Origin: Macrostomum lignano
Lineage: Eukaryota
Length of the DNA: 64,000 nt
Assembly (NCBI GenBank): GCA_002269645.1
Contig: NIVC01001580.1
Location: forward strand, 201,765-265,764
Direction: 5' to 3'
In this document: piece after piece, positions 1 to 64,000 of the stretch
Layout: each line of letters starts with the position of its first letter
How positions within the stretch are numbered: the first letter of the stretch is position 1
Notes under the pieces: generated by a model
Told to the model about the DNA's origin: nothing
Databases searched by the model: none
Seen by the model: only the letters and a program-made list of their open reading frames with translations
Made by a program: the position numbers and the translations under genes

Positions 1-178
1 CATGACAGCGATTGTTTCCAAGAAACACGAAATCTTCACGTCGGTCATGGAGAAAAGAAGCCTATCGGTGTGGGAGGATAAGCGAGTGTGGCTTAGCAGT
101 AATCGAAGCCTGCCCTACGGACACTATGCGCTGACGCCCGCATCCCACGATCAGCTGAAGCGCATCCGACTGGTCTAG
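1..178 (+). CDS. pPolB: Protein-primed DNA polymerase B, C-terminal end (copy 1, partial)
   Basis: Matches 55859..56036, the end of the 1152-aa PolB ORF (...WEDKRVWLSSNRSLPYGHY...RIRLV*). Confidence 0.95.
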   Translation, partial: MTAIVSKKHEIFTSVMEKRSLSVWEDKRVWLSSNRSLPYGHYALTPASHDQLKRIRLV

Positions 179-760
179 TGCGGGTGTTTAACAGACTGTT
201 TAGTACTTTTTCTTGCTTTTAGAGTTGTTTAAATTGCCAAATTCTGTTTTAAATGTAGTGACTTGCATGTAGTAACTTTTACAAATTTGTATGCTTGGCT
301 AATTGCGCTAGATTTAGCTGTCAATTTGTTTTTGCGGCGTGAAATATTGATATCAATTTAAGTTTTACTTTTTATAAAGCTGTGTGGCAAGTGCGCTCAT
401 ACAATATTAATTCATTTTTGTTTGCTTTGTGTACTACTTGTTTAAAATGTGTTTTTGGTTTTTATCTGACACAAATTGTTCCTGTAAATTCAATCAGCGT
501 TTTAATCATATTTTCTCTATCACTTTTCTATTTCTCTTCTCTCGGTGCACATCGTTTGTTATAACGATGGTAGTATTGTTTACTTTCGGATTTGATATGC
601 GTTTTGCGATACTTTTGGTGATGGGCTAAATACGTTTTTGAAGTGTTCCATAGCTGTCTGCCTGGGAAAATGAATGTAAAGAATACCAAGTTTATCCTTT
701 TATTCACTTTTCACTAATCATTGAAATATTTGCGGCAAATTGCTTGACTTGACTTTATTT

Positions 761-1318
761 TTATTCAATGGAAAGAACTACATTGAGTAGACGCATGCTA
801 TCGGTATGCAACTGATTCAAGGACCGAGCTCCACTGAGAACAAAAGAGCCGCTGTGAAAAAGCAGACATTTACAAAAGTTTAAATTGAAAATTAAAGCAG
901 AAAAGGATTCTGGTTCATATTCGGCGTTTGGGATAATTGATTTTAACATTAATAAGGAAAGTGCGGAATGAACTGGGAGCTGTCCATGAGCAGTAATAGT
1001 TTTAATTCGAACACAAATTGTTTGATGAGGCAGCAGTTGAGCCGGCACTCTCCGATGCAGCATAGCCACGAAGCGACGGGCAGCCCTTTTGGCGTCTGCG
1101 TGGGTCTTGGCACCGCAGATGCTCAGTTGCCCAGTAGGGTAGAGTAGGAGAGTCACTCTGGGAATCCGCATCCGCTTGATGAGCACCCGGGGCCAGACGG
1201 GCCGGTAGATCACATGAGCCATGCTGAGAGCCAGTTCCCGTAGAGGCAGCTGAGCGCCCCTGCCACCATCCAGTCTCAGATCTACTCCGCCAACCAGATT
1301 GGTCACTCTTACCCACAT
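761..1318 (-). CDS. TBP-like ORF, duplicated copy whose 5' end is replaced by the CACTA terminus (MWV-RVTNLV...)
   Basis: 761..1311 matches the TBP-like ORF at 10417. The CACTA insertion at 1312 removes MSPPATAL but supplies an in-frame ATG at 1318. Expression unknown. Confidence 0.7.
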   Translation of the reverse strand: MWVRVTNLVGGVDLRLDGGRGAQLPLRELALSMAHVIYRPVWPRVLIKRMRIPRVTLLLYPTGQLSICGAKTHADAKRAARRFVAMLHRRVPAQLLPHQTICVRIKTITAHGQLPVHSALSLLMLKSIIPNAEYEPESFSALIFNLNFCKCLLFHSGSFVLSGARSLNQLHTDSMRLLNVVLSIE

Positions 1319-1761
1319 AACCAAAAATATCGCCTCGATATCGCGTAGCAATCGCCCAACATCCCGCCTTTGAATCGCCTCGATATCGCCCAATATCGCC
1401 TATTCACCGGGTTTGTCCACCCATACAGAGTCGCCACGATATCGCCAGGCGATATCGCCCGGCGACGGCTTTCCGAGTGCCCAGCGATGGCCTAACAAAA
1501 AAATAAGTCGTTTTTCATGCATACACTTGAACTGCATTTATTTTATTCTTCATTTTCCATTTCGGCATTTCAGTCTTTTAAAGTTGTTAATTTTCACTCC
1601 ATTCATTTTATTTACTACGAAACATGCATTGTTATTCACGATGTTCGCATGCGATAACAGCCACGTGGCACACGGCGTGCCCTTCAATACAAACTAGGCA
1701 AATGGCATTCGCGTCAGAAATGGCTCAATTACACCACAATGATTTCGTTAACAATCCCAAA

Positions 1762-3420
1762 TCACTCGTTCTCCTTGGCCTTGTGCTTCCGCGTCGGGTC
1801 CAAGGCATGAAGAAGGACATGCTTAATGTCAGAGTTCACTTGCGCCTCGGTCACATTCAGGTTGCTGTTTTTTAAGGCTAGCTGTACTAGACTGTGCACA
1901 GCAGACTCTTCAAAGCGCCGCTTGTCCTTCGTTCCCTTGAACGTAAACTTCGCCAGCGCATCGGGATCAAAGAGGCGGCGGAGGAGCTGGCGGGTAGCCT
2001 CTCGGGAGGTCCTTCCGCCAAGTCTCGAGAGCTGCTGAGCCTGCAAACGATCAAGTATGGTAAGTCAAGTTAGAATGAAGCCCACAATTATGAGCGTAAT
2101 AAATCTGGCAATTAAAAATACCAAGCTTTAGTAACGAGAAACCTAGCCGTATGCATTTTGGAAGCACGAAAAGTCAATGCTATTCATCCTTACCAATTTG
2201 ACCAAATTTTCTTTCTTCTGCAGCCAAGCGTTTAGCTGATCGATTCCGGCATCCCCATTGACGGGAATGCTGAATGGTAGATCCTCAGCAGCCAAACGTG
2301 GGGTAAGAGTCTCTGTCAGCTGACGTGCTACGCCATCTACGATTGTCCGAATTGTGGCCAGCTCGCGGAGCACACGTCTTTCGAACGCTGCAAAAAAAGA
2401 ATTGATCTCACATAAGCTGCACTCGAATCGTTGTCCAATGATTGTAATTTACTATCAGCAGCAAAAAAGCCGCATGTTTTGGGAGTAGAACTCACATGAC
2501 AATTCCATTCGCACTTCTGAACACCGTGATGTGCAACGCTGACTACCTACAGGTGTATTGACTGGTTCAGAGTTCTGACCTGCAGAATAGAACAGAGAGA
2601 ATTGAGAAAACAAATTAAAAACTTGAGAAATAAATGCATGTATTTGGCACTTACTTGAATCAAGTTGAGAATAGACTTCAGAGGCTTCGATTTCTTCCCT
2701 TAGAGTTGAGAATGAGGTCGGCACACGTTCCTTGGACAACTCATGAGTAAGGGTACAAGGCGTTGAAGCTGACGCTGACACGGAAGCTGACGCTGACACG
2801 GAAGCTGACGCTGACACTGGAGCTGACGCTGAGGCTGACGCTGGAGCTGACGCTGAAGCCAAGACTGAAGGTGAAGCAAAAGTTGACCCTGAGATACAGG
2901 GGAAGGAAGGTGGATCTCTCAAACCAGAATTCAGATTTGCACGCTTAGGAGAATTTTCTTCGGAATCGGGTTCATTGTCAGAACTCGATTCCACCCTCTT
3001 TTTTCGTTGCCTATTGCCTTCCTCTATGAAGCGCTTGGTCTTCGATCTTCTTCTTCTCTTGTCGAGATCAGTACTTTCGATTTCACCATCTTTAATGTAG
3101 CGGCTGAGTCTTCGTCGCGCGCAAAGTTCATCTGCTGTAATGGGTTGGTTATAAAGATGTGGAGTAAAAGTCAATCATCTTTGACTTGAATCGATCATTT
3201 GGTGCAAATAGTACTTACAGCATCGAGACAGCACAACAACAGGGTGTCTTTCCCATGTCTCTTCAGGGGTAGAAGCTCGGGTGCGCAAGGACTCCAGTTT
3301 GGACTTAGAAACTGATGGCCATAAGCACTGCGTGAGCCCAATCATCCACGCCTCTGGAACATACTCCACTAACTTTAGACTCGAGTCTACATTGTTTTGG
3401 AACTCGACAACCAGATACAT
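1762..3420 (-). CDS. Spliced CACTA accessory gene (TnpA-like; DUF4806/BEN-like C-terminal domain)
   Basis: First exon 3420..3219 (YLVVEF...YVPEAW...CLWP...WERHPV) with a GTAAGT donor, Ser/Ala-rich middle exon(s), last exon LSRLGGRTSREATRQLLRRLF...KFTFKGTKDKRRF. Internal exon boundaries approximate. Confidence 0.7.
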
Positions 3421-3435
3421 CTGAAGAGAGAGACT

Positions 3436-5451
3436 TCACTGGTGTACAACATTTATGAACATTGGGAATGCTGCCATTTTTTTACCAATAGGCAAGACAC
3501 AGGCCTTGCGTTTTATGAAACAGATAGGCAAGGCTATAAAATTATGTGAGAGTGAGGCAATAAAAGAGATGTTAATTTTTGTTGAATCAAATGGATACCT
3601 GTACACAGGTGAATAACTTTCATACGGCTTGCAGAGTATCTGTACTGATTCACCATCAGGAATAAAACCAAAGATTCGGTAGCATTTGTTGGAGGAATCA
3701 AAAAAATGGGAGTCATTTTTTTGTGTTGAAAATTTTACACCAGATATTATGCATACCTTAAAGATCTGTTTGTCACGAAATGCAAGTGGAATAAAAATAT
3801 CTTCAACAGCTTTGTCTCGAAGCACAATGTTTTTTGGATTTGCCTTGCTCAATGGAAACTGGGTTGACTCAACTATTCTATTTGCACATTGGATAAGAGG
3901 ATTCCTACTACCACGAATCCATCGTCTTAAAGTATGCAAGTAGTTTTCATATTTGAATGCACTAAACGAGTCCAAGCAACCAAGTACCTGACAATCAGAA
4001 GCCAAGTGAGTAAGTGAATGAACATTGTAGACCAGCATTCGAATGCCATATATTTCATGGCAGTTCCATACAAAACATTCTAGCAGCTCATTAGCATATG
4101 CAATTAGTTCCTGGGATGACAAGGGATCACATAGTATGAAAATGGCTGAATGGAGGATAAGGAAATGTTCAAAAACTTTGGTAATATCCTTTAGACCAGT
4201 CATTGCAGCTACACCAGTATACAAAAGAAATGTGCGGTACTCTGTTGCTTTCCAGAAGGCTAGACAACTTAGGCCACGTGGCTTCCTTGCAAAGTCTGAT
4301 GGGATCCAATCACGTAATAAGAGAAGAGATTGTGAAATATGACGAACAAAAATGCTGGGAAATCTTGTTTGCAATGGACCTCGGATCCAAAACTGTAATA
4401 GCCTTTTCATGACCCCAATGCAGACAAGATGCATATAGTCATAAGTAAAACACTGAACCATATCAATATTCAATTGCTCAAATGGGCTATTTGCTATATG
4501 ATGGTCAGGATCAAGCCTACTCCTAAATGAGCCATTAGTGCGAGGTACACAGTTAAGCTCATCAAATACTACATGGTTCACATATTTGCCAACAATAGTG
4601 CATCTTTCACATGCTGAGAAACCATTGTGGCCTTTAATTCCTTTGATAAAAGCCTTTGCTGGGCGATCAGCAACTATATTTCTCAATATGACTCGGTCTT
4701 CAAGGTGCTGTAGTTCTTGAATCAAAGATGCCAGGTAGAGGCCAGCATCAGGCTTCCCTGGTCCATAATACAAAGCAATGACAAAAGGTGATCCACCATC
4801 AATTGATCCCAAAATTGGCCAAAGAGAATCACTTTTGCTACGGAAAACAGCCATTCCATCAATATGTAATTCTAATTGACATTTCTTAAAAGGATTAATT
4901 TGATCAGAGAGCTGCTGCTCAATACCAAAATATACAAATTGGCCATCATTCATTAGTACAACTGGTTGGCTGCGTGGAGTACGGCGTAATGTTCTAGAAG
5001 TCTGTGGAAGATCAGGGAAATAATCTCGAAGAATTCCTAATAAATCATCAACTGCATCACTTGGAACATTTCGAACAGTTGCCCATTGAGCTAGGCGCTC
5101 TTTAAGTGATTTATCTTCTATAAAAGGTTGAAATGTCTCTTCTGACTCAAGTGCATCAAAATATTCATCCTCAGATTCTTCTTCAGGATATTCAAATGTT
5201 GTAAGATCATGTTTTTTCATCAATTGATCTTCTAATAATAGCAAAGAAGTGGTTTCTATATTGATGTTATCATTTTCTTCTTCAGTAGGATTAGTAATAA
5301 CAATAGTGTCAGAAGCACAATCCATTGGTATCTCTACTTTGGACTCATTCAAGGCTATATCAATATTTCCAACTTGACAATCCAACTCAATGTCATTAAG
5401 CATGGTTTGAAATTTTTGGTAAGCAGCCCTCTGGGTCTTCTTATAACTCAT
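3436..5451 (-). CDS. EnSpm/CACTA-type transposase (671 aa, intact)
   Basis: Motifs HIDGMAVF...LWPILG, ADRPAKAFIKGIKGHNGFSACERC, DYMHLVCIGVMKRLL, WKATEYRTFLLY, YNVHSLTHL, SAFKYENYL are characteristic of animal EnSpm-like transposases. Confidence 0.9.
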   Translation of the reverse strand: MSYKKTQRAAYQKFQTMLNDIELDCQVGNIDIALNESKVEIPMDCASDTIVITNPTEEENDNINIETTSLLLLEDQLMKKHDLTTFEYPEEESEDEYFDALESEETFQPFIEDKSLKERLAQWATVRNVPSDAVDDLLGILRDYFPDLPQTSRTLRRTPRSQPVVLMNDGQFVYFGIEQQLSDQINPFKKCQLELHIDGMAVFRSKSDSLWPILGSIDGGSPFVIALYYGPGKPDAGLYLASLIQELQHLEDRVILRNIVADRPAKAFIKGIKGHNGFSACERCTIVGKYVNHVVFDELNCVPRTNGSFRSRLDPDHHIANSPFEQLNIDMVQCFTYDYMHLVCIGVMKRLLQFWIRGPLQTRFPSIFVRHISQSLLLLRDWIPSDFARKPRGLSCLAFWKATEYRTFLLYTGVAAMTGLKDITKVFEHFLILHSAIFILCDPLSSQELIAYANELLECFVWNCHEIYGIRMLVYNVHSLTHLASDCQVLGCLDSFSAFKYENYLHTLRRWIRGSRNPLIQCANRIVESTQFPLSKANPKNIVLRDKAVEDIFIPLAFRDKQIFKVCIISGVKFSTQKNDSHFFDSSNKCYRIFGFIPDGESVQILCKPYESYSPVYRYPFDSTKINISFIASLSHNFIALPICFIKRKACVLPIGKKMAAFPMFINVVHQ

Positions 5452-7424
5452 AGCTTTTTATAATAAAAAATTAATTAAAAATAAGATTATAAATAGTTTT
5501 AATGAAAACTGTTAACTATATCCTTTGGCTTTATATACTTATTAATACTAAATTATTTTAAAATATACAAAAATATTTAATAATTATTGTTGACCTATTA
5601 AACAATAAAAATAACCTTATAACCTATCTATATCTTTTTATTTTTATTAGCCTATTCTTTATCTTTTGGCAAGTTTTACTAAGGAAATTAAGTGAGTGAG
5701 TAAATGAGTGAGTAAGTGTAAGTGAATAAGCAAGTGAATAAGCTATAAGCACTAATATAGAATTTTAGAATTTAGGTAGGCCTAAGCTTCGATAATGTTA
5801 GGCCTAAACTAGATCTTAGGCCTATTGAAAGTTGAAATTTTTTAAATTTAAAAAAGTTAAAAATTTAAAATAGACCAGTTTACAAGTATACAAAAAATTG
5901 CATATACAATACTAGTGCCTATATATAATATGAACCAATTATACAAAAATTTAATTTGAGTAAGTAGGCTATATAGTAAGTAGGCCTACACAAAGACAAG
6001 TATCAAACTTCAAAGGGTACAATGCAATTTAAATGTCAATAATTATTTTTAAGAATCAATAGAAATTGGTAGATTCAGAAAATAAAGGAAAGTTTTGAAA
6101 TTAAAACTGTTAAAAGGCATTAATCCATAAAGATAGGGCGGCTTGATACCATAACACGAGCACTGAATCTGAATCTGAATATTGAGATTATTGCCCAGCT
6201 GGCTGCCACTGGCGCTAAGCCTAGCACAGTTAAGGAGTTCTTTGACCAAATGTAAAGAATAATAATCGTAAGAATAAGTAAGATATTGGCAGTTCTATTT
6301 GAGAAAGCAAATCACTATTTGAAATTAATTCGTAAAACTTAAAAAGAGCTCATTGAACGATTAAGATCCGAAGATGTAATTAGGGAGGAAATACGTTTTG
6401 AAAATAAGCTGTCAGCCATATTTGTTAGCTGTTATTATAACAAACGTACATATGTTTATTTTTAAACATTTACTTGTAAATATAAAACAAAAATTCTTGA
6501 AATATCTTAATAGTTTTAAAAGCTAAAATAGTTTCTAATTAAAATCTTATAAAGTAAAAATATCAATCCGGGTAACTGACATCTCGCCATCATCATCCCA
6601 CTTGTAATATAAATTTTGCCGACGAAAAAAATTCAGTTTTTATATCATTTTTTAAATAATTAAATGCACAGAACTTTTTGTTCCTGCCAAAACTCGCTAT
6701 AGCGCGCGCGATTTGCAGTGCATTCTCTCAATCTTCGTCATTCCATGGATTCGAGTGGGATTCACCCCCAAATATCGCAATTGCAATTCGATCTCTCATG
6801 GCGATTCTCTATATGACCTGGCGGCTTTCCAAGAGGGGGACTGTATAACGGCAAATGGTTATCGCGCTGCGATGGATCGGCGAGAATTTTGCGCATCGCA
6901 TGGGCGACACATAGGCGAACCTCGCCTAAAATATATCAAGGCGATACTTTGGCGATTGCGAGGGAACTTTTTTTTACACGAAAACGAATGTTATGGTTGC
7001 TTTTTAATAGACTAAAACTCACTTTTATGGCGTAATTTGAATTCAACTGCAAGTAAAAAACAATGCGATCTTAACAAACGTAGCGATATCGCCTCGGTAT
7101 CAATCGGCGATATATCGCCCCTTACAGCCCGGCGGGGAGTGAGCGATATCGAGGCGATTTTTTTGGTTATGTGGGTAGGGCTGTAGCTGGTGGGCTCATT
7201 TCGATCGTCAACTTCTTCACCAAATCTGCTTCTGCCAACTTTACTGCTCGTGTGCCACGGACACTGCTCGCTTCTTAAGTTGATGCAGAACTTTGGCTTA
7301 AGCCAACTGTAGTGCAGCAACGAATTTCTCACTGCACAGCCAGTATCTGAATCTTCAGTCGAGGGTGCTCCCAAATCTTCTAGGTTATAAACCTGTCTAC
7401 CAAGCAGCTCAGTCAGGAAAATAG

Positions 7425-10306
<2,882 letters not shown>

Positions 10307-11261
10307 TAGCTGTCTGCCTGGGAAAATGAATGTAAAGAATACCAAGTTTATCCTTTTATTCACTTTTCACTAATCATTGAAATATTTGCGGCAAATTGCT
10401 TGACTTGACTTTATTTTTATTCAATGGAAAGAACTACATTGAGTAGACGCATGCTATCGGTATGCAACTGATTCAAGGACCGAGCTCCACTGAGAACAAA
10501 AGAGCCGCTGTGAAAAAGCAGACATTTACAAAAGTTTAAATTGAAAATTAAAGCAGAAAAGGATTCTGGTTCATATTCGGCGTTTGGGATAATTGATTTT
10601 AACATTAATAAGGAAAGTGCGGAATGAACTGGGAGCTGTCCATGAGCAGTAATAGTTTTAATTCGAACACAAATTGTTTGATGAGGCAGCAGTTGAGCCG
10701 GCACTCTCCGATGCAGCATAGCCACGAAGCGACGGGCAGCCCTTTTGGCGTCTGCGTGGGTCTTGGCACCGCAGATGCTCAGTTGCCCAGTAGGGTAGAG
10801 TAGGAGAGTCACTCTGGGAATCCGCATCCGCTTGATGAGCACCCGGGGCCAGACGGGCCGGTAGATCACATGAGCCATGCTGAGAGCCAGTTCCCGTAGA
10901 GGCAGCTGAGCGCCCCTGCCACCATCCAGTCTCAGATCTACTCCGCCAACCAGATTGGTCACTCTTAGGGCTGTAGCTGGTGGGCTCATTTCGATCGTCA
11001 ACTTCTTCACCAAATCTGCTTCTGCCAACTTTACTGCTCGTGTGCCACGGACACTGCTCGCTTCTTAAGTTGATGCAGAACTTTGGCTTAAGCCAACTGT
11101 AGTGCAGCAACGAATTTCTCACTGCACAGCCAGTATCTGAATCTTCAGTCGAGGGTGCTCCCAAATCTTCTAGGTTATAAACCTGTCTACCAAGCAGCTC
11201 AGTCAGGAAAATAGACTTCCTTTCCCCATTTGACCAGATCGGACCACTGGCAATGCTCAGA
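10307..11261. repeat. 955-bp direct duplication of Polinton DNA flanking the LINE (other copy = 651..1311 plus 7178..7471)
   Basis: Both segments begin TAGCTGTCTGCCTGGG and end CAATGCTCAGA. 661+294 = 955 bp after removing the CACTA and its TA duplication. Confidence 0.9.
10417..11028 (-). CDS. Divergent TATA-binding protein (TBP)-like factor encoded by the Polinton (probable start MSPPA at 10989)
   Basis: Two TBP repeats: RVTNLVGGVDL...YRPVWPRVLIKRMRIPRVTLLLYPTGQLSICGAKTHADAKRAARRF and ...AEYEPESFSALIF...LLFHSGSFVLSGARS align with canonical NIVSTVNL, YNPKRFAAVIMR, ALIFSSGKMVCTGAKS, YEPELFPGLIY, LIFVSGKVVLTGAK. AATAAA overlaps the stop. Confidence 0.9.
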   Translation of the reverse strand: MAEADLVKKLTIEMSPPATALRVTNLVGGVDLRLDGGRGAQLPLRELALSMAHVIYRPVWPRVLIKRMRIPRVTLLLYPTGQLSICGAKTHADAKRAARRFVAMLHRRVPAQLLPHQTICVRIKTITAHGQLPVHSALSLLMLKSIIPNAEYEPESFSALIFNLNFCKCLLFHSGSFVLSGARSLNQLHTDSMRLLNVVLSIE

Positions 11262-11509
11262 ATGTCTTCCGCCAGTTCCATGTACGGACGGGTTCCATCA
11301 TTCCACTTAAACTGGTGCAGACTCTTAGATAGCTGTCTGTAGTAAACTCGCATGTCAGGTGAGACTCTCTCCCATGGATACGGAGGTGCGTACACATGGT
11401 GAGCAATGTGGTAGCTCCCCGCTCTGATTTGAACAACTGCCAACTCCTTCACAACAAATTTTTTGCTTGTGCTGTTGCACGGGAATCCTTGGAAGTCAAT
11501 GTAGTTCAT
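10658..11509 (-). CDS. Polinton accessory protein, possible DnaQ/DEDD-like exonuclease fold; long tail overlaps the TBP-like ORF
   Basis: N-terminus YIDFQGF...FVVKELAV...APPYPW...HQFKWNDG..Y...IWSNG.RK...VYNLEDLG resembles a recurrent Polinton ORF family with an ExoI-like start; fold assignment is from memory. Confidence 0.5.
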   Translation of the reverse strand: MNYIDFQGFPCNSTSKKFVVKELAVVQIRAGSYHIAHHVYAPPYPWERVSPDMRVYYRQLSKSLHQFKWNDGTRPYMELAEDILSIASGPIWSNGERKSIFLTELLGRQVYNLEDLGAPSTEDSDTGCAVRNSLLHYSWLKPKFCINLRSEQCPWHTSSKVGRSRFGEEVDDRNEPTSYSPKSDQSGWRSRSETGWWQGRSAASTGTGSQHGSCDLPARLAPGAHQADADSQSDSPTLPYWATEHLRCQDPRRRQKGCPSLRGYAASESAGSTAASSNNLCSN

Positions 11510-11538
11510 GATGCAGCTTTCCTTCGAAAATTTCGGAG

Positions 11539-12231
11539 TCAGTCCACCTTCTTATATACTTTTCTGGCAGGCAATTTCAGCCAGGCTGTGTTGCTCCCGT
11601 ACCCCTTGACTAGACTCTCCTGTTCTTTCTCCAGTTCACCCCCTCTGCTGGTTGCCATTTTCTTCTTAACTGATTTACCAACAGCGGAAAGCGGAACATT
11701 AAGCTTTTTCTGCTGCAGAAAATCGATGAACTCGTTCCACCCAACTGGTTCACGCTCACATGGCGAATCCCTCACTGCGTGCTGAATCAAGTCCAGTATG
11801 TTTGAGGAAGGGATTGACGTGCCTGCGATTTCCACCTCCCCGTTTTCACAAACTCGAATCAGCTCTGGATTGGTGGACAGGATCGTCCACAGACTGCGAG
11901 CCCTGGTTTTGAATTTCTGTGGCACCGACTTGCTGATCTTCTCTTCCCAGGTGCTTATCTGGGGTGTCTCTGTTTTCATCAACTTGGCTTCAGTATTGCG
12001 TGCTCCTTCTTTTCCAGCGTGCTTGCGCTTGGCCAGCAAACTTTGCATTGCACTTTGGTACATGGCGGTTTTCACATCTTCTGGACAATCCTCGGCATAC
12101 AAGATGTCATCGCATTTCTTCTGAGCCTGCTTCAAGTCAGCTTCAGTGGTAGTCTCATTTGGCTTCAAATTCTGCATCAACATCTCATACTCTGCTTTAG
12201 GAATCAGAACCATTTCTGAAAATTTGTTCAT
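11539..12231 (-). CDS. Conserved Polinton hypothetical protein (230 aa)
   Basis: MVLIP start and motif ENGEVEIAG..IPSSNILDLI...PVGWNEF..FL...NVP..AVG seen in Polinton core hypothetical proteins; collinear in copy 2. Confidence 0.7.
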   Translation of the reverse strand: MNKFSEMVLIPKAEYEMLMQNLKPNETTTEADLKQAQKKCDDILYAEDCPEDVKTAMYQSAMQSLLAKRKHAGKEGARNTEAKLMKTETPQISTWEEKISKSVPQKFKTRARSLWTILSTNPELIRVCENGEVEIAGTSIPSSNILDLIQHAVRDSPCEREPVGWNEFIDFLQQKKLNVPLSAVGKSVKKKMATSRGGELEKEQESLVKGYGSNTAWLKLPARKVYKKVD

Positions 12232-12565
12232 TTTGCTTCTTCTTCTTTACCAGCTTAAGCAGAATCGGGAGTATTTTGATGAAGCCAGCCTTCAACAAGT
12301 CTGTCTTTCTTCTTTTGTGAGTAATTTTTCGAATTATCTCTTTTGACTTTGCAAGAACAGCTTTTTCATCGAGCGAAAACGATAGATTGTTTTGTAAGAG
12401 ATTATGGCAGGCCTCGACAAGAAAATAACGCACTTCTTTTGGACAATTTTTTATCAACAGCCGCTTGAAGCGCACGGTATATTTAGGTGACGCAAGAACC
12501 GCAAAAAGACTTGCATATGAATCAAGCACTTCCATTGCGATGAAAACAATAGCTGATAAAAACAA
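12197..12565 (-). CDS. Small basic Polinton conserved protein (putative virion core/membrane-interacting)
   Basis: LIKNCPKEV..FLVEACHNLLQNNL...IRKI...KK..LLKAGFIKILPILL with an amphipathic C-terminal helix; located between the ATPase and the 230-aa gene in both copies. Confidence 0.6.
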   Translation of the reverse strand: MFLSAIVFIAMEVLDSYASLFAVLASPKYTVRFKRLLIKNCPKEVRYFLVEACHNLLQNNLSFSLDEKAVLAKSKEIIRKITHKRRKTDLLKAGFIKILPILLKLVKKKKQNEQIFRNGSDS

Positions 12566-12576
12566 GCTTCACTTTC

Positions 12577-12955
12577 TTAAGCAAATACAAGATGGGGTCG
12601 CTGGTTGGGCAGAATTCTGGCCCAATTCTGGCAAAAAATTTCGCATTGAAGCAGAGTTTGAAGTTTCCTCTATTAAGTCATCGAAAACAACCAGGTCATT
12701 GGGCCTAAGTGCTGCCTCGATGTTGGTGGGAAATCCCTGGCGCAGCTGCACACCTAGGCTGTTCAGTTCTGCATGGCCTGCCTGTGAGATCCCATAGTAC
12801 CACAGAACTCTGCCAGGCTTCACATCAAACATGACGTCTCTGTACTGGATCAGGTGTTCGACAAAGGTTGTTTTTCCTGCATTGGTGGGCCCGCAGACAA
12901 TCATGCAGCTTCCCTGCCTGAGGCGGATATCGTAGCAAACTTGCTTTTCTCCCAT
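12577..12955 (-). pseudogene. Packaging ATPase (FtsK/A32-like) with a 276-bp internal deletion (copy 1)
   Basis: Walker A GPTNAGKTT and Walker B LVVFDD are present, but the TQN...SLN...KNPRD region present at 58819..59094 in copy 2 is missing. Confidence 0.85.
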
Positions 12956-12978
12956 GTTTAATGCATAAATATTAGAAA

Positions 12979-13491
12979 TCACGGACATCTTTTTCTTAAG
13001 TTGGCTTCAAACCTCTGTAAGATTCTATCATTCAAATGATTTTTCTCATTAGCATGCAAATGCTTCAAAATCCCCTCAAATGACCGATTGAACAGAAACT
13101 TTTGATAAGCAAAATAGATGCAAAACATTCCGCATTTATTAGAGTTAGCACATTGAACTCTGTTTATATTGCTTCGGAGCCAAAAGCCAGTTGTTTTAAT
13201 CTCTCGAAACAAATTATAAACCAAAGATAAAATTTCAGGTTCCCAGCCGAGGGAGTTGAACAACTCAATGCGATTTCCTTGCCCAACATAGCACACCACC
13301 CAGTGACCAAATGAGCCATTGTGCTGAAGTAGGACAAAAACAAACTTGTTTTCAAAGGAAATTGATGATCTAAATTTTCTTTTTACATTCAAGGGCAGAG
13401 AATTTTTATAGCGCAAATGTAAAGTAACTATGAGAAATTTTTGGTAAGGCAAAAATTTTCTGGCGAGATTAAGTAGTTGAATTGCATCCAT
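12979..13491 (-). CDS. Adenain-like cysteine maturation protease
   Basis: GHWV (His), ELFNSLG, VQCANSNKCGMFCIYF (Gln, Cys); canonical position next to MCP. Confidence 0.9.
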   Translation of the reverse strand: MDAIQLLNLARKFLPYQKFLIVTLHLRYKNSLPLNVKRKFRSSISFENKFVFVLLQHNGSFGHWVVCYVGQGNRIELFNSLGWEPEILSLVYNLFREIKTTGFWLRSNINRVQCANSNKCGMFCIYFAYQKFLFNRSFEGILKHLHANEKNHLNDRILQRFEANLRKRCP

Positions 13492-13496
13492 GTCAA

Positions 13497-14780
13497 TTAA
13501 GAGGAATAGTCCAGCAAAAGCTCTCGGTGCTTGGTGACCTCAATCAGCGAGTCATACAGGCACATAGCAATCAGGGACACCGCTTCATTCAGAGCCTGTT
13601 GGAAGCGAATCTCCAGCCGCAGGTTGCCCTCCTTCTGTCCGTACCACAGAGCCGCTCCCTCGGGTGTGAGATCGAATGCAAACACCGTGGTGTTGTTGGA
13701 GAAGAGCTGGTAGGGGATCCACGGGACCGAGTTTGTGTGGCTTGCAGATTGACAGCTTTTCAGGTAGTGCAAGTATTCTCTTACGAAGGAATTGTTTTCA
13801 GGTGTGAAGGCGCCGTGGCACACGGTTTCCCCACCTTTCTTTAGAGCCAATCGGCTAAGGTTGAAGCTCTGGAACTGTAACGGGCTCGCGTGATGATGAC
13901 CGTTGAATGCTCGGTGGCTCACGAAGGCCAGCATGATGAACTTCGGCAATTTTCCATGAGTGAATCCTTCAATGTTTTTTGACTGAATACCCTGGGGTAG
14001 GATGAAGTTCTGCATTTCAGTTCGCTCGATGGGATACAGTGCATTTTGGTTTGTCAGCCCCTGCTCATGGGCCAGGCTGATGTGGGGCATCACTTTGACT
14101 CGGCGAAGATGCAGAATGCTGTGAGAGATTTCCATTCGGTATGCCGCGTTGTTTGCATTCGGGGTTCTGATGGCAAAGGCCCCATCGCTGGGGACCAGTT
14201 TGATGTGCAGGTGCAGATTGCTTAGCAGAAACACTGGGCACTGGAAAACATCGCTGAAGAGCGGCCCCGCATACTCCATCCATTGGGATTCCCTGTGGCT
14301 CTCCGTGTGCTCTTCAGCTGCCGAGTTCGGCTCCAGGAAGCCAGCAGGGTAAAGTTTTAGTTGCTGGGCATCGGATGAGCTCATTAGTGCTTTGAAGTAC
14401 GCATGGTAGGGATAGAGCTGGTCTCCACCAGACACCACTCGCTGGTTAATGCTCACAATTACATCTGAGAAGGCTGTAGACAGAACAAAATTTTCTGGGT
14501 GCACGTCACTGTCTCTGCGCTCGGTGATGATGCCATCTCCATCTCGAACATCCTCCCTCAGCAAACCCCCATCCAGTCTCACAAGGCGGCAGCGAATATA
14601 AAGAAAAGAATTAAGCAGATCTGTATATTCATCGGCAGATTGGTGGCAGTCAAATTCAATGGGAGAGTTTGCAACAATGGAATTAACTGGGTGAATATCA
14701 ACATAAGTAGCTTTTTCAATGCAGGTTTGTAGAACGGGCGTCTTAAATAAATCAAGTCTGGGATTGAATCCGTAAGCCAT
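13497..14780 (-). CDS. Double jelly-roll major capsid protein (Polinton PY/hexon-like)
   Basis: PIEF...YTDL..SFLYIRCRL, FSDV.VSINQ..V....LYPY.AY, LPKFIMLAFV...AFNG....P..F..FNL, FAFDLTP, GNLRLEIRF..AL; 427 aa, intact. Confidence 0.9.
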   Translation of the reverse strand: MAYGFNPRLDLFKTPVLQTCIEKATYVDIHPVNSIVANSPIEFDCHQSADEYTDLLNSFLYIRCRLVRLDGGLLREDVRDGDGIITERRDSDVHPENFVLSTAFSDVIVSINQRVVSGGDQLYPYHAYFKALMSSSDAQQLKLYPAGFLEPNSAAEEHTESHRESQWMEYAGPLFSDVFQCPVFLLSNLHLHIKLVPSDGAFAIRTPNANNAAYRMEISHSILHLRRVKVMPHISLAHEQGLTNQNALYPIERTEMQNFILPQGIQSKNIEGFTHGKLPKFIMLAFVSHRAFNGHHHASPLQFQSFNLSRLALKKGGETVCHGAFTPENNSFVREYLHYLKSCQSASHTNSVPWIPYQLFSNNTTVFAFDLTPEGAALWYGQKEGNLRLEIRFQQALNEAVSLIAMCLYDSLIEVTKHRELLLDYSS

Positions 14781-14782
14781 GT

Positions 14783-15160
14783 CTATGACAGAGAGTCGAG
14801 CACGCGTTTCACAGTTTTCTTGCTGACTTTTTGCTTTCGCTTTCCTCCGCCTGCTCTATTCTTCTTTGCTTTCGTCTTCCTATTCTTAAGCTTTTTCCCA
14901 CTAGCCTTGCTCGACCTCTTACTGCGATTTCCACCAGTTGCCTTTCGGGTGCCCTTCTTTTTCTTCAATCGTTTCGGACTTGCTTCAGTATTTCTTTTGC
15001 GCCTGACGTTGCTAAGCGTCGAGGCTGATGATGATGATATAGCCGCTGGCGGAGGCTGGTATGTCATGATCCCTGGGAAGCTCCCACAGCCATAGAGTGC
15101 AGGCTTTTCGTGTCCTGTCCTCACCCCCGAATATTGCTGGATTAGCTGCTGGTAGTTCAT
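14783..15160 (-). CDS. Lys/Arg-rich protein, putative genome-condensing core protein
   Basis: MNYQQL start overlaps the mCP stop (ATGA); C-terminal half is extremely basic (RKRN...KKKKG...KKLKNRK); sits between mCP and MCP. Confidence 0.65.
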   Translation of the reverse strand: MNYQQLIQQYSGVRTGHEKPALYGCGSFPGIMTYQPPPAAISSSSASTLSNVRRKRNTEASPKRLKKKKGTRKATGGNRSKRSSKASGKKLKNRKTKAKKNRAGGGKRKQKVSKKTVKRVLDSLS

Positions 15161-15966
15161 TGAATGCGTTTCTCCTGAATTTGAACTGTAAGCAGAACAG
15201 GGCTGTGAGTCTGTGCAATCAGTGGGCAACCATAGATGTCCCGCAGCTGAACTCGAATGCTGTGAAGAAGACTGATTCGTTGAATCGGGAAGAATATTGT
15301 TTTCTTAAATATTTTTGTTTGATAGTTGCCCCATTCAATGCCAGCTTTCATTCCAACTGTTCTCAACAAGGAGCTCCAGTTGCAATTAGTTGACTCAACG
15401 ATACTGCAGTGCACATTGATTAAGCTGGTGCGCGGGCAGCCAATGCAATGCTCGGATACGCGGCTCCCTGGCTGGATTTTCACAGCCTGGTTTCCAAATC
15501 CCAGCCAATGCAGAATTTTACTAGATGGAAGAAACAGCTCTGCTCTCGCAGTGTTGTTGTGCACCACAGTTCGTGAGTTGCGGATTTCGAACTTCATACC
15601 AAATTCCCTGTTGCCACTACGCCCCATCAGGCCGGACTCATCAGCCTCCATCTCAGACTCCCTGTCACTCATTGCATCAAAGAACAGCGAATCAGAGTTG
15701 GCCAGCAGCTCATTCAGGCGCTCCACCAGCTCCTCCACTCTAGCAAAGCGTCCGGGTTGAAGAACCAGGGCCTCATGCTCTCTTCCATCTGAGACAGTGA
15801 AGCAGTAAGGCTCGTCAACATTGAACCATGCAGCAGGCAGATGGATTTCAGCCAGACCTGCCTCATAGTCCACATTTCGATCCAAGTAAATAGGTGAAGG
15901 CAGGTAAAAATTAAAGTCACTAGGAGTACCTTCAGCATGCTCACTGTTAATCAAAATAGTTCGCAT
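15157..15966 (-). CDS. Minor capsid protein (penton-like, Polinton PX)
   Basis: NS....TPSDF.F.LP.PI.L....EAGL.EI.LP..WFNV start and INVHCSIV...LLRTV...FFPI...SIRVQL.DI.G end. Start 15966 because the 15975 ATG is not conserved in copy 2. Confidence 0.85.
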   Translation of the reverse strand: MRTILINSEHAEGTPSDFNFYLPSPIYLDRNVDYEAGLAEIHLPAAWFNVDEPYCFTVSDGREHEALVLQPGRFARVEELVERLNELLANSDSLFFDAMSDRESEMEADESGLMGRSGNREFGMKFEIRNSRTVVHNNTARAELFLPSSKILHWLGFGNQAVKIQPGSRVSEHCIGCPRTSLINVHCSIVESTNCNWSSLLRTVGMKAGIEWGNYQTKIFKKTIFFPIQRISLLHSIRVQLRDIYGCPLIAQTHSPVLLTVQIQEKRIQ

Positions 15967-16003
15967 TATAATCATAAACTACATGATGAGGGCTGTGCCA
16001 AAG

Positions 16004-17074
16004 CTAAACCTTTCTTAAGTCTTTTTCATCCACCCAGCCAGTCGAGTCGTAGCCCGCCCATTTCACCAGATAGCGAATTTTTCCCTTCCGCTTCTCCGTT
16101 TTCAGGATCTTCTCAATCACATACAGCCGCTGTGAGTCCGGGACAGCCTGCAGCTCGTGCTCATGGAAGAGTCCTCGAATCTCTTGCCCCCGCATGTCTT
16201 TAATCTTGTACATGTAGGGATAATGTTTTGGGGCTCTGCTCACCACGGTGTACACTTCCTCACTCCAGCTCGCTTTGTATCCCTTTTTGAATATCCGTGG
16301 AGCATTGGAAATTCTCACTGACTGGTTTTCAGCGAACTTAGGCTTCTTTAATTTTTCTAGAGTCTCGACTGCTTTTCCATCGTACAGGTTCATCCACACT
16401 TCAGATTCATTCTCTTTGCAGACACTAGTGGGTGCCATTTTGATGCTTCTGTGGTAGGTATTGTTGTAGGATTTTACCAGCTTAGGCAGCACATCAAGCC
16501 AGTGCAGTGTGCTCTTGTAGGTGAAGTAGCGCCACATTCTACTTTTCAGAGTTCGATTCCATCGCTCAATGACAGCTGCCTTCTGCTCGCTGTTAGTTGG
16601 GAAAGCCAGAATCCCTCTGTCAATGCAGTATTGACGGAAAGTGGAGTTGATAAATTCCTTCCCCTGATCTGTGCGAACTGTGCGTGGCTGGCGCTTTGAA
16701 CTTCTCAGTATGCTCTCGAATGCTGACTTCACTTCTGCAGCAGATTTATTTTTCAGTGCCTTGGCCCAAGCACATTTTGAGAGCACGTCAATGCATGTGA
16801 GAATATATTTGTAGCCTTTATTATGCTTTGCGAATGGAATCATTTCCACTAAGTCAAGTTCCCACTGATCATCGATTGCGCGCACTATGATTGGGGCCCT
16901 TGGATATCGCCTCCTAGCTGGCTTGTGCAGAGTGTGCACTGGCTGCTCGCTGAGCCACTGCTCAATGCTCTTTGCAGATATTCGATCACCTCTTTGCCTC
17001 ACTTCATGCAGCAACTTTGAGGCACAAGAAAAACTAGCCGGTTGCTCAGGTTTCAAATAAATTTTCTCCATCAT
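16004..17074 (-). CDS. int: Retroviral-like (rve) DDE integrase with C-terminal chromodomain
   Basis: WELDLVEM, VRTDQGKEF, KAAVIERWNRTLK catalytic D-D-E; chromodomain YVIEKIL...RYLVKWAGYDSTGWV. Confidence 0.95.
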   Translation of the reverse strand: MMEKIYLKPEQPASFSCASKLLHEVRQRGDRISAKSIEQWLSEQPVHTLHKPARRRYPRAPIIVRAIDDQWELDLVEMIPFAKHNKGYKYILTCIDVLSKCAWAKALKNKSAAEVKSAFESILRSSKRQPRTVRTDQGKEFINSTFRQYCIDRGILAFPTNSEQKAAVIERWNRTLKSRMWRYFTYKSTLHWLDVLPKLVKSYNNTYHRSIKMAPTSVCKENESEVWMNLYDGKAVETLEKLKKPKFAENQSVRISNAPRIFKKGYKASWSEEVYTVVSRAPKHYPYMYKIKDMRGQEIRGLFHEHELQAVPDSQRLYVIEKILKTEKRKGKIRYLVKWAGYDSTGWVDEKDLRKV

Positions 17075-17394
17075 GGGTTTATCAAGATACGTGCCTATCC
17101 ACCTGCTCTAGCTGTACAGTATTTTTTCTTAAGTAGAAATTTATATTCCAATTAAATGATAGAGAAACGAGTGGCAAATTAATTTATTACTGTCAGATTG
17201 AAACCTCTAACATCGTAACAGTCGGTGTATTTTCCGAAAGCAAACAATCCATAAAAACGAACACTAAAACACTCGCACACCAGCATTTCAGAAATAGCAG
17301 AGATAAAAAACAGCATAGTGCCGTCAGGCTGGATAATCATGTGCAAGCTAAAAGTAATTTAGTTAGTCCAATGCATTCAAAGCATTCTAGCTGT

Positions 17395-18171
17395 TCAGTT
17401 ATCAAAGCGAACATTGGGCTGCAGCCTCATCGCGTCCTGCCGACGAAGTTGAAATGGCAGCTTTCGCTTCCTGCTGCTGCTGCTCACCGTCGAAGCCGCT
17501 GCATGCGCCCTGAACTGATACCACACCGGATCTTCCTCAAGGTTGGTGTCCCGCTGCGGAAGCAGTCCAGCATCAGAATCAACCGAAGGTATCGGTGTGG
17601 ATGTGATTGGCTCAGTCACAATGCGCGGCCTTGTGGGCGAGCTAACGTCCTCGTCATCAGCATGATCTCCGCCCTCATCAGTCTCCATTATGGGCTTCGT
17701 GTCCTGGTCAGCCTCCAACTTGAGCTTCTTGTCCTCTTCCTCCTCTTCCTCATCAGACTCCAGCTCGTACTGCATTGTGTTCCTCAAGGGAGCCACCAGC
17801 TGACCGTCGATCCAGGAGGCGATTTTCCAGAGCTTCTGCCACAGCGGCGGAGTCAGTGGTACGGCGTTTCGTCTCAAAAACTCCTCGCAGCAATCTTCCG
17901 GCAGCCGTTTGAGCCAAATGATGCCGCCTTTGACTTCCACAAACTTATCGAAGCCGAGTTTCACGACCTTGGGCTCGTTGTTGCGTGCAGAAATCACAAG
18001 TGAGCGTTTCACCTCCTTCAATTTCTTCCATTGGTGAACATTCAGGTTGAATCCTGGGACGCCTGGCTTCAGACTTGCCGTGCTGCCGTGTCGGTAAAAC
18101 TTGCGAATAGCGATAAATTTTTGTCCTTCAAACTCCTGGACTTGTGCCTTATAGCCTTCACAGATGTCCAT
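17395..18171 (-). CDS. PC4/Sub1-like ssDNA-binding or coactivator protein with two tandem PC4-like repeats and an acidic tail
   Basis: AQVQEFEGQKFIAIRKFY...LKPGVPGFNLNVHQWKKLKE matches the PC4 pattern V.VREFKGK..IDIREYW...MKPG.KGISL..EQW..LK; second degenerate repeat LGFDKFVEV...IWLKR...NAVPLTPPLWQKL; ESDEEEEEDKK. Confidence 0.8.
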   Translation of the reverse strand: MDICEGYKAQVQEFEGQKFIAIRKFYRHGSTASLKPGVPGFNLNVHQWKKLKEVKRSLVISARNNEPKVVKLGFDKFVEVKGGIIWLKRLPEDCCEEFLRRNAVPLTPPLWQKLWKIASWIDGQLVAPLRNTMQYELESDEEEEEEDKKLKLEADQDTKPIMETDEGGDHADDEDVSSPTRPRIVTEPITSTPIPSVDSDAGLLPQRDTNLEEDPVWYQFRAHAAASTVSSSSRKRKLPFQLRRQDAMRLQPNVRFDN

Positions 18172-18275
18172 TTTCCTTTCGCAATTGAAAACTCACAAAA
18201 GTTAAAAGCTGAGGAAAATTTCGGATGAAATTTTGGATTTGAAAAATTGAGAATTCTTTCTTGTCAATTTCGGGG

Positions 18276-18284
18276 CTTATATAC
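18276..18284 (-). promoter_or_regulatory. TATA box (TATATAAG) upstream of the PC4-like gene
   Basis: About 105 bp upstream of ATG 18171; the same octamer precedes the left-end ORF (47490) and both host fibrinogen-domain genes. Confidence 0.5.
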
Positions 18285-18377
18285 CCTCGACCGAACCACC
18301 CCAAACCACCCATCCCACTCCGGGCTCTGTGATTGGCTCTTTCGCAAACATTATTTCCAATTACATAGATTAACATC

Positions 18378-18597
18378 TTATCTCTGCAGTGTTAACCACC
18401 CCCAATGCAAAGAGATAGGCCGCCTCTCCTCCTATCTCTGCAGTGTTAACCACCCCCAATGCAAAGAGATAGGCCGCCTCTCCTCCTATCTCTGCAGTGT
18501 TAACCACCCCCAATGCAAAGAGATAGGCCGCCTCTCCTCCTATCTCTGCAGTGTTAACCATCTCCAGTGTAAAGAAATAGGCCGCCTCTTCTCCTAT
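18378..18597. repeat. 54-bp tandem repeat (about 4 copies) internal to the right TIR
   Basis: Unit TATCTCTGCAGTGTTAACCACCCCCAATGCAAAGAGATAGGCCGCCTCTCCTCC; related to the 47-bp TIR repeat. Confidence 0.9.
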
Positions 18598-18612
18598 CAC
18601 TCCTGTGTTAAG

Positions 18613-18952
18613 CAGAGATAGAGCTCATATCTCTGCAGTGCTTAGCCGTCCCCAATGCACAGAGATAGAGCTCATATCTCTGCAGTGCTTAGCCGTCCCC
18701 AATGCACAGAGATAGAGCTCATATCTCTGCAGTGCTTAGCCGTCCCCAATGCACAGAGATAGAGCTCATATCTCTGCAGTGCTTAGCCGTCCCCAATGCA
18801 CAGAGATAGAGCTCATATCTCTGCAGTGCTTAGCCGTCCCCAATGCACAGAGATAGGGCTCATATCTCCGCAGTGTATTTTTCCCTATACATTTGCATTG
18901 CCGCCTATCTCGCCAGTGCTAGTGCGGCAGTATCATAATTCGCCCTACTACT
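18613..18952. repeat. Right terminal inverted repeat of Polinton copy 1, including about 5.5 copies of a 47-bp repeat
   Basis: Reverse complement of 46401 onward, with one mismatch seen in the unique terminal part; unit CAGAGATAGAGCTCATATCTCTGCAGTGCTTAGCCGTCCCCAATGCA. Confidence 0.93.
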
Positions 18953-18973
18953 CACGACATCTCACCGGGCGGA

Positions 18974-19276
18974 TCATTGCGTCTCCGTAAATCGAGCGTC
19001 AGCTTCTAGAGCGGCTTCTTGCTTGCGTAGAGTCAGGAGGCGCACCCTTTCTCCGCGAGCTCCTCGTGGGCCTCTCCACGTCCTCTGCCTTTTGCTATTT
19101 CTGGAACTGTTATCCGTGTCTAGTTCTTCTCGACGTGGGTCAGTCGGGGCGTTGAGTTCCAGTTGCGTTGCTTCGTGGTGAGCAGCCAAGCGTTCCCTGA
19201 GTACTGCCTTACGGCCGTTTGTAGAGAGATCTGCCTGTCTAAGCGCGGCCTTCAGGCCTTTCACAGTCTCGGGCAT
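18974..19276 (-). other. Short SAP-domain ORF (possible retroelement gag/ORF1 remnant) flanking the Polinton
   Basis: TVKGLKAALRQADLSTNGRKAVLRERL fits the SAP consensus. Confidence 0.5.
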
Positions 19277-19484
19277 ATGCACTCTGTGGTTTGAGACAGC
19301 CATTGCTACGCGGGGGTAAAAAAAATCAACGCAGCGAGAACAAGCGATTTCAGCTCAAAACAAGGCCTAAAGGGCACAGAACACAACCAACCACCCACCC
19401 CAACGCCGCAAACCCACCCCCCACGCGTGGAGCCAAACAACCCCACGTTAGTCCACGCTGTACAAGTCGGCTAGGCAAACCGGT

Positions 19485-20476
19485 CAGACAGCACAATACT
19501 GATAGAACAGACAGCACAATACTGATAGAACAGACAGCACAATACTGATAGAACAGACAGCACAATACTGATAGAACAGACAGCACAATACTGATAGAAC
19601 AGACAGCACAATACTGATAGAACAGACAGCACAATACTGATAGAACAGACAGCACAATACTGATAGAACAGACAGCACAATACTGATAGAACAGACAGCA
19701 CAATACTGATAGAACAGACAGCACAATACTGATAGAACAGACAGTACAATGCTGATAGAACAGACAGTACAATACTGATAGAACAGACAGTACAATACTG
19801 ATAGAACAGACAGTACAATACTGATAGAACAGACAGTACAATGCTGATAGAACAGACAGCACAATACTGATAGAACAGACAGTACAATGCTGATAGAACA
19901 GACAGTACAATACTGATAGAACAGACAGTACAATGCTGATAGAACAGACAGTACAATACTGATAGAACAGACAGTACAATACTGATAGAACAGACAGTAC
20001 AATACTGATAGAACAGACAGTACAATACTGATAGAACAGACAGCACAATGCTGATAGAACAGACAGCACAATACGGATAGAACAGACAGCTCAATACTGA
20101 TAGAACAGACAGCACAATACTGATAGAACAGACAGTACAATACTGATAGAACAGACAGTACAATGCTGATAGAGCACACAGCACAATACTGATAGAACAG
20201 ACAGCTCAATACTGATAGAACAGTCAGTACAATACTGATAGAACAGACAGCTCAATACTGATAGAACAGACAGTACAATACTGATAGAACAGACAGTACA
20301 ATACTGATAGAACAGACAGCACAATACTGATAGAACAGACAGTACAATACTGATAGAACAGACAGTACAATACTGATAGAACAGACAGCACAATACTGAT
20401 AGAACAGACAGCTCAATACTGATAGAACAGACAGTACAATACTGATAGAACAGACAGTACAATACTGATAGAACAG
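19485..20476. repeat. 23-bp minisatellite (about 43 units)
   Basis: CAGACAG(C/T)ACAATACTGATAGAA tandem array. Confidence 0.97.
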
Positions 20477-20711
20477 TTACTTAGTAGATTAAATCAGTAT
20501 CAGTAATGAAACACTTCAGAAAAGCCTCATGCGCTCGTAGCAGCAAAACGTTAATGTTTTCAGCTGGTACTTCAATTTATTGGAAATCCGAGTCTAAAAA
20601 CTTTGAATTAACTGCGAACAGCATCTGTATACGAGCGTATTGGCATAAGCATGTGAATAAGTAACTACTTCAATGAACAGAGTGCATTATTGCGTTGCTC
20701 AGTTTTGATGC

Positions 20712-23700
20712 TCAAACTTGCAGCATCAGCCGCACTTCACGAAGAGACACAATAGTAGAGCCAGAGTGCCATATCATATAGCCGTAATTTCGTCTACCTC
20801 GCGAAGGAAAAAGTCCGTTAGGGTTGGCGTTATAGCAGTTTTTAAACCACCAGCCTCCTTTTCCAGGAGTGCTTGAGCATGAACCAGAGCCATTCTCCTT
20901 GTCCATCGTGGAGAACCGCATGCCTCTTTGGGTCTTCAACGCGTCAATGCTGACACTGGACCTGTCCCTCAGCATCTCTCGGTACGTCATCCGATACCCA
21001 GTGCTGGCGTCTCCCACCTGGAATCCCGCGTACTCCGCATGCAGCTCAGAGCCTCTCCACAGCTTCATCTCCACTCTGAGGGTGACGCCGCCCTGGCTGA
21101 GCGAGTGGATGGCGGAGAGACCTGCGGGAAGAGAGCGGCTGAGTCTGAGTCACTTCTGCTCGGCTTGTCGCCGCTGCAGCCAGGTGAGTCGCCATTCGGA
21201 TGTTGAGTAAAATATTTTACCAGTGTGCGTTTCATAGCAGATAGTGGAACTAAACTGGTTTATTGCAAAAGCTAAATGTTCTATTTTAAGCCTTCTGATA
21301 TCCCAGATGAGCAGCCTTTTTGCTTTTCTATTTCTGCAATTTGGGTTTTTAAATTGTATCAGATCAAGACGAATTGTCATCGAAATACTTCGGTTTGCAT
21401 TCTTGACTGCGACTCAGAGCAATTACTTGTCGGAGACAAGCGAACTTCAAACATTTTCAAAAGTACGTCATTCATCTATTATAAGGCTGTTATGAGGCTT
21501 TTTAATCTTATACATGGCATAAAAGGTGCAAATCTTTATTAGTTAAAAATGGCTTCAGTAACAGGCTTTCTGCAAACTGAAGAGAAATAAACGCAAAAAC
21601 GAATTGGCTGGCGCTGCTCTGGCTGGCGCTGCTCTGGCTGGCGCTGCTCTGGCTGGCGCTGCTCTGGCTGGCGCTGCTCTGGCTGGTGCTACTCTGGCTG
21701 GTGCTGCTCTGGCTGGTGCTTCTCCATTTCAACAAATGCACTGTGGTTGCCAACACAGCAAGCCCGCGTGTCTTGTTCGAACAGCTTGTGAAGGGCCGAT
21801 CTGTTTTTTCACTGCTCTTCGCTTCAGATTAGCTTTGGGACTTCCATTTTTCGAAATTTTCTTTGTCTGAACGGAGTTTCAAAATCATTTTCATTGGTAA
21901 GTCCAGAAAACTTTTATCTTTCATTTTACTTCATCTGAAGCACACTATTGGATATCGACGGTCCTAGCGGTATAAAAACCACAGTCAGTCCACAGTCAAG
22001 ACTGCACACACAGTCTTGAGCCAAGGAAACCCAAACTTGGATTCAGGACTCTCCTCGCACTCAGAACCGAAGAACGGATGGTCTCATCTTTTTGGTGAGC
22101 TCGAGGAAAATAATGGCAGCAGCTTACTGGTTTACCTGAAGCAGCCCGAGGACCCGAAACGCAAATCAGTCGGGAAAGGTCAATGTAGAGCATTGCCGTC
22201 ATGCCGCAAATTGGACTTAATATCCTATTAAAAGGGCGGGCAGCTAAGCTTTTTATCAATCTTTCATCCGTTGAAAGTGCATGAGTCAACTAGCGTTTCA
22301 TCATAAGATTCACATGATCAGCTACCACTCCCGTTATACAATACGAGTATTAGTTGATGCAAAACTGCCGCTCACCGATCCAGAAGTCAGTGCCGTCACC
22401 GAACCCAGTCTCGTACTCAGTCCAGTTTCGTTGGAAACTCACTCTGCCGGTAAGTCGCTGCTGTATCTTCACAAACCAGCGACCGTCTGGAAGCATTTGA
22501 AACACCGCTGTGCGTTGGTCAGTGGCGCTGTGAAGCTTGGCGCAGGACTTCAGACTGGAGCAGCTGACTGCATCTTCAGACGCTTTCATTCTCCATGACG
22601 AATCGATTTGGCTGGACTTGGAGAGGCACTGCTCAGCAACCAGCGATTTCACCCGCCACTGCACGTGTCGCCACAGGTCAGCGGGCTCCGCCAGCAGAGC
22701 AGTCCTGGAAATCGTCAAATCCTTTCTTGAACGGTGCAGTTCTACATAGAGATCTCTACCTATAAAAATGAAAACTCTGTGTCTGTGTGTTCGCGATTGC
22801 CTTTGCCTTTTGAGGCAATTTGTTTTTGCCTCAAATCCTAATTTTACATGAATGTACTCTATTTTAAATTAACTCTATTCTAACTATTAACAAGTTTTTG
22901 TTTCAGTTTGACCTCAGATTGTAGAATACATGCAAAAATAGTACTGTTTTCTCAGGGTTCAAAATGGAATTCCCTGGGTTTAATATCCGCGGGTTTCAAC
23001 AGCTTGTTTCTTATAAATTACTATCAAATCAAATAATTCTATTGGATCCGATAGCTGAATAGCAACCAAGCTGGTACTGAAAGAATTTTTAGTACTCTCG
23101 CTAAGACAGCTAAGTCCTGCTCAGTAAATAACATCTATTTAACAAAACAAAAGCTTCAAATTTTGTCTAATGAAAGTTCAAACCTTCTTAGACAAAATGT
23201 CAGCTAACCTGAGATCGCGGCACTCCGTCAAGGTTCTGCAGAGCAGCCGCACCTGAGCGGACCTCCAGTCTGCCGACGCCATCAGCGGACCCACCTCGAA
23301 CCGAGCACTCAACGAAGAGCTCACCGACCTCTCAGCAGTCCATAGCCGCATGAAGTCGACCGAGCGAGGCGACAAGTCGGCCAACTGAGTCCTCACAGCA
23401 TCGCGTGTGGCCTCATCTTGCAGCACCAGATCCAGCTTCAGGTAGTGCATGTCTCGGCTGTAGTCATACCTGACTGACTCGCTGCTCAAGCTGGAGATGT
23501 TGTGGCACAGCAGAGGCTCGATGAGAAAGTGGCCCTCAATGTCGAGTGTCTGGTGCACTCGGGCAGAGCAGTTCTCTAGTTTGACGGTGCGGATGAATTT
23601 CAGCTGTCGGCATGTCGGCAGAGGTAAGAATCTTTGCCGGTGCAAGTCCAGATCGAAAATGCTGTCGTTTTGCAGCATTACGCGGCTCTGAACCTCATGA

Positions 23701-24350
23701 CAAGATCCGTTTGAAATGATAAAAGCTGATATCTGCACTTTTTCAAGAGCCTCTTGTGGTGAGCTTCCAAAGTCATCACTGCGCTTCAGCTGGGTATATA
23801 CTGATTGAAAATACCGGAGGGGTAAACTTTCCTGTAAAATCATTAGACGTGAAACTTCACTTGAATCGTTCTTCAAAACAATCCTTTTGAAGCCGAGTCT
23901 CAGAGTGGCTACTGGCTCATCCGGAGTCCACAGGAAGCTGAAAACCCAAGCCGATGAGCGGGTGTCGGCTGAGACGCTGATGTTGGTCACTGTGGCGAAG
24001 CTCACAGACCTCGGTGACAGATGCCGCAGTTGACGCTGAGCCTCTGCGAGCATCCCAGCCTCCCTCATCAATACAGGGACGCTGAAGTACAGCTGCTGGG
24101 TGATGAAGTCGAATCGGGGAACAATGCCTCTCAGGCTGTCCGTCACGCACATGAGCGGCTCGACTGCCAAGTGCGGACCGTCGCTCGCTCCCGTGTCGTG
24201 CACGAACAGCGCGCAGCCGTTCACGCTGAGCTGCGCCACGAAGCGGAGCCGCGGAGAGTCAGCGGGAGAGCACTGGGAGACCTGGCCGGCTGCCAGCGAG
24301 CAGAGCAGCAGGGCCAACGCTGCAGAAACTCGCAACTGAAAGAGCTGCAT
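20712..24350 (-). CDS. Secreted fibrinogen-related-domain (FReD) protein, paralogue 1 (multi-exon; boundaries approximate)
   Basis: Signal peptide MQLFQLRVSAALALLLCSLAAG; large exon 24350..23184; exon with IQQRLTGRVSFQRNWTEYETGFGDGTDFWIG (about 22378..22759); last exon LRVEM...AEYAGFQVGD...FSTMDKEN...GGWWFKNCYNANPNG. TATATAAG at about 24446. Confidence 0.8.
21605..21721. repeat. 15-bp tandem repeat (intronic)
   Basis: TGGCTGGCGCTGCTC x about 8. Confidence 0.95.
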
Positions 24351-25260
24351 GGCTTGAGATGCAAGTGTAGGGCTTGAATGTAGTTCAACTTTATTGCCTT
24401 GGTTTGCACAATCAGATGCGAAATGCGGGCTGTGCGCTGCACCGGCTTATATAGAGCTCACACAGGGTTGGGGGCATGCCATCCAATAGTGAAAGTCGCA
24501 ATAGCGTAAATCAGTCGAACCTCTCAGCTGGGTGCATCCGAACCCCCAGTCAAACTGTCGAGCTGTTTAGTGCCTGTGCATTCGTGCTGCACCAGCTGAA
24601 GTCCCTGGCCACCACAAGGCACGGCTTTGTTTCTGCGAACTGAAAAATTTAAAGAACTGCGCGTGACCGCAGGCTGCAGTATTCCATTTAGAAATGGCTG
24701 TCAACCAGCGCATCTTGTAAGCAAATTAATTTATTAAGTCAGGTTTTCTTAGTCTTCTTCATTTCTGCTTTTAGCGCATCATCTGAACGAAATAAATTTC
24801 CTAAATATAAATTCAACAGAGGCGTCTGTAATCTGTCTGTCTGAATCTGTCTTTGTCGAGTGCACCAAACGCCTGCGAGCTAACTCACAGATCAGGAGGA
24901 GAGCCTCAGAAATGATGAGACGGCAGTAGAGTATAAATAAATGACGGGAAACCCTTGAAGTGGGAATCCGAGCAACTGTAGCTTGGCGACTGTAGCGCTA
25001 CTCTTATTCTGCTACAGAATAAAGTCAGTCAGTCGCGCTGGTCTATCTTGAATGCTGTTAATTAAAAAGCCAGTTGTTTTCATTTCGACAGTCAATCGAG
25101 AATTTACGAGTACATGGCACACAAAAATCAATCAAACGGAATACTAAAACGAACTACGGGAATTCCCCTTTGGCAGTTGATCTCCGGCATTTCCCCTCCG
25201 GAATTTACCTGCCAGCACTTTCCCTCTGGCAGCAGAGGGAATCTGGCATCATTCCTTCTG

Positions 25261-25741
25261 GCCAAAGGGGAAGTGCTGGATTGGAAACGCCGAAGAAGAA
25301 ACGCCAAAGGGGAAGTGCTGGATTGGAAACGCCGAAGAAGAAACGCCAGAGGGGAAGTGCTGGATTGGAAACGCCGAAGAAGAAACGCCAGAGAGGAAGT
25401 GCTGGATTGGAAACGCCGAAGAAGAAACGCCAGAGGGGAAGTGCTGGATTGGAAACACCGAAGAAGAAACGCCAGAGGGGAAGTGCTGGATTGGAAACGC
25501 CGAAGAAGAAACGCCAGAGGGGAAGTGCTGGATTGGAAACGCCGAAGAAGAAACGCCAGAGGGGAAGTGCTGGATTGGAAACACCGAAGAAGAAACGCCA
25601 GAGGGGAAGTGCTGGATTGGAAACGCCGAAGAAGAAACGCCAGAGGGGAAGTGCTGGATTGGAAACGCCGAAGAAGAAACGCCAGAGGGGAAGTGCTGGA
25701 TTGGAAACGCCGAAGAAGAAACGCCAGAGGGGAAGTGCTGA
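25261..25741. repeat. 42-bp tandem repeat (about 11.5 units)
   Basis: GCCAGAGGGGAAGTGCTGGATTGGAAACGCCGAAGAAGAAAC. Confidence 0.95.
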
Positions 25742-26080
25742 AGGTGAAGTTCCGGAGGTAATATGCCGGATCGGAGGAGAAGTTCCAGAGAGAAAGTGTC
25801 GGAATGGATGAAAATATGAAAGGGCAGAGGCGGAGGGGAAATGTCAGAGGTGAAGGCCAGAGGGAAAGTTTACTATTGTCAGGAGGGAATGATTGAGTGA
25901 TAGTGCCGGAAAGGAAATGCCAGAGGGGAATATGGATGTGGATATAGCGCAACTCGTATCAAAATATTTTCAATCGCCTTATTACACAGCGAACTGCATC
26001 AATTCAGCTCCACTGTGTCTCTAAAGACTGGCGACTTTGATTCATGTTTGAAAAAATGGCTTGCTATTCTTAATGTTAAA

Positions 26081-28596
26081 ATACTGATAGAACAGACAGC
26101 ACAATACTGATAGAACAGACAGCACAATACTGATAGAACACACAGCACAATACTGATAGAACAGACATCACAATACTGATAGAACAGACAGCACAATACT
26201 GATAGAACACACAGCACAATACTGATAGAACAGACATCACAATACTGATAGAACAGACAGCACAATACTGATAGAACAGACAGCACAATACTGATAGAAC
26301 AGACAGCACAATACTAATGGAACAGACAGCACAATACTGATAAAACAGACAGCACAATACTGATAGAACAGACAGCACAATACTGATAAAACAGACAGCA
26401 CAATACTGATAGAACAGACAGCACAATACTGATAGAACAGACAGCACAATACTGATAGAACAGACAGCACAATACTGATAAAACAGACAGCACAATACTG
26501 ATAGAACAGACAGCACAATACTGATAGAACAGACAGCACAATACTGATAGAACAGACAGCACAATACTGATAGAACAGACAGCACAATACTGATAGAACA
26601 GACAGCACAATACTGATAGAACAGACAGCACAATACTGATAGAACAGACAGCACAATACTGATAGAACAGACAGCACAATACTGATAGAACAGACAGCAC
26701 AATACTGATAGAACAGACAGCACAATACTGATAGAACACACAGCACAATACTGATAGAACAGACAGCACAATACTGATAGAACAGACAGCACAATACTGA
26801 TAGAACAGACAGCACAATACTGATAGAACAGACAGCACAATACTGATAGAACAGACAGCACAATACTGATAAAACAGACAGCACAATACTGATAGAACAG
26901 ACAGCACAATACTGATAGAACAGACAGCACAATACTGATAGAACAGACAGCACAATACTGATAGAACAGACAGCACAATACTGATAGAACAGACAGCACA
27001 ATACTGATAGAACAGACAGCACAATACTGATAGAACACACAGCACAATACTGATAGAACAGACAGCACAATACTGATAGAACAGACAGCACAATACTAAT
27101 GGAACAGACAGCACAATACTGATAGAACAGACAGCACAATACTGATAGAACAGACAGCACAATACTGATAGAACAGACAGCACAATACTGATAGAACAGA
27201 CAGCACAATACTGATAGAACAGACAGCACAATACTGATAGAACAGACAGCACAATACTGATAGAACAGACAGCACAATACTGATAGAACAGACAGCACAA
27301 TACTGATAGAACAGACAGCACAATACTGATAGAACAGACAGCACAATACTGATAGAACAGACAGCACAATACTGATAGAACAGACAGCACAATACTGATA
27401 GAACACACAGCACAATACTGATAGAACAGACAGCACAATACTGATAGAACAGACAGCACAATACTAATGGAACAGACAGCACAATACTGATAAAACAGAC
27501 AGCACAATACTGATAGAACAGACAGCACAATACTGATAGAACAGACAGCACAATACTGATAGAACAGACAGCACAATACTGATAGAACAGACAGCAAAAT
27601 ACTGATAGAACAGACAGCACAATACTGATAGAACAGACAGCACAATACTGATAGAACAGACAGCACAATACTGATAGAACAGACAGCACAATACTGATAG
27701 AACAGACAGCACAATACTGATAGAACAGACAGCACAATACTGATAGAACAGACAGCACAATACTGATAGAACAGACAGCTCAATACTGATAGAACAGACA
27801 GCACAATACTGATAGAACAGACAGCACAATACTGATAGAACAGACAGCTCAATACTGATAGAACAGACAGCACAATACTGATAGAACAGACAGCACAATA
27901 CTGATAGAACAGACAGCACAATACTGATAGAACAGACAGCTCAATACTGATAGAACAGACAGCACAATACTGATAGAACAGACAGCACAATACTGATAGA
28001 ACAGACAGCACAATACTGATAGAACACACAGCACAATACTGATAGAACAGACAGCACAATACTGATAGAACAGACAGCACAATACTAATGGAACAGACAG
28101 CACAATACTGATAAAACAGACAGCACAATACTGATAGAACAGACAGCACAATACTGATAGAACAGACAGCACAATACTGATAGAACAGACAGCACAATAC
28201 TGATAGAACAGACAGCAAAATACTGATAGAACAGACAGCACAATACTGATAGAACAGACAGCACAATACTGATAGAACAGACAGCACAATACTGATAGAA
28301 CAGACAGCACAATACTGATAGAACAGACAGCACAATACTGATAGAACAGACAGCACAATACTGATAGAACAGACAGCACAATACTGATAGAACAGACAGC
28401 TCAATACTGATAGAACAGACAGCACAATACTGATAGAACAGACAGCACAATACTGATAGAACAGACAGCTCAATACTGATAGAACAGACAGCACAATACT
28501 GATAGAACAGACAGCACAATACTGATAGAACAGACAGCACAATACTGATAGAACAGACAGCTCAATACTGATAGAACAGACAGCACAATACTGATA
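26081..28596. repeat. 23-bp minisatellite (about 109 units), same family as 19485
   Basis: CAGACAGCACAATACTGATAGAA array with recurring variant units. Confidence 0.97.
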
Positions 28597-28939
28597 AAAA
28601 TCATTACTGGTAATTCCCGTGCGAAAATGAATGTACAGAGAAATTTGCAAACATTATCTGTCTGTTTGAGTTGCACAGATTTCTGAGTTGGGGTGTTCAG
28701 CCTTTTATAATTAGCTTTTTGTTAGAAATAGTTTGCGTCTATTAAAATGAGTTTATAGAGTATAAATGTGTTTTCACTTTTTATGCGCTAGATTGTTTTC
28801 AGTCAGTAAGACTCTTGCAATCAGGGAGACGTAAAAATCAATATTTTTTGTTATTAATAATTAGCAGCAGCAGGCTTGTTAGTCTCCTAAACATGTTTAG
28901 CATAAGTTCGAAAATCTGTATCTGAGTCAACAGAGTGGG

Positions 28940-29035
28940 CCACTGAGTTGCTCAAGTTTTGATGCTCAAATCTGCAGCATCAGCCGCACTTCACGAAGAG
29001 ACAGCCGGGCAGAGCCATACCACCAGCTGATATAC
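28940..29035 (-). pseudogene. 3'-end remnant of a third FReD paralogue
   Basis: GCAGCATCAGCCGCACTTCACGAAGAGACA matches the last codons of paralogue 1 (20723..) and is joined directly to the shared upstream block at about 29047. Confidence 0.7.
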
Positions 29036-30417
29036 CCTTCGGCCTTCAGCTAGGTGCATCCGAACCCCATATAGCTAGACTGGCGACTCGTGCTACATTA
29101 GTTGAAGTAACGCCACAAGGCACGGTTCCATTTCTTCTTACAGTAAAAATGTGAAGATCTGCGCGTGACCGCAGGCCGCAGCATTTCATTTCGAGATGGC
29201 TATCTTCCAGCGCATGCATGTGTAGGTCTCATTCGGCTTTTCTCTCAGACCTCGGATTCTGTCAGCGTTTTGCATCGCGTAAACACTTCGGCTTTCTATG
29301 TTTTCTTCGTTTCTGCTTTCAGTGCATTGCCTGAACGCTGAAGCAAGGAGAGACCTCTATCATGTTGGGGACGAATGTCTGTGTCGAGTGCACCAGTCTC
29401 GAGATCTGCAATCAGCAGCCAAGCAACAAGGGTTGCAGCAATAAACAGGGTGAAAATCAAGATAGCTGCATAACGAAACTGGCACAGAAGGAGAACGCAC
29501 AGAAAGGTTCTCAGAGCGGGCAGGAAAGCGAGACCCACAGATCGAGCCAGATCGAGCCCTACCGCTGGCGACCCTGTGCTGGCGCCCCACAATACCCCCC
29601 CCCACCCAAATTGCATTTCAAGTTCCTTCCAAAGCACCGCTGGTACAGACCGCATCAAATTACTTCTCCTAAAGATTTTGCAAAAGAAAAAAAAGAATTC
29701 TACGGGTAGAGAATTAATAAACAGCCTATTGAAAACTGAGACTGGGAATCTCATCTGTCCATCCTGCACTCCACTTATCCCTATAGGCCCTTCTCTACAT
29801 GGAAAGTGTCCACTTTTGGCGGGTGCTCACGATGATGAACCCCACAGAATCTCACAGACTGGCACAGATTTTGGGTAGTTTTTCTGCTTTTTTAATGAGA
29901 CATGTAAAATGCCTGTCATTATTGAAAAGCATAGAATAGAAGCGCTCCCCACTGCATACAGTTATCTCGCTTCTCCCGCTCATCCTAAACTTCTGCCTTT
30001 CCAAGCAGAGTTGCAGGCTGTATCCATATATGCGACAGTCATTTTCCACGAGACTGCAACTCTAGCGTAAAAGTAGGCACTGACTTTGGTTGACAAACTC
30101 GTAAATTTACGTAAACTTACCCTCCGTAAAGTAAACTAACGTCAAGTAGCGTTTATTTACCTGAAACCACGTTAATCAACCTTCAAGTTATTGGTTAATT
30201 AACCCCCCCCCCAGTATTACGAGCAACCCTCGCTTTCAACGGGACTGATCGGGAGCATGAGAATTTCCCACCGGCGGGAAGTTATCCTGCCGAGATTTCT
30301 CCGCCGAGGATGTCCCACAGCTAGGTTTTCCCGCAGGGGTTTTCTAGTCAGAATTTCAACTCAAATACAGTCTATAGACTAAACTAGACTACTGTATTTG
30401 AGTTTGTATTTGAGTTT

Positions 30418-31199
30418 AGTTCTGCTCTCCTCTCCTTTGTTCTGTTCTGTTCTGTTTTGTTCTGTTCTGTTCTGTTCTGTTCTGTTCTGCTCTGTTCTGT
30501 TCTGTTCTGTTCTGTTCTGTTCTGTTCTGTTCTGTTCTGTTCTGTTCTGCTCTGTTCTGTTCTGTTCTGTTCTGTTCTTTTCTGTTCTGTTCTGTTCTTT
30601 TCTGTTCTGTTCTGTTCTGCTCTGTTCTGCTCTGTTCTGTTCTGTTCTGCTCTGTTCTGTTCTGTTCTGTTCTGTTGTGTTCTGTTCTGTTCTGTTCTGT
30701 TCTGTTCTGTTCTGTTCTGTTCTGTTCTGTTCTGTTCTGTTCTGTTCTGTTCTGTTCTGTTCTGTTCTGTTCTGTTCTGTTCTGTTCTGTTCTGTTCTGT
30801 TCTGTTCTGTTCTGTTCTGTTCTGTTCTGTTCTGTTCTGTTCTGTTCTGTTCTGTTCTGTTCTGTTCTGTTTCTGCTCTGTTGTGTTCTGTTCTGTTCTG
30901 TTCTGTTCTGTTCTGCTCTGTTGTGTTCTGTTCTGTTCTGCTCTGTTGTGTTCTGTTCTGTTCTGCTCTGTTGTGTTCTGTTCTGTTCTGTTCTGTTCTG
31001 TTCTGTTCTGTTCTGTTCTGTTCTGTTCTGTTCTGTTCTGTTCTGTTCTGTTCTGTTTCTGCTCTGCTCTGTTGTGTTCTGTTCTGTTCTGTTCTGTTCT
31101 GTTCTGCTCTGTTGTGTTCTGTTCTGCTCTGTTGTGTTCTGTTCTGTTCTGTTCTGTTCTGTTCTGTTCTGTTCTGTTCTGTTCTGTTCTGTGGTCTGT
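30418..31199. repeat. (TTCTG)n microsatellite
   Basis: Direct reading of sequence. Confidence 0.98.
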
Positions 31200-31232
31200 T
31201 TTGTTTCAACTTTTTACACCAAATCAAATTTG

Positions 31233-31386
31233 TATTTGATTTGTATTTGAGTATTTGTATTTGAGTATTTGTATTTGAGTATTTGTATTTGAGTATTTGT
31301 ATTTGAGTATTTGTATTTGAGTATTTGTATTTGAGTATTTGTATTTGAGTATTTGTATTTGAGTATTTGTATTTGAGTGTATTTGA
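31233..31386. repeat. 14-bp tandem repeat (GTATTTGAGTATTT)
   Basis: Direct reading of sequence. Confidence 0.95.
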
Positions 31387-31700
31387 GCTACACATGATTC
31401 TATATTTAAGATGGTTAATCTTTTCGATTATGCTTGTTGTTAATTTGAATAAAAATTGTTGAAAATATGAGCTTATTGAGTTGAAAATCACAAAAACTAT
31501 TGTTTTCCGTTATTTTACGCTCGACTGTTCTTAGTCAGTAAATCTCTTACAGCCAAAAAAATTCAAAAATCAGTATTTTATGGTGAATAATCTGGGAAGG
31601 TTTGATCAGGGAAGCCTCTATGGAAGCTTCCCTGGTTGGATATTAGTGTTTAAAAATATACCGGTAAAATAGCATAAATCCGATAAAAACTGTATTTTAA

Positions 31701-34412
31701 TTAACAGATTGCTTCACTGAGTTGCTTAATTTCTGATGCACAAACCTGCAGCATCAGCCGCACTTCACACAGAGACAGCAGAGCAGAGCCAGAGTACCAG
31801 ACCGGAACTGGAGCAACTGAAGGAAAATAGGCTCCGTTAGGGTTGGTATAATAGCAGTTTGTAAACCACCAGCCTCCACTTCTTCTGTTTCTCACTCCAT
31901 TTCTGTCAGAGCATTCAGAACTCCACAGTTCCCACTTCGCCGTGGAAAACCGCCTGCCTTTGCTAGGCTCCAGAGCGTCAAAACGGATACTGGACCTGTC
32001 CCTCAGCATCTCTCGGTACGTCATCCGATACCCAGTGCTGGCGTCTCCCACCTGGAATCCTGCGTACTCCGCATGCAGCTCAGAGCCGTTCCACAGCTTC
32101 ATCTCCACTCTGAGGGTGGCGCCGCCTTGGCTGAGCGAGTGGATGGCGGAGAGACCTGCGGGAGGAGAGCGGCTGAGTCTGAGTCAGTTCAGTCACACTG
32201 TCAGTCTGCAGTGACGCTCCTTATGGACAACCACCAGAGATCGCTCTCTTTCCCTCTCTCTCTCTCTTCCTTCTGAGTGGCTGCAGTCGTTTTTGATCAT
32301 CATTTTTAGTGTCATATTAGTTGATGATGAGTTGATGGCTCAGCTAATAACAGAAGGATCCGCAACCCCACCAGCAGAGACAGAAGGCAAAGGCAGCCGG
32401 GTGGTAGGGAGCGCGAAGCAGCGACAGCAAAGTAAAATTGGAGTCGGAGCAATAGGAGTCAGGCCGAGCCTGAGAACAAGAGGCTTGAAACCCTACGGCA
32501 CGCGGAGGAGAGGAGGCGCAATGGGGTTGGGGGTTAGCAGAATTTACACTGAGGTCCAGGGAGCAAGCCTAGTGTAAAGTAGACATCTAACTCCTTTCTG
32601 TAAATGTACTTTGCTGTGCATCCATCTCGCATCAATTGAAAGCGCTTGAGTCAGCTAGCATTCTGTCATAAGATGGACAAGATCTGTTATCACACCCGTC
32701 ACAAATATTAGTTGATACAAAACTGCCGCTCACCGATCCAGAAGTCCGTGCGGTCACCGAAGCCAGTCTCGTACTCAGTCCAGTCTCGTTGGAAACTCAC
32801 TCTGCCAGTAAGTCGCTGCTGAATCTTCAGGAAGCAGCGACCGTCTGGCTGCAGTTGAAACGCACTGGAAGGGTACGCTGTGTGTTGAGCAGAGGTGCAT
32901 TGCAGCCTGGCACAGGACTTCGGGCTGGAGCACCTATAGCTGCTACAGACGATTTCATTTTCCATGATGAAGTGATTCGACTGGAATTGAAGAGGCACTG
33001 CTCAGCAACCAGCGATGTCACCCGCCACTGCACGTGTCGCCACAGGTCAGCGGACTCCGTCAGCACAGCAGTCCTGGAAGTCAGCGTCAGTGAAGCTGTT
33101 GGCAGCTGTTTGGACTAATTCAGATCATTATCTAATTTGACGGCTAAAAACCAAAACACTACAAAATAAAACCGTAACAAACTCTAGGCTCGTACTGAAA
33201 GTGACATTCGCATGAATACATGTAAATTCTAGTCTAGAATAAGGCATCAGAAGTTCACAAGCATGTCAGCCAACCTGAGACCGCGGCACTCCGTCCAGTT
33301 TCCGCAGAGCAGCCGCAGCTGAGCGGACCTCCAGTCTGCCGACGCCATCAGCGGACCGACCTCGAACCGAGCACTCAACGAAGAGCTCACCGATCTCTCA
33401 GCAGTCCACAGCCGCATGAAATCGACCGAGCGAGGCGACAAGTCGGCCAACTGAGTCCTCACAGCATCGCGTGTGGCCTCATCTTGCAGCACCAGATCAA
33501 GCTGCTTCAGGTAGTGCGTGTCTCGGCTGTAGTCATACCTGACTGACTCGCTGCTCAAGCTGGGGATGTTGTGGCACAGCAGAGGCTCGATGAGGAAGTG
33601 ACCCTCGATGTCGAGTCTCTGGTGCACTCGAGCAGAGCAGTTCTCGAGATTGACTACCGAGTGAACCGCAGCTGTCGGCACGCGGGTAAGAATTTTTGCT
33701 TGTACACGCTGACATCATTAAAGCTGTCTTTTTGCAGCATGAAGCTGCTCTGAACTTCGTGGAAACAGCCATTCAACAGAATGGTAGCTGAGAGTTTTAC
33801 ATTTTTTAGAGTCCCAATTGTGGAATTTTCGATTTTTTCTCGTTCGTTTTTCTTGGCGTGTGTTAACAAAAAAACTTTCTTTTGGTTGATATTCACCAGT
33901 CCTTCCATGTTTTTTCGCTGATTTAGAATTTCATATCTGATTTTTTGCCCAAAGCCGAGTCTCAGAGTGGCTACTGGCTCATCCGGAGTCCACAGGAAGC
34001 TCAAAACCCGAACCGATGAGCGGGTGTCGGCTGAGACGCTGATGTTGGTTACCGTGGCGAAGCTCACAGACCTCGGTGACAGATGCCGCAGTTGACGCTG
34101 AGCCTCTGCGAGCATCCCAGCATCCTTCATCAATACAGGAACGCTGAAGTACAGCTGCTGGGTGATGAAGTCGAATCGGGGAACAATGCCTCTCAGGCTG
34201 TCCGTCACGCACATGAGCGGCTCGACTGCCAAGTGCGGACCGTCGCTCGCTCCCGTGTCGTGCACGAACAGCGCGCAGCCGTTCACGCTGAGCTGCGCCA
34301 CGAAGCGGAGCCGCGGAGAGTCAGCGGGAGCGCACTGAGAGACCTGGCCGGCTGCCAGCGAGCAGAGCAGCAGAGCCAACGCTGCAGAAACTCGCAACTG
34401 ACAGAGGTGCAT
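31701..34412 (-). CDS. Secreted FReD protein, paralogue 2 (frameshift near 33660; pseudogene or sequencing error)
   Basis: Collinear with paralogue 1: signal peptide, duplicated N-terminal domain, QRDWTEYETGFGDRTDFWIG exon, GGWWFTNCYYTNPNG exon; reading frame switches between ORFs 33654..34412 and 33247..33681. Confidence 0.72.
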
Positions 34413-35965
34413 GGCTTGAGATGCAAGCGTAGGGCCTGAATGCAGTTAAGCTTTATTGCTTTGATTTGCACAATAGAATACTGCTGCTGTGTCTCGCAGA
34501 TTGAAAGCAGCCAAATCAGAAGCGAAATGTGGGCTGTGCGCTGCATCGGCTTATATAGAGCTCAATGCAGTTTTAGGGGTGCATGCCGTCCAATAGTGAA
34601 AGTCGCAATTGCGTGAGTCAGTCAAAGCCTCAGCTGGGTGCATCCGAACCCTCAGCCAAAGTCTAGCTGTTTAGTGCCGGTGCACTTGTGCTGCACCAGT
34701 TGAAGTTTCTGCGAACAGTAAAAATTTAAAGATCTGCGTGCGGCGCGTGACTGCTGACCGCAGCGGTTCCAGGCATTTTTAGAGATGGCTGTCAACCGGC
34801 GCATGCGTAACGTCGCATCGGCTTTTCTCAGACCTCGATCGGTTTCTGCGTCAGGCGTTCTACATCGTGTAAACAATAAAATGTCATAACGTTACTTGTT
34901 GGCTTTTCTATGTTTCTGCTTTCAGTGCATATATATCGCCTGCTGAACAATTAAAAGATATAAATTAATATAGATTATAAACTATAGAACAGACAGAAAA
35001 ATGCTGATAGAACAAATAGCACAGTACTGCTAGACTGAATAGAACAGACACTAGAATCTGCTATAGTTGGGATCAAGAGACGAAGGCGTCGTCATCTGTG
35101 GTTTCTTGCCACAAAAAGCAGTTTGCCACGGCTCTTCGGTGTGGCTGTGGCCATGAGTGCTTCTTTTCCTCGCATCAGCTCGTGGCTGCGAGTGCATGGC
35201 TTTGAAGCAGGCGAGCTGTTGCGACTCAGCTTGCTGTTTGTTGGCATCATGCGAGCAACTGCAGTGTGCTTGTGCGACAAATGTACAATCGGCTAACATG
35301 TAAATGTAACATGTATCCATTATTAGAAATGTGTTCAAGTCACTGGCATCTCTCTAGGCTTTTTATTAGTATCAGAAATGCTAAAATCTGCCCCCTACAG
35401 TTGCAAATTCATTCGCTTCTGGTACGACGTGATCGTGGATGGTTGGCGCGAAGACTGATATATTGCATGCATAGATTTCCCCCAGCAGGGCGAGTCGCTG
35501 CATGATAAGCTTAAATTTCTAACTAGTGCTCGTGGAGTTTTGTCTCCACATGATATGATTTGCGCTACGCACGGCCATCAGATGAAAGGACATGAGCTTG
35601 TGATCAGAGCGCCAGAATTGCACCCCCACGTCGCCGGTGTTACAATTAGCGGCTAAAAAGTATAACATTTGCTAATTATAAAAATATAACAAAGCGAAAT
35701 GCAAAAATAGTAAATTAAAATCTGAAACTTGTTTTCTTTAATTAGGGACGTAATTTTTTACTCTAGTGTTTTATTAAGGTATAAAAATAAGCAAAATTAC
35801 GTACTTATTCTGAGTCTTTCACCTTTTTAATCTGCTTACTTAACCTCATTTTTTTAGGTTTACCGTTTTGCGATCCCACTAAACATCAAATTGTTTACCC
35901 TGCTACCATAAATAAAACTATGCTACACCCCTGGACAACAGCAAAAATAGAGGTATAAAAACTAC

Positions 35966-38900
35966 ATGGAAGACAATAATTATTCAAATCAAGGCAATGC
36001 CGCGCAGCCCAATCAAACCGAGTTCTTGGCTTTGTATCAGCAACTCTGCTTTAAGAATGAAATTAAGCCGAACGACCACATTATTTTAGCAATTAAAAGG
36101 TACGACTGTTGAATAGAAAAACATTCAATACTGATCAAACAACCAATCATATTCTGCTTTGACCTGGTTTCAATCTAATACTATGGACAACAGAAAACTT
36201 TGTCCAAATAAATTTCATTGTATCAATAATTTATTCAAATTCCTTATTTTTAGCATAGTTTCATATTGTATCATGAGCACTTCTACTTCTATGTTTTAGA
36301 GTATTTGGAAAAAAGGCTTTCTCACAGTGAAACAGATTTTACTTCTTGACTTTATTGTCTTTTAAGGTTGGATGCATATTGAATGCAGTATGCTTATATA
36401 TGCTTTTTACAAGCTATGGCTTTATAATTATGTCATTATAAAAAATTATACATTAAAATATAATAATTCTGAAATAAACTTGAGAAAATACGAGAATATA
36501 CTTTGATGATACCAGCTACTGAAAGAAATGAATAAAATGATATAAATATGTTTAAATGTATTAAACAAAAATGAAAAATATATGCTCATATATATGGACA
36601 AACCATTTTAGTATGGTGGTTATAGTGTTTTATATAATAGAATATAAAGAATACACTGTATTATGTATAGTATAAAAAATAATACACGTGTAAGACATGT
36701 TGCACTATTATTATGTAAATTATAAGCCAAGTAAATACTAAAAAAACATTACAAACCTAACATCTAGAGCACCAGTGTCCACAAGCACAGAGGGCTTAGT
36801 CCTGAACCTCACCAATGTATCAGTGAGTGCAGAGTCGGCCGGAATATTGGCTGAATGTCTCAGCGTGGACTCCTGTTTTGATGAGGTCAGCTTTGCTGAC
36901 TGTCAGCTTTCTGAAGAAGGTGAGTCAACCAACTTTGTTCTGTTCTGCAGCCAGTTTTATTTGTCAGATTAGGTAGGTACGAGTATATGTATTCAAATCA
37001 ACCTACTCCCCAGAGAGATTCTGACACAATTCTTGTTCATCTTTGGGGCTTCATCAATAACATTCTCCATCCCCGACAGCCCTTCGAGCCATCATTGGCG
37101 GCCTGCGCACGAATGCGTTCTGCCGTCGGCTCGACCTCAAGGGCAACGGGATTCGCGGCAGGACAGTGGAACTGCTGGGCAGCTATTTGGAGCATAATGA
37201 GTCGCTGAAATGGTGAGCGGATGAGGATGTGCGTTATTGTCCAATGTAAAGACAGGTTTTGAGCAATTGCTCTAGCATTCGGTTTGACTGACCTGACATC
37301 CGTGTTTGACTATCCTGACATCCAGTTTGACTATCCTGACATCCAGTTTGACTATCCTGACATCCAGTTTGACTATCCTGACATCCAGTTTGACTATCCT
37401 GACATCCAGTTTGACTATCCTGACATCCAGTTTGACTATCCTGACATCCAGTTTGACTATCCTGACATCCAGTTTGACTATCCTGCCATCCCTGTTTGAC
37501 TATCCTGACATCCGTGTAATGACCATCTATAGTTAGTCACGTAAATGTTGATCGCTTGAAAGAAACTAAATAACATTCAAAGATTTTGCATTATCCTTTT
37601 TGAATTCGCACCAAACAAATGTACTTTTAAATGCTTGCCCGCAGCCTGATCCTCGAGTGGAACCAGCTCGGCATGCTCGAGAAATCCTTCAGCGCGTTTT
37701 GCGACGGCCTGGCAAAAAATTCCGGCTTGGAAATTTTGGATTTGCGAAACAACCAGCTGAACCACGAGTGCGCCTCTGACCTCGCCAAGGTCGTTCGATG
37801 TAACTCCAGTCTCACTGTTATCGGTGAGTCAGTCAGGTTGAGTCAGTCAGTCAGGTTGAGTCAGTCAGGTTGAGTCAGTCAAGTTGAGTCAGTCAGGTTG
37901 AGTCAGTCAGGTTGAGTCAGTCAGGTTGAGTCAGTCAGGTTGAGTCAGTCAGGTTGAGTCAGTCAGGTTGAGTCAGTCAGGTTGAGTCAGTCAGGTTGAG
38001 TCAGTCAGGTTGAGTCAGTCAGGTTGAGTCAGTCAGGTTGAGTCAGTCAGGTTGAGTCAGTCAGGTTGAGTCAGTCAGGTTGAGTCAGTCAGGTTGAGTC
38101 AGTCAGGTTGAGTCAGTTAGGTTGAGTCAGTTAGGTTGAGTCAGTCAGTCAGTCAGTCAGTCAGGTTGAGTCAGTCAGGTTGAGTCAGTCAGTCAGTCAG
38201 GTTGAGTCAGTCAGGTTGAGTCAGTCAGGTTGAGTCAGTCAGTCAGTCAGTCAGGTTGAGTCAGTCAGGTTAAGTCAGTCAGTCAGTCAGGTTGAGTCAG
38301 TCAGGCTCATCCCGCGAACCTCCCAGACCTTCGCTGGAATACAGTGGGACTCCTCGGCGCCCGCGAGCTGCTGAGCGGCATGTCGAAGAATCGAACCCTG
38401 ACCCGCCTGGACCTGACGGGCAACAACGTGCCGCAGGACCTGACCAGAGCCATCGAAATTGCCGCCGGGCACAACGAGGAGGTCGCCAGGTCGTCGTCAG
38501 GCCTCGCGCAGCGCTCAATGATGCTGTCCGAGCAGCTGAACGCCAGAGATCGGGAGCAGAAGCGCGAGGTGATTTGCCTCTTGGTTGCTATAGTAACTAA
38601 AATCTCAGTCGCCTTGTTACACATAAAGCTTTAACAAATGAATCAAATGGGAGACATAGCAACAGGATAATACCCTTGGATACGAGTCCCATAGCAAAGG
38701 TTTTATAGATTTCTTAGATACGTGTTGCATAGCAACGGTTTGTGATGCCTTGGATACGCGTCGCATAGCAACAGTTTTATAGATTTCTTTGATACGAGTT
38801 GCATAGCAACGGTTTTTGATCCCTTGGATACGAGTCGCATAGCAACGGTTTATGATTTCTTGGATACGAGTTGCATAGCAACGGTTTTATAGATTCCTTG

Positions 38901-40476
38901 GATACGTGTCGCATAGCAACTGTTTGTGATTCCTTGGATACGAGTTGCATAGCAACGGTTTTAGAGATTCCTTGGATACGAGTCGCATAGCAACGGTTTT
39001 ATAGATGCCTTGGATACGAGTCGCATAGCAACGGTTTATGATTCCTTGGATACGAGTCGCATAGCAACGGTTTTTGATTCCTTGGATACGAGTTGCAACG
39101 GGGACCAACTAATTGAATAAAAGTCAAGAATCAAAAGTTCATGCCAGTGTCCATTATCTCATCTATTGCCAACAGGTGTCAAAACTGCTGACTCGACTCG
39201 ACAACACGGAGAGCTCGATGCGCCAGCAGTCGCACCGAAGCCACCAGCGAATCCAGCAGCTGCAGAGCCTTCTGGATGAGAAGAAGTTCCTGTTCAACCA
39301 GCAGCAGGCAAAGTGAGACTTTGGATATGAGTTTGATGAATAAGTCCGAAACTGAGAACTCACTTGCCCAATAAAAGTTAACCTGAATGCTTTTTGTATA
39401 CATAGATTGAATATCGGGATTTAGTACCAGGGGGCTTTAACACCAGGGGCTTTAGCACCAGGGAATTTAGCACCAGGGGTTTTAGCACCATGGGGTTTTA
39501 GCACCAGGGGTTTTAGCACCATGGGGTTTTAGCACCATGGGGTTTTAGCACCAGGGGTTTTAGCACCAGGGGTTTTAGCACCAGGGGTTTTAGCACCATG
39601 GGGTTTTAGCACCATGGGGTTTTAGCACCAGGGGTTTTAGCACAATGGGGTTTTAGCACCAGGGGTTTTAGCACCATGGGGTTTTAGCACCAGGGGTTTT
39701 AGCACCATGGGGTTTTAGCACCAGGGGTTTTAGCACCATGGGGTTTTAGAACCATGGGGTTTTAGCACCAGGGGTTTTAGCACCATGGAGTTTTAGCACC
39801 AGGGGTTTTAGCACCATGGGGTTTTAGCACCAGGGGTTTTAGCACCAGGAGCTTTAGCACCATGGGGTTTTAGCACCAGGGGCGCCAGCGGCGGTGGTTT
39901 CAAAGCAAAAAAAGTTGTTGGGAGCTACTAAAATTAGAAGCAAAAGTGCCAAACCTGCTGTACAGTGTTGCCATAATGTGGGCAGCCTTGCCCCCCCCGG
40001 TCACGCCCCTGACACAGCCGAACCCTCAACTGTCCGCCCAGGCTGTCCCTTGCCGAGTCGCAGCTGGCAGTGGTGGAGACAAAGTACACGGAGCTGCAGA
40101 AGAGCCTGCAGCAGATGCTGCTGGACAAGGAGGAGCTGATCCGCTCGCACGCACTGGAGATGCAGCGCCAGCGCGAAGATCGGCAGCAGCAGGAGGCCGG
40201 GCTGCGCAAGGAGTTTGACAACCTGACGGTGAAGTGCGCCCAGCTGGAGGCCCAGGTGGCGGACAGTGAGCAGCGGGCTGAGCAGTTGAAGGCGGCCAAC
40301 TTGGAGCTGCGTGAGGAAGTGGCCGCCGTGCAAGCGGAGAAGCGCCTGCGACAGGCGGAGCTGGACGAGCGTCTGCAGACGGAGCGGCAGCAGTGCAGGG
40401 ACCAGCTGCTGGAGATGGAGAGCGCGCGGGATCGGGAGGTGAGCTACTGCTACTACTACTACTACTACTACTACTG

Positions 40477-40556
<80 letters not shown>

Positions 40557-41240
40557 GCTACTACCACTACTACTACTACTAATCCCTAAAACCCACAGCT
40601 CAACCAGCTGCGTGCGGAGTTCGAATCCTCGGACAGAGCCCATCGAGACCGACAGGCGCGCGCTGACCGGGAACGCGCCGATTTGGAATCGGAGACGGCG
40701 CGACTCCGGGCGCAGCTGCAGTCGGAGAAGCTGGCAGCCGAAGAGGCTCAGGCGGGGCTGCGGGCGCGGCTCAGGGCCGAGGAGGAGCAGCGAGTGGCGG
40801 CGCTGGAGGAGCGAGCGCGGCTGCTGCAGTCGGGCAAGGAGGAGGCGGCCGGGCGGGCGGCGGCCCTGGCGGCTCAGCTGGCGGAGCAGCAGCGGGCGCA
40901 GGCGGCCCAGCAGGCAGAGGTGGAAGCCGGCAAGAGGCGTCTGGAGGATGCGGCAACGCAGCTGGCAGCGGCGAGGGCCGAGGGCCACGCTGAGGCGGCC
41001 CGGGTACGGCTGGAGATGCAGGTGAGTCACTGCGGGGCTGTCTTGTTTGCTGATTGATAACTAGGGAAACTATATACAATAGCTCGTACTATAGCCCGCG
41101 GCCACGGGTAGATGTTGGGTTTAAAATTATTTGAGTTGAAAGTAGAGAGCAGTCAAATGCCGTGAGCTCGTGAGTATCCCACATACTCACAAAGCCCTAA
41201 TAAACTGTACGTATTACATGTATTTTGAAGCTTCTGTGGC

Positions 41241-41274
<34 letters not shown>

Positions 41275-41284
41275 CTAGTAGTAC

Positions 41285-41319
<35 letters not shown>

Positions 41320-42183
41320 ATAGTAGTTGTAGTTGTAGTAGTAGCAGTATTAGTAGTAGTGGTAGTAGTAGTAGTAGTAGTAGTTGTAGTTGTAGTAGTA
41401 GTAGTATTAGCTGCAACTACTTTTTGTTATAATAGCTCGACCGTATACAGTGTACAGTACAGTATACAGCCAAGTCATTGTAAGCCATAGAAATGTTTGT
41501 AATGGCAGAGATAGTCTATGGCCAGCCCTGCTTAAGCCTCATTTTCAAGCTTCGATTTGAAGAGTCTAAAGATCGTTATTGAACCGATTCTATTAGAATA
41601 GCTTTATACGAGAGTAACCTTGCTTTCGAGTGATCAATGAGAATCAGTCTTTTTAAAAATATAATTGAACTCGTTAATGATTATAATTTATAGAATCGAG
41701 GCTGTGGGCACAAAGTGGCTCAACGCCTTTAGCGACATCACTTTATTATCAAAACTTTGCTATCAGATATCTGTGAACAAAAATGATCTATGGAAGTCGA
41801 TGCTTTGAGGTTTGAAATTGCCATGCTTCAATTCAAGGCGTGCGGTGTAAACAAGCACTTTAAAAAAAACAACAAACAACTGAAACACACAAAACCACCA
41901 GGAGCGGCTGAACTCGCTCGAGGCTGAGCGCCGCAGTCAGAAAGAGCTGCACGAAGAGATTGCCAGCTTGAAGTCGGAGCTGCAGCGCTGTCGTGACGAG
42001 TCTCGCGAACAGCTGGCTGCCAAGGACACGCAGCTGGCGGTGCTGCAGGAGCGGCTGAACGCCAGGGGCGAGGAGCTGCGTCGATGGCGCGAGGACGAAG
42101 AGGCGCGGGCAGCAGCGCTGCAGACAGCCGTCATGCAGTTCTGCAGGAGGGGCGGCAGCGCCAAGGCTGCCAACAGCGAGTAA
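35966..42183 (+). CDS. LRRC45: Leucine-rich repeat-containing protein 45 orthologue, 9 exons (35966-36099, 36768-36919, 37080-37212, 37645-37823, 38327-38568, 39176-39312, 40042-40438, 40599-41021, 41902-42183)
   Basis: All introns GT-AG and phase-compatible; DCQLSEE, LDLKGN, LILEWNQLG...AFCDGLAKNSGLEILDLRNNQL, DLRWN.VGLLGARELL...NRTL.RLDL.GNN.P match LRRC45, followed by a long coiled coil. Confidence 0.88.
37290..37512. repeat. 21-bp tandem repeat (LRRC45 intron 3)
   Basis: GACTATCCTGACATCCAGTTT x about 10. Confidence 0.95.
37826..38305. repeat. 14-bp tandem repeat (LRRC45 intron 4)
   Basis: GAGTCAGTCAGGTT array starting at the splice donor. Confidence 0.95.
38660..39098. repeat. Degenerate about 43-bp tandem repeat (LRRC45 intron 5)
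   Basis: Recurring TTGGATACGAGT(C/T)GCATAGCAACGGTTT core. Confidence 0.9.
39421..39882. repeat. 15/16-bp tandem repeat (LRRC45 intron 6)
   Basis: ACCA(T)GGGGTTTTAGC array. Confidence 0.95.
40444..40581. repeat. (CTA)n microsatellite (intron 7)
   Basis: Direct reading. Confidence 0.97.
41241..41408. repeat. (TAG)n microsatellite (intron 8)
   Basis: Direct reading. Confidence 0.97.
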
Positions 42184-42393
42184 AACAAAAATGTATACAA
42201 TGTTAACCTTCCGCTGCCACTCCAGCAATGTTTGGAGAACTTGAACGGAGCAATGAAGGCATTCTACGCTGGTAGCGCAGTGGACAAGTTTAAAATAAGT
42301 CATTTTTTACCAATTTTGTAATTTTTAATTAGTTAGTAAGATAGTTAGCAAGATAGTTACTTTGTTTGTTTGTTTGTTTGTTAGTCAGTCAGC

Positions 42394-42506
<113 letters not shown>

Positions 42507-43760
42507 CGTTATACGAGTAGTTAGAGAATGCAGAAACACTCACACAGGGTGCACCGCGACCTTGACTTTCATATTGTCAAGCTATTGTATACTCTCTGTG
42601 ATACATGTATTAGGGTTGGCAAACATGTACGTAAATCGCACAAGTCGCAACCAAAAATTTCCAGCTATACGCCGACAACTGTTCAATTTCACGTGCCATT
42701 CTGTGGATCTCCATTTGAGAGCATGTGAAATAGCTGCGTTAGTCTATAGTAATCTGCAGATCACCTAACCTAGATTTAGCCAGTTTCTGCTGTCTTTTTT
42801 TCAATACAGGTACATGTATTTTTATTCATCAACGTTATTATAGCTAATTTCAATTTTTGAGGGCCAGGAGCTCGAAAAAAAACTTGCTTATTTACTTTTA
42901 CATGTAGAATGTGAGCGTCGCCTACTGCTGAGCAGCGGGCACCATTTATTTTAAATCATTCAGCGATTGGATGCACTTTAGACATGTACATGTACATCTG
43001 TTTAGGATTTATAATTTCTTTATTGATTCTCATCCTGAGTCGACTAGAATCACTTGTTTGTTATCGTTGTTTTAACAATTCAAAGTATTTGCCACAAGTG
43101 TTTTTTTGCAAATAAACGTCAGTCGTATTCTCACTAAATTTATGCTGACTTAATATGAGTTTTTGTTCGAATATATTCTTTTTTGTAATGAAACCAATTC
43201 ATTGAACGGAATTTAGCGGAAAAAATCCTTATTCAGCAAAAAATCTATCTACATTAAAAAACTAACTTGTCTTAATGATGAAAACTGCTAACTATATTTT
43301 ATTTCAAAAGTACATAGCGAGATTAAGAGTATTAGAAAAATCTATAGATAGTGTTAAAGACTACGTACTGTACATGAGAACTTATTTAAGATAAAAGGCA
43401 CTCACGCGTATAAAAATAATGTAAAATGTAACTAACTTCTAAGTAATTAAGCACGCAACTACATGCAAAACGCGCATCTAGAAAATATAAAGAATATGGG
43501 AAAATGCTAAAGAAAAGCTACGAGAACCAACATCTTGAGAAGCAGATAATTTTTTGTAGAATTTGGAACACGCCAACAAATAGCTACTCAAACAGTTATG
43601 GAATTACATCCATATACCAAAAATGATTTGTTTGTATGCTATTGAAAATTGTAACAAAAGCTACTAAAAACGCATCTGGGAAATAGATAACATTATATAA
43701 AGAATAGCTACTGGAGCATTCTAACAAAGAGCTATTAAAACACGAATCTAGAAAAATTCA

Positions 43761-44158
43761 ACGTATGAAACATTCACCGACACTTATTCAGACACTTCTA
43801 CAGACACTTTAGTTTCTGTCATACTAATTGTAGAAACAAGCATTAAATTTGTTTATTCCTAACAAACTATCAGTAAAATGCTTTATTTTAAGCTTTTTTG
43901 CTTTATTTTATTAAATATGAATCATGAAATTTGTTATTCTGCATAGATTCTCTTCACGTGAAGAAGAATGTTAAATTTGTCCAGGACACTTCCTAATTCA
44001 TATTTAATAAAATAAAGCAAAAAATGCTTAAAATAAAGCATTTTACTGATAGTTTGTTAGGAATAAACAAATTGATTGCTTGTTCCTACAATTCGTATGA
44101 CAGAAACTAAAGTGTCTGTAGAAGTGTCTGAATAAGTGTCGGTGAATGTTTCATACGT
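43761..44158. repeat. Foldback/MITE-like inverted repeat (about 160-bp arms, about 75-bp spacer)
   Basis: ACGTATGAAACATTCACCGACACTTATTCAGACAC... mirrored by ...GTGTCTGAATAAGTGTCGGTGAATGTTTCATACGT; no clear TSD. Confidence 0.85.
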
Positions 44159-44840
44159 AATATACAATACTAAATTAAACGTAAAAACACGCTAGCTAAA
44201 TAAACAGCTACAAACACGCTTCAAGAAATATGATAATGTATAATATAATATGGAAGCATTATTACTAAAGATTAGCTAAAATTTGAACCTCTGCGATATA
44301 TTACTGTAGATAGAAGGTACGGCAAACTCTGCTTCAACGTAAATCTTAGAAAAATTCACTAAAGGAATGCGGCCCACAACATTATTTAGCTCGTAATCAC
44401 TAAAGCCGCGTTTTCCGTATTTTCTATTTTATGGTATGGTAATACTTATAGCCCTAAAACATTCTTAAGAAAATTTGTCCTACATTAAAACTTTCCTTAA
44501 TGGGGACTTGAGTCCTTAAGAGTCAAAGATCTTATTGATAAAGTTAATTATTGATAAAATAGACAATTGTGCTAATTCAGATCTTTTCTACTTTTAAGCA
44601 GCATCTTATTCAGTCTCAGTCACCATAAGGTGCTTTTGACTCTCAAAAATATAACATTATCAAAACAAATAAATCTTTTGCTGCAGCAAATAACCAAAAT
44701 TTGTACAGATTCGTTTTAATTAGCTCGTAAAGTTTCTATAGGAACGATAAAATAAAAATCGAGTTAAAATATGTCAGTCAAAATTTACTGTGCACTCATT
44801 CGTCTATCACCTGCAGTAGCTCTTCTTGCAGCCTTGTCCA

Positions 44841-46400
44841 TCAACTCTTTGAAATTAGTTGAACCAACTGGTCAACTTTACTCTCCAAGCTGTTCATCCT
44901 GTCCAGCATTGCCGAGCGCAAACTATCGTTCATCCCTTCCAGCTTCTCTTCCTGCTTGTCCATAGTTTCTCCCAGCTTGTCGCGCATTTGAGCGAGGGAG
45001 TTGCGTGTGAAGGCCTTCAGAGCATCAAAGTCCGGCTGGTTCTCTTCCAGCTGTTGCAGAAAATCGGCTCGGTTTCTGCTGAAGCAGCTGGCTTGGATCC
45101 TCAGGAATTTCAGATAATCTTCTGGATATGAACTGCCATCCGACTTCCACCACTCCTGAAGTTTAGGAAAGCACGTTTTAAAAAAATTGGAACGCTCTAG
45201 GTTTTCTAGTCGTCCTCTGGGGTTCTGCTTTACCGTAGTATTTTGAGTGAAGGTTTTTCAGGTGGTTTCGATAACATGGCCTCTAATACGGTTTAAAATG
45301 GCCTACATCCACGGTAATTCGTTCAGAATTTCGAATGCGAAAGTTTCGAGCAGCGACCAAAGTATAATGCATTCGGAATAGCTACATTTAAATTTAAATC
45401 TTATATCATTCTTCCTTCACTTCCCACCTCTGTAATCCCAAGCTTATCTACTGTACAAAGCCATGGGCAGCTACTTGTTCTCAAAACCTAATATAATTCG
45501 TCCATATTGTGGTCCACAAATTGACGAGAAGTACAGTGGTAGGGGGAGTTAAACTTTAAAATATTAAAAGTACTAAAATATAGTACTTGCAACGTACGAG
45601 CTATGTAGTAGTGGATCAATTGTGATCAAAGGGTCAACTGACCGCGGGAAAAATAGTCCAGTAAAAACGGTCACCTGTTGCTCTGAAATACGCTCGTAGC
45701 ACTGACGAAACTCTATAGCCTGTCATGACATGAAACTCCAATTCACCCCTTAAAGAATGAAACAGTCGACCACCTAAAAAACCCTGGATCCGTTTCTGAA
45801 TATGAAAAAAATAGGATGCAAAATCTCGCTCACTCACCTTCTCTTGACTTTTAGCTTTCTGCCGTTCCTTACACTTACGAGTATTCACCTCCCTGGAGAA
45901 GGCTAAAATGTAGTAAATAAATGAAAATGGCGGAGGGACAGGACTGGCATGCTGAAACTCCTGCATCAGGTGAAAGTACTTTCGCCTCCAGATGCAGCGG
46001 GCCCTGCTGACCATTGTGCTCACGCGGAGGCTGAACAGAGCGATCAATAGGTTCACCATCACTATGTTGACGACAATCAGGAAGACAAATACGAAGAAAT
46101 TTTTGAAGGCACTGACGCCGGTCTTGTTGCCAACGGATCCGATTTCTTGGTCCGTTCCGCCGCCAGATTCCGTGTAGTCTGGAGGATTATCCAGGAACAG
46201 GGTGAACGGCAGGGTGAATACCTGCAGGAACACGCTGGTGGCGTAGCCTTCTGACTCCCGCTCGGATGCGGTAGCGGTTACAGTTGAGAAGAGCAGATTG
46301 AAGAAGAAGACGCTGGAGGAGTAGAATATCACAATGGTGATAGCGGCGAAAGGCAAAAGGTCCTTTAGAAGCAGGCTGCGCATCATCGAGATCACTGGTC
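44841..46400 (-). pseudogene. 3' part of a TRPM-like cation channel gene (S5-pore-S6-TRP box exon 46400..45838; coiled-coil last exon 45155..44841), interrupted by Polinton copy 2
   Basis: PVISMMRSLLLKDLLPF, VVNIVMVNLLIALFS...IWRRKYFHLMQEF...PVPPPF match the TRPM S4-S5 linker, S6 and TRP helix; phase-0 GT-AG intron; C-terminal heptads. Confidence 0.8.
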
Positions 46401-47140
46401 AGTAGTAGGGCGAATTATGATACTGCCGCACTAGCACTGGCGAGATAGGCGGCAATGCAAATGTACAGGGAAAAATACACTGCGGAGATATGAGCCCTAT
46501 CTCTGTGCATTGGGGACGGCTAAGCACTGCAGAGATATGAGCTCTATCTCTGTGCATTGGGGACGGCTAAGCACTGCAGAGATATGAGCTCTATCTCTGT
46601 GCATTGGGGACGGCTAAGCACTGCAGAGATATGAGCTCTATCTCTGTGCATTGGGGACGGCTAAGCACTGCAGAGATATGAGCTCTATCTCTGTGCATTG
46701 GGGACGGCTAAGCACTGCAGAGATATGAGCTCTATCTCTGTGCATTGGGACGGCTAAGCACTGCAGAGATATGAGCTCTATCTCTGTGCATTGGGGACGG
46801 CTAAGCACTGCAGAGATATGAGCTCTATCTCTGTGCATTGGGGACGGCTAAGCACTGCAGAGATATGAGCTCTATCTCTGTGCATTGGGGACGGCTAAGC
46901 ACTGCAGAGATATGAGCTCTATCTCTGTGCATTGGGGACGGCTAAGCACTGCAGAGATATGAGCTCTATCTCTGTGCATTGGGGACGGCTAAGCACTGCA
47001 GAGATATGAGCTCTATCTCTGTGCATTGGGGACGGCTAAGCACTGCAGAGATATGAGCTCTATCTCTGTGCATTGGGGACGGCTAAGCACTGCAGAGATA
47101 TGAGCTCTATCTCTGTGCATTGGGGACGGCTAAGCACTGC
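46401..47140. repeat. Left terminal inverted repeat with 14 copies of the 47-bp repeat
   Basis: Reverse complement of 18613..18952; units at about 46484, 46531 ... 47094. Confidence 0.93.
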
Positions 47141-47489
47141 GGAGATAGAGGCGATTCATGATACTGCCGCACTAGCACTGGCGAGATAGGCGGCAAAAAG
47201 GATATAGGAAAAATACACTGCGGAGAGGATCCTATCTCTGTGCATTGGGAACGGCTAAACATTGCAGAGATAAGAGGGGTGGCCAATCTCTGTGCTCTGT
47301 GTTAGGGTAAGGTTATAAAGTTTTACAACTGCACAGAGGACGGCTGGTGTTGCTTACCTGGATAAGGGGACGGGGGGAATACACTAATTACAGCCGGTGG
47401 CCTCTATAACGGTAAAGTAATTATTACCTGAGCATGGCTGGATGTTCATATACGATATGATAAGGAGAGGGCATGCATGTACAAATTAC

Positions 47490-47497
47490 TATATAAG
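47490..47497 (+). promoter_or_regulatory. TATA box (TATATAAG) upstream of the left-end ORF
   Basis: About 100 bp upstream of ATG 47599. Confidence 0.5.
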
Positions 47498-47598
47498 CAG
47501 CCACGCAAGTACAAATAAACAAATAGACAAAAACAAATTGTATAAAAGGATTTTTAAAAACCTTACTACTTCTAAAAAACAACTCTTTCTCTTTCAAA

Positions 47599-48894
47599 AT
47601 GAAAACTTTTAAAAGTTGTCATAGAGACCTCTATGAGGTCTGTATAAGCTGCGAAGTGTGCCTGCTTGGAGGCGTGTCCCCAAGACACCACGAGAATGAG
47701 AACTGTCTGGTCTCATGCTGGTTGGCATGCGACCAGTGCGGCACCGTCGAAGCTCTGCAGGAGGGAAAAATTCCAGCATATCATCGAGGACACAGGATCG
47801 TCAGCGATGACAAGAAAAAGCAAGAAAGTAACCGCTGGAAAGTAATCCGCGCCATCAAAAAGAGCAACGAGAGAGAAAAGAAGATCCAGCAGAAAAAGGG
47901 AGCCAGCAGGAGTCTGCTATCAGCTCACTTGAGTCAAGTAATTGACTCTACATTGAAGAGGATGAGGCCAAGCGGGTCTTCAGCAGCTGCAGAATTTGAA
48001 GTTGAGCTGTCTGCTGGAGTCGAGGCTGCTGGAGTCGAGGCTGCTGGAGTCGAGGCTGCTGGAGTCGAGGCTGCTGGAGTCGAGGCCGCTGGAGTCGAGG
48101 CTGCTGGAGTCGAGGCTGCTGGAGTCGAGGCTGCTGGAGTCGAGGCCGCTGGAGTCGAGGCTGCTGGAGTCGAGGCTGCTGGAGTCGAGGCTGCTGGAGT
48201 CGAGGCTGCTGCTGTCATAAACTTCATAGAGGAAGATGTCCTGGATCAGTTCCTCAGGGAATTCAACGCTGGTCAGCAGCAGCAGCAACCTGTCTCTTCG
48301 GTTCCGGTGATTGCTGGAAAACAACTTCATCTAATTGAAGACGACCACGAAATGGAAATCCTAGAAGAGGAGGGCAGCGACAATGAGTCGCATAATGCAA
48401 TTGTGCCACCTGCAGCTCCAGCCGCCCCAGCTGCTCTGGCCGCCCCAGCTGCTCTGGCCGCCCCAGCTGCTCTGGCCGCCCCAGCTGCTCTGGCCGCCCC
48501 AGCTGCTCTGTCCGCCCCAGCTGCTCTGGCCGCCCCAGCTGCTCCAGCCGCCCCAGCTGCTCTGGCCGCCCCAGCTGCTCTGGCCGCCCCAGCTGCTCCA
48601 GCCGCCCCAGCTGCTCTGGCCGCCCCAGCTGCTCCAGCCGCCCCAGCTGCTCTGGCCGCCCCAGCTGCTCTGGCCGCCCCAGCTGCTCTGGCCGCCCCAG
48701 CTGCTCCAGCCGCCCCAGCTGCTCTGGCTGCCCCAGCTGCTCCAGCCGCCCCAGCTGCAGCCTCTACAATTCCAGCTTCTCAATCCGAAACTCCACCCGT
48801 GCCAGCTGGAGTTGCCTTCTTTCTGCCTCCTGTCGGCGGGGCTGGGTACGAGGTAACGATTTTCGAAAATCGTATTAGAATTGTGCCGCTGTGA
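47599..48894 (+). CDS. Left-end Polinton accessory protein: Cys/His-rich N-terminus, basic helix, (GVEAA)n and (APAAL/P)n repeats
   Basis: 431-aa ATG-initiated ORF with upstream TATA; CISC...HH...C...C..CDQC...H..H; repeat units of 15 and 18/9 nt keep frame. Confidence 0.65.
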   Translation: MKTFKSCHRDLYEVCISCEVCLLGGVSPRHHENENCLVSCWLACDQCGTVEALQEGKIPAYHRGHRIVSDDKKKQESNRWKVIRAIKKSNEREKKIQQKKGASRSLLSAHLSQVIDSTLKRMRPSGSSAAAEFEVELSAGVEAAGVEAAGVEAAGVEAAGVEAAGVEAAGVEAAGVEAAGVEAAGVEAAGVEAAGVEAAGVEAAAVINFIEEDVLDQFLREFNAGQQQQQPVSSVPVIAGKQLHLIEDDHEMEILEEEGSDNESHNAIVPPAAPAAPAALAAPAALAAPAALAAPAALAAPAALSAPAALAAPAAPAAPAALAAPAALAAPAAPAAPAALAAPAAPAAPAALAAPAALAAPAALAAPAAPAAPAALAAPAAPAAPAAASTIPASQSETPPVPAGVAFFLPPVGGAGYEVTIFENRIRIVPL

Positions 48895-49128
48895 CTAAGC
48901 AATTTTTGTACTTTTTTGCTTTCTGTGTGGAGTGAGAAATCTACCCATTTATTGCAATTATTGCTAAAACTTTATTTCAACTAGCTTTTTAAAGTTGAAA
49001 GTAGGTACATTAATTAATGATTTGATCATCTCATAACTCTGTATTCGCTTCTAGGAATCTTGCTTATAAGTTTTCAGTTTTCATTTCCAAATTAGTTTTA
49101 AAAAAAGCTCGTAGCTCGTAGTGGCAAC

Positions 49129-51097
49129 CACAGATACTATAAACACTAGATAGGCCACTCCAGCTAATTTTCACAACACGACAGTTTACTCTACTTTCTG
49201 CTTAGTAGTAGTAAAAACATTTTAGCGTTATTTATATTTTTTAAAAATAAAAAAAACAGATGAATGCAATGCAGCAATTGTATTGATTTTTTTGCAAAAA
49301 GACACTTATAATTATACTTTCCACAATTCAAAGCAACATTGTGAATGCTTTAGATTGCATAGAAGGCTATATTATTGCAGTCAACTATTGTATATTTAGC
49401 AAATACGAGCTATATCATATACTCCATAATCCATATTCGTGTAGCAAAATAGAAAGATTTCTCATCTTAATCAGCTCATCTGTTTGTGAAACTCGCAGCG
49501 TGCTGTTGAAGAACAGGGTCGCCAGTCGCCCTTGTTCAGAGGCAGCATTCAGAACGGCCCAACAGATGAAAAAAACTGGCGAATGCGCCACTTCAAGGTC
49601 CAGGGATGTATCCGATGGAGAGCCAATCCTCAGTGGTTTCGTAACAGGCAGCCGATAAGCAGCAGGACTTTTGTGGTGCAGCTGCAATGAGCTGCTGATG
49701 AGATGACATCCTTTGACCAGAGCACCCCTGACTGCGAGCGCCCTGCCGCCCAGTCGACCGCTGGAAGCTGCGCTAGCCACGCCTCCACAGTCCATGGATG
49801 CACGACTGCGCTGCACTTGCCTTGACCATCGAATGTTGCCGCTGCAGCCGCTTGATTTGCCTGTCGCTTTCGGGATTGCCGCTGCAGCCGCTTGATTTGC
49901 CTGTCGTTTTCGGGATTGCCGCTGCAGCCGCTTGATTTGCCTGTCGCTTTCGGGATTGCCGCTGCAGCCGCTTGATTCGCCTGTCACTTTCGGCCTCGGG
50001 ATCGTTGCTGCAGCCGCTTGATCGTTGCCTCTAGCGCTTGGAACCCGCGAATCGGCTGCAAAGGTGAGAGCTTTCAGCCGCAACAGCTGTTCTCGGCGCA
50101 GAATCTGGTAGCCGAAGGTTGCTCTGCCACAGCACTGGCAGCAGGCAAGTCGCAGGCTCGGCTGCAGATAGATTGCTAATTGGCCCCAGCACTGGAGGGT
50201 ACATGTCGTCTGCCTCTTCATCGTTTATCAGTCCTTTGCACAGAGGGTAGCTGGTCTATTTGAACGAGCCGAGGCAGCATCAACTCTTGGTGTGGGATTG
50301 CGTCCCAGCGAAAACAGATGTCTTGCACATCCGTGGCACTTTGTAAGGCAGCAGTAGGCCTCGTCCATAAAGTGCAAGCTGAACACACGGAGGCCCCGTG
50401 ATTTAATTGTTTATAAAGGTCAATATCCACGCTCCTGCAGTAGCTGCTGCCAGCGCTTCGCCAGTGTCATCTTTTGGTAATTTATGCATTCGCAACGGAT
50501 TTTTCTTTCTCGGATGTTAATAGCACTAGTACAAAGCTCGTGCAAGTGGGAGCACAGCAGTGGTTCGAATCAAAACATTTCTCGAGTACAAGATTAGATA
50601 GAAAAGCTAGTATGCACTCGAACTTTCTTTAACTCTGACTCTTGTCCTGTTCATCTATATAAGCTTGTATTTAAGCACGATTCGCCACCCCAAATTTTCT
50701 AACCCACAACCTCTCAACCCCCACCCCTAACCCAGGCTAGCTATGTGCAGTCCTTTATTTTCTATCCCACCACCAGTGGGCCTAAATTATCGATCCACTC
50801 ACCCTGCCTTATACGAAACTGATATTAACCCTATTCCAGACTACCCCCCTTCCTCCACTTTGAAAGATAGCGGCATTGCACACTGTCTGTCGCGTCTTAA
50901 TGTACACCATTACTGCACAAAACAAGTTAGTTGTTTATGGCGTTAGCAAAACGATGTCTTAAAAACAGTCACTCGATTTGTCTAATTTAGCAAATAATAC
51001 TGTTGCTTCCTTTCATTGCTACTAAGCAGAAAGTAGAATAAAAAACTTGCCCAGAAAATTAGCCTGAGTGGCCTATCTAGTGTTTATAGTATCTGTG
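49129..51097 (-). mobile_element. Decayed, internally deleted P-element-family transposon nested in Polinton copy 2
   Basis: 32-bp perfect TIR CACAGATACTATAAACACTAGATAGGCCACTC, 8-bp TSD GTGGCAAC (49121-28, 51098-105), broken THAP domain (NHCCAPTC / HKLPKD / KRW / RVFSLHF / WDAIP, about 50565..50293) and P-transposase motif SLQLHHKSPAAYRL...PSDTSL. Confidence 0.82.
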
Positions 51098-51757
51098 GTG
51101 GCAACCAATATTTTTTTGGTATCCGAGGTAAAAAAAATTATTTGAAAAGTAGGTGAAACATTATACAGTTGAATTTAACAAATTAAAATCAACATAACAT
51201 ACTTTCAATAAATTGGTGATGGTTTCGTATGCTTGGTGCGATTGATTAGGTATAATTTTCTTTCTACTGCTTTGACGCGGTGTTTCCTCATTCTTTAATT
51301 ATTGAACTTTTCAGCTATATTTCTGCTTCTAAACTCTCGTCTGTATTTGTAATTCATTGTTCCATGCATTGTTTATTGACTATGATTGCACCATGTGAAT
51401 TCGATAATTTTTTTAAAAAAATATATACATATAATGTCAGCATTTTTCCACTCGGTGATTGGTTTGTTAATTAACTATTGGCTTCATTTTGCATTTTTTA
51501 CCGATTGAGTCTGCGTAGGAGGCAAATAGAAACGAACTTTTACGAATAGGGATCAATAGAATATGCATGCAGAGAGCTAGCTTAAGGGAGAACAAAAAAA
51601 ATATAACCAGCATCTACTAGCTTGTAAGTGTGGATATTGTACCAGTATTGCAGCAATAAAGACTTACGAAAAAGATTTCCAATATTCACTCCCAGTTGCT
51701 TATGACACTCAGTTGCAGCCAGTAAACACTGTCAGCTTTTAACTGCTTGCCTTTTCT

Positions 51758-52154
51758 ATGGTTGAGCACTCCTGGATGGAGCAGGAGAATGACCACTCAT
51801 GGATGGAGAATGACCACTCATGGATGGAGAATGACCACTCATGGATGGAGAATGACCACTCATGGATGGAGAATGGCCACTCGTGGATGGAGGATGACCA
51901 CTCGTGGATCGAGTATGACCACCCTTGGGTGGACCATGACGTCAGCAGCGAGTCAGCAGCCAGCAGCGAGTCGGCAGCCAGCAGCGAGTCGGCAGCCAGC
52001 AGCGAGTCGGCAGCCAGCAGCGAGTCAGCAGCCAGCAGCGAGTCAGCAGCCAGCAGCGAGTCAGCAGCCAGCAGCGAGTCAGCAGCCAGCAGCGAGTCAG
52101 CAGCCAGCAGCGAGTCAGCAGCCAACAGCGAGTCGGTGACTGATGCACACCAAG
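51758..52154 (+). CDS. Repeat-rich exon ((ENDHSWM)n, (SSESAA)n), possibly a spliced 5' exon of the TP-PolB gene
   Basis: ATG at 51758, in-frame 21- and 18-nt repeats, strong donor CAAG|GTAAGT at 52154/5 and phase-compatible acceptor TATAG|G at 52345/6. Confidence 0.45.
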
Positions 52155-52577
52155 GTAAGTGCCTTTATTTATCCTTTTCAACTTACTTAAAAATTTTCTT
52201 ATCAATGCGATGTATATTATGCAGTCTAAAATTTTAGTCCAAAGAATGGGAGAAGGGGAGATAAAAGACTTTATACCGGTAGGGTTGTACATGTATGCTT
52301 GGGTACAGACGTTTAGTTTAGTATCTTTGATATTTGAAACTATAGGCAGCAAAAAACAAAAATATTATCCTAAAACCACAAACCAGGTTCAACAGTCAGC
52401 TTCAGCAGAGTTGCCCAAGCCTATGATCAATCACTGGAAATACTGAGGCTCAGATCGAGTCACCCAGACACGCTTCCGTCAGAATTTTTTGTCCAAGCTG
52501 GAGACAAAATTATTGAGGCAGTTCAGCAAAGAATTTCAAGACATCATTACAAAGTTCAGCTAAAGGCGAATATTCGA

Positions 52578-55500
52578 ATGGTCCGAATAAGAGATGGGGA
52601 GATGCTTGCCGAAGAGGACAGATGGATAAGCTGTAAAATGCAGGCCCTAGACCTAGGTGGTGAAGCAGGCCGTTTAAACAACTGGTTGATTGAGCAGGAG
52701 CAGGAGTTGGAGAGGATCTGTAGTATGATTAATACGAACGGCAGTGGCTGGACAATTAAACAAATTAATTTTCTAGACATCAACCTTGCCAGGTACAATC
52801 CAATTCGATTTCGCCAGGGCAGAGCCGTTAGATTCAATCTTCCTGCCAGTTTGAAGAACAAAAAGGCTGTTATCAATCCACCGAGCACAGGCAAAGACTG
52901 TTTCCTGTACGCCTGTCTCGCTGCACTGCACAGCGCCGATCCGAAAGTTCAGAAATCGCCCAACAGAATATCCTCTTACGATGAATGGTTGCGTGAGCTG
53001 GACTTTGCAGAAATCTCCATGCCAGTGAGTGTCGCTGATATCGATCGCGTCGAGTCTAACAATCCAGGAATTTGCATTTCTGCGTTCTCTTGGCAGCAGG
53101 GCAGTGTGACTCTTCTCCGTCGCCGCAAGCATGAGTCAGATGACCGAAGACACCTCATGCTTTTGCTAGTTAAAGACAGCTACGGATCGGAGCACTGGTG
53201 TGCAATTACTAATTTTGACAGGTTAATGAACAGTCGTAATGGTCCCGCCATGAGGAAGTGGTGCACGAAATGTTTAACATCATTTTATAGCAACGAGAGG
53301 CTTCAAGAGCACAGGAACGAATGCAGCATTACTGCAGAAAATCCTGTCAAAGAAACGCTTCCAGTTCCAGGACAGAATGAAATAAAGTTCCGAAACTGTC
53401 AAAACACTGTCAGTCCACCATTCGTTGCCTATGCCGACCTGGAAGCCATTTTGCGAGCGAACACAGACCCTGCTAACCTGATCTCAAAGCATGAACCATG
53501 TGCAGCAGCTTTTCTTGCAGTGCCTCGTGAAGGCATGACAGGACCTCCGCTTAGGCCAGAAGGAGACATGTACAAGGTCTTTTGCAATGCGGACCCTGAT
53601 GAGTGTATCCTTGGTTTTCTCAAATCTCTTGAAAGCCTGGCTCAGGATATATTTCACTGGAACCAGAAGCATAGCCACCAGCCGGCTGACCGATCATCCG
53701 CGACCGTCATGGATGATTTCAATTCTGCTGAGGTATGTCACTACTGCAAGAAGAACTTTAAAAGTTCTACAGATAAACATTTTGACCACGATCATTTAAA
53801 TGGACAGTACAAAGGTGCAGCATGTCAAGAATGCAACCTGCGAGCACAGCTCCGACGCCGGTTTCTGCCCCTGGTTTTTCACAACTTAGGCGGCTACGAC
53901 CTTCATCTTCTACTTTCCACTGCGCTTGGGAGCATGAAAAATTGGAAACTTAGTGTTGTTCCGCAATCATCCGAGCGATACTTGTCACTAAGGGCGGAAT
54001 TCCCTGTTGCAAGTTACGTAAAGAACGGAAAAGTTGTGCCAATCATGTTTACAATTCAGTTCATCGACTCGCTCTGCTTTTTGAAGGGAAGTTTGTCCAA
54101 TTTGTTTGCTAATCTTCCCGAAGCTGAATGCAAGCTGACAATGCAAATGCTTGAGTCAAGACCACATCTTTCAAGAGAGCTACTTCGAAAAAAAGGGATT
54201 TTCCCATATGATTACCTCACAGGATTTGAGATTCTCGAGCAGTCGGTTTTGCCACCTAAAGATGCTTTTTTTAATCGACTTTCCGATAGGGGAATTTCCG
54301 ACGACGACTACAATAGAGCAAGAGCGGCATGGGCGGCATTTCAATGCAAAAGTTTGAAGGATTATATGCTCGCCTATCTTGAAATGGATGTAAGGCAGCT
54401 GGCTGACATTTTCGAGACATTCCGACAGGCCAGTCTGAAAGAGGACGGATTGGATCCGGTACACTACTTTACTACTCCTGGTTTGTCTTACGACTCAGCT
54501 CTAAAGTCGACTGGAGTGGTTCTAGAGCAGCTGACTGATGCTGACATGTATCATCTGTTTGAGAAGGGAATACGAGGAGGCATGTCCTTCATTAATGTGC
54601 ATTGCGTCAAAGGTAATAATCCTAGCTTGCCAGGTTATGATGATCAGCAAGAGAGTGTAAGCCTCATGCCGATCGATATGAACAACTTGTATGGCTTTGC
54701 CCTGTCGCTTCCGCTTCCATGCAGGGAATTCAGGTGGGTACCGGAACAGGAAATCCAGTTCTGGGACTCCAATCGGTTTCTGTCACTCAATCCAGAAGCC
54801 GAGATCGCCTACCTTGTTCAACTCGATCTAGAATACCCAGCTGAGATTCACGATTCGACTCAGGAGTTACCGTTTGCACCTGAAAAATCAAAACCACAGC
54901 CAGATCAATTCTCGCCGTACATGGCCGAACTATGGAAAGAGATTGCTGAACAGCGAACTGGCAATGCTGAAGCTAAGTTTCAAGCAACGGAGAAGCTTCT
55001 ACTCACCTGTACCGACAAGGATTCTTACGTAGTTCACAGCACCGTTTTAAGATTTTACCTGCAACACGGAATGCGGATCAAGTGCGTCAAAAAAATGATT
55101 TCGTTCAAGCAGGAAAATATTTTCGCGCCGTACATTGCCAGCAACAATGAAAAAAGAGCTTTGGCAACTTCCGAGTTTGCTAAGGATTTTTACAAATTGA
55201 AAAACAATTCTCTCTTTGGAAAAACTATGGAGAACGTTCGAAAAAGATGCGATGTTCGAATTTGCACTAACCAGACTCAAGCAGAAACTTGCGCCTCTCG
55301 ACCAAACTGTGCCGCATTCTCGATTATCAATGAGTCGTTGAGCATTTTTCAGCTCAAAAAAGATAAAGTCACGCTTGACAAGGCCATTTTCGTTGGCCAG
55401 GCAGTTCTCGATCTCTCTAAGATGGCCATGTACAGCCTACTATATGACAGGCTCCGACCGCTGTTCTGTCATTCAGACGGTTCCAGAGACATGATGCTTT

Positions 55501-56036
55501 GCGGAGGTGATACTGACTCATTTTTTCTAGCTTTCAAGAATCATGATTTAACATCGGAGGTAATCCCGAAGCTTAGAGAGGAAAAAATACTTGACACATC
55601 CAACTATTCTCGAGACCATCCGCATTTCTCTGAAGAGTTAAAAGGAAAGCTGGGCTGCGTTAAAGATGAATCTGCTGGTGGAATTTACCAGGAGTGGATT
55701 CTTTTGCGTCCAAAACTTTATTCGTTTCTCCCTGCCGAGAATTCGAGTGCAAAGATCAAGAAAACTGCCAAAGGCGTGAAGCAGTCAGTAGTAAGACAGC
55801 AAATTTCGCATGCGAACTATGTCGACGCGTTCGAGTCCAAGCAAGAGCAGATGGTTGCCATGACAGCGATTGTTTCCAAGAAACACGAAATCTTCACGTC
55901 GGTCATGGAGAAAAGAAGCCTATCGGTGTGGGAGGATAAGCGAGTGTGGCTTAGCAGTAATCGAAGCCTGCCCTACGGACACTATGCGCTGACGCCCGCA
56001 TCCCACGATCAGCTGAAGCGCATCCGACTGGTCTAG
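52578..56036 (+). CDS. pPolB: Protein-primed family B DNA polymerase with terminal-protein/vOTU region, Zn finger and EndoVII-like insert (true start probably upstream of a frameshift at about 52557)
   Basis: SGW; DCFLYA...EHWCAI; CTKC..H; ExoI YADLEA; CHYC...DHDHLNG...AACQECN; ExoII FHNLGGYD; KGIFPYDY; ExoIII YLEMDV; Pol motifs DMNNLYG, KLKNNSLFGK, GDTDS. Confidence 0.97.
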   Translation: MVRIRDGEMLAEEDRWISCKMQALDLGGEAGRLNNWLIEQEQELERICSMINTNGSGWTIKQINFLDINLARYNPIRFRQGRAVRFNLPASLKNKKAVINPPSTGKDCFLYACLAALHSADPKVQKSPNRISSYDEWLRELDFAEISMPVSVADIDRVESNNPGICISAFSWQQGSVTLLRRRKHESDDRRHLMLLLVKDSYGSEHWCAITNFDRLMNSRNGPAMRKWCTKCLTSFYSNERLQEHRNECSITAENPVKETLPVPGQNEIKFRNCQNTVSPPFVAYADLEAILRANTDPANLISKHEPCAAAFLAVPREGMTGPPLRPEGDMYKVFCNADPDECILGFLKSLESLAQDIFHWNQKHSHQPADRSSATVMDDFNSAEVCHYCKKNFKSSTDKHFDHDHLNGQYKGAACQECNLRAQLRRRFLPLVFHNLGGYDLHLLLSTALGSMKNWKLSVVPQSSERYLSLRAEFPVASYVKNGKVVPIMFTIQFIDSLCFLKGSLSNLFANLPEAECKLTMQMLESRPHLSRELLRKKGIFPYDYLTGFEILEQSVLPPKDAFFNRLSDRGISDDDYNRARAAWAAFQCKSLKDYMLAYLEMDVRQLADIFETFRQASLKEDGLDPVHYFTTPGLSYDSALKSTGVVLEQLTDADMYHLFEKGIRGGMSFINVHCVKGNNPSLPGYDDQQESVSLMPIDMNNLYGFALSLPLPCREFRWVPEQEIQFWDSNRFLSLNPEAEIAYLVQLDLEYPAEIHDSTQELPFAPEKSKPQPDQFSPYMAELWKEIAEQRTGNAEAKFQATEKLLLTCTDKDSYVVHSTVLRFYLQHGMRIKCVKKMISFKQENIFAPYIASNNEKRALATSEFAKDFYKLKNNSLFGKTMENVRKRCDVRICTNQTQAETCASRPNCAAFSIINESLSIFQLKKDKVTLDKAIFVGQAVLDLSKMAMYSLLYDRLRPLFCHSDGSRDMMLCGGDTDSFFLAFKNHDLTSEVIPKLREEKILDTSNYSRDHPHFSEELKGKLGCVKDESAGGIYQEWILLRPKLYSFLPAENSSAKIKKTAKGVKQSVVRQQISHANYVDAFESKQEQMVAMTAIVSKKHEIFTSVMEKRSLSVWEDKRVWLSSNRSLPYGHYALTPASHDQLKRIRLV

Positions 56037-56616
56037 TGCGGGTGTTTAACAGACTGTTTAGTACTTTTTCTTGCTTTTAGAGTTGTTTAAATTGCCAAAT
56101 TCTGTTTTAAATGTAGTGACTTGCATGTAGTAACTTTTACAAATTTGTATGCTTGGCTAATTGCGCTAGATTTAGCTGTCAATTTGTTTTTGCGGCGTGA
56201 AATATTGATATCAATTTAAGTTTTACTTTTTATAAAGCTGTGGCAAGTGCGCTCATACAATATTAATTCATTTTTGTTTGCTTTGTGTACTACTTGTTTA
56301 AAATGTGTTTTTGGTTTTTATCTGACATAAATTGTTCCTGTAAATTCAATCAGCGTTTTAATCATATTTTCTCTATCACTTTTCTATTTCTCTTCTCTCG
56401 GTGCACATCGTTTGTTATAACGATGGTAGTATTGTTTACTTTCGGATTTGATATGCGTTTTGCGATACTTTTGGTGATGGGCTAAATACGTTTTTGAAGT
56501 GTTCCATAGCTGTCTGCCTGGGAAAATGAATGTAAAGAATACTAAGTTTATCCTTTTATTCACTTTTCACTAATCATTGAAATATTTGCGGCAAATTGCT
56601 TGACTTGACTTTATTT

Positions 56617-57228
56617 TTATTCAATGGAAAGAACTACATTGAGTAGACGCATGCTATCGGTATGCAACTGATTCAAGGACCGAGCTCCACTGAGAACAAA
56701 AGAGCCGCTGTGAAAAAGCAGACATTTACAAAAGTTTAAATTGAAAATTAAAGCAGAAAAGGATTCTGGTTCATATTCGGCGTTTGGGATAATTGATTTT
56801 AACATTAATAAGGAAAGTGCGGAATGAACTGGGAGCTGTCCATGAGCAGTAATAGTTTTAATTCGAACACAAATTGTTTGATGAGGCAGCAGTTGAGCCG
56901 GCACTCTCCGATGCAGCATAGCCACGAAGCGACGGGCAGCCCTTTTGGCGTCTGCGTGGGTCTTGGCACCGCAGATGCTCAGTTGCCCAGTAGGGTAGAG
57001 TAGGAGAGTCACTCTGGGAATCCGCATCCGCTTGATGAGCACCCGGGGCCAGACGGGCCGGTAGATCACATGAGCCATGCTGAGAGCCAGTTCCCGTAGA
57101 GGCAGCTGAGCGCCCCTGCCACCATCCAGTCTCAGATCTACTCCGCCAACCAGATTGGTCACTCTTAGGGCTGTAGCTGGTGGGCTCATTTCGATCGTCA
57201 ACTTCTTCACCAAATCTGCTTCTGCCAA
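56617..57228 (-). CDS. TBP-like factor (copy 2, intact; protein identical to 10417..11028)
   Basis: Same 203-aa translation in the ORF track. Confidence 0.9.
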   Translation of the reverse strand: MAEADLVKKLTIEMSPPATALRVTNLVGGVDLRLDGGRGAQLPLRELALSMAHVIYRPVWPRVLIKRMRIPRVTLLLYPTGQLSICGAKTHADAKRAARRFVAMLHRRVPAQLLPHQTICVRIKTITAHGQLPVHSALSLLMLKSIIPNAEYEPESFSALIFNLNFCKCLLFHSGSFVLSGARSLNQLHTDSMRLLNVVLSIE

Positions 57229-57708
57229 CTTTACTGCTCGTGTGCCACGGACACTGCTCGCTTCTTAAGTTGATGCAGAACTTTGGCTTAAGCCAACTGT
57301 AGTGCAGCAACGAATTTCTCACTGCACAGCCAGTATCTGAATCTTCAGTCGAGGGTGCTCCCAAATCTTCTAGGTTATAAACCTGTCTTCCAAGCAGCTC
57401 AGTCAGAAAAATCGACTTCCTTTCCCCATTTGACCAGATCGGACCACTGGCAATGCTCAGAATGTCTTCCGCCAGTTCCATGTACGGACGGGTTCCATCA
57501 TTCCACTTAAACTGGTGCAGACTCTTAGATAGCTGTCTGTAGTAAACTCGCATGTCAGGTGAGACTCTCTCCCATGGATACGGAGGTGCGTACACATGGT
57601 GAGCAATGTGGTAGCTCCCCGCTCTGATTTGAACAACTGCCAACTCCTTCACAACAAATTTTTTGCTTGTGCTGTTGCACGGAATCCTTGGAAGTCAATG
57701 TAGTTCAT
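56858..57708 (-). pseudogene. Exonuclease-like accessory gene, copy 2 (1-bp deletion near 57680)
   Basis: Collinear with 10658..11509; GGG reduced to GG. Confidence 0.6.
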
Positions 57709-57737
57709 GATGCAGCTTTCCTTCGAAAATTTCGGAG

Positions 57738-58428
57738 TCAGTCCACCTTCTTATATACTTTTCTGGCAGGCAGTTTCAGCCAGGCTGTGTTGCTCCCGTA
57801 CCCCTTGACTAGACTCTCCTGTTCTTTCTCCAGTTCACCCCTCTGCTGGTTGCCATTTTCTTCTTAACTGATTTACCAATAGCGGAAAGCGGAACATTAA
57901 GCTTTTTCTGCTGCAGAAAATCGATGAACTCGTTCCACCCAACTGGTTCACGCTCACATGGCGAATCCCTCACTGCGTGCTGAATCAAGTCCAGTATGTT
58001 TGAGGAAGGGATTGACGTGCCTGCGATTTCCACCTCCCCGTTTTCACAAACTCGAATCAGCTCTGGATTGGTGGACAGGATCGTCCACAGACTGCGAGCC
58101 CTGGTTTTGAATTTCTGTGGCACCGACTTGCTGATCTTCTCTTCCCAGGTGTTATCTGGGGTGTCTCTGTTTTCATCAACTTGGCTTCAGTATTGCGTGC
58201 TCCTTCTTTTCCAGCGTGCTTGCGCTTGGCCAGCAAACTTTGCATTGCACTTTGGTACATGGCGGTTTTCACATCTTCTGGACAATCCTCGGCATACAAG
58301 ATGTCATCGCATTTCTTCTGAGCCTGCTTCAAGTCAGCTTCAGTGGTAGTCTCATTTGGCTTCAAATTCTGCATCAACATCTCATACTCTGCTTTAGGAA
58401 TCAGAACCATTTCTGAAAATTTGTTCAT
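57738..58428 (-). pseudogene. 230-aa conserved Polinton gene, copy 2 (frameshifts near 57841 and 58152)
   Basis: Collinear with 11539..12231. Confidence 0.75.
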
Positions 58429-58761
58429 TTTGCTTCTTCTTCTTTACCAGCTTAAGCAGAATCGGGAGTATTTTGATGAAGCCAGCCTTCAACAAGTCTG
58501 TCTTTCTTCTTTTGTGAGTAATTTTTCGAATTATCTCTTTTGACTTTGCAAGAACAGCTTTTTCATCGAGCGAAAACGATAGATTGTTTTGTAAGAGATT
58601 ATGGCAGGCCTCGACAAGAAAATAACGCACTTCTTTTGGACAATTTTTTATCAACAGCCGCTTGAAGCGCACGGTATATTTAGGTGACGCAAGAACCGCA
58701 AAAAACTTGCATGTGAATCAAGCACTTCCATAGCGATGAAAACAATAGCTGATAAAAACAA
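58394..58761 (-). pseudogene. Small basic conserved gene, copy 2 (1-bp deletion near 58705)
   Basis: Collinear with 12197..12565. Confidence 0.6.
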
Positions 58762-58772
58762 GCTTCACTTTC

Positions 58773-59417
58773 TTAAGCAAATACAAGATGGGGTCGCTGG
58801 TTGGGCAAATTCTGGCCCGCACTCGCAGCTCATCGGGAGTTGATGGGTGAAAATCCAGGAACAGGTAGCTCCCCTGCCCTGCGCGGTCACGTGCTTGAAC
58901 ACTGACAGCAGAAAGCCGGGCTTCTCTGTAAAGCACTGCCTGCCCAGTGCTGCAATCTGCAGCTGGTCTCTGGGGTTTTTCAAGATAGCTAAATACATTA
59001 CATTCAAGCTCATTGTTCGCGACTCTTTTCCCTTGAAAAATATATTCTGAGTCAGCATCACCAAAAGCACGGCAAGTGATGTGCGATTCCTGTGAAAAAA
59101 TTTCGCATTGAAGCAGAGTTTGAAGTTTCCTCTATTAAGTCATCGAAAACAACCAGGTCATTGGGCCTAAGTGCTGCCTCGATGTTGGTGGGAAATCCCT
59201 GGCGCAGCTGCACACCTAGGCTGCTCAGTTCTGCATGGCCTGCCTGTGAGATCCCATAGTACCACAGAACTCTGCCAGGCTTCACATCAAACATGACGTC
59301 TCTGTACTGGATCAGGTGTTTGACAAAGGTTGTTTTTCCTGCATTGGTGGGCCCGCAGACAATCATGCAGCTTCCCTGCCTGAGGCGGATATCGTAGCAA
59401 ACTTGCTTTTCTCCCAT
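58773..59417 (-). pseudogene. Packaging ATPase, full length but frameshifted (copy 2)
   Basis: Walker A/B, then LTQNIFFKG...SLNVMYLAILKNPRD and SYLFLDFHPSTPDELRVRA split over three frames. Confidence 0.85.
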
Positions 59418-59440
59418 GTTTAATGCATAAATATTAGAAA

Positions 59441-59952
59441 TCACGGACATCTTTTTCTTAAGTTGGCTTCAAACCTCTGTAAGATTCTATCATTCAAATG
59501 ATTTTTTCATTAGCATGCAAATGCTTCAAAATCCCCTCAAATGACCGATTGAACAGAAACTTTTGATAAGCAAAATAGATGCAAAACATTCCGCATTTAT
59601 TAGAGTTAGCACATTGAACTCTGTTTATATTGCTTCGGAGCCAAAAGCCAGTTGTTTTAATCTCTCGAAACAAATTATAAACCAAAGATAAAATTTCAGG
59701 TTCCCAGCCGAGGGAGTTGAACAACTCAATGCGATTTCCTTGCCCAACATAGCACACCACCCAGTGACCAAATGAGCCATTGTGCTGAAGTAGGACAAAA
59801 ACAAACTTGTTTTCAAAGGAAATTGATGATCTAAATTTTCTTTTTACATTCAAGGGCAGAGAATTTTTATAGCGCAAATGTAAAGTAACTATGAGAAATT
59901 TTTGGTAAGGCAAAAATTTTCTGGCGAGATTAAGTAGTTGAATTGCATCCAT
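59441..59952 (-). pseudogene. Adenain-like protease, copy 2 (1-bp deletion near 59506 after the catalytic residues)
   Basis: Collinear with 12979..13491. Confidence 0.85.
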
Positions 59953-59957
59953 GTCAA

Positions 59958-61239
59958 TTAAGAGGAATAGTCCAGCAAAAGCTCTCGGTGCTTGGTGACC
60001 TCAATCAGCGAGTCATACAGGCACATAGCAATCAGGGACACCGCTTCATTCAGAGCCTGTTGGAAGCGAATCTCCAGCCGCAGGTTGCCCTCCTTCTGTC
60101 CGTACCACAGAGCCGCTCCCTCGGGTGTGAGATCGAATGCAAACACCGTGTGTTGTTGGAGAAGAGCTGGTAGGGGATCCACGGACCGAGTTTGTGTGGC
60201 TTGCAGATTGACAGCTTTTCAGGTAGTGCAAGTATTCTCTTACGAAGGAATTGTTTTCAGGTGTGAAGGCGCCGTGGCACACGGTTTCCCCACCTTTCTT
60301 TAGAGCCAATCGGCTAAGGTTGAAGCTCTGGAACTGGAACGGGCTCGCGTGATGATGACCGTTGAATGCTCGGTGGCTCACGAAGGCCAGCATGATAAAC
60401 TTCGGCAATTTTCCATGAGTGAATCCTTCAATGTTTTTTGACTGAATACCCTGGGGTAGGATGAAGTTCTGCATTTCAGTTCGCTCGATGGGATACAGTG
60501 CATTTTGGTTTGTCAGCCCCTGCTCATGGGCCAGGCTGATGTGGGGCATCACTTTGACTCGGCGAAGATGCAGAATGCTGTGAGAGATTTCCATTCGGTA
60601 TGCCGCATTGTTTGCATTCGGGGTTCTGATGGCAAAGGCCCCATCGCTGGGGACCAGTTTGATGTGCAGGTGCAGATTGCTTAGCAGAAACACTGGGCAC
60701 TGGAAAACATCGCTGAAGAGCGGCCCCGCATACTCCATCCATTGGGATTCCCTGTGGCTCTCCGTGTGCTCTTCAGCTGCCGAGTTCGGCTCCAGGAAGC
60801 CAGCAGGGTAAAGTTTTAGTTGCTGGGCATCGGATGAGCTCATTAGTGCTTTGAAGTACGCATGGTAGGGATAGAGCTGGTCTCCACCAGACACCACTCG
60901 CTGGTTAATGCTCACAATTACATCTGAGAAGGCTGTAGACAGAACAAAATTTTCTGGGTGCACGTCACTGTCTCTGCGCTCGGTGATGATGCCATCTCCA
61001 TCTCGAACATCCTCCCTCAGCAAACCCCCATCCAGTCTCACAAGGCGGCAGCGAATATAAAGAAAAGAATTAAGCAGATCTGTGTATTCATCGGCAGATT
61101 GGTGGCAGTCAAATTCAATGGGAGAGTTTGCAACAATGGAATTAACTGGGTGAATATCAACATAAGTAGCTTTTTCAATGCAGGTTTGTAGAACGGGCGT
61201 CTTAAATAAATCAAGTCTGGGATTGAATCCGTAAGCCAT
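59958..61239 (-). pseudogene. Major capsid protein, copy 2 (1-bp deletions near 60149 and 60183)
   Basis: Collinear with 13497..14780. Confidence 0.88.
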
Positions 61240-61241
61240 GT

Positions 61242-61619
61242 CTATGACAGAGAGTCGAGCACGCGTTTCACAGTTTTCTTGCTGACTTTTTGCTTTCGCT
61301 TTCCTCCGCCTGCTCTATTCTTCTTTGCTTTCGTCTTCCTATTCTTAAGCTTTTTCCCACTAGCCTTGCTCGACCTCTTACTGCGATTTCCACCAGTTGC
61401 CTTTCGGGTGCCCTTCTTTTTCTTCAATCGTTTCGGACTTGCTTCAGTATTTCTTTTGCGCCTGACGTTGCTAAGCGTCGAGGCTGATGATGATGATATA
61501 GCCGCTGGCGGAGGCTGGTATGTCATGATCCCTGGGAAGCTCCCACAGCCATAGAGTGCAGGCTTTTCGTGTCCTGTCCTCACCCCCGAATATTGCTGGA
61601 TTAGCTGCTGGTAGTTCAT
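61242..61619 (-). CDS. Lys/Arg-rich putative core protein, copy 2
   Basis: Same translation as 14783..15160. Confidence 0.65.
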   Translation of the reverse strand: MNYQQLIQQYSGVRTGHEKPALYGCGSFPGIMTYQPPPAAISSSSASTLSNVRRKRNTEASPKRLKKKKGTRKATGGNRSKRSSKASGKKLKNRKTKAKKNRAGGGKRKQKVSKKTVKRVLDSLS

Positions 61620-62424
61620 TGAATGCGTTTCTCCTGAATTTGAACTGTAAGCAGAACAGGGCTGTGAGTCTGTGCAATCAGTGGGCAACCATAGATGTCC
61701 GCAGCTGAACTCGAATGCTGTGAAGAAGACTGATTCGTTGAATCGGGAAGAATATTGTTTTCTTAAATATTTTTGTTTGATAGTTGCCCCATTCAATGCC
61801 AGCTTTCATTCCAACTGTTCTCAACAAGGAGCTCCAGTTGCAATTAGTTGACTCAACGATACTGCAGTGCACATTGATTAAGCTGGTGCGCGGGCAGCCA
61901 ATGCAATGCTCGGATACGCGGCTCCCTGGCTGGATTTTCACAGCCTGGTTTCCAAATCCCAGCCAATGCAGAATTTTACTAGATGGAAGAAACAGCTCTG
62001 CTCTCGCAGTGTTGTTGTGCACCACAGTTCGTGAGTTGCGGATTTCGAACTTCATACCAAATTCCCTGTTGCCACTACGCCCCATCAGGCCGGACTCATC
62101 AGCCTCCATCTCAGACTCCCTGTCACTCATTGCATCAAAGAACAGCGAATCAGAGTTGGCCAGCAGCTCATTCAGGCGCTCCACCAGCTCCTCCACTCTA
62201 GCAAAGCGTCCGGGTTGAAGAACCAGGGCCTCATGCTCTCTTCCATCTGAGACAGTGAAGCAGTAAGGCTCGTCAACATTGAACCATGCAGCAGGCAGAT
62301 GGATTTCAGCCAGACCTGCCTCATAGTCCACATTTCGATCCAAGTAAATAGGTGAAGGCAGGTAAAAATTAAAGTCACTAGGAGTACCTTCAGCATGCTC
62401 ACTGTTAATCAAAATAGTTCGCAT
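61616..62424 (-). pseudogene. Minor capsid protein, copy 2 (1-bp deletion near 61698)
   Basis: Collinear with 15157..15966. Confidence 0.83.
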
Positions 62425-62460
62425 TATAATGATAAACTCAAGATGAGGGATGTGCCAAAG

Positions 62461-63526
62461 CTAAACCTTTCTTAAGTCTTTTTCATCCACCCAGCCAGTC
62501 GAGTCGTAGCCCGCCCATTTCACCAGATAGCGAATTTTTCCCTTCCGCTTCTCCGTTTTCAGGATCTTCTCAATCACATACAGCCGCTGTGAGTCCGGGA
62601 CAGCCTGCAGCTCGTGCTCATGGAAGAGTCCTCGAATCTCTTGCCCCCGCATGTCTTTAATCTTGTACATGTAGGGATAATGTTTTGGGGCTCTGCTCAC
62701 CACGGTGTACACTTCCTCACTCCAGCTCGCTTTGTATCCCTTTTTGAATATCCGTGGAGCATTGGAAATTCTCACTGACTGGTTTTCAGCGAATTAGGCT
62801 TCTTAATTTTTCTAGAGTCTCGACTGCTTTTCCATCGTACAGGTTCATCCACACTTCAGATTCATTCTCTTTGCAGACACTAGTGGGTGCCATTTTGATG
62901 CTTCTGTGGTAGGTATTGTTGTAGGATTTTACCAGCTTAGGCAGCACATCAAGCCAGTGCAGTGTGCTCTTGTAGGTGAAGTAGCGCCACATTCTACTTT
63001 TCAGAGTTCGATTCCATCGCTCAATGACAGCGCCTTCTGCTCGCTGTTAGTTGGGAAAGCCAGAATCCCTCTGTCAATGCAGTATTGACGGAAAGTGGAG
63101 TTGATAAATTCCTTCCCCTGATCTGTGCGAACTGTGCGCGGCTCGCTTTGAACTTCTCAGTATGCTCTCGAATGCTGACTTCACTTCTGCAGCAGATTTA
63201 TTTTTCAGTGCCTTGGCCCAAGCACATTTTGAGAGCACGTCAATGCATGTGAGAATATATTTGTAGCCTTTATTATGCTTTGCGAATGGAATCATTTCCA
63301 CTAAGTCAAGTTCCCACTGATCATCGATTGCGCGCACTATGATTGGGGCCCTTGGATATCGCCTCCTAGCTGGCTTGTGCAGAGTGTGCACTGGCTGCTC
63401 GCTGAGCCACTGCTCAATGCTCTTTGCAGATATTCGATCACCTCTTTGCCTCACTTCATGCAGCAACTTTGAGGCACAAGAAAAACTAGCCGGTTGCTCA
63501 GGTTTCAAATAAATTTTCTCCATCAT
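62461..63526 (-). pseudogene. int: Integrase-chromodomain, copy 2 (several small deletions)
   Basis: Collinear with 16004..17074, split over three ORFs. Confidence 0.88.
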
Positions 63527-63846
63527 GGGTTTATCAAGATACGTGCCTATCCACCTGCTCTAGCTGTACAGTATTTTTTCTTAAGTAGAAATTTATATTC
63601 CAATTAAATGATAGAGAAACGAGTGGCAAATTAATTTATTACTGTCAGATTGAAACCTCTAACATCGTAACAGTCGGTGTATTTTCCGAAAGCAAACAAT
63701 CCATAAAAACGAACACTAAAACACTCGCACACCAGCATTTCAGAAATAGCAGAGATAAAAAACAGCATAGTGCCGTCAGGCTGGATAATCATGTGCAAGC
63801 TAAAAGTAATTTAGTTAGTCCAATGCATTCAAAGCATTCTAGCTGT

Positions 63847-64000
63847 TCAGTTATCAAAGCGAACATTGGGCAGCCTCATCGCGTCCTGCCGACGAAGTTG
63901 AAATGGCAGCTTTCGCTTCCTGCTGCTGCTGCTCACCGTCGAAGCCGCTGCATGCGCCCTGAACTGATACCACACCGGATCTTCCTCAAGGTTGGTGTCC
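63847..64000 (-). CDS. PC4-like gene 3' end, copy 2 (partial)
   Basis: Matches 17395 onward; the window ends inside the gene. Confidence 0.75.
   Translation of the reverse strand, partial: DTNLEEDPVWYQFRAHAAASTVSSSSRKRKLPFQLRRQDAMRLPNVRFDN

Follow-up and report, generated by a model that had tools for sequence, protein, structure and literature searches.

A TBP-like gene and a variant TATA box point to a candidate late promoter tier in Mavericks of Macrostomum lignano

Polintons, or Mavericks, encode capsids and no RNA polymerase, which poses the question of how the timing of their structural genes is set. A 64,000-nucleotide stretch of the Macrostomum lignano genome (contig NIVC01001580.1; here called the window) offers a testable answer, consisting of one small protein and an 8-nt box. 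A preliminary description of this DNA proposed that a TBP-like and a PC4-like gene form a captured initiation kit for RNA polymerase II, which would redirect transcription from early terminal genes to a structural block almost devoid of promoters. Both genes are genuine (Pfam TBP, E 7.9e-25; Pfam PC4, PF02229, E 5.5e-8). The layout that we propose around them is a different one.

The window holds the right arm of a multicopy Maverick/Polinton, a virus-like transposon, which ends at 18952, and a second copy that starts at 46401. The right terminal inverted repeat of copy 1 (18376..18952) is built of 54- and 47-nt tandem units and ends in CTACTACT. The second copy comprises a left terminal inverted repeat (46401..47150), a left-end ORF (47599-48894, + strand), a protein-primed DNA polymerase B (52578..56036, + strand; Pfam DNA_pol_B_2, E 2e-12) and a structural block (56617..64000, - strand) with 99.5% identity and several frame breaks. 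ORF 47599 is indeed a left-end gene behind a TATA box, as first described, but it belongs to this second copy and not to the element that carries the PC4-like gene; its counterpart in copy 1 and the polymerase gene of copy 1 both lie upstream of the window. The hallmarks of Mavericks are present as a retrovirus-like integrase (Pfam rve, E 3e-13, and Chromo), an adenain protease (Peptidase_C5 over the cut-off), a packaging ATPase ORF with a Walker A motif in its translation and weak P-loop Pfam matches, and terminal inverted repeats with AG...CT ends. Exact 6-bp target-site duplications are readable in 10 of 37 loci, 13 of the 37 having no inverted-repeat pair in the examined stretch; the copy ending at 18952 shows no such duplication when compared with its upstream repeat.

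Three Maverick lineages were examined in this genome, families A and B and clade II, and the TBP-like gene occurs in all of them; the capsid proteins of families A and B share 44% identity. No Maverick without the gene was found in these three lineages or in scans of viral and metagenome contigs, and no outside relative was confirmed when such contigs were scanned with alignments of the TBP-like and capsid proteins. A Pfam Peptidase_C5 search of the genome returned no matches, the controls being likewise unmatched. In eight sequencing runs (assembled contigs, not recorded as RNA) cover was flat, intergenic DNA included, and no splice joint of the element was seen; a joint at 49120-51098 was rejected as it represents the empty site of a nested transposon. 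The polymerase region had zero cover in two of four runs, which carries no weight as evidence.

The structural block of copy 1 lies on the - strand and is tightly packed, as the preliminary description stated, with genes that overlap or stand no more than 33 nt apart. It begins with the integrase, which carries a chromodomain (16004..17074), followed by a probable minor capsid protein (15157..15975), assigned by position and size and presumably a single jelly-roll, and a small basic ORF that may encode a core-like protein (14783..15160). The major capsid protein (13497..14780) is likely a double jelly-roll. It has no sequence match in Pfam or the PDB; its first ESM Atlas match scores 0.98, and 24% of the members of its Atlas cluster carry PF21738 (DJR-like). 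Downstream lie the adenain-type protease (12979..13491), which starts 5 nt past the capsid stop, the packaging ATPase gene (12569..12988), which in copy 1 lacks about 270 nt from its middle (at 12623/12633), and conserved ORFs of 112 aa (12197..12535) and 230 aa (11539..12231), which overlap. The block closes with an exonuclease-like ORF (10658..11509) and the TBP-like gene (10417..10989; 190 aa, two TBP repeats). The exonuclease-like ORF, a putative DEDD-exonuclease, found no match in a Pfam search. Its reading frame remains open over codons 1-110 of the TBP-like gene; support for this overlapping frame is modest in each family (P about 0.015-0.03). On either side of the block, at 17188 and at 10421/10415, stand poly(A)-like hexamers.

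The block nevertheless holds candidate promoters, contrary to what had been claimed. A variant TATA box, YWTAAGAA, lies 12-149 nt upstream of eight of the ten genes, mostly within the preceding gene, and is absent from the antisense strand of the right arm of copy 1. On the - strand, and with counts from 19 family A relatives, boxes precede the integrase (17126..17133; 16/19), the minor capsid gene (16012..16019, inside the integrase 3' end; 19/19), the basic ORF (15302..15309, TTTAAGAA; 19/19), the major capsid gene (14883..14890; 11/19, absent in 8/19), the ATPase (12993..13000, 12 nt to the first Met and 45 nt to the second; 19/19), the 112-aa ORF (12574..12581; 18/19) and the TBP-like gene (11062..11069, CTTAAGAA, inside the exonuclease-like ORF and 80 nt before the ATG; 19/19). 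The exonuclease-like ORF is preceded by a composite, TATATAAGAA (11549..11558, - strand), in which a canonical TATA overlaps the variant box; here the variant box is found in 19/19 family A copies and the canonical TATA in 10/19. The protease and 230-aa genes have a box in none of the 19. The integrase box is intergenic and is retained although the surrounding flanks are unrelated between subfamilies, and the minor capsid box recurs as the identical 8-mer at the same place in family B. Upstream of the TBP-like gene, family B carries TATAAAAG in the codon register where family A carries CTTAAGAA, which points to an element in TATA position.

All seven sense YTTAAGAA words in the window lie within 160 nt of a start, with none on the antisense strand; such start-proximal windows make up 21% of the arm. 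This clustering was matched by none of 500 synonymous-codon shuffles, and likewise in all eight copies tested. Motif discovery across family members, which the preliminary description had suggested, recovered a YWTAAGAA-type top motif in two families when scored against the best word of every shuffle: TTAAGAA precedes eight of ten genes and occurs nowhere else (0/300 shuffles), the motif of subfamily C219 precedes seven genes (0/150), and family B has ATAAGAA at five genes and TAAGAA at six, with none elsewhere (0/150 each). Of the 144 sense sites counted in the 19 copies of family A, 140 are close to a start codon; antisense sites number 13. Since most boxes occupy homologous positions within coding DNA, these copies provide only a few independent comparisons. 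At the ATPase gene and at the minor capsid gene of family B, the box is only 9-13 nt from the first ATG, which leaves too little room for a -30 element if translation does not start at the next Met. No initiator-like signal was seen 20-42 nt downstream of the box. In clade II, all three families have TTATAAG ahead of the minor capsid gene and of the gene that follows it. In none of them does the motif exceed the shuffles (54, 53 and 100 of 100), and the site evidence there is a single motif analysis across the three families. The TAAG core is common to all three lineages.

Terminal genes carry the canonical box. TATATAAG stands 112 nt before the ATG of the PC4-like gene (18276..18283, -) and 109 nt before left-end ORF 47599 (47490..47497, +), and the observation that neighbouring genes share it holds for two paralogous non-element ORFs (24453(-) and 34557(-)). 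A further TATATAAG at 50656 sits in a nested transposon and was rejected as a Maverick box. Upstream of the PC4-like gene, family A has the canonical TATA in 19/19 copies and the variant box in 0/19; ten left arms together contain one YTTAAGAA. The TATAAAT noted ahead of the integrase (17145-17139, -) is present, but it is not the only TATA of the block, since TATATAAG at 11558(-), 49 nt before the exonuclease-like ORF, had been overlooked, and a strict TATA occurs at the integrase in only 2/19 relatives. These patterns support two tiers: the terminal genes have canonical TATA, and the majority of block genes share a separate, conserved box. The two-tier layout first proposed is thereby sharpened, while its promoter-poor block falls away. 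The TBP-like gene is the last of the block and stands behind a variant box, and therefore does not qualify as a plain early gene; in family B, a canonical TATA immediately precedes it.

Could the TBP-like protein read such a box? AlphaFold2 predicts an intact two-repeat saddle fold (pLDDT 91; TM about 0.8 to solved TBPs), and the gene is under purifying selection (dN/dS ≤0.27 where finite, in the non-overlapped half and with dS near saturation). With cellular TBP and TLF/TRF2 it shares this fold, the first Asn, the acidic stirrup and the C-terminal Phe pair. In contrast to canonical TBP, with its four intercalating Phe, two Asn and Pro191, it keeps two Phe and one Asn: the N-terminal Phe pair is replaced by Pro and Tyr and the second Asn by Thr (residue numbers follow yeast numbering, anchored on host TBP). 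All 20 aligned element-type sequences keep the second stirrup Glu and both C-terminal Phe, have lost the first N-terminal Phe, have Tyr for the second, and carry Ser/Thr in place of one Val. The stirrup residues for TFIIB, E140/E142, are invariant in families A and B and Asp/Glu in clade II. Unlike host TLF, the Maverick protein keeps the Phe190 equivalent. The V203/L205 region aligns ambiguously owing to a 2-residue deletion and was left out of all claims. Families A and B, in whose boxes C can be the first letter, have lost the counterpart of Pro191; clade II retains it, and T comes first in the candidate box of that clade, TATAAG. Pro191 of TBP reportedly enforces a T at position 1 (PMC1636458). 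In a quick tree with long-branch warnings the protein forms a long branch outside the cellular TBP/TLF set, and we therefore claim no donor. The protein likely reads YWTAAGAA as a late factor, akin to herpesvirus ORF24/BcRF1 on TATT; with one intercalating Phe missing, its binding to DNA could also be weak.

On balance, and with moderate confidence, we propose that the altered TBP of the Maverick would bind YWTAAGAA and recruit host TFIIB and RNA polymerase II, creating a late tier of structural and packaging genes. Host TBP would transcribe the terminal genes, and probably the polymerase gene, via canonical TATA boxes. Leaky or read-through transcription, starting for instance at the composite TATATAAGAA or, in family B, at the canonical TATA right before the gene, would supply the initial TBP-like protein. 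It would then activate its own gene as well as the integrase, minor capsid, basic, major capsid, ATPase and 112-aa genes via the box, while the box-less protease and 230-aa genes would ride on the transcript from upstream. A tentative generalisation is that animal Mavericks possess a one-protein early-to-late switch. Here, a re-specified minimal TBP with a private, coding-embedded TATA variant and self-feedback would make the capsid genes accessible to the TFIIB and Pol II of the host. The box would co-evolve with its TBP by lineage (CTTAAGAA/TTTAAGAA, YATAAGAA, TATAAGCA), and a herpesvirus-type late strategy would have arisen independently of herpesviruses.

Alternatively, the boxes may be core promoters for host TBP/TFIID or a TLF paralogue, and the TBP-like protein may dampen or redirect host transcription as a decoy for TFIIB or for regulators of TBP. 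The genome does contain a host TBP and a TLF-type gene, and the element protein retains the stirrup while lacking one intercalating Phe and several DNA contacts. In addition, a G at position 6 is tolerated by wild-type TBP (PMC1636458), and TATAAGAA might thus be within reach of host TBP. We nonetheless find this reading unlikely: CTTAAGAA differs from TATA at four of eight positions, the substituted residues do not vary even between very divergent elements, a pattern more in keeping with a new specificity than with decay, and the canonical TATA is kept at the terminal genes, making the variant box specific to one tier. It also seems improbable that the motif acts on RNA, as a spliced-leader trans-splice acceptor or re-initiation signal resolving a polycistron begun before the integrase. 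The host trans-splices and has operons, and its top acceptor motif is YTNCAG (PMC8629364), with which YTTAAG of family A agrees at five of six letters; the small box-to-ATG distances and the hexamers either side of the block would be compatible. However, position -3 is A rather than C at every site, position 2 is A in family B, the 12 nt upstream of the box are only about 40% pyrimidine, and in family B a canonical TATA substitutes for the box in register. Another reading treats the shared TAAG core, which we take to resemble the baculovirus late motif, as a late initiator for the RNA polymerase of a helper virus, just as virophages express their late genes from giant-virus promoters. This we consider highly improbable, as the element has its own TBP-like protein under selection, the letters flanking TAAG vary by lineage in step with TBP residues, and nothing in the analysis indicates a helper.

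There is also little to recommend a joint TBP and PC4 initiation kit. The two genes do occur together in families A (20/23 loci, of which 18 loci were chosen because both genes shared one contig) and B (6/7), with differing gene order. Yet clade II has the TBP-like gene in 6/7 loci and no PC4 match better than E 0.025, three end-to-end copies included, which leaves the kit unsupported. The product of the PC4-like gene (17395..18171, -) has a ssDNA-binding domain, a conserved second block, which may be a degenerate repeat, and an acidic tail; its similarity to PC4 (residues 9-54; similar to 1pcf and 4usg) is restricted to the C-terminal ssDNA-binding domain of the latter. The domain begins at about residue 8, whereas host PC4 has about 80 residues ahead of it, and the Maverick protein lacks the N-terminal Ser/acidic and Lys-rich region, which is needed for coactivation. 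A large protein search found no relatives of the domain. In clade II, the ORF upstream of the TBP-like gene is a tentative candidate for an alternative ssDNA-binding protein, with Atlas matches of 0.87-0.88 to NCLDV clusters in which 10-31% of members carry DUF2738, DUF5871 or Pox_I3 (model pLDDT 52; Foldseek best E 0.009; VIA best Z 3.7). We regard the PC4-like protein as more likely a ssDNA-binding protein of protein-primed replication than a coactivator. The phage T5 homologue, which shares the domain, is implicated in replication (PMC7549692).

The gene content of our elements resembles that of the Mavericks/Polintons and adintoviruses of Starrett et al. 2021 (PMC8502044). Shared features are pPolB, an rve integrase that carries a chromodomain, adenain, an ATPase and capsid genes, along with inverted repeats and 6-bp target duplications. 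Their Fig. 5 legend lists, for some MELD virus or related element and with no function given, a gene 'similar to TATA binding proteins'; the word 'promoter' is absent from the main text. A Polinton promoter box or late switch was not found in our literature search. If true, our proposal would give endogenous Mavericks a regulated virus-like programme and provide natural TBP variants with shifted DNA specificity, and thus altered-specificity TBP-promoter pairs. The host offers transgenesis and 5'-end libraries (PMC5730564).

The closest parallel is late transcription in beta- and gammaherpesviruses (ORF24/BcRF1/UL87 on TATT boxes; PMC12529657, PMC4893493). Both systems lack a viral RNA polymerase, both by sequence combine canonical TATA at early genes with a non-canonical box at structural genes, and both encode a TBP-fold protein with altered DNA-facing residues. 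In herpesviruses, the TBP mimic binds its box and is needed for late expression, which depends on replication. The boxes differ, TATTWAA in herpesviruses and YWTAAGAA in Mavericks, the latter known from sequence alone. ORF24 is described as a large multidomain protein in a six-protein complex, which binds Pol II directly and is without the TFIIB-binding acidic residues (PMC12529657), whereas in Mavericks the protein consists of nothing but a 190-aa TBP core, retains these residues and has no Pol II-binding N-terminal domain. We do not claim a common origin of the two systems. If our proposal is true, the Maverick protein and its box would represent a minimal counterpart of the six-protein herpesvirus late complex.

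A Maverick/Polinton (copy 1) has its right arm at 10417-18952. Along the minus strand it carries the terminal repeat, a PC4-like gene, an integrase with a chromodomain, a probable minor capsid gene, a basic ORF, the major capsid gene, an adenain protease, an ATPase, a 112-aa ORF, a 230-aa ORF, an exonuclease-like ORF and a TBP-like gene. Copy 1 contains nested insertions and its ATPase gene carries an internal deletion; copy 2, which starts at 46401, is 99.5% identical and provides the left arm, including the protein-primed polymerase. End-to-end relatives are 16–17.4 kb long. Exact 6-bp target duplications are readable in 10 of 37 loci, and 13 of the 37 have no TIR pair in the stretch examined. 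The TBP-like protein has a 99% identical database entry labelled Macrostomum lignano, and the TBP-like and PC4-like genes each have at least 150 matches in the genome.

The nested insertions of copy 1 (1312-7175 and 7472-10306) are a 5.9-kb element, which has inverted ends, contains a 671-aa ORF and interrupts the 5' end of a TBP-like gene, and a LINE (RT and RNase H), after which comes a duplication of ~950 nt of element DNA. The left arm of copy 2 is interrupted by a 1977-nt transposon with inverted ends (49120-51098), whose empty site is seen in other copies. A repeat-rich 159-aa ORF at 51758-52577 may be the first exon of the polymerase gene, with a donor-like GTAAG near 52165. Beyond the right TIR, a SAP-domain ORF (18974-19303; Pfam SAP, E 1e-7) begins after 22 nt.

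On reading the right arm, CTTAAG was found only just upstream of start codons. All seven sense sites of the longer word YTTAAGAA are at most 160 nt away from a start and the antisense strand has none; synonymous-codon shuffles equalled this placement in 0 of 500 trials in each of eight copies. Because YTTAAGAA had been picked by eye, the test was rerun de novo against the best word of every shuffle. In the copy 1 arm, TTAAGAA matches 8 of 10 genes and no other place (0/300 shuffles), and it recurs at seven genes in a subfamily with 50–85% protein identity (0/150). Family B, a second Maverick lineage with 44% capsid identity and a different gene order, yields ATAAGAA (five genes) and TAAGAA (six genes) as top words, neither occurring elsewhere (0/150 each), and its boxes lie at homologous distances. 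In all three families of a third lineage, clade II, the candidate motif TTATAAG stands before two genes, the minor capsid gene and the one after it, but reaches significance in no single family.

Among 19 copies of family A, the lineage of copy 1, 140 of 144 sense YWTAAGAA sites are no more than 170 nt from a start, and another 13 sites are antisense; these copies are mutually related and count as few independent comparisons. The variant box precedes the minor capsid, basic, ATPase, exonuclease-like and TBP-like genes in all 19, the 112-aa ORF in 18, the integrase in 16 and the major capsid gene in 11. It was found in none of the 19 before the protease, 230-aa or PC4-like genes; the first two abut or overlap their upstream neighbours. 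The strongest cases are the integrase box, which stands amid unrelated intergenic flanks, and family B. Upstream of the TBP-like gene, TATAAAAG of family B occupies the codon register that CTTAAGAA has in family A, which suggests an element at the TATA position.

The preliminary description reported a TATATAAG box shared by the terminal genes (PC4-like gene and left-end ORF, 47599) and neighbouring host genes, and a tightly packed block from integrase to TBP-like gene with almost no room for promoters. These boxes are present at the terminal genes and at two neighbouring non-element genes, and the gene layout bears out the packing. That the block lacks promoters does not hold: a TATATAAG at 11558 had been overlooked, and the variant box, a promoter-like signal, precedes most block genes. 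The canonical TATA before the integrase recurs in 2 of 19 relatives and is not conserved. The PC4-like gene has a canonical TATA in 19/19 family A copies. In 6 of 10 left arms a canonical TATA lies no more than ~100 nt from the left-end ORF; in these ten arms YTTAAGAA occurs once in total. Within a duplicated host segment that has tandem arrays of 23-nt units, two paralogous ORFs (23178-24350 and 33654-34412) have TATA boxes and N-termini resembling signal peptides, and match nothing in Pfam.

The TBP-like protein is predicted to form a complete TBP core (pLDDT 91; TM ~0.8 to solved TBPs). Purifying selection acts on its gene: in the half free of overlap, synonymous sites approach saturation, and finite dN/dS values are ≤0.27 (36 pairs, nine copies). 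Compared with host TBP, in yeast numbering, N69, V71, L114, E186/E188, F190 and F207 are kept, whereas F99 is changed to Pro, F116 to Tyr, V122 to Ser, T124 to Cys, N159 to Thr, V161 to Thr and P191 to Ser. In clade II, whose capsids are 28–31% identical, 6 of 7 loci have a TBP-like gene, which diverges further; it shares the changes at F116, V122, N159 and V161 and keeps P191. In a quick tree, long branches separate the element proteins from cellular TBP and TLF, and no donor was inferred.

At 10658-10989 the exonuclease-like frame is open over the first 110–129 TBP-like codons in intact family A and B copies (P ~0.015–0.03 per family). In this overlap, third positions are less variable than those of the capsid gene (0.22–0.28 versus 0.39–0.40, three distant pairs), so it may be dual-coding. 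A mosaic breakpoint lies near TBP-like codon 112 (~10650). Some subfamilies hardly differ in the structural block and the first TBP repeat, yet synonymous divergence between them is saturated in the second repeat and their polymerases are only 44–54% identical; the two repeats thus travel on different exchanged modules.

We lean, by a little, towards a reading in which the element's own altered TBP recognises the variant box and drives the late-tier block genes. Host TBP would likely transcribe the terminal genes, and leaky or read-through transcription would seed the first TBP-like protein. This protein likely binds YWTAAGAA and would bring in host TFIIB and Pol II at its own gene as well as at the structural and packaging genes. 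It is rather unlikely that host machinery reads the boxes and the TBP-like protein serves as a decoy. According to the accessible part of PMC1636458, wild-type TBP can accommodate G at position 6, so that this G alone needs no new TBP; the same source reports that P191 enforces a T as the first letter of TATA, and boxes that begin with C thus agree with the loss of P191.

An RNA-level signal such as a trans-splice acceptor seems improbable: the host acceptor consensus is YTNCAG (PMC8629364, as far as accessible), but pyrimidines make up only ~40% upstream of the boxes. We are similarly doubtful that TBP and PC4 constitute a captured initiation kit. The two genes co-occur in 20 of 23 family A loci, 18 of them selected for holding both, and in 6 of 7 family B loci, but clade II keeps the TBP-like gene with no PC4 match better than E 0.025 across seven loci, three of them complete. 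The PC4-like protein matches PC4 only in the ssDNA-binding domain, and the N-terminal region that host PC4 has is missing from it; in phage T5, PC4-like domains serve replication (PMC7549692, accessible part), and a replication role would be more likely here. An upstream beta-rich ORF may replace PC4 as ssDNA-binding protein in clade II. That the box is an initiator used by a helper virus is highly improbable.

Clade II elements (loci L091, L087, L096, L092) measure 17.5–19 kb, have a dUTPase-like ORF, and their TBP-like gene adjoins a dNK gene (Pfam dNK, deoxynucleoside kinase) and the polymerase. Most family B copies (L066-L069, L013-L018) span ~10–12 kb between TIRs with a truncated polymerase and are likely non-autonomous. 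In family B the integrase gene is apparently interrupted by a spliceosomal intron (L068:3230-3360; GT...AG, branch-like CTAAC, T tract).

The accessible portions of the literature on Polintons and TBP, PC4, late promoters or TAAG yielded no description of the box or switch; as far as their text was available, PMC11161782 does not mention TBP or PC4, PMC5730564 does not mention Mavericks, and 'PC4' in PMC11662393 is a cluster label, not the protein. Starrett et al. (PMC8502044; preprint 10.1101/697771) name a TBP-like gene in a figure legend, and their figures or supplements may show which element carries it. In its working, the proposed switch would resemble the TBP mimic of beta/gamma-herpesviruses on TATT boxes, as portrayed in the available parts of PMC12529657 and PMC4893493. 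The Maverick protein differs from that mimic, as far as PMC12529657 could be consulted, in being a bare core that has kept the TFIIB stirrup.
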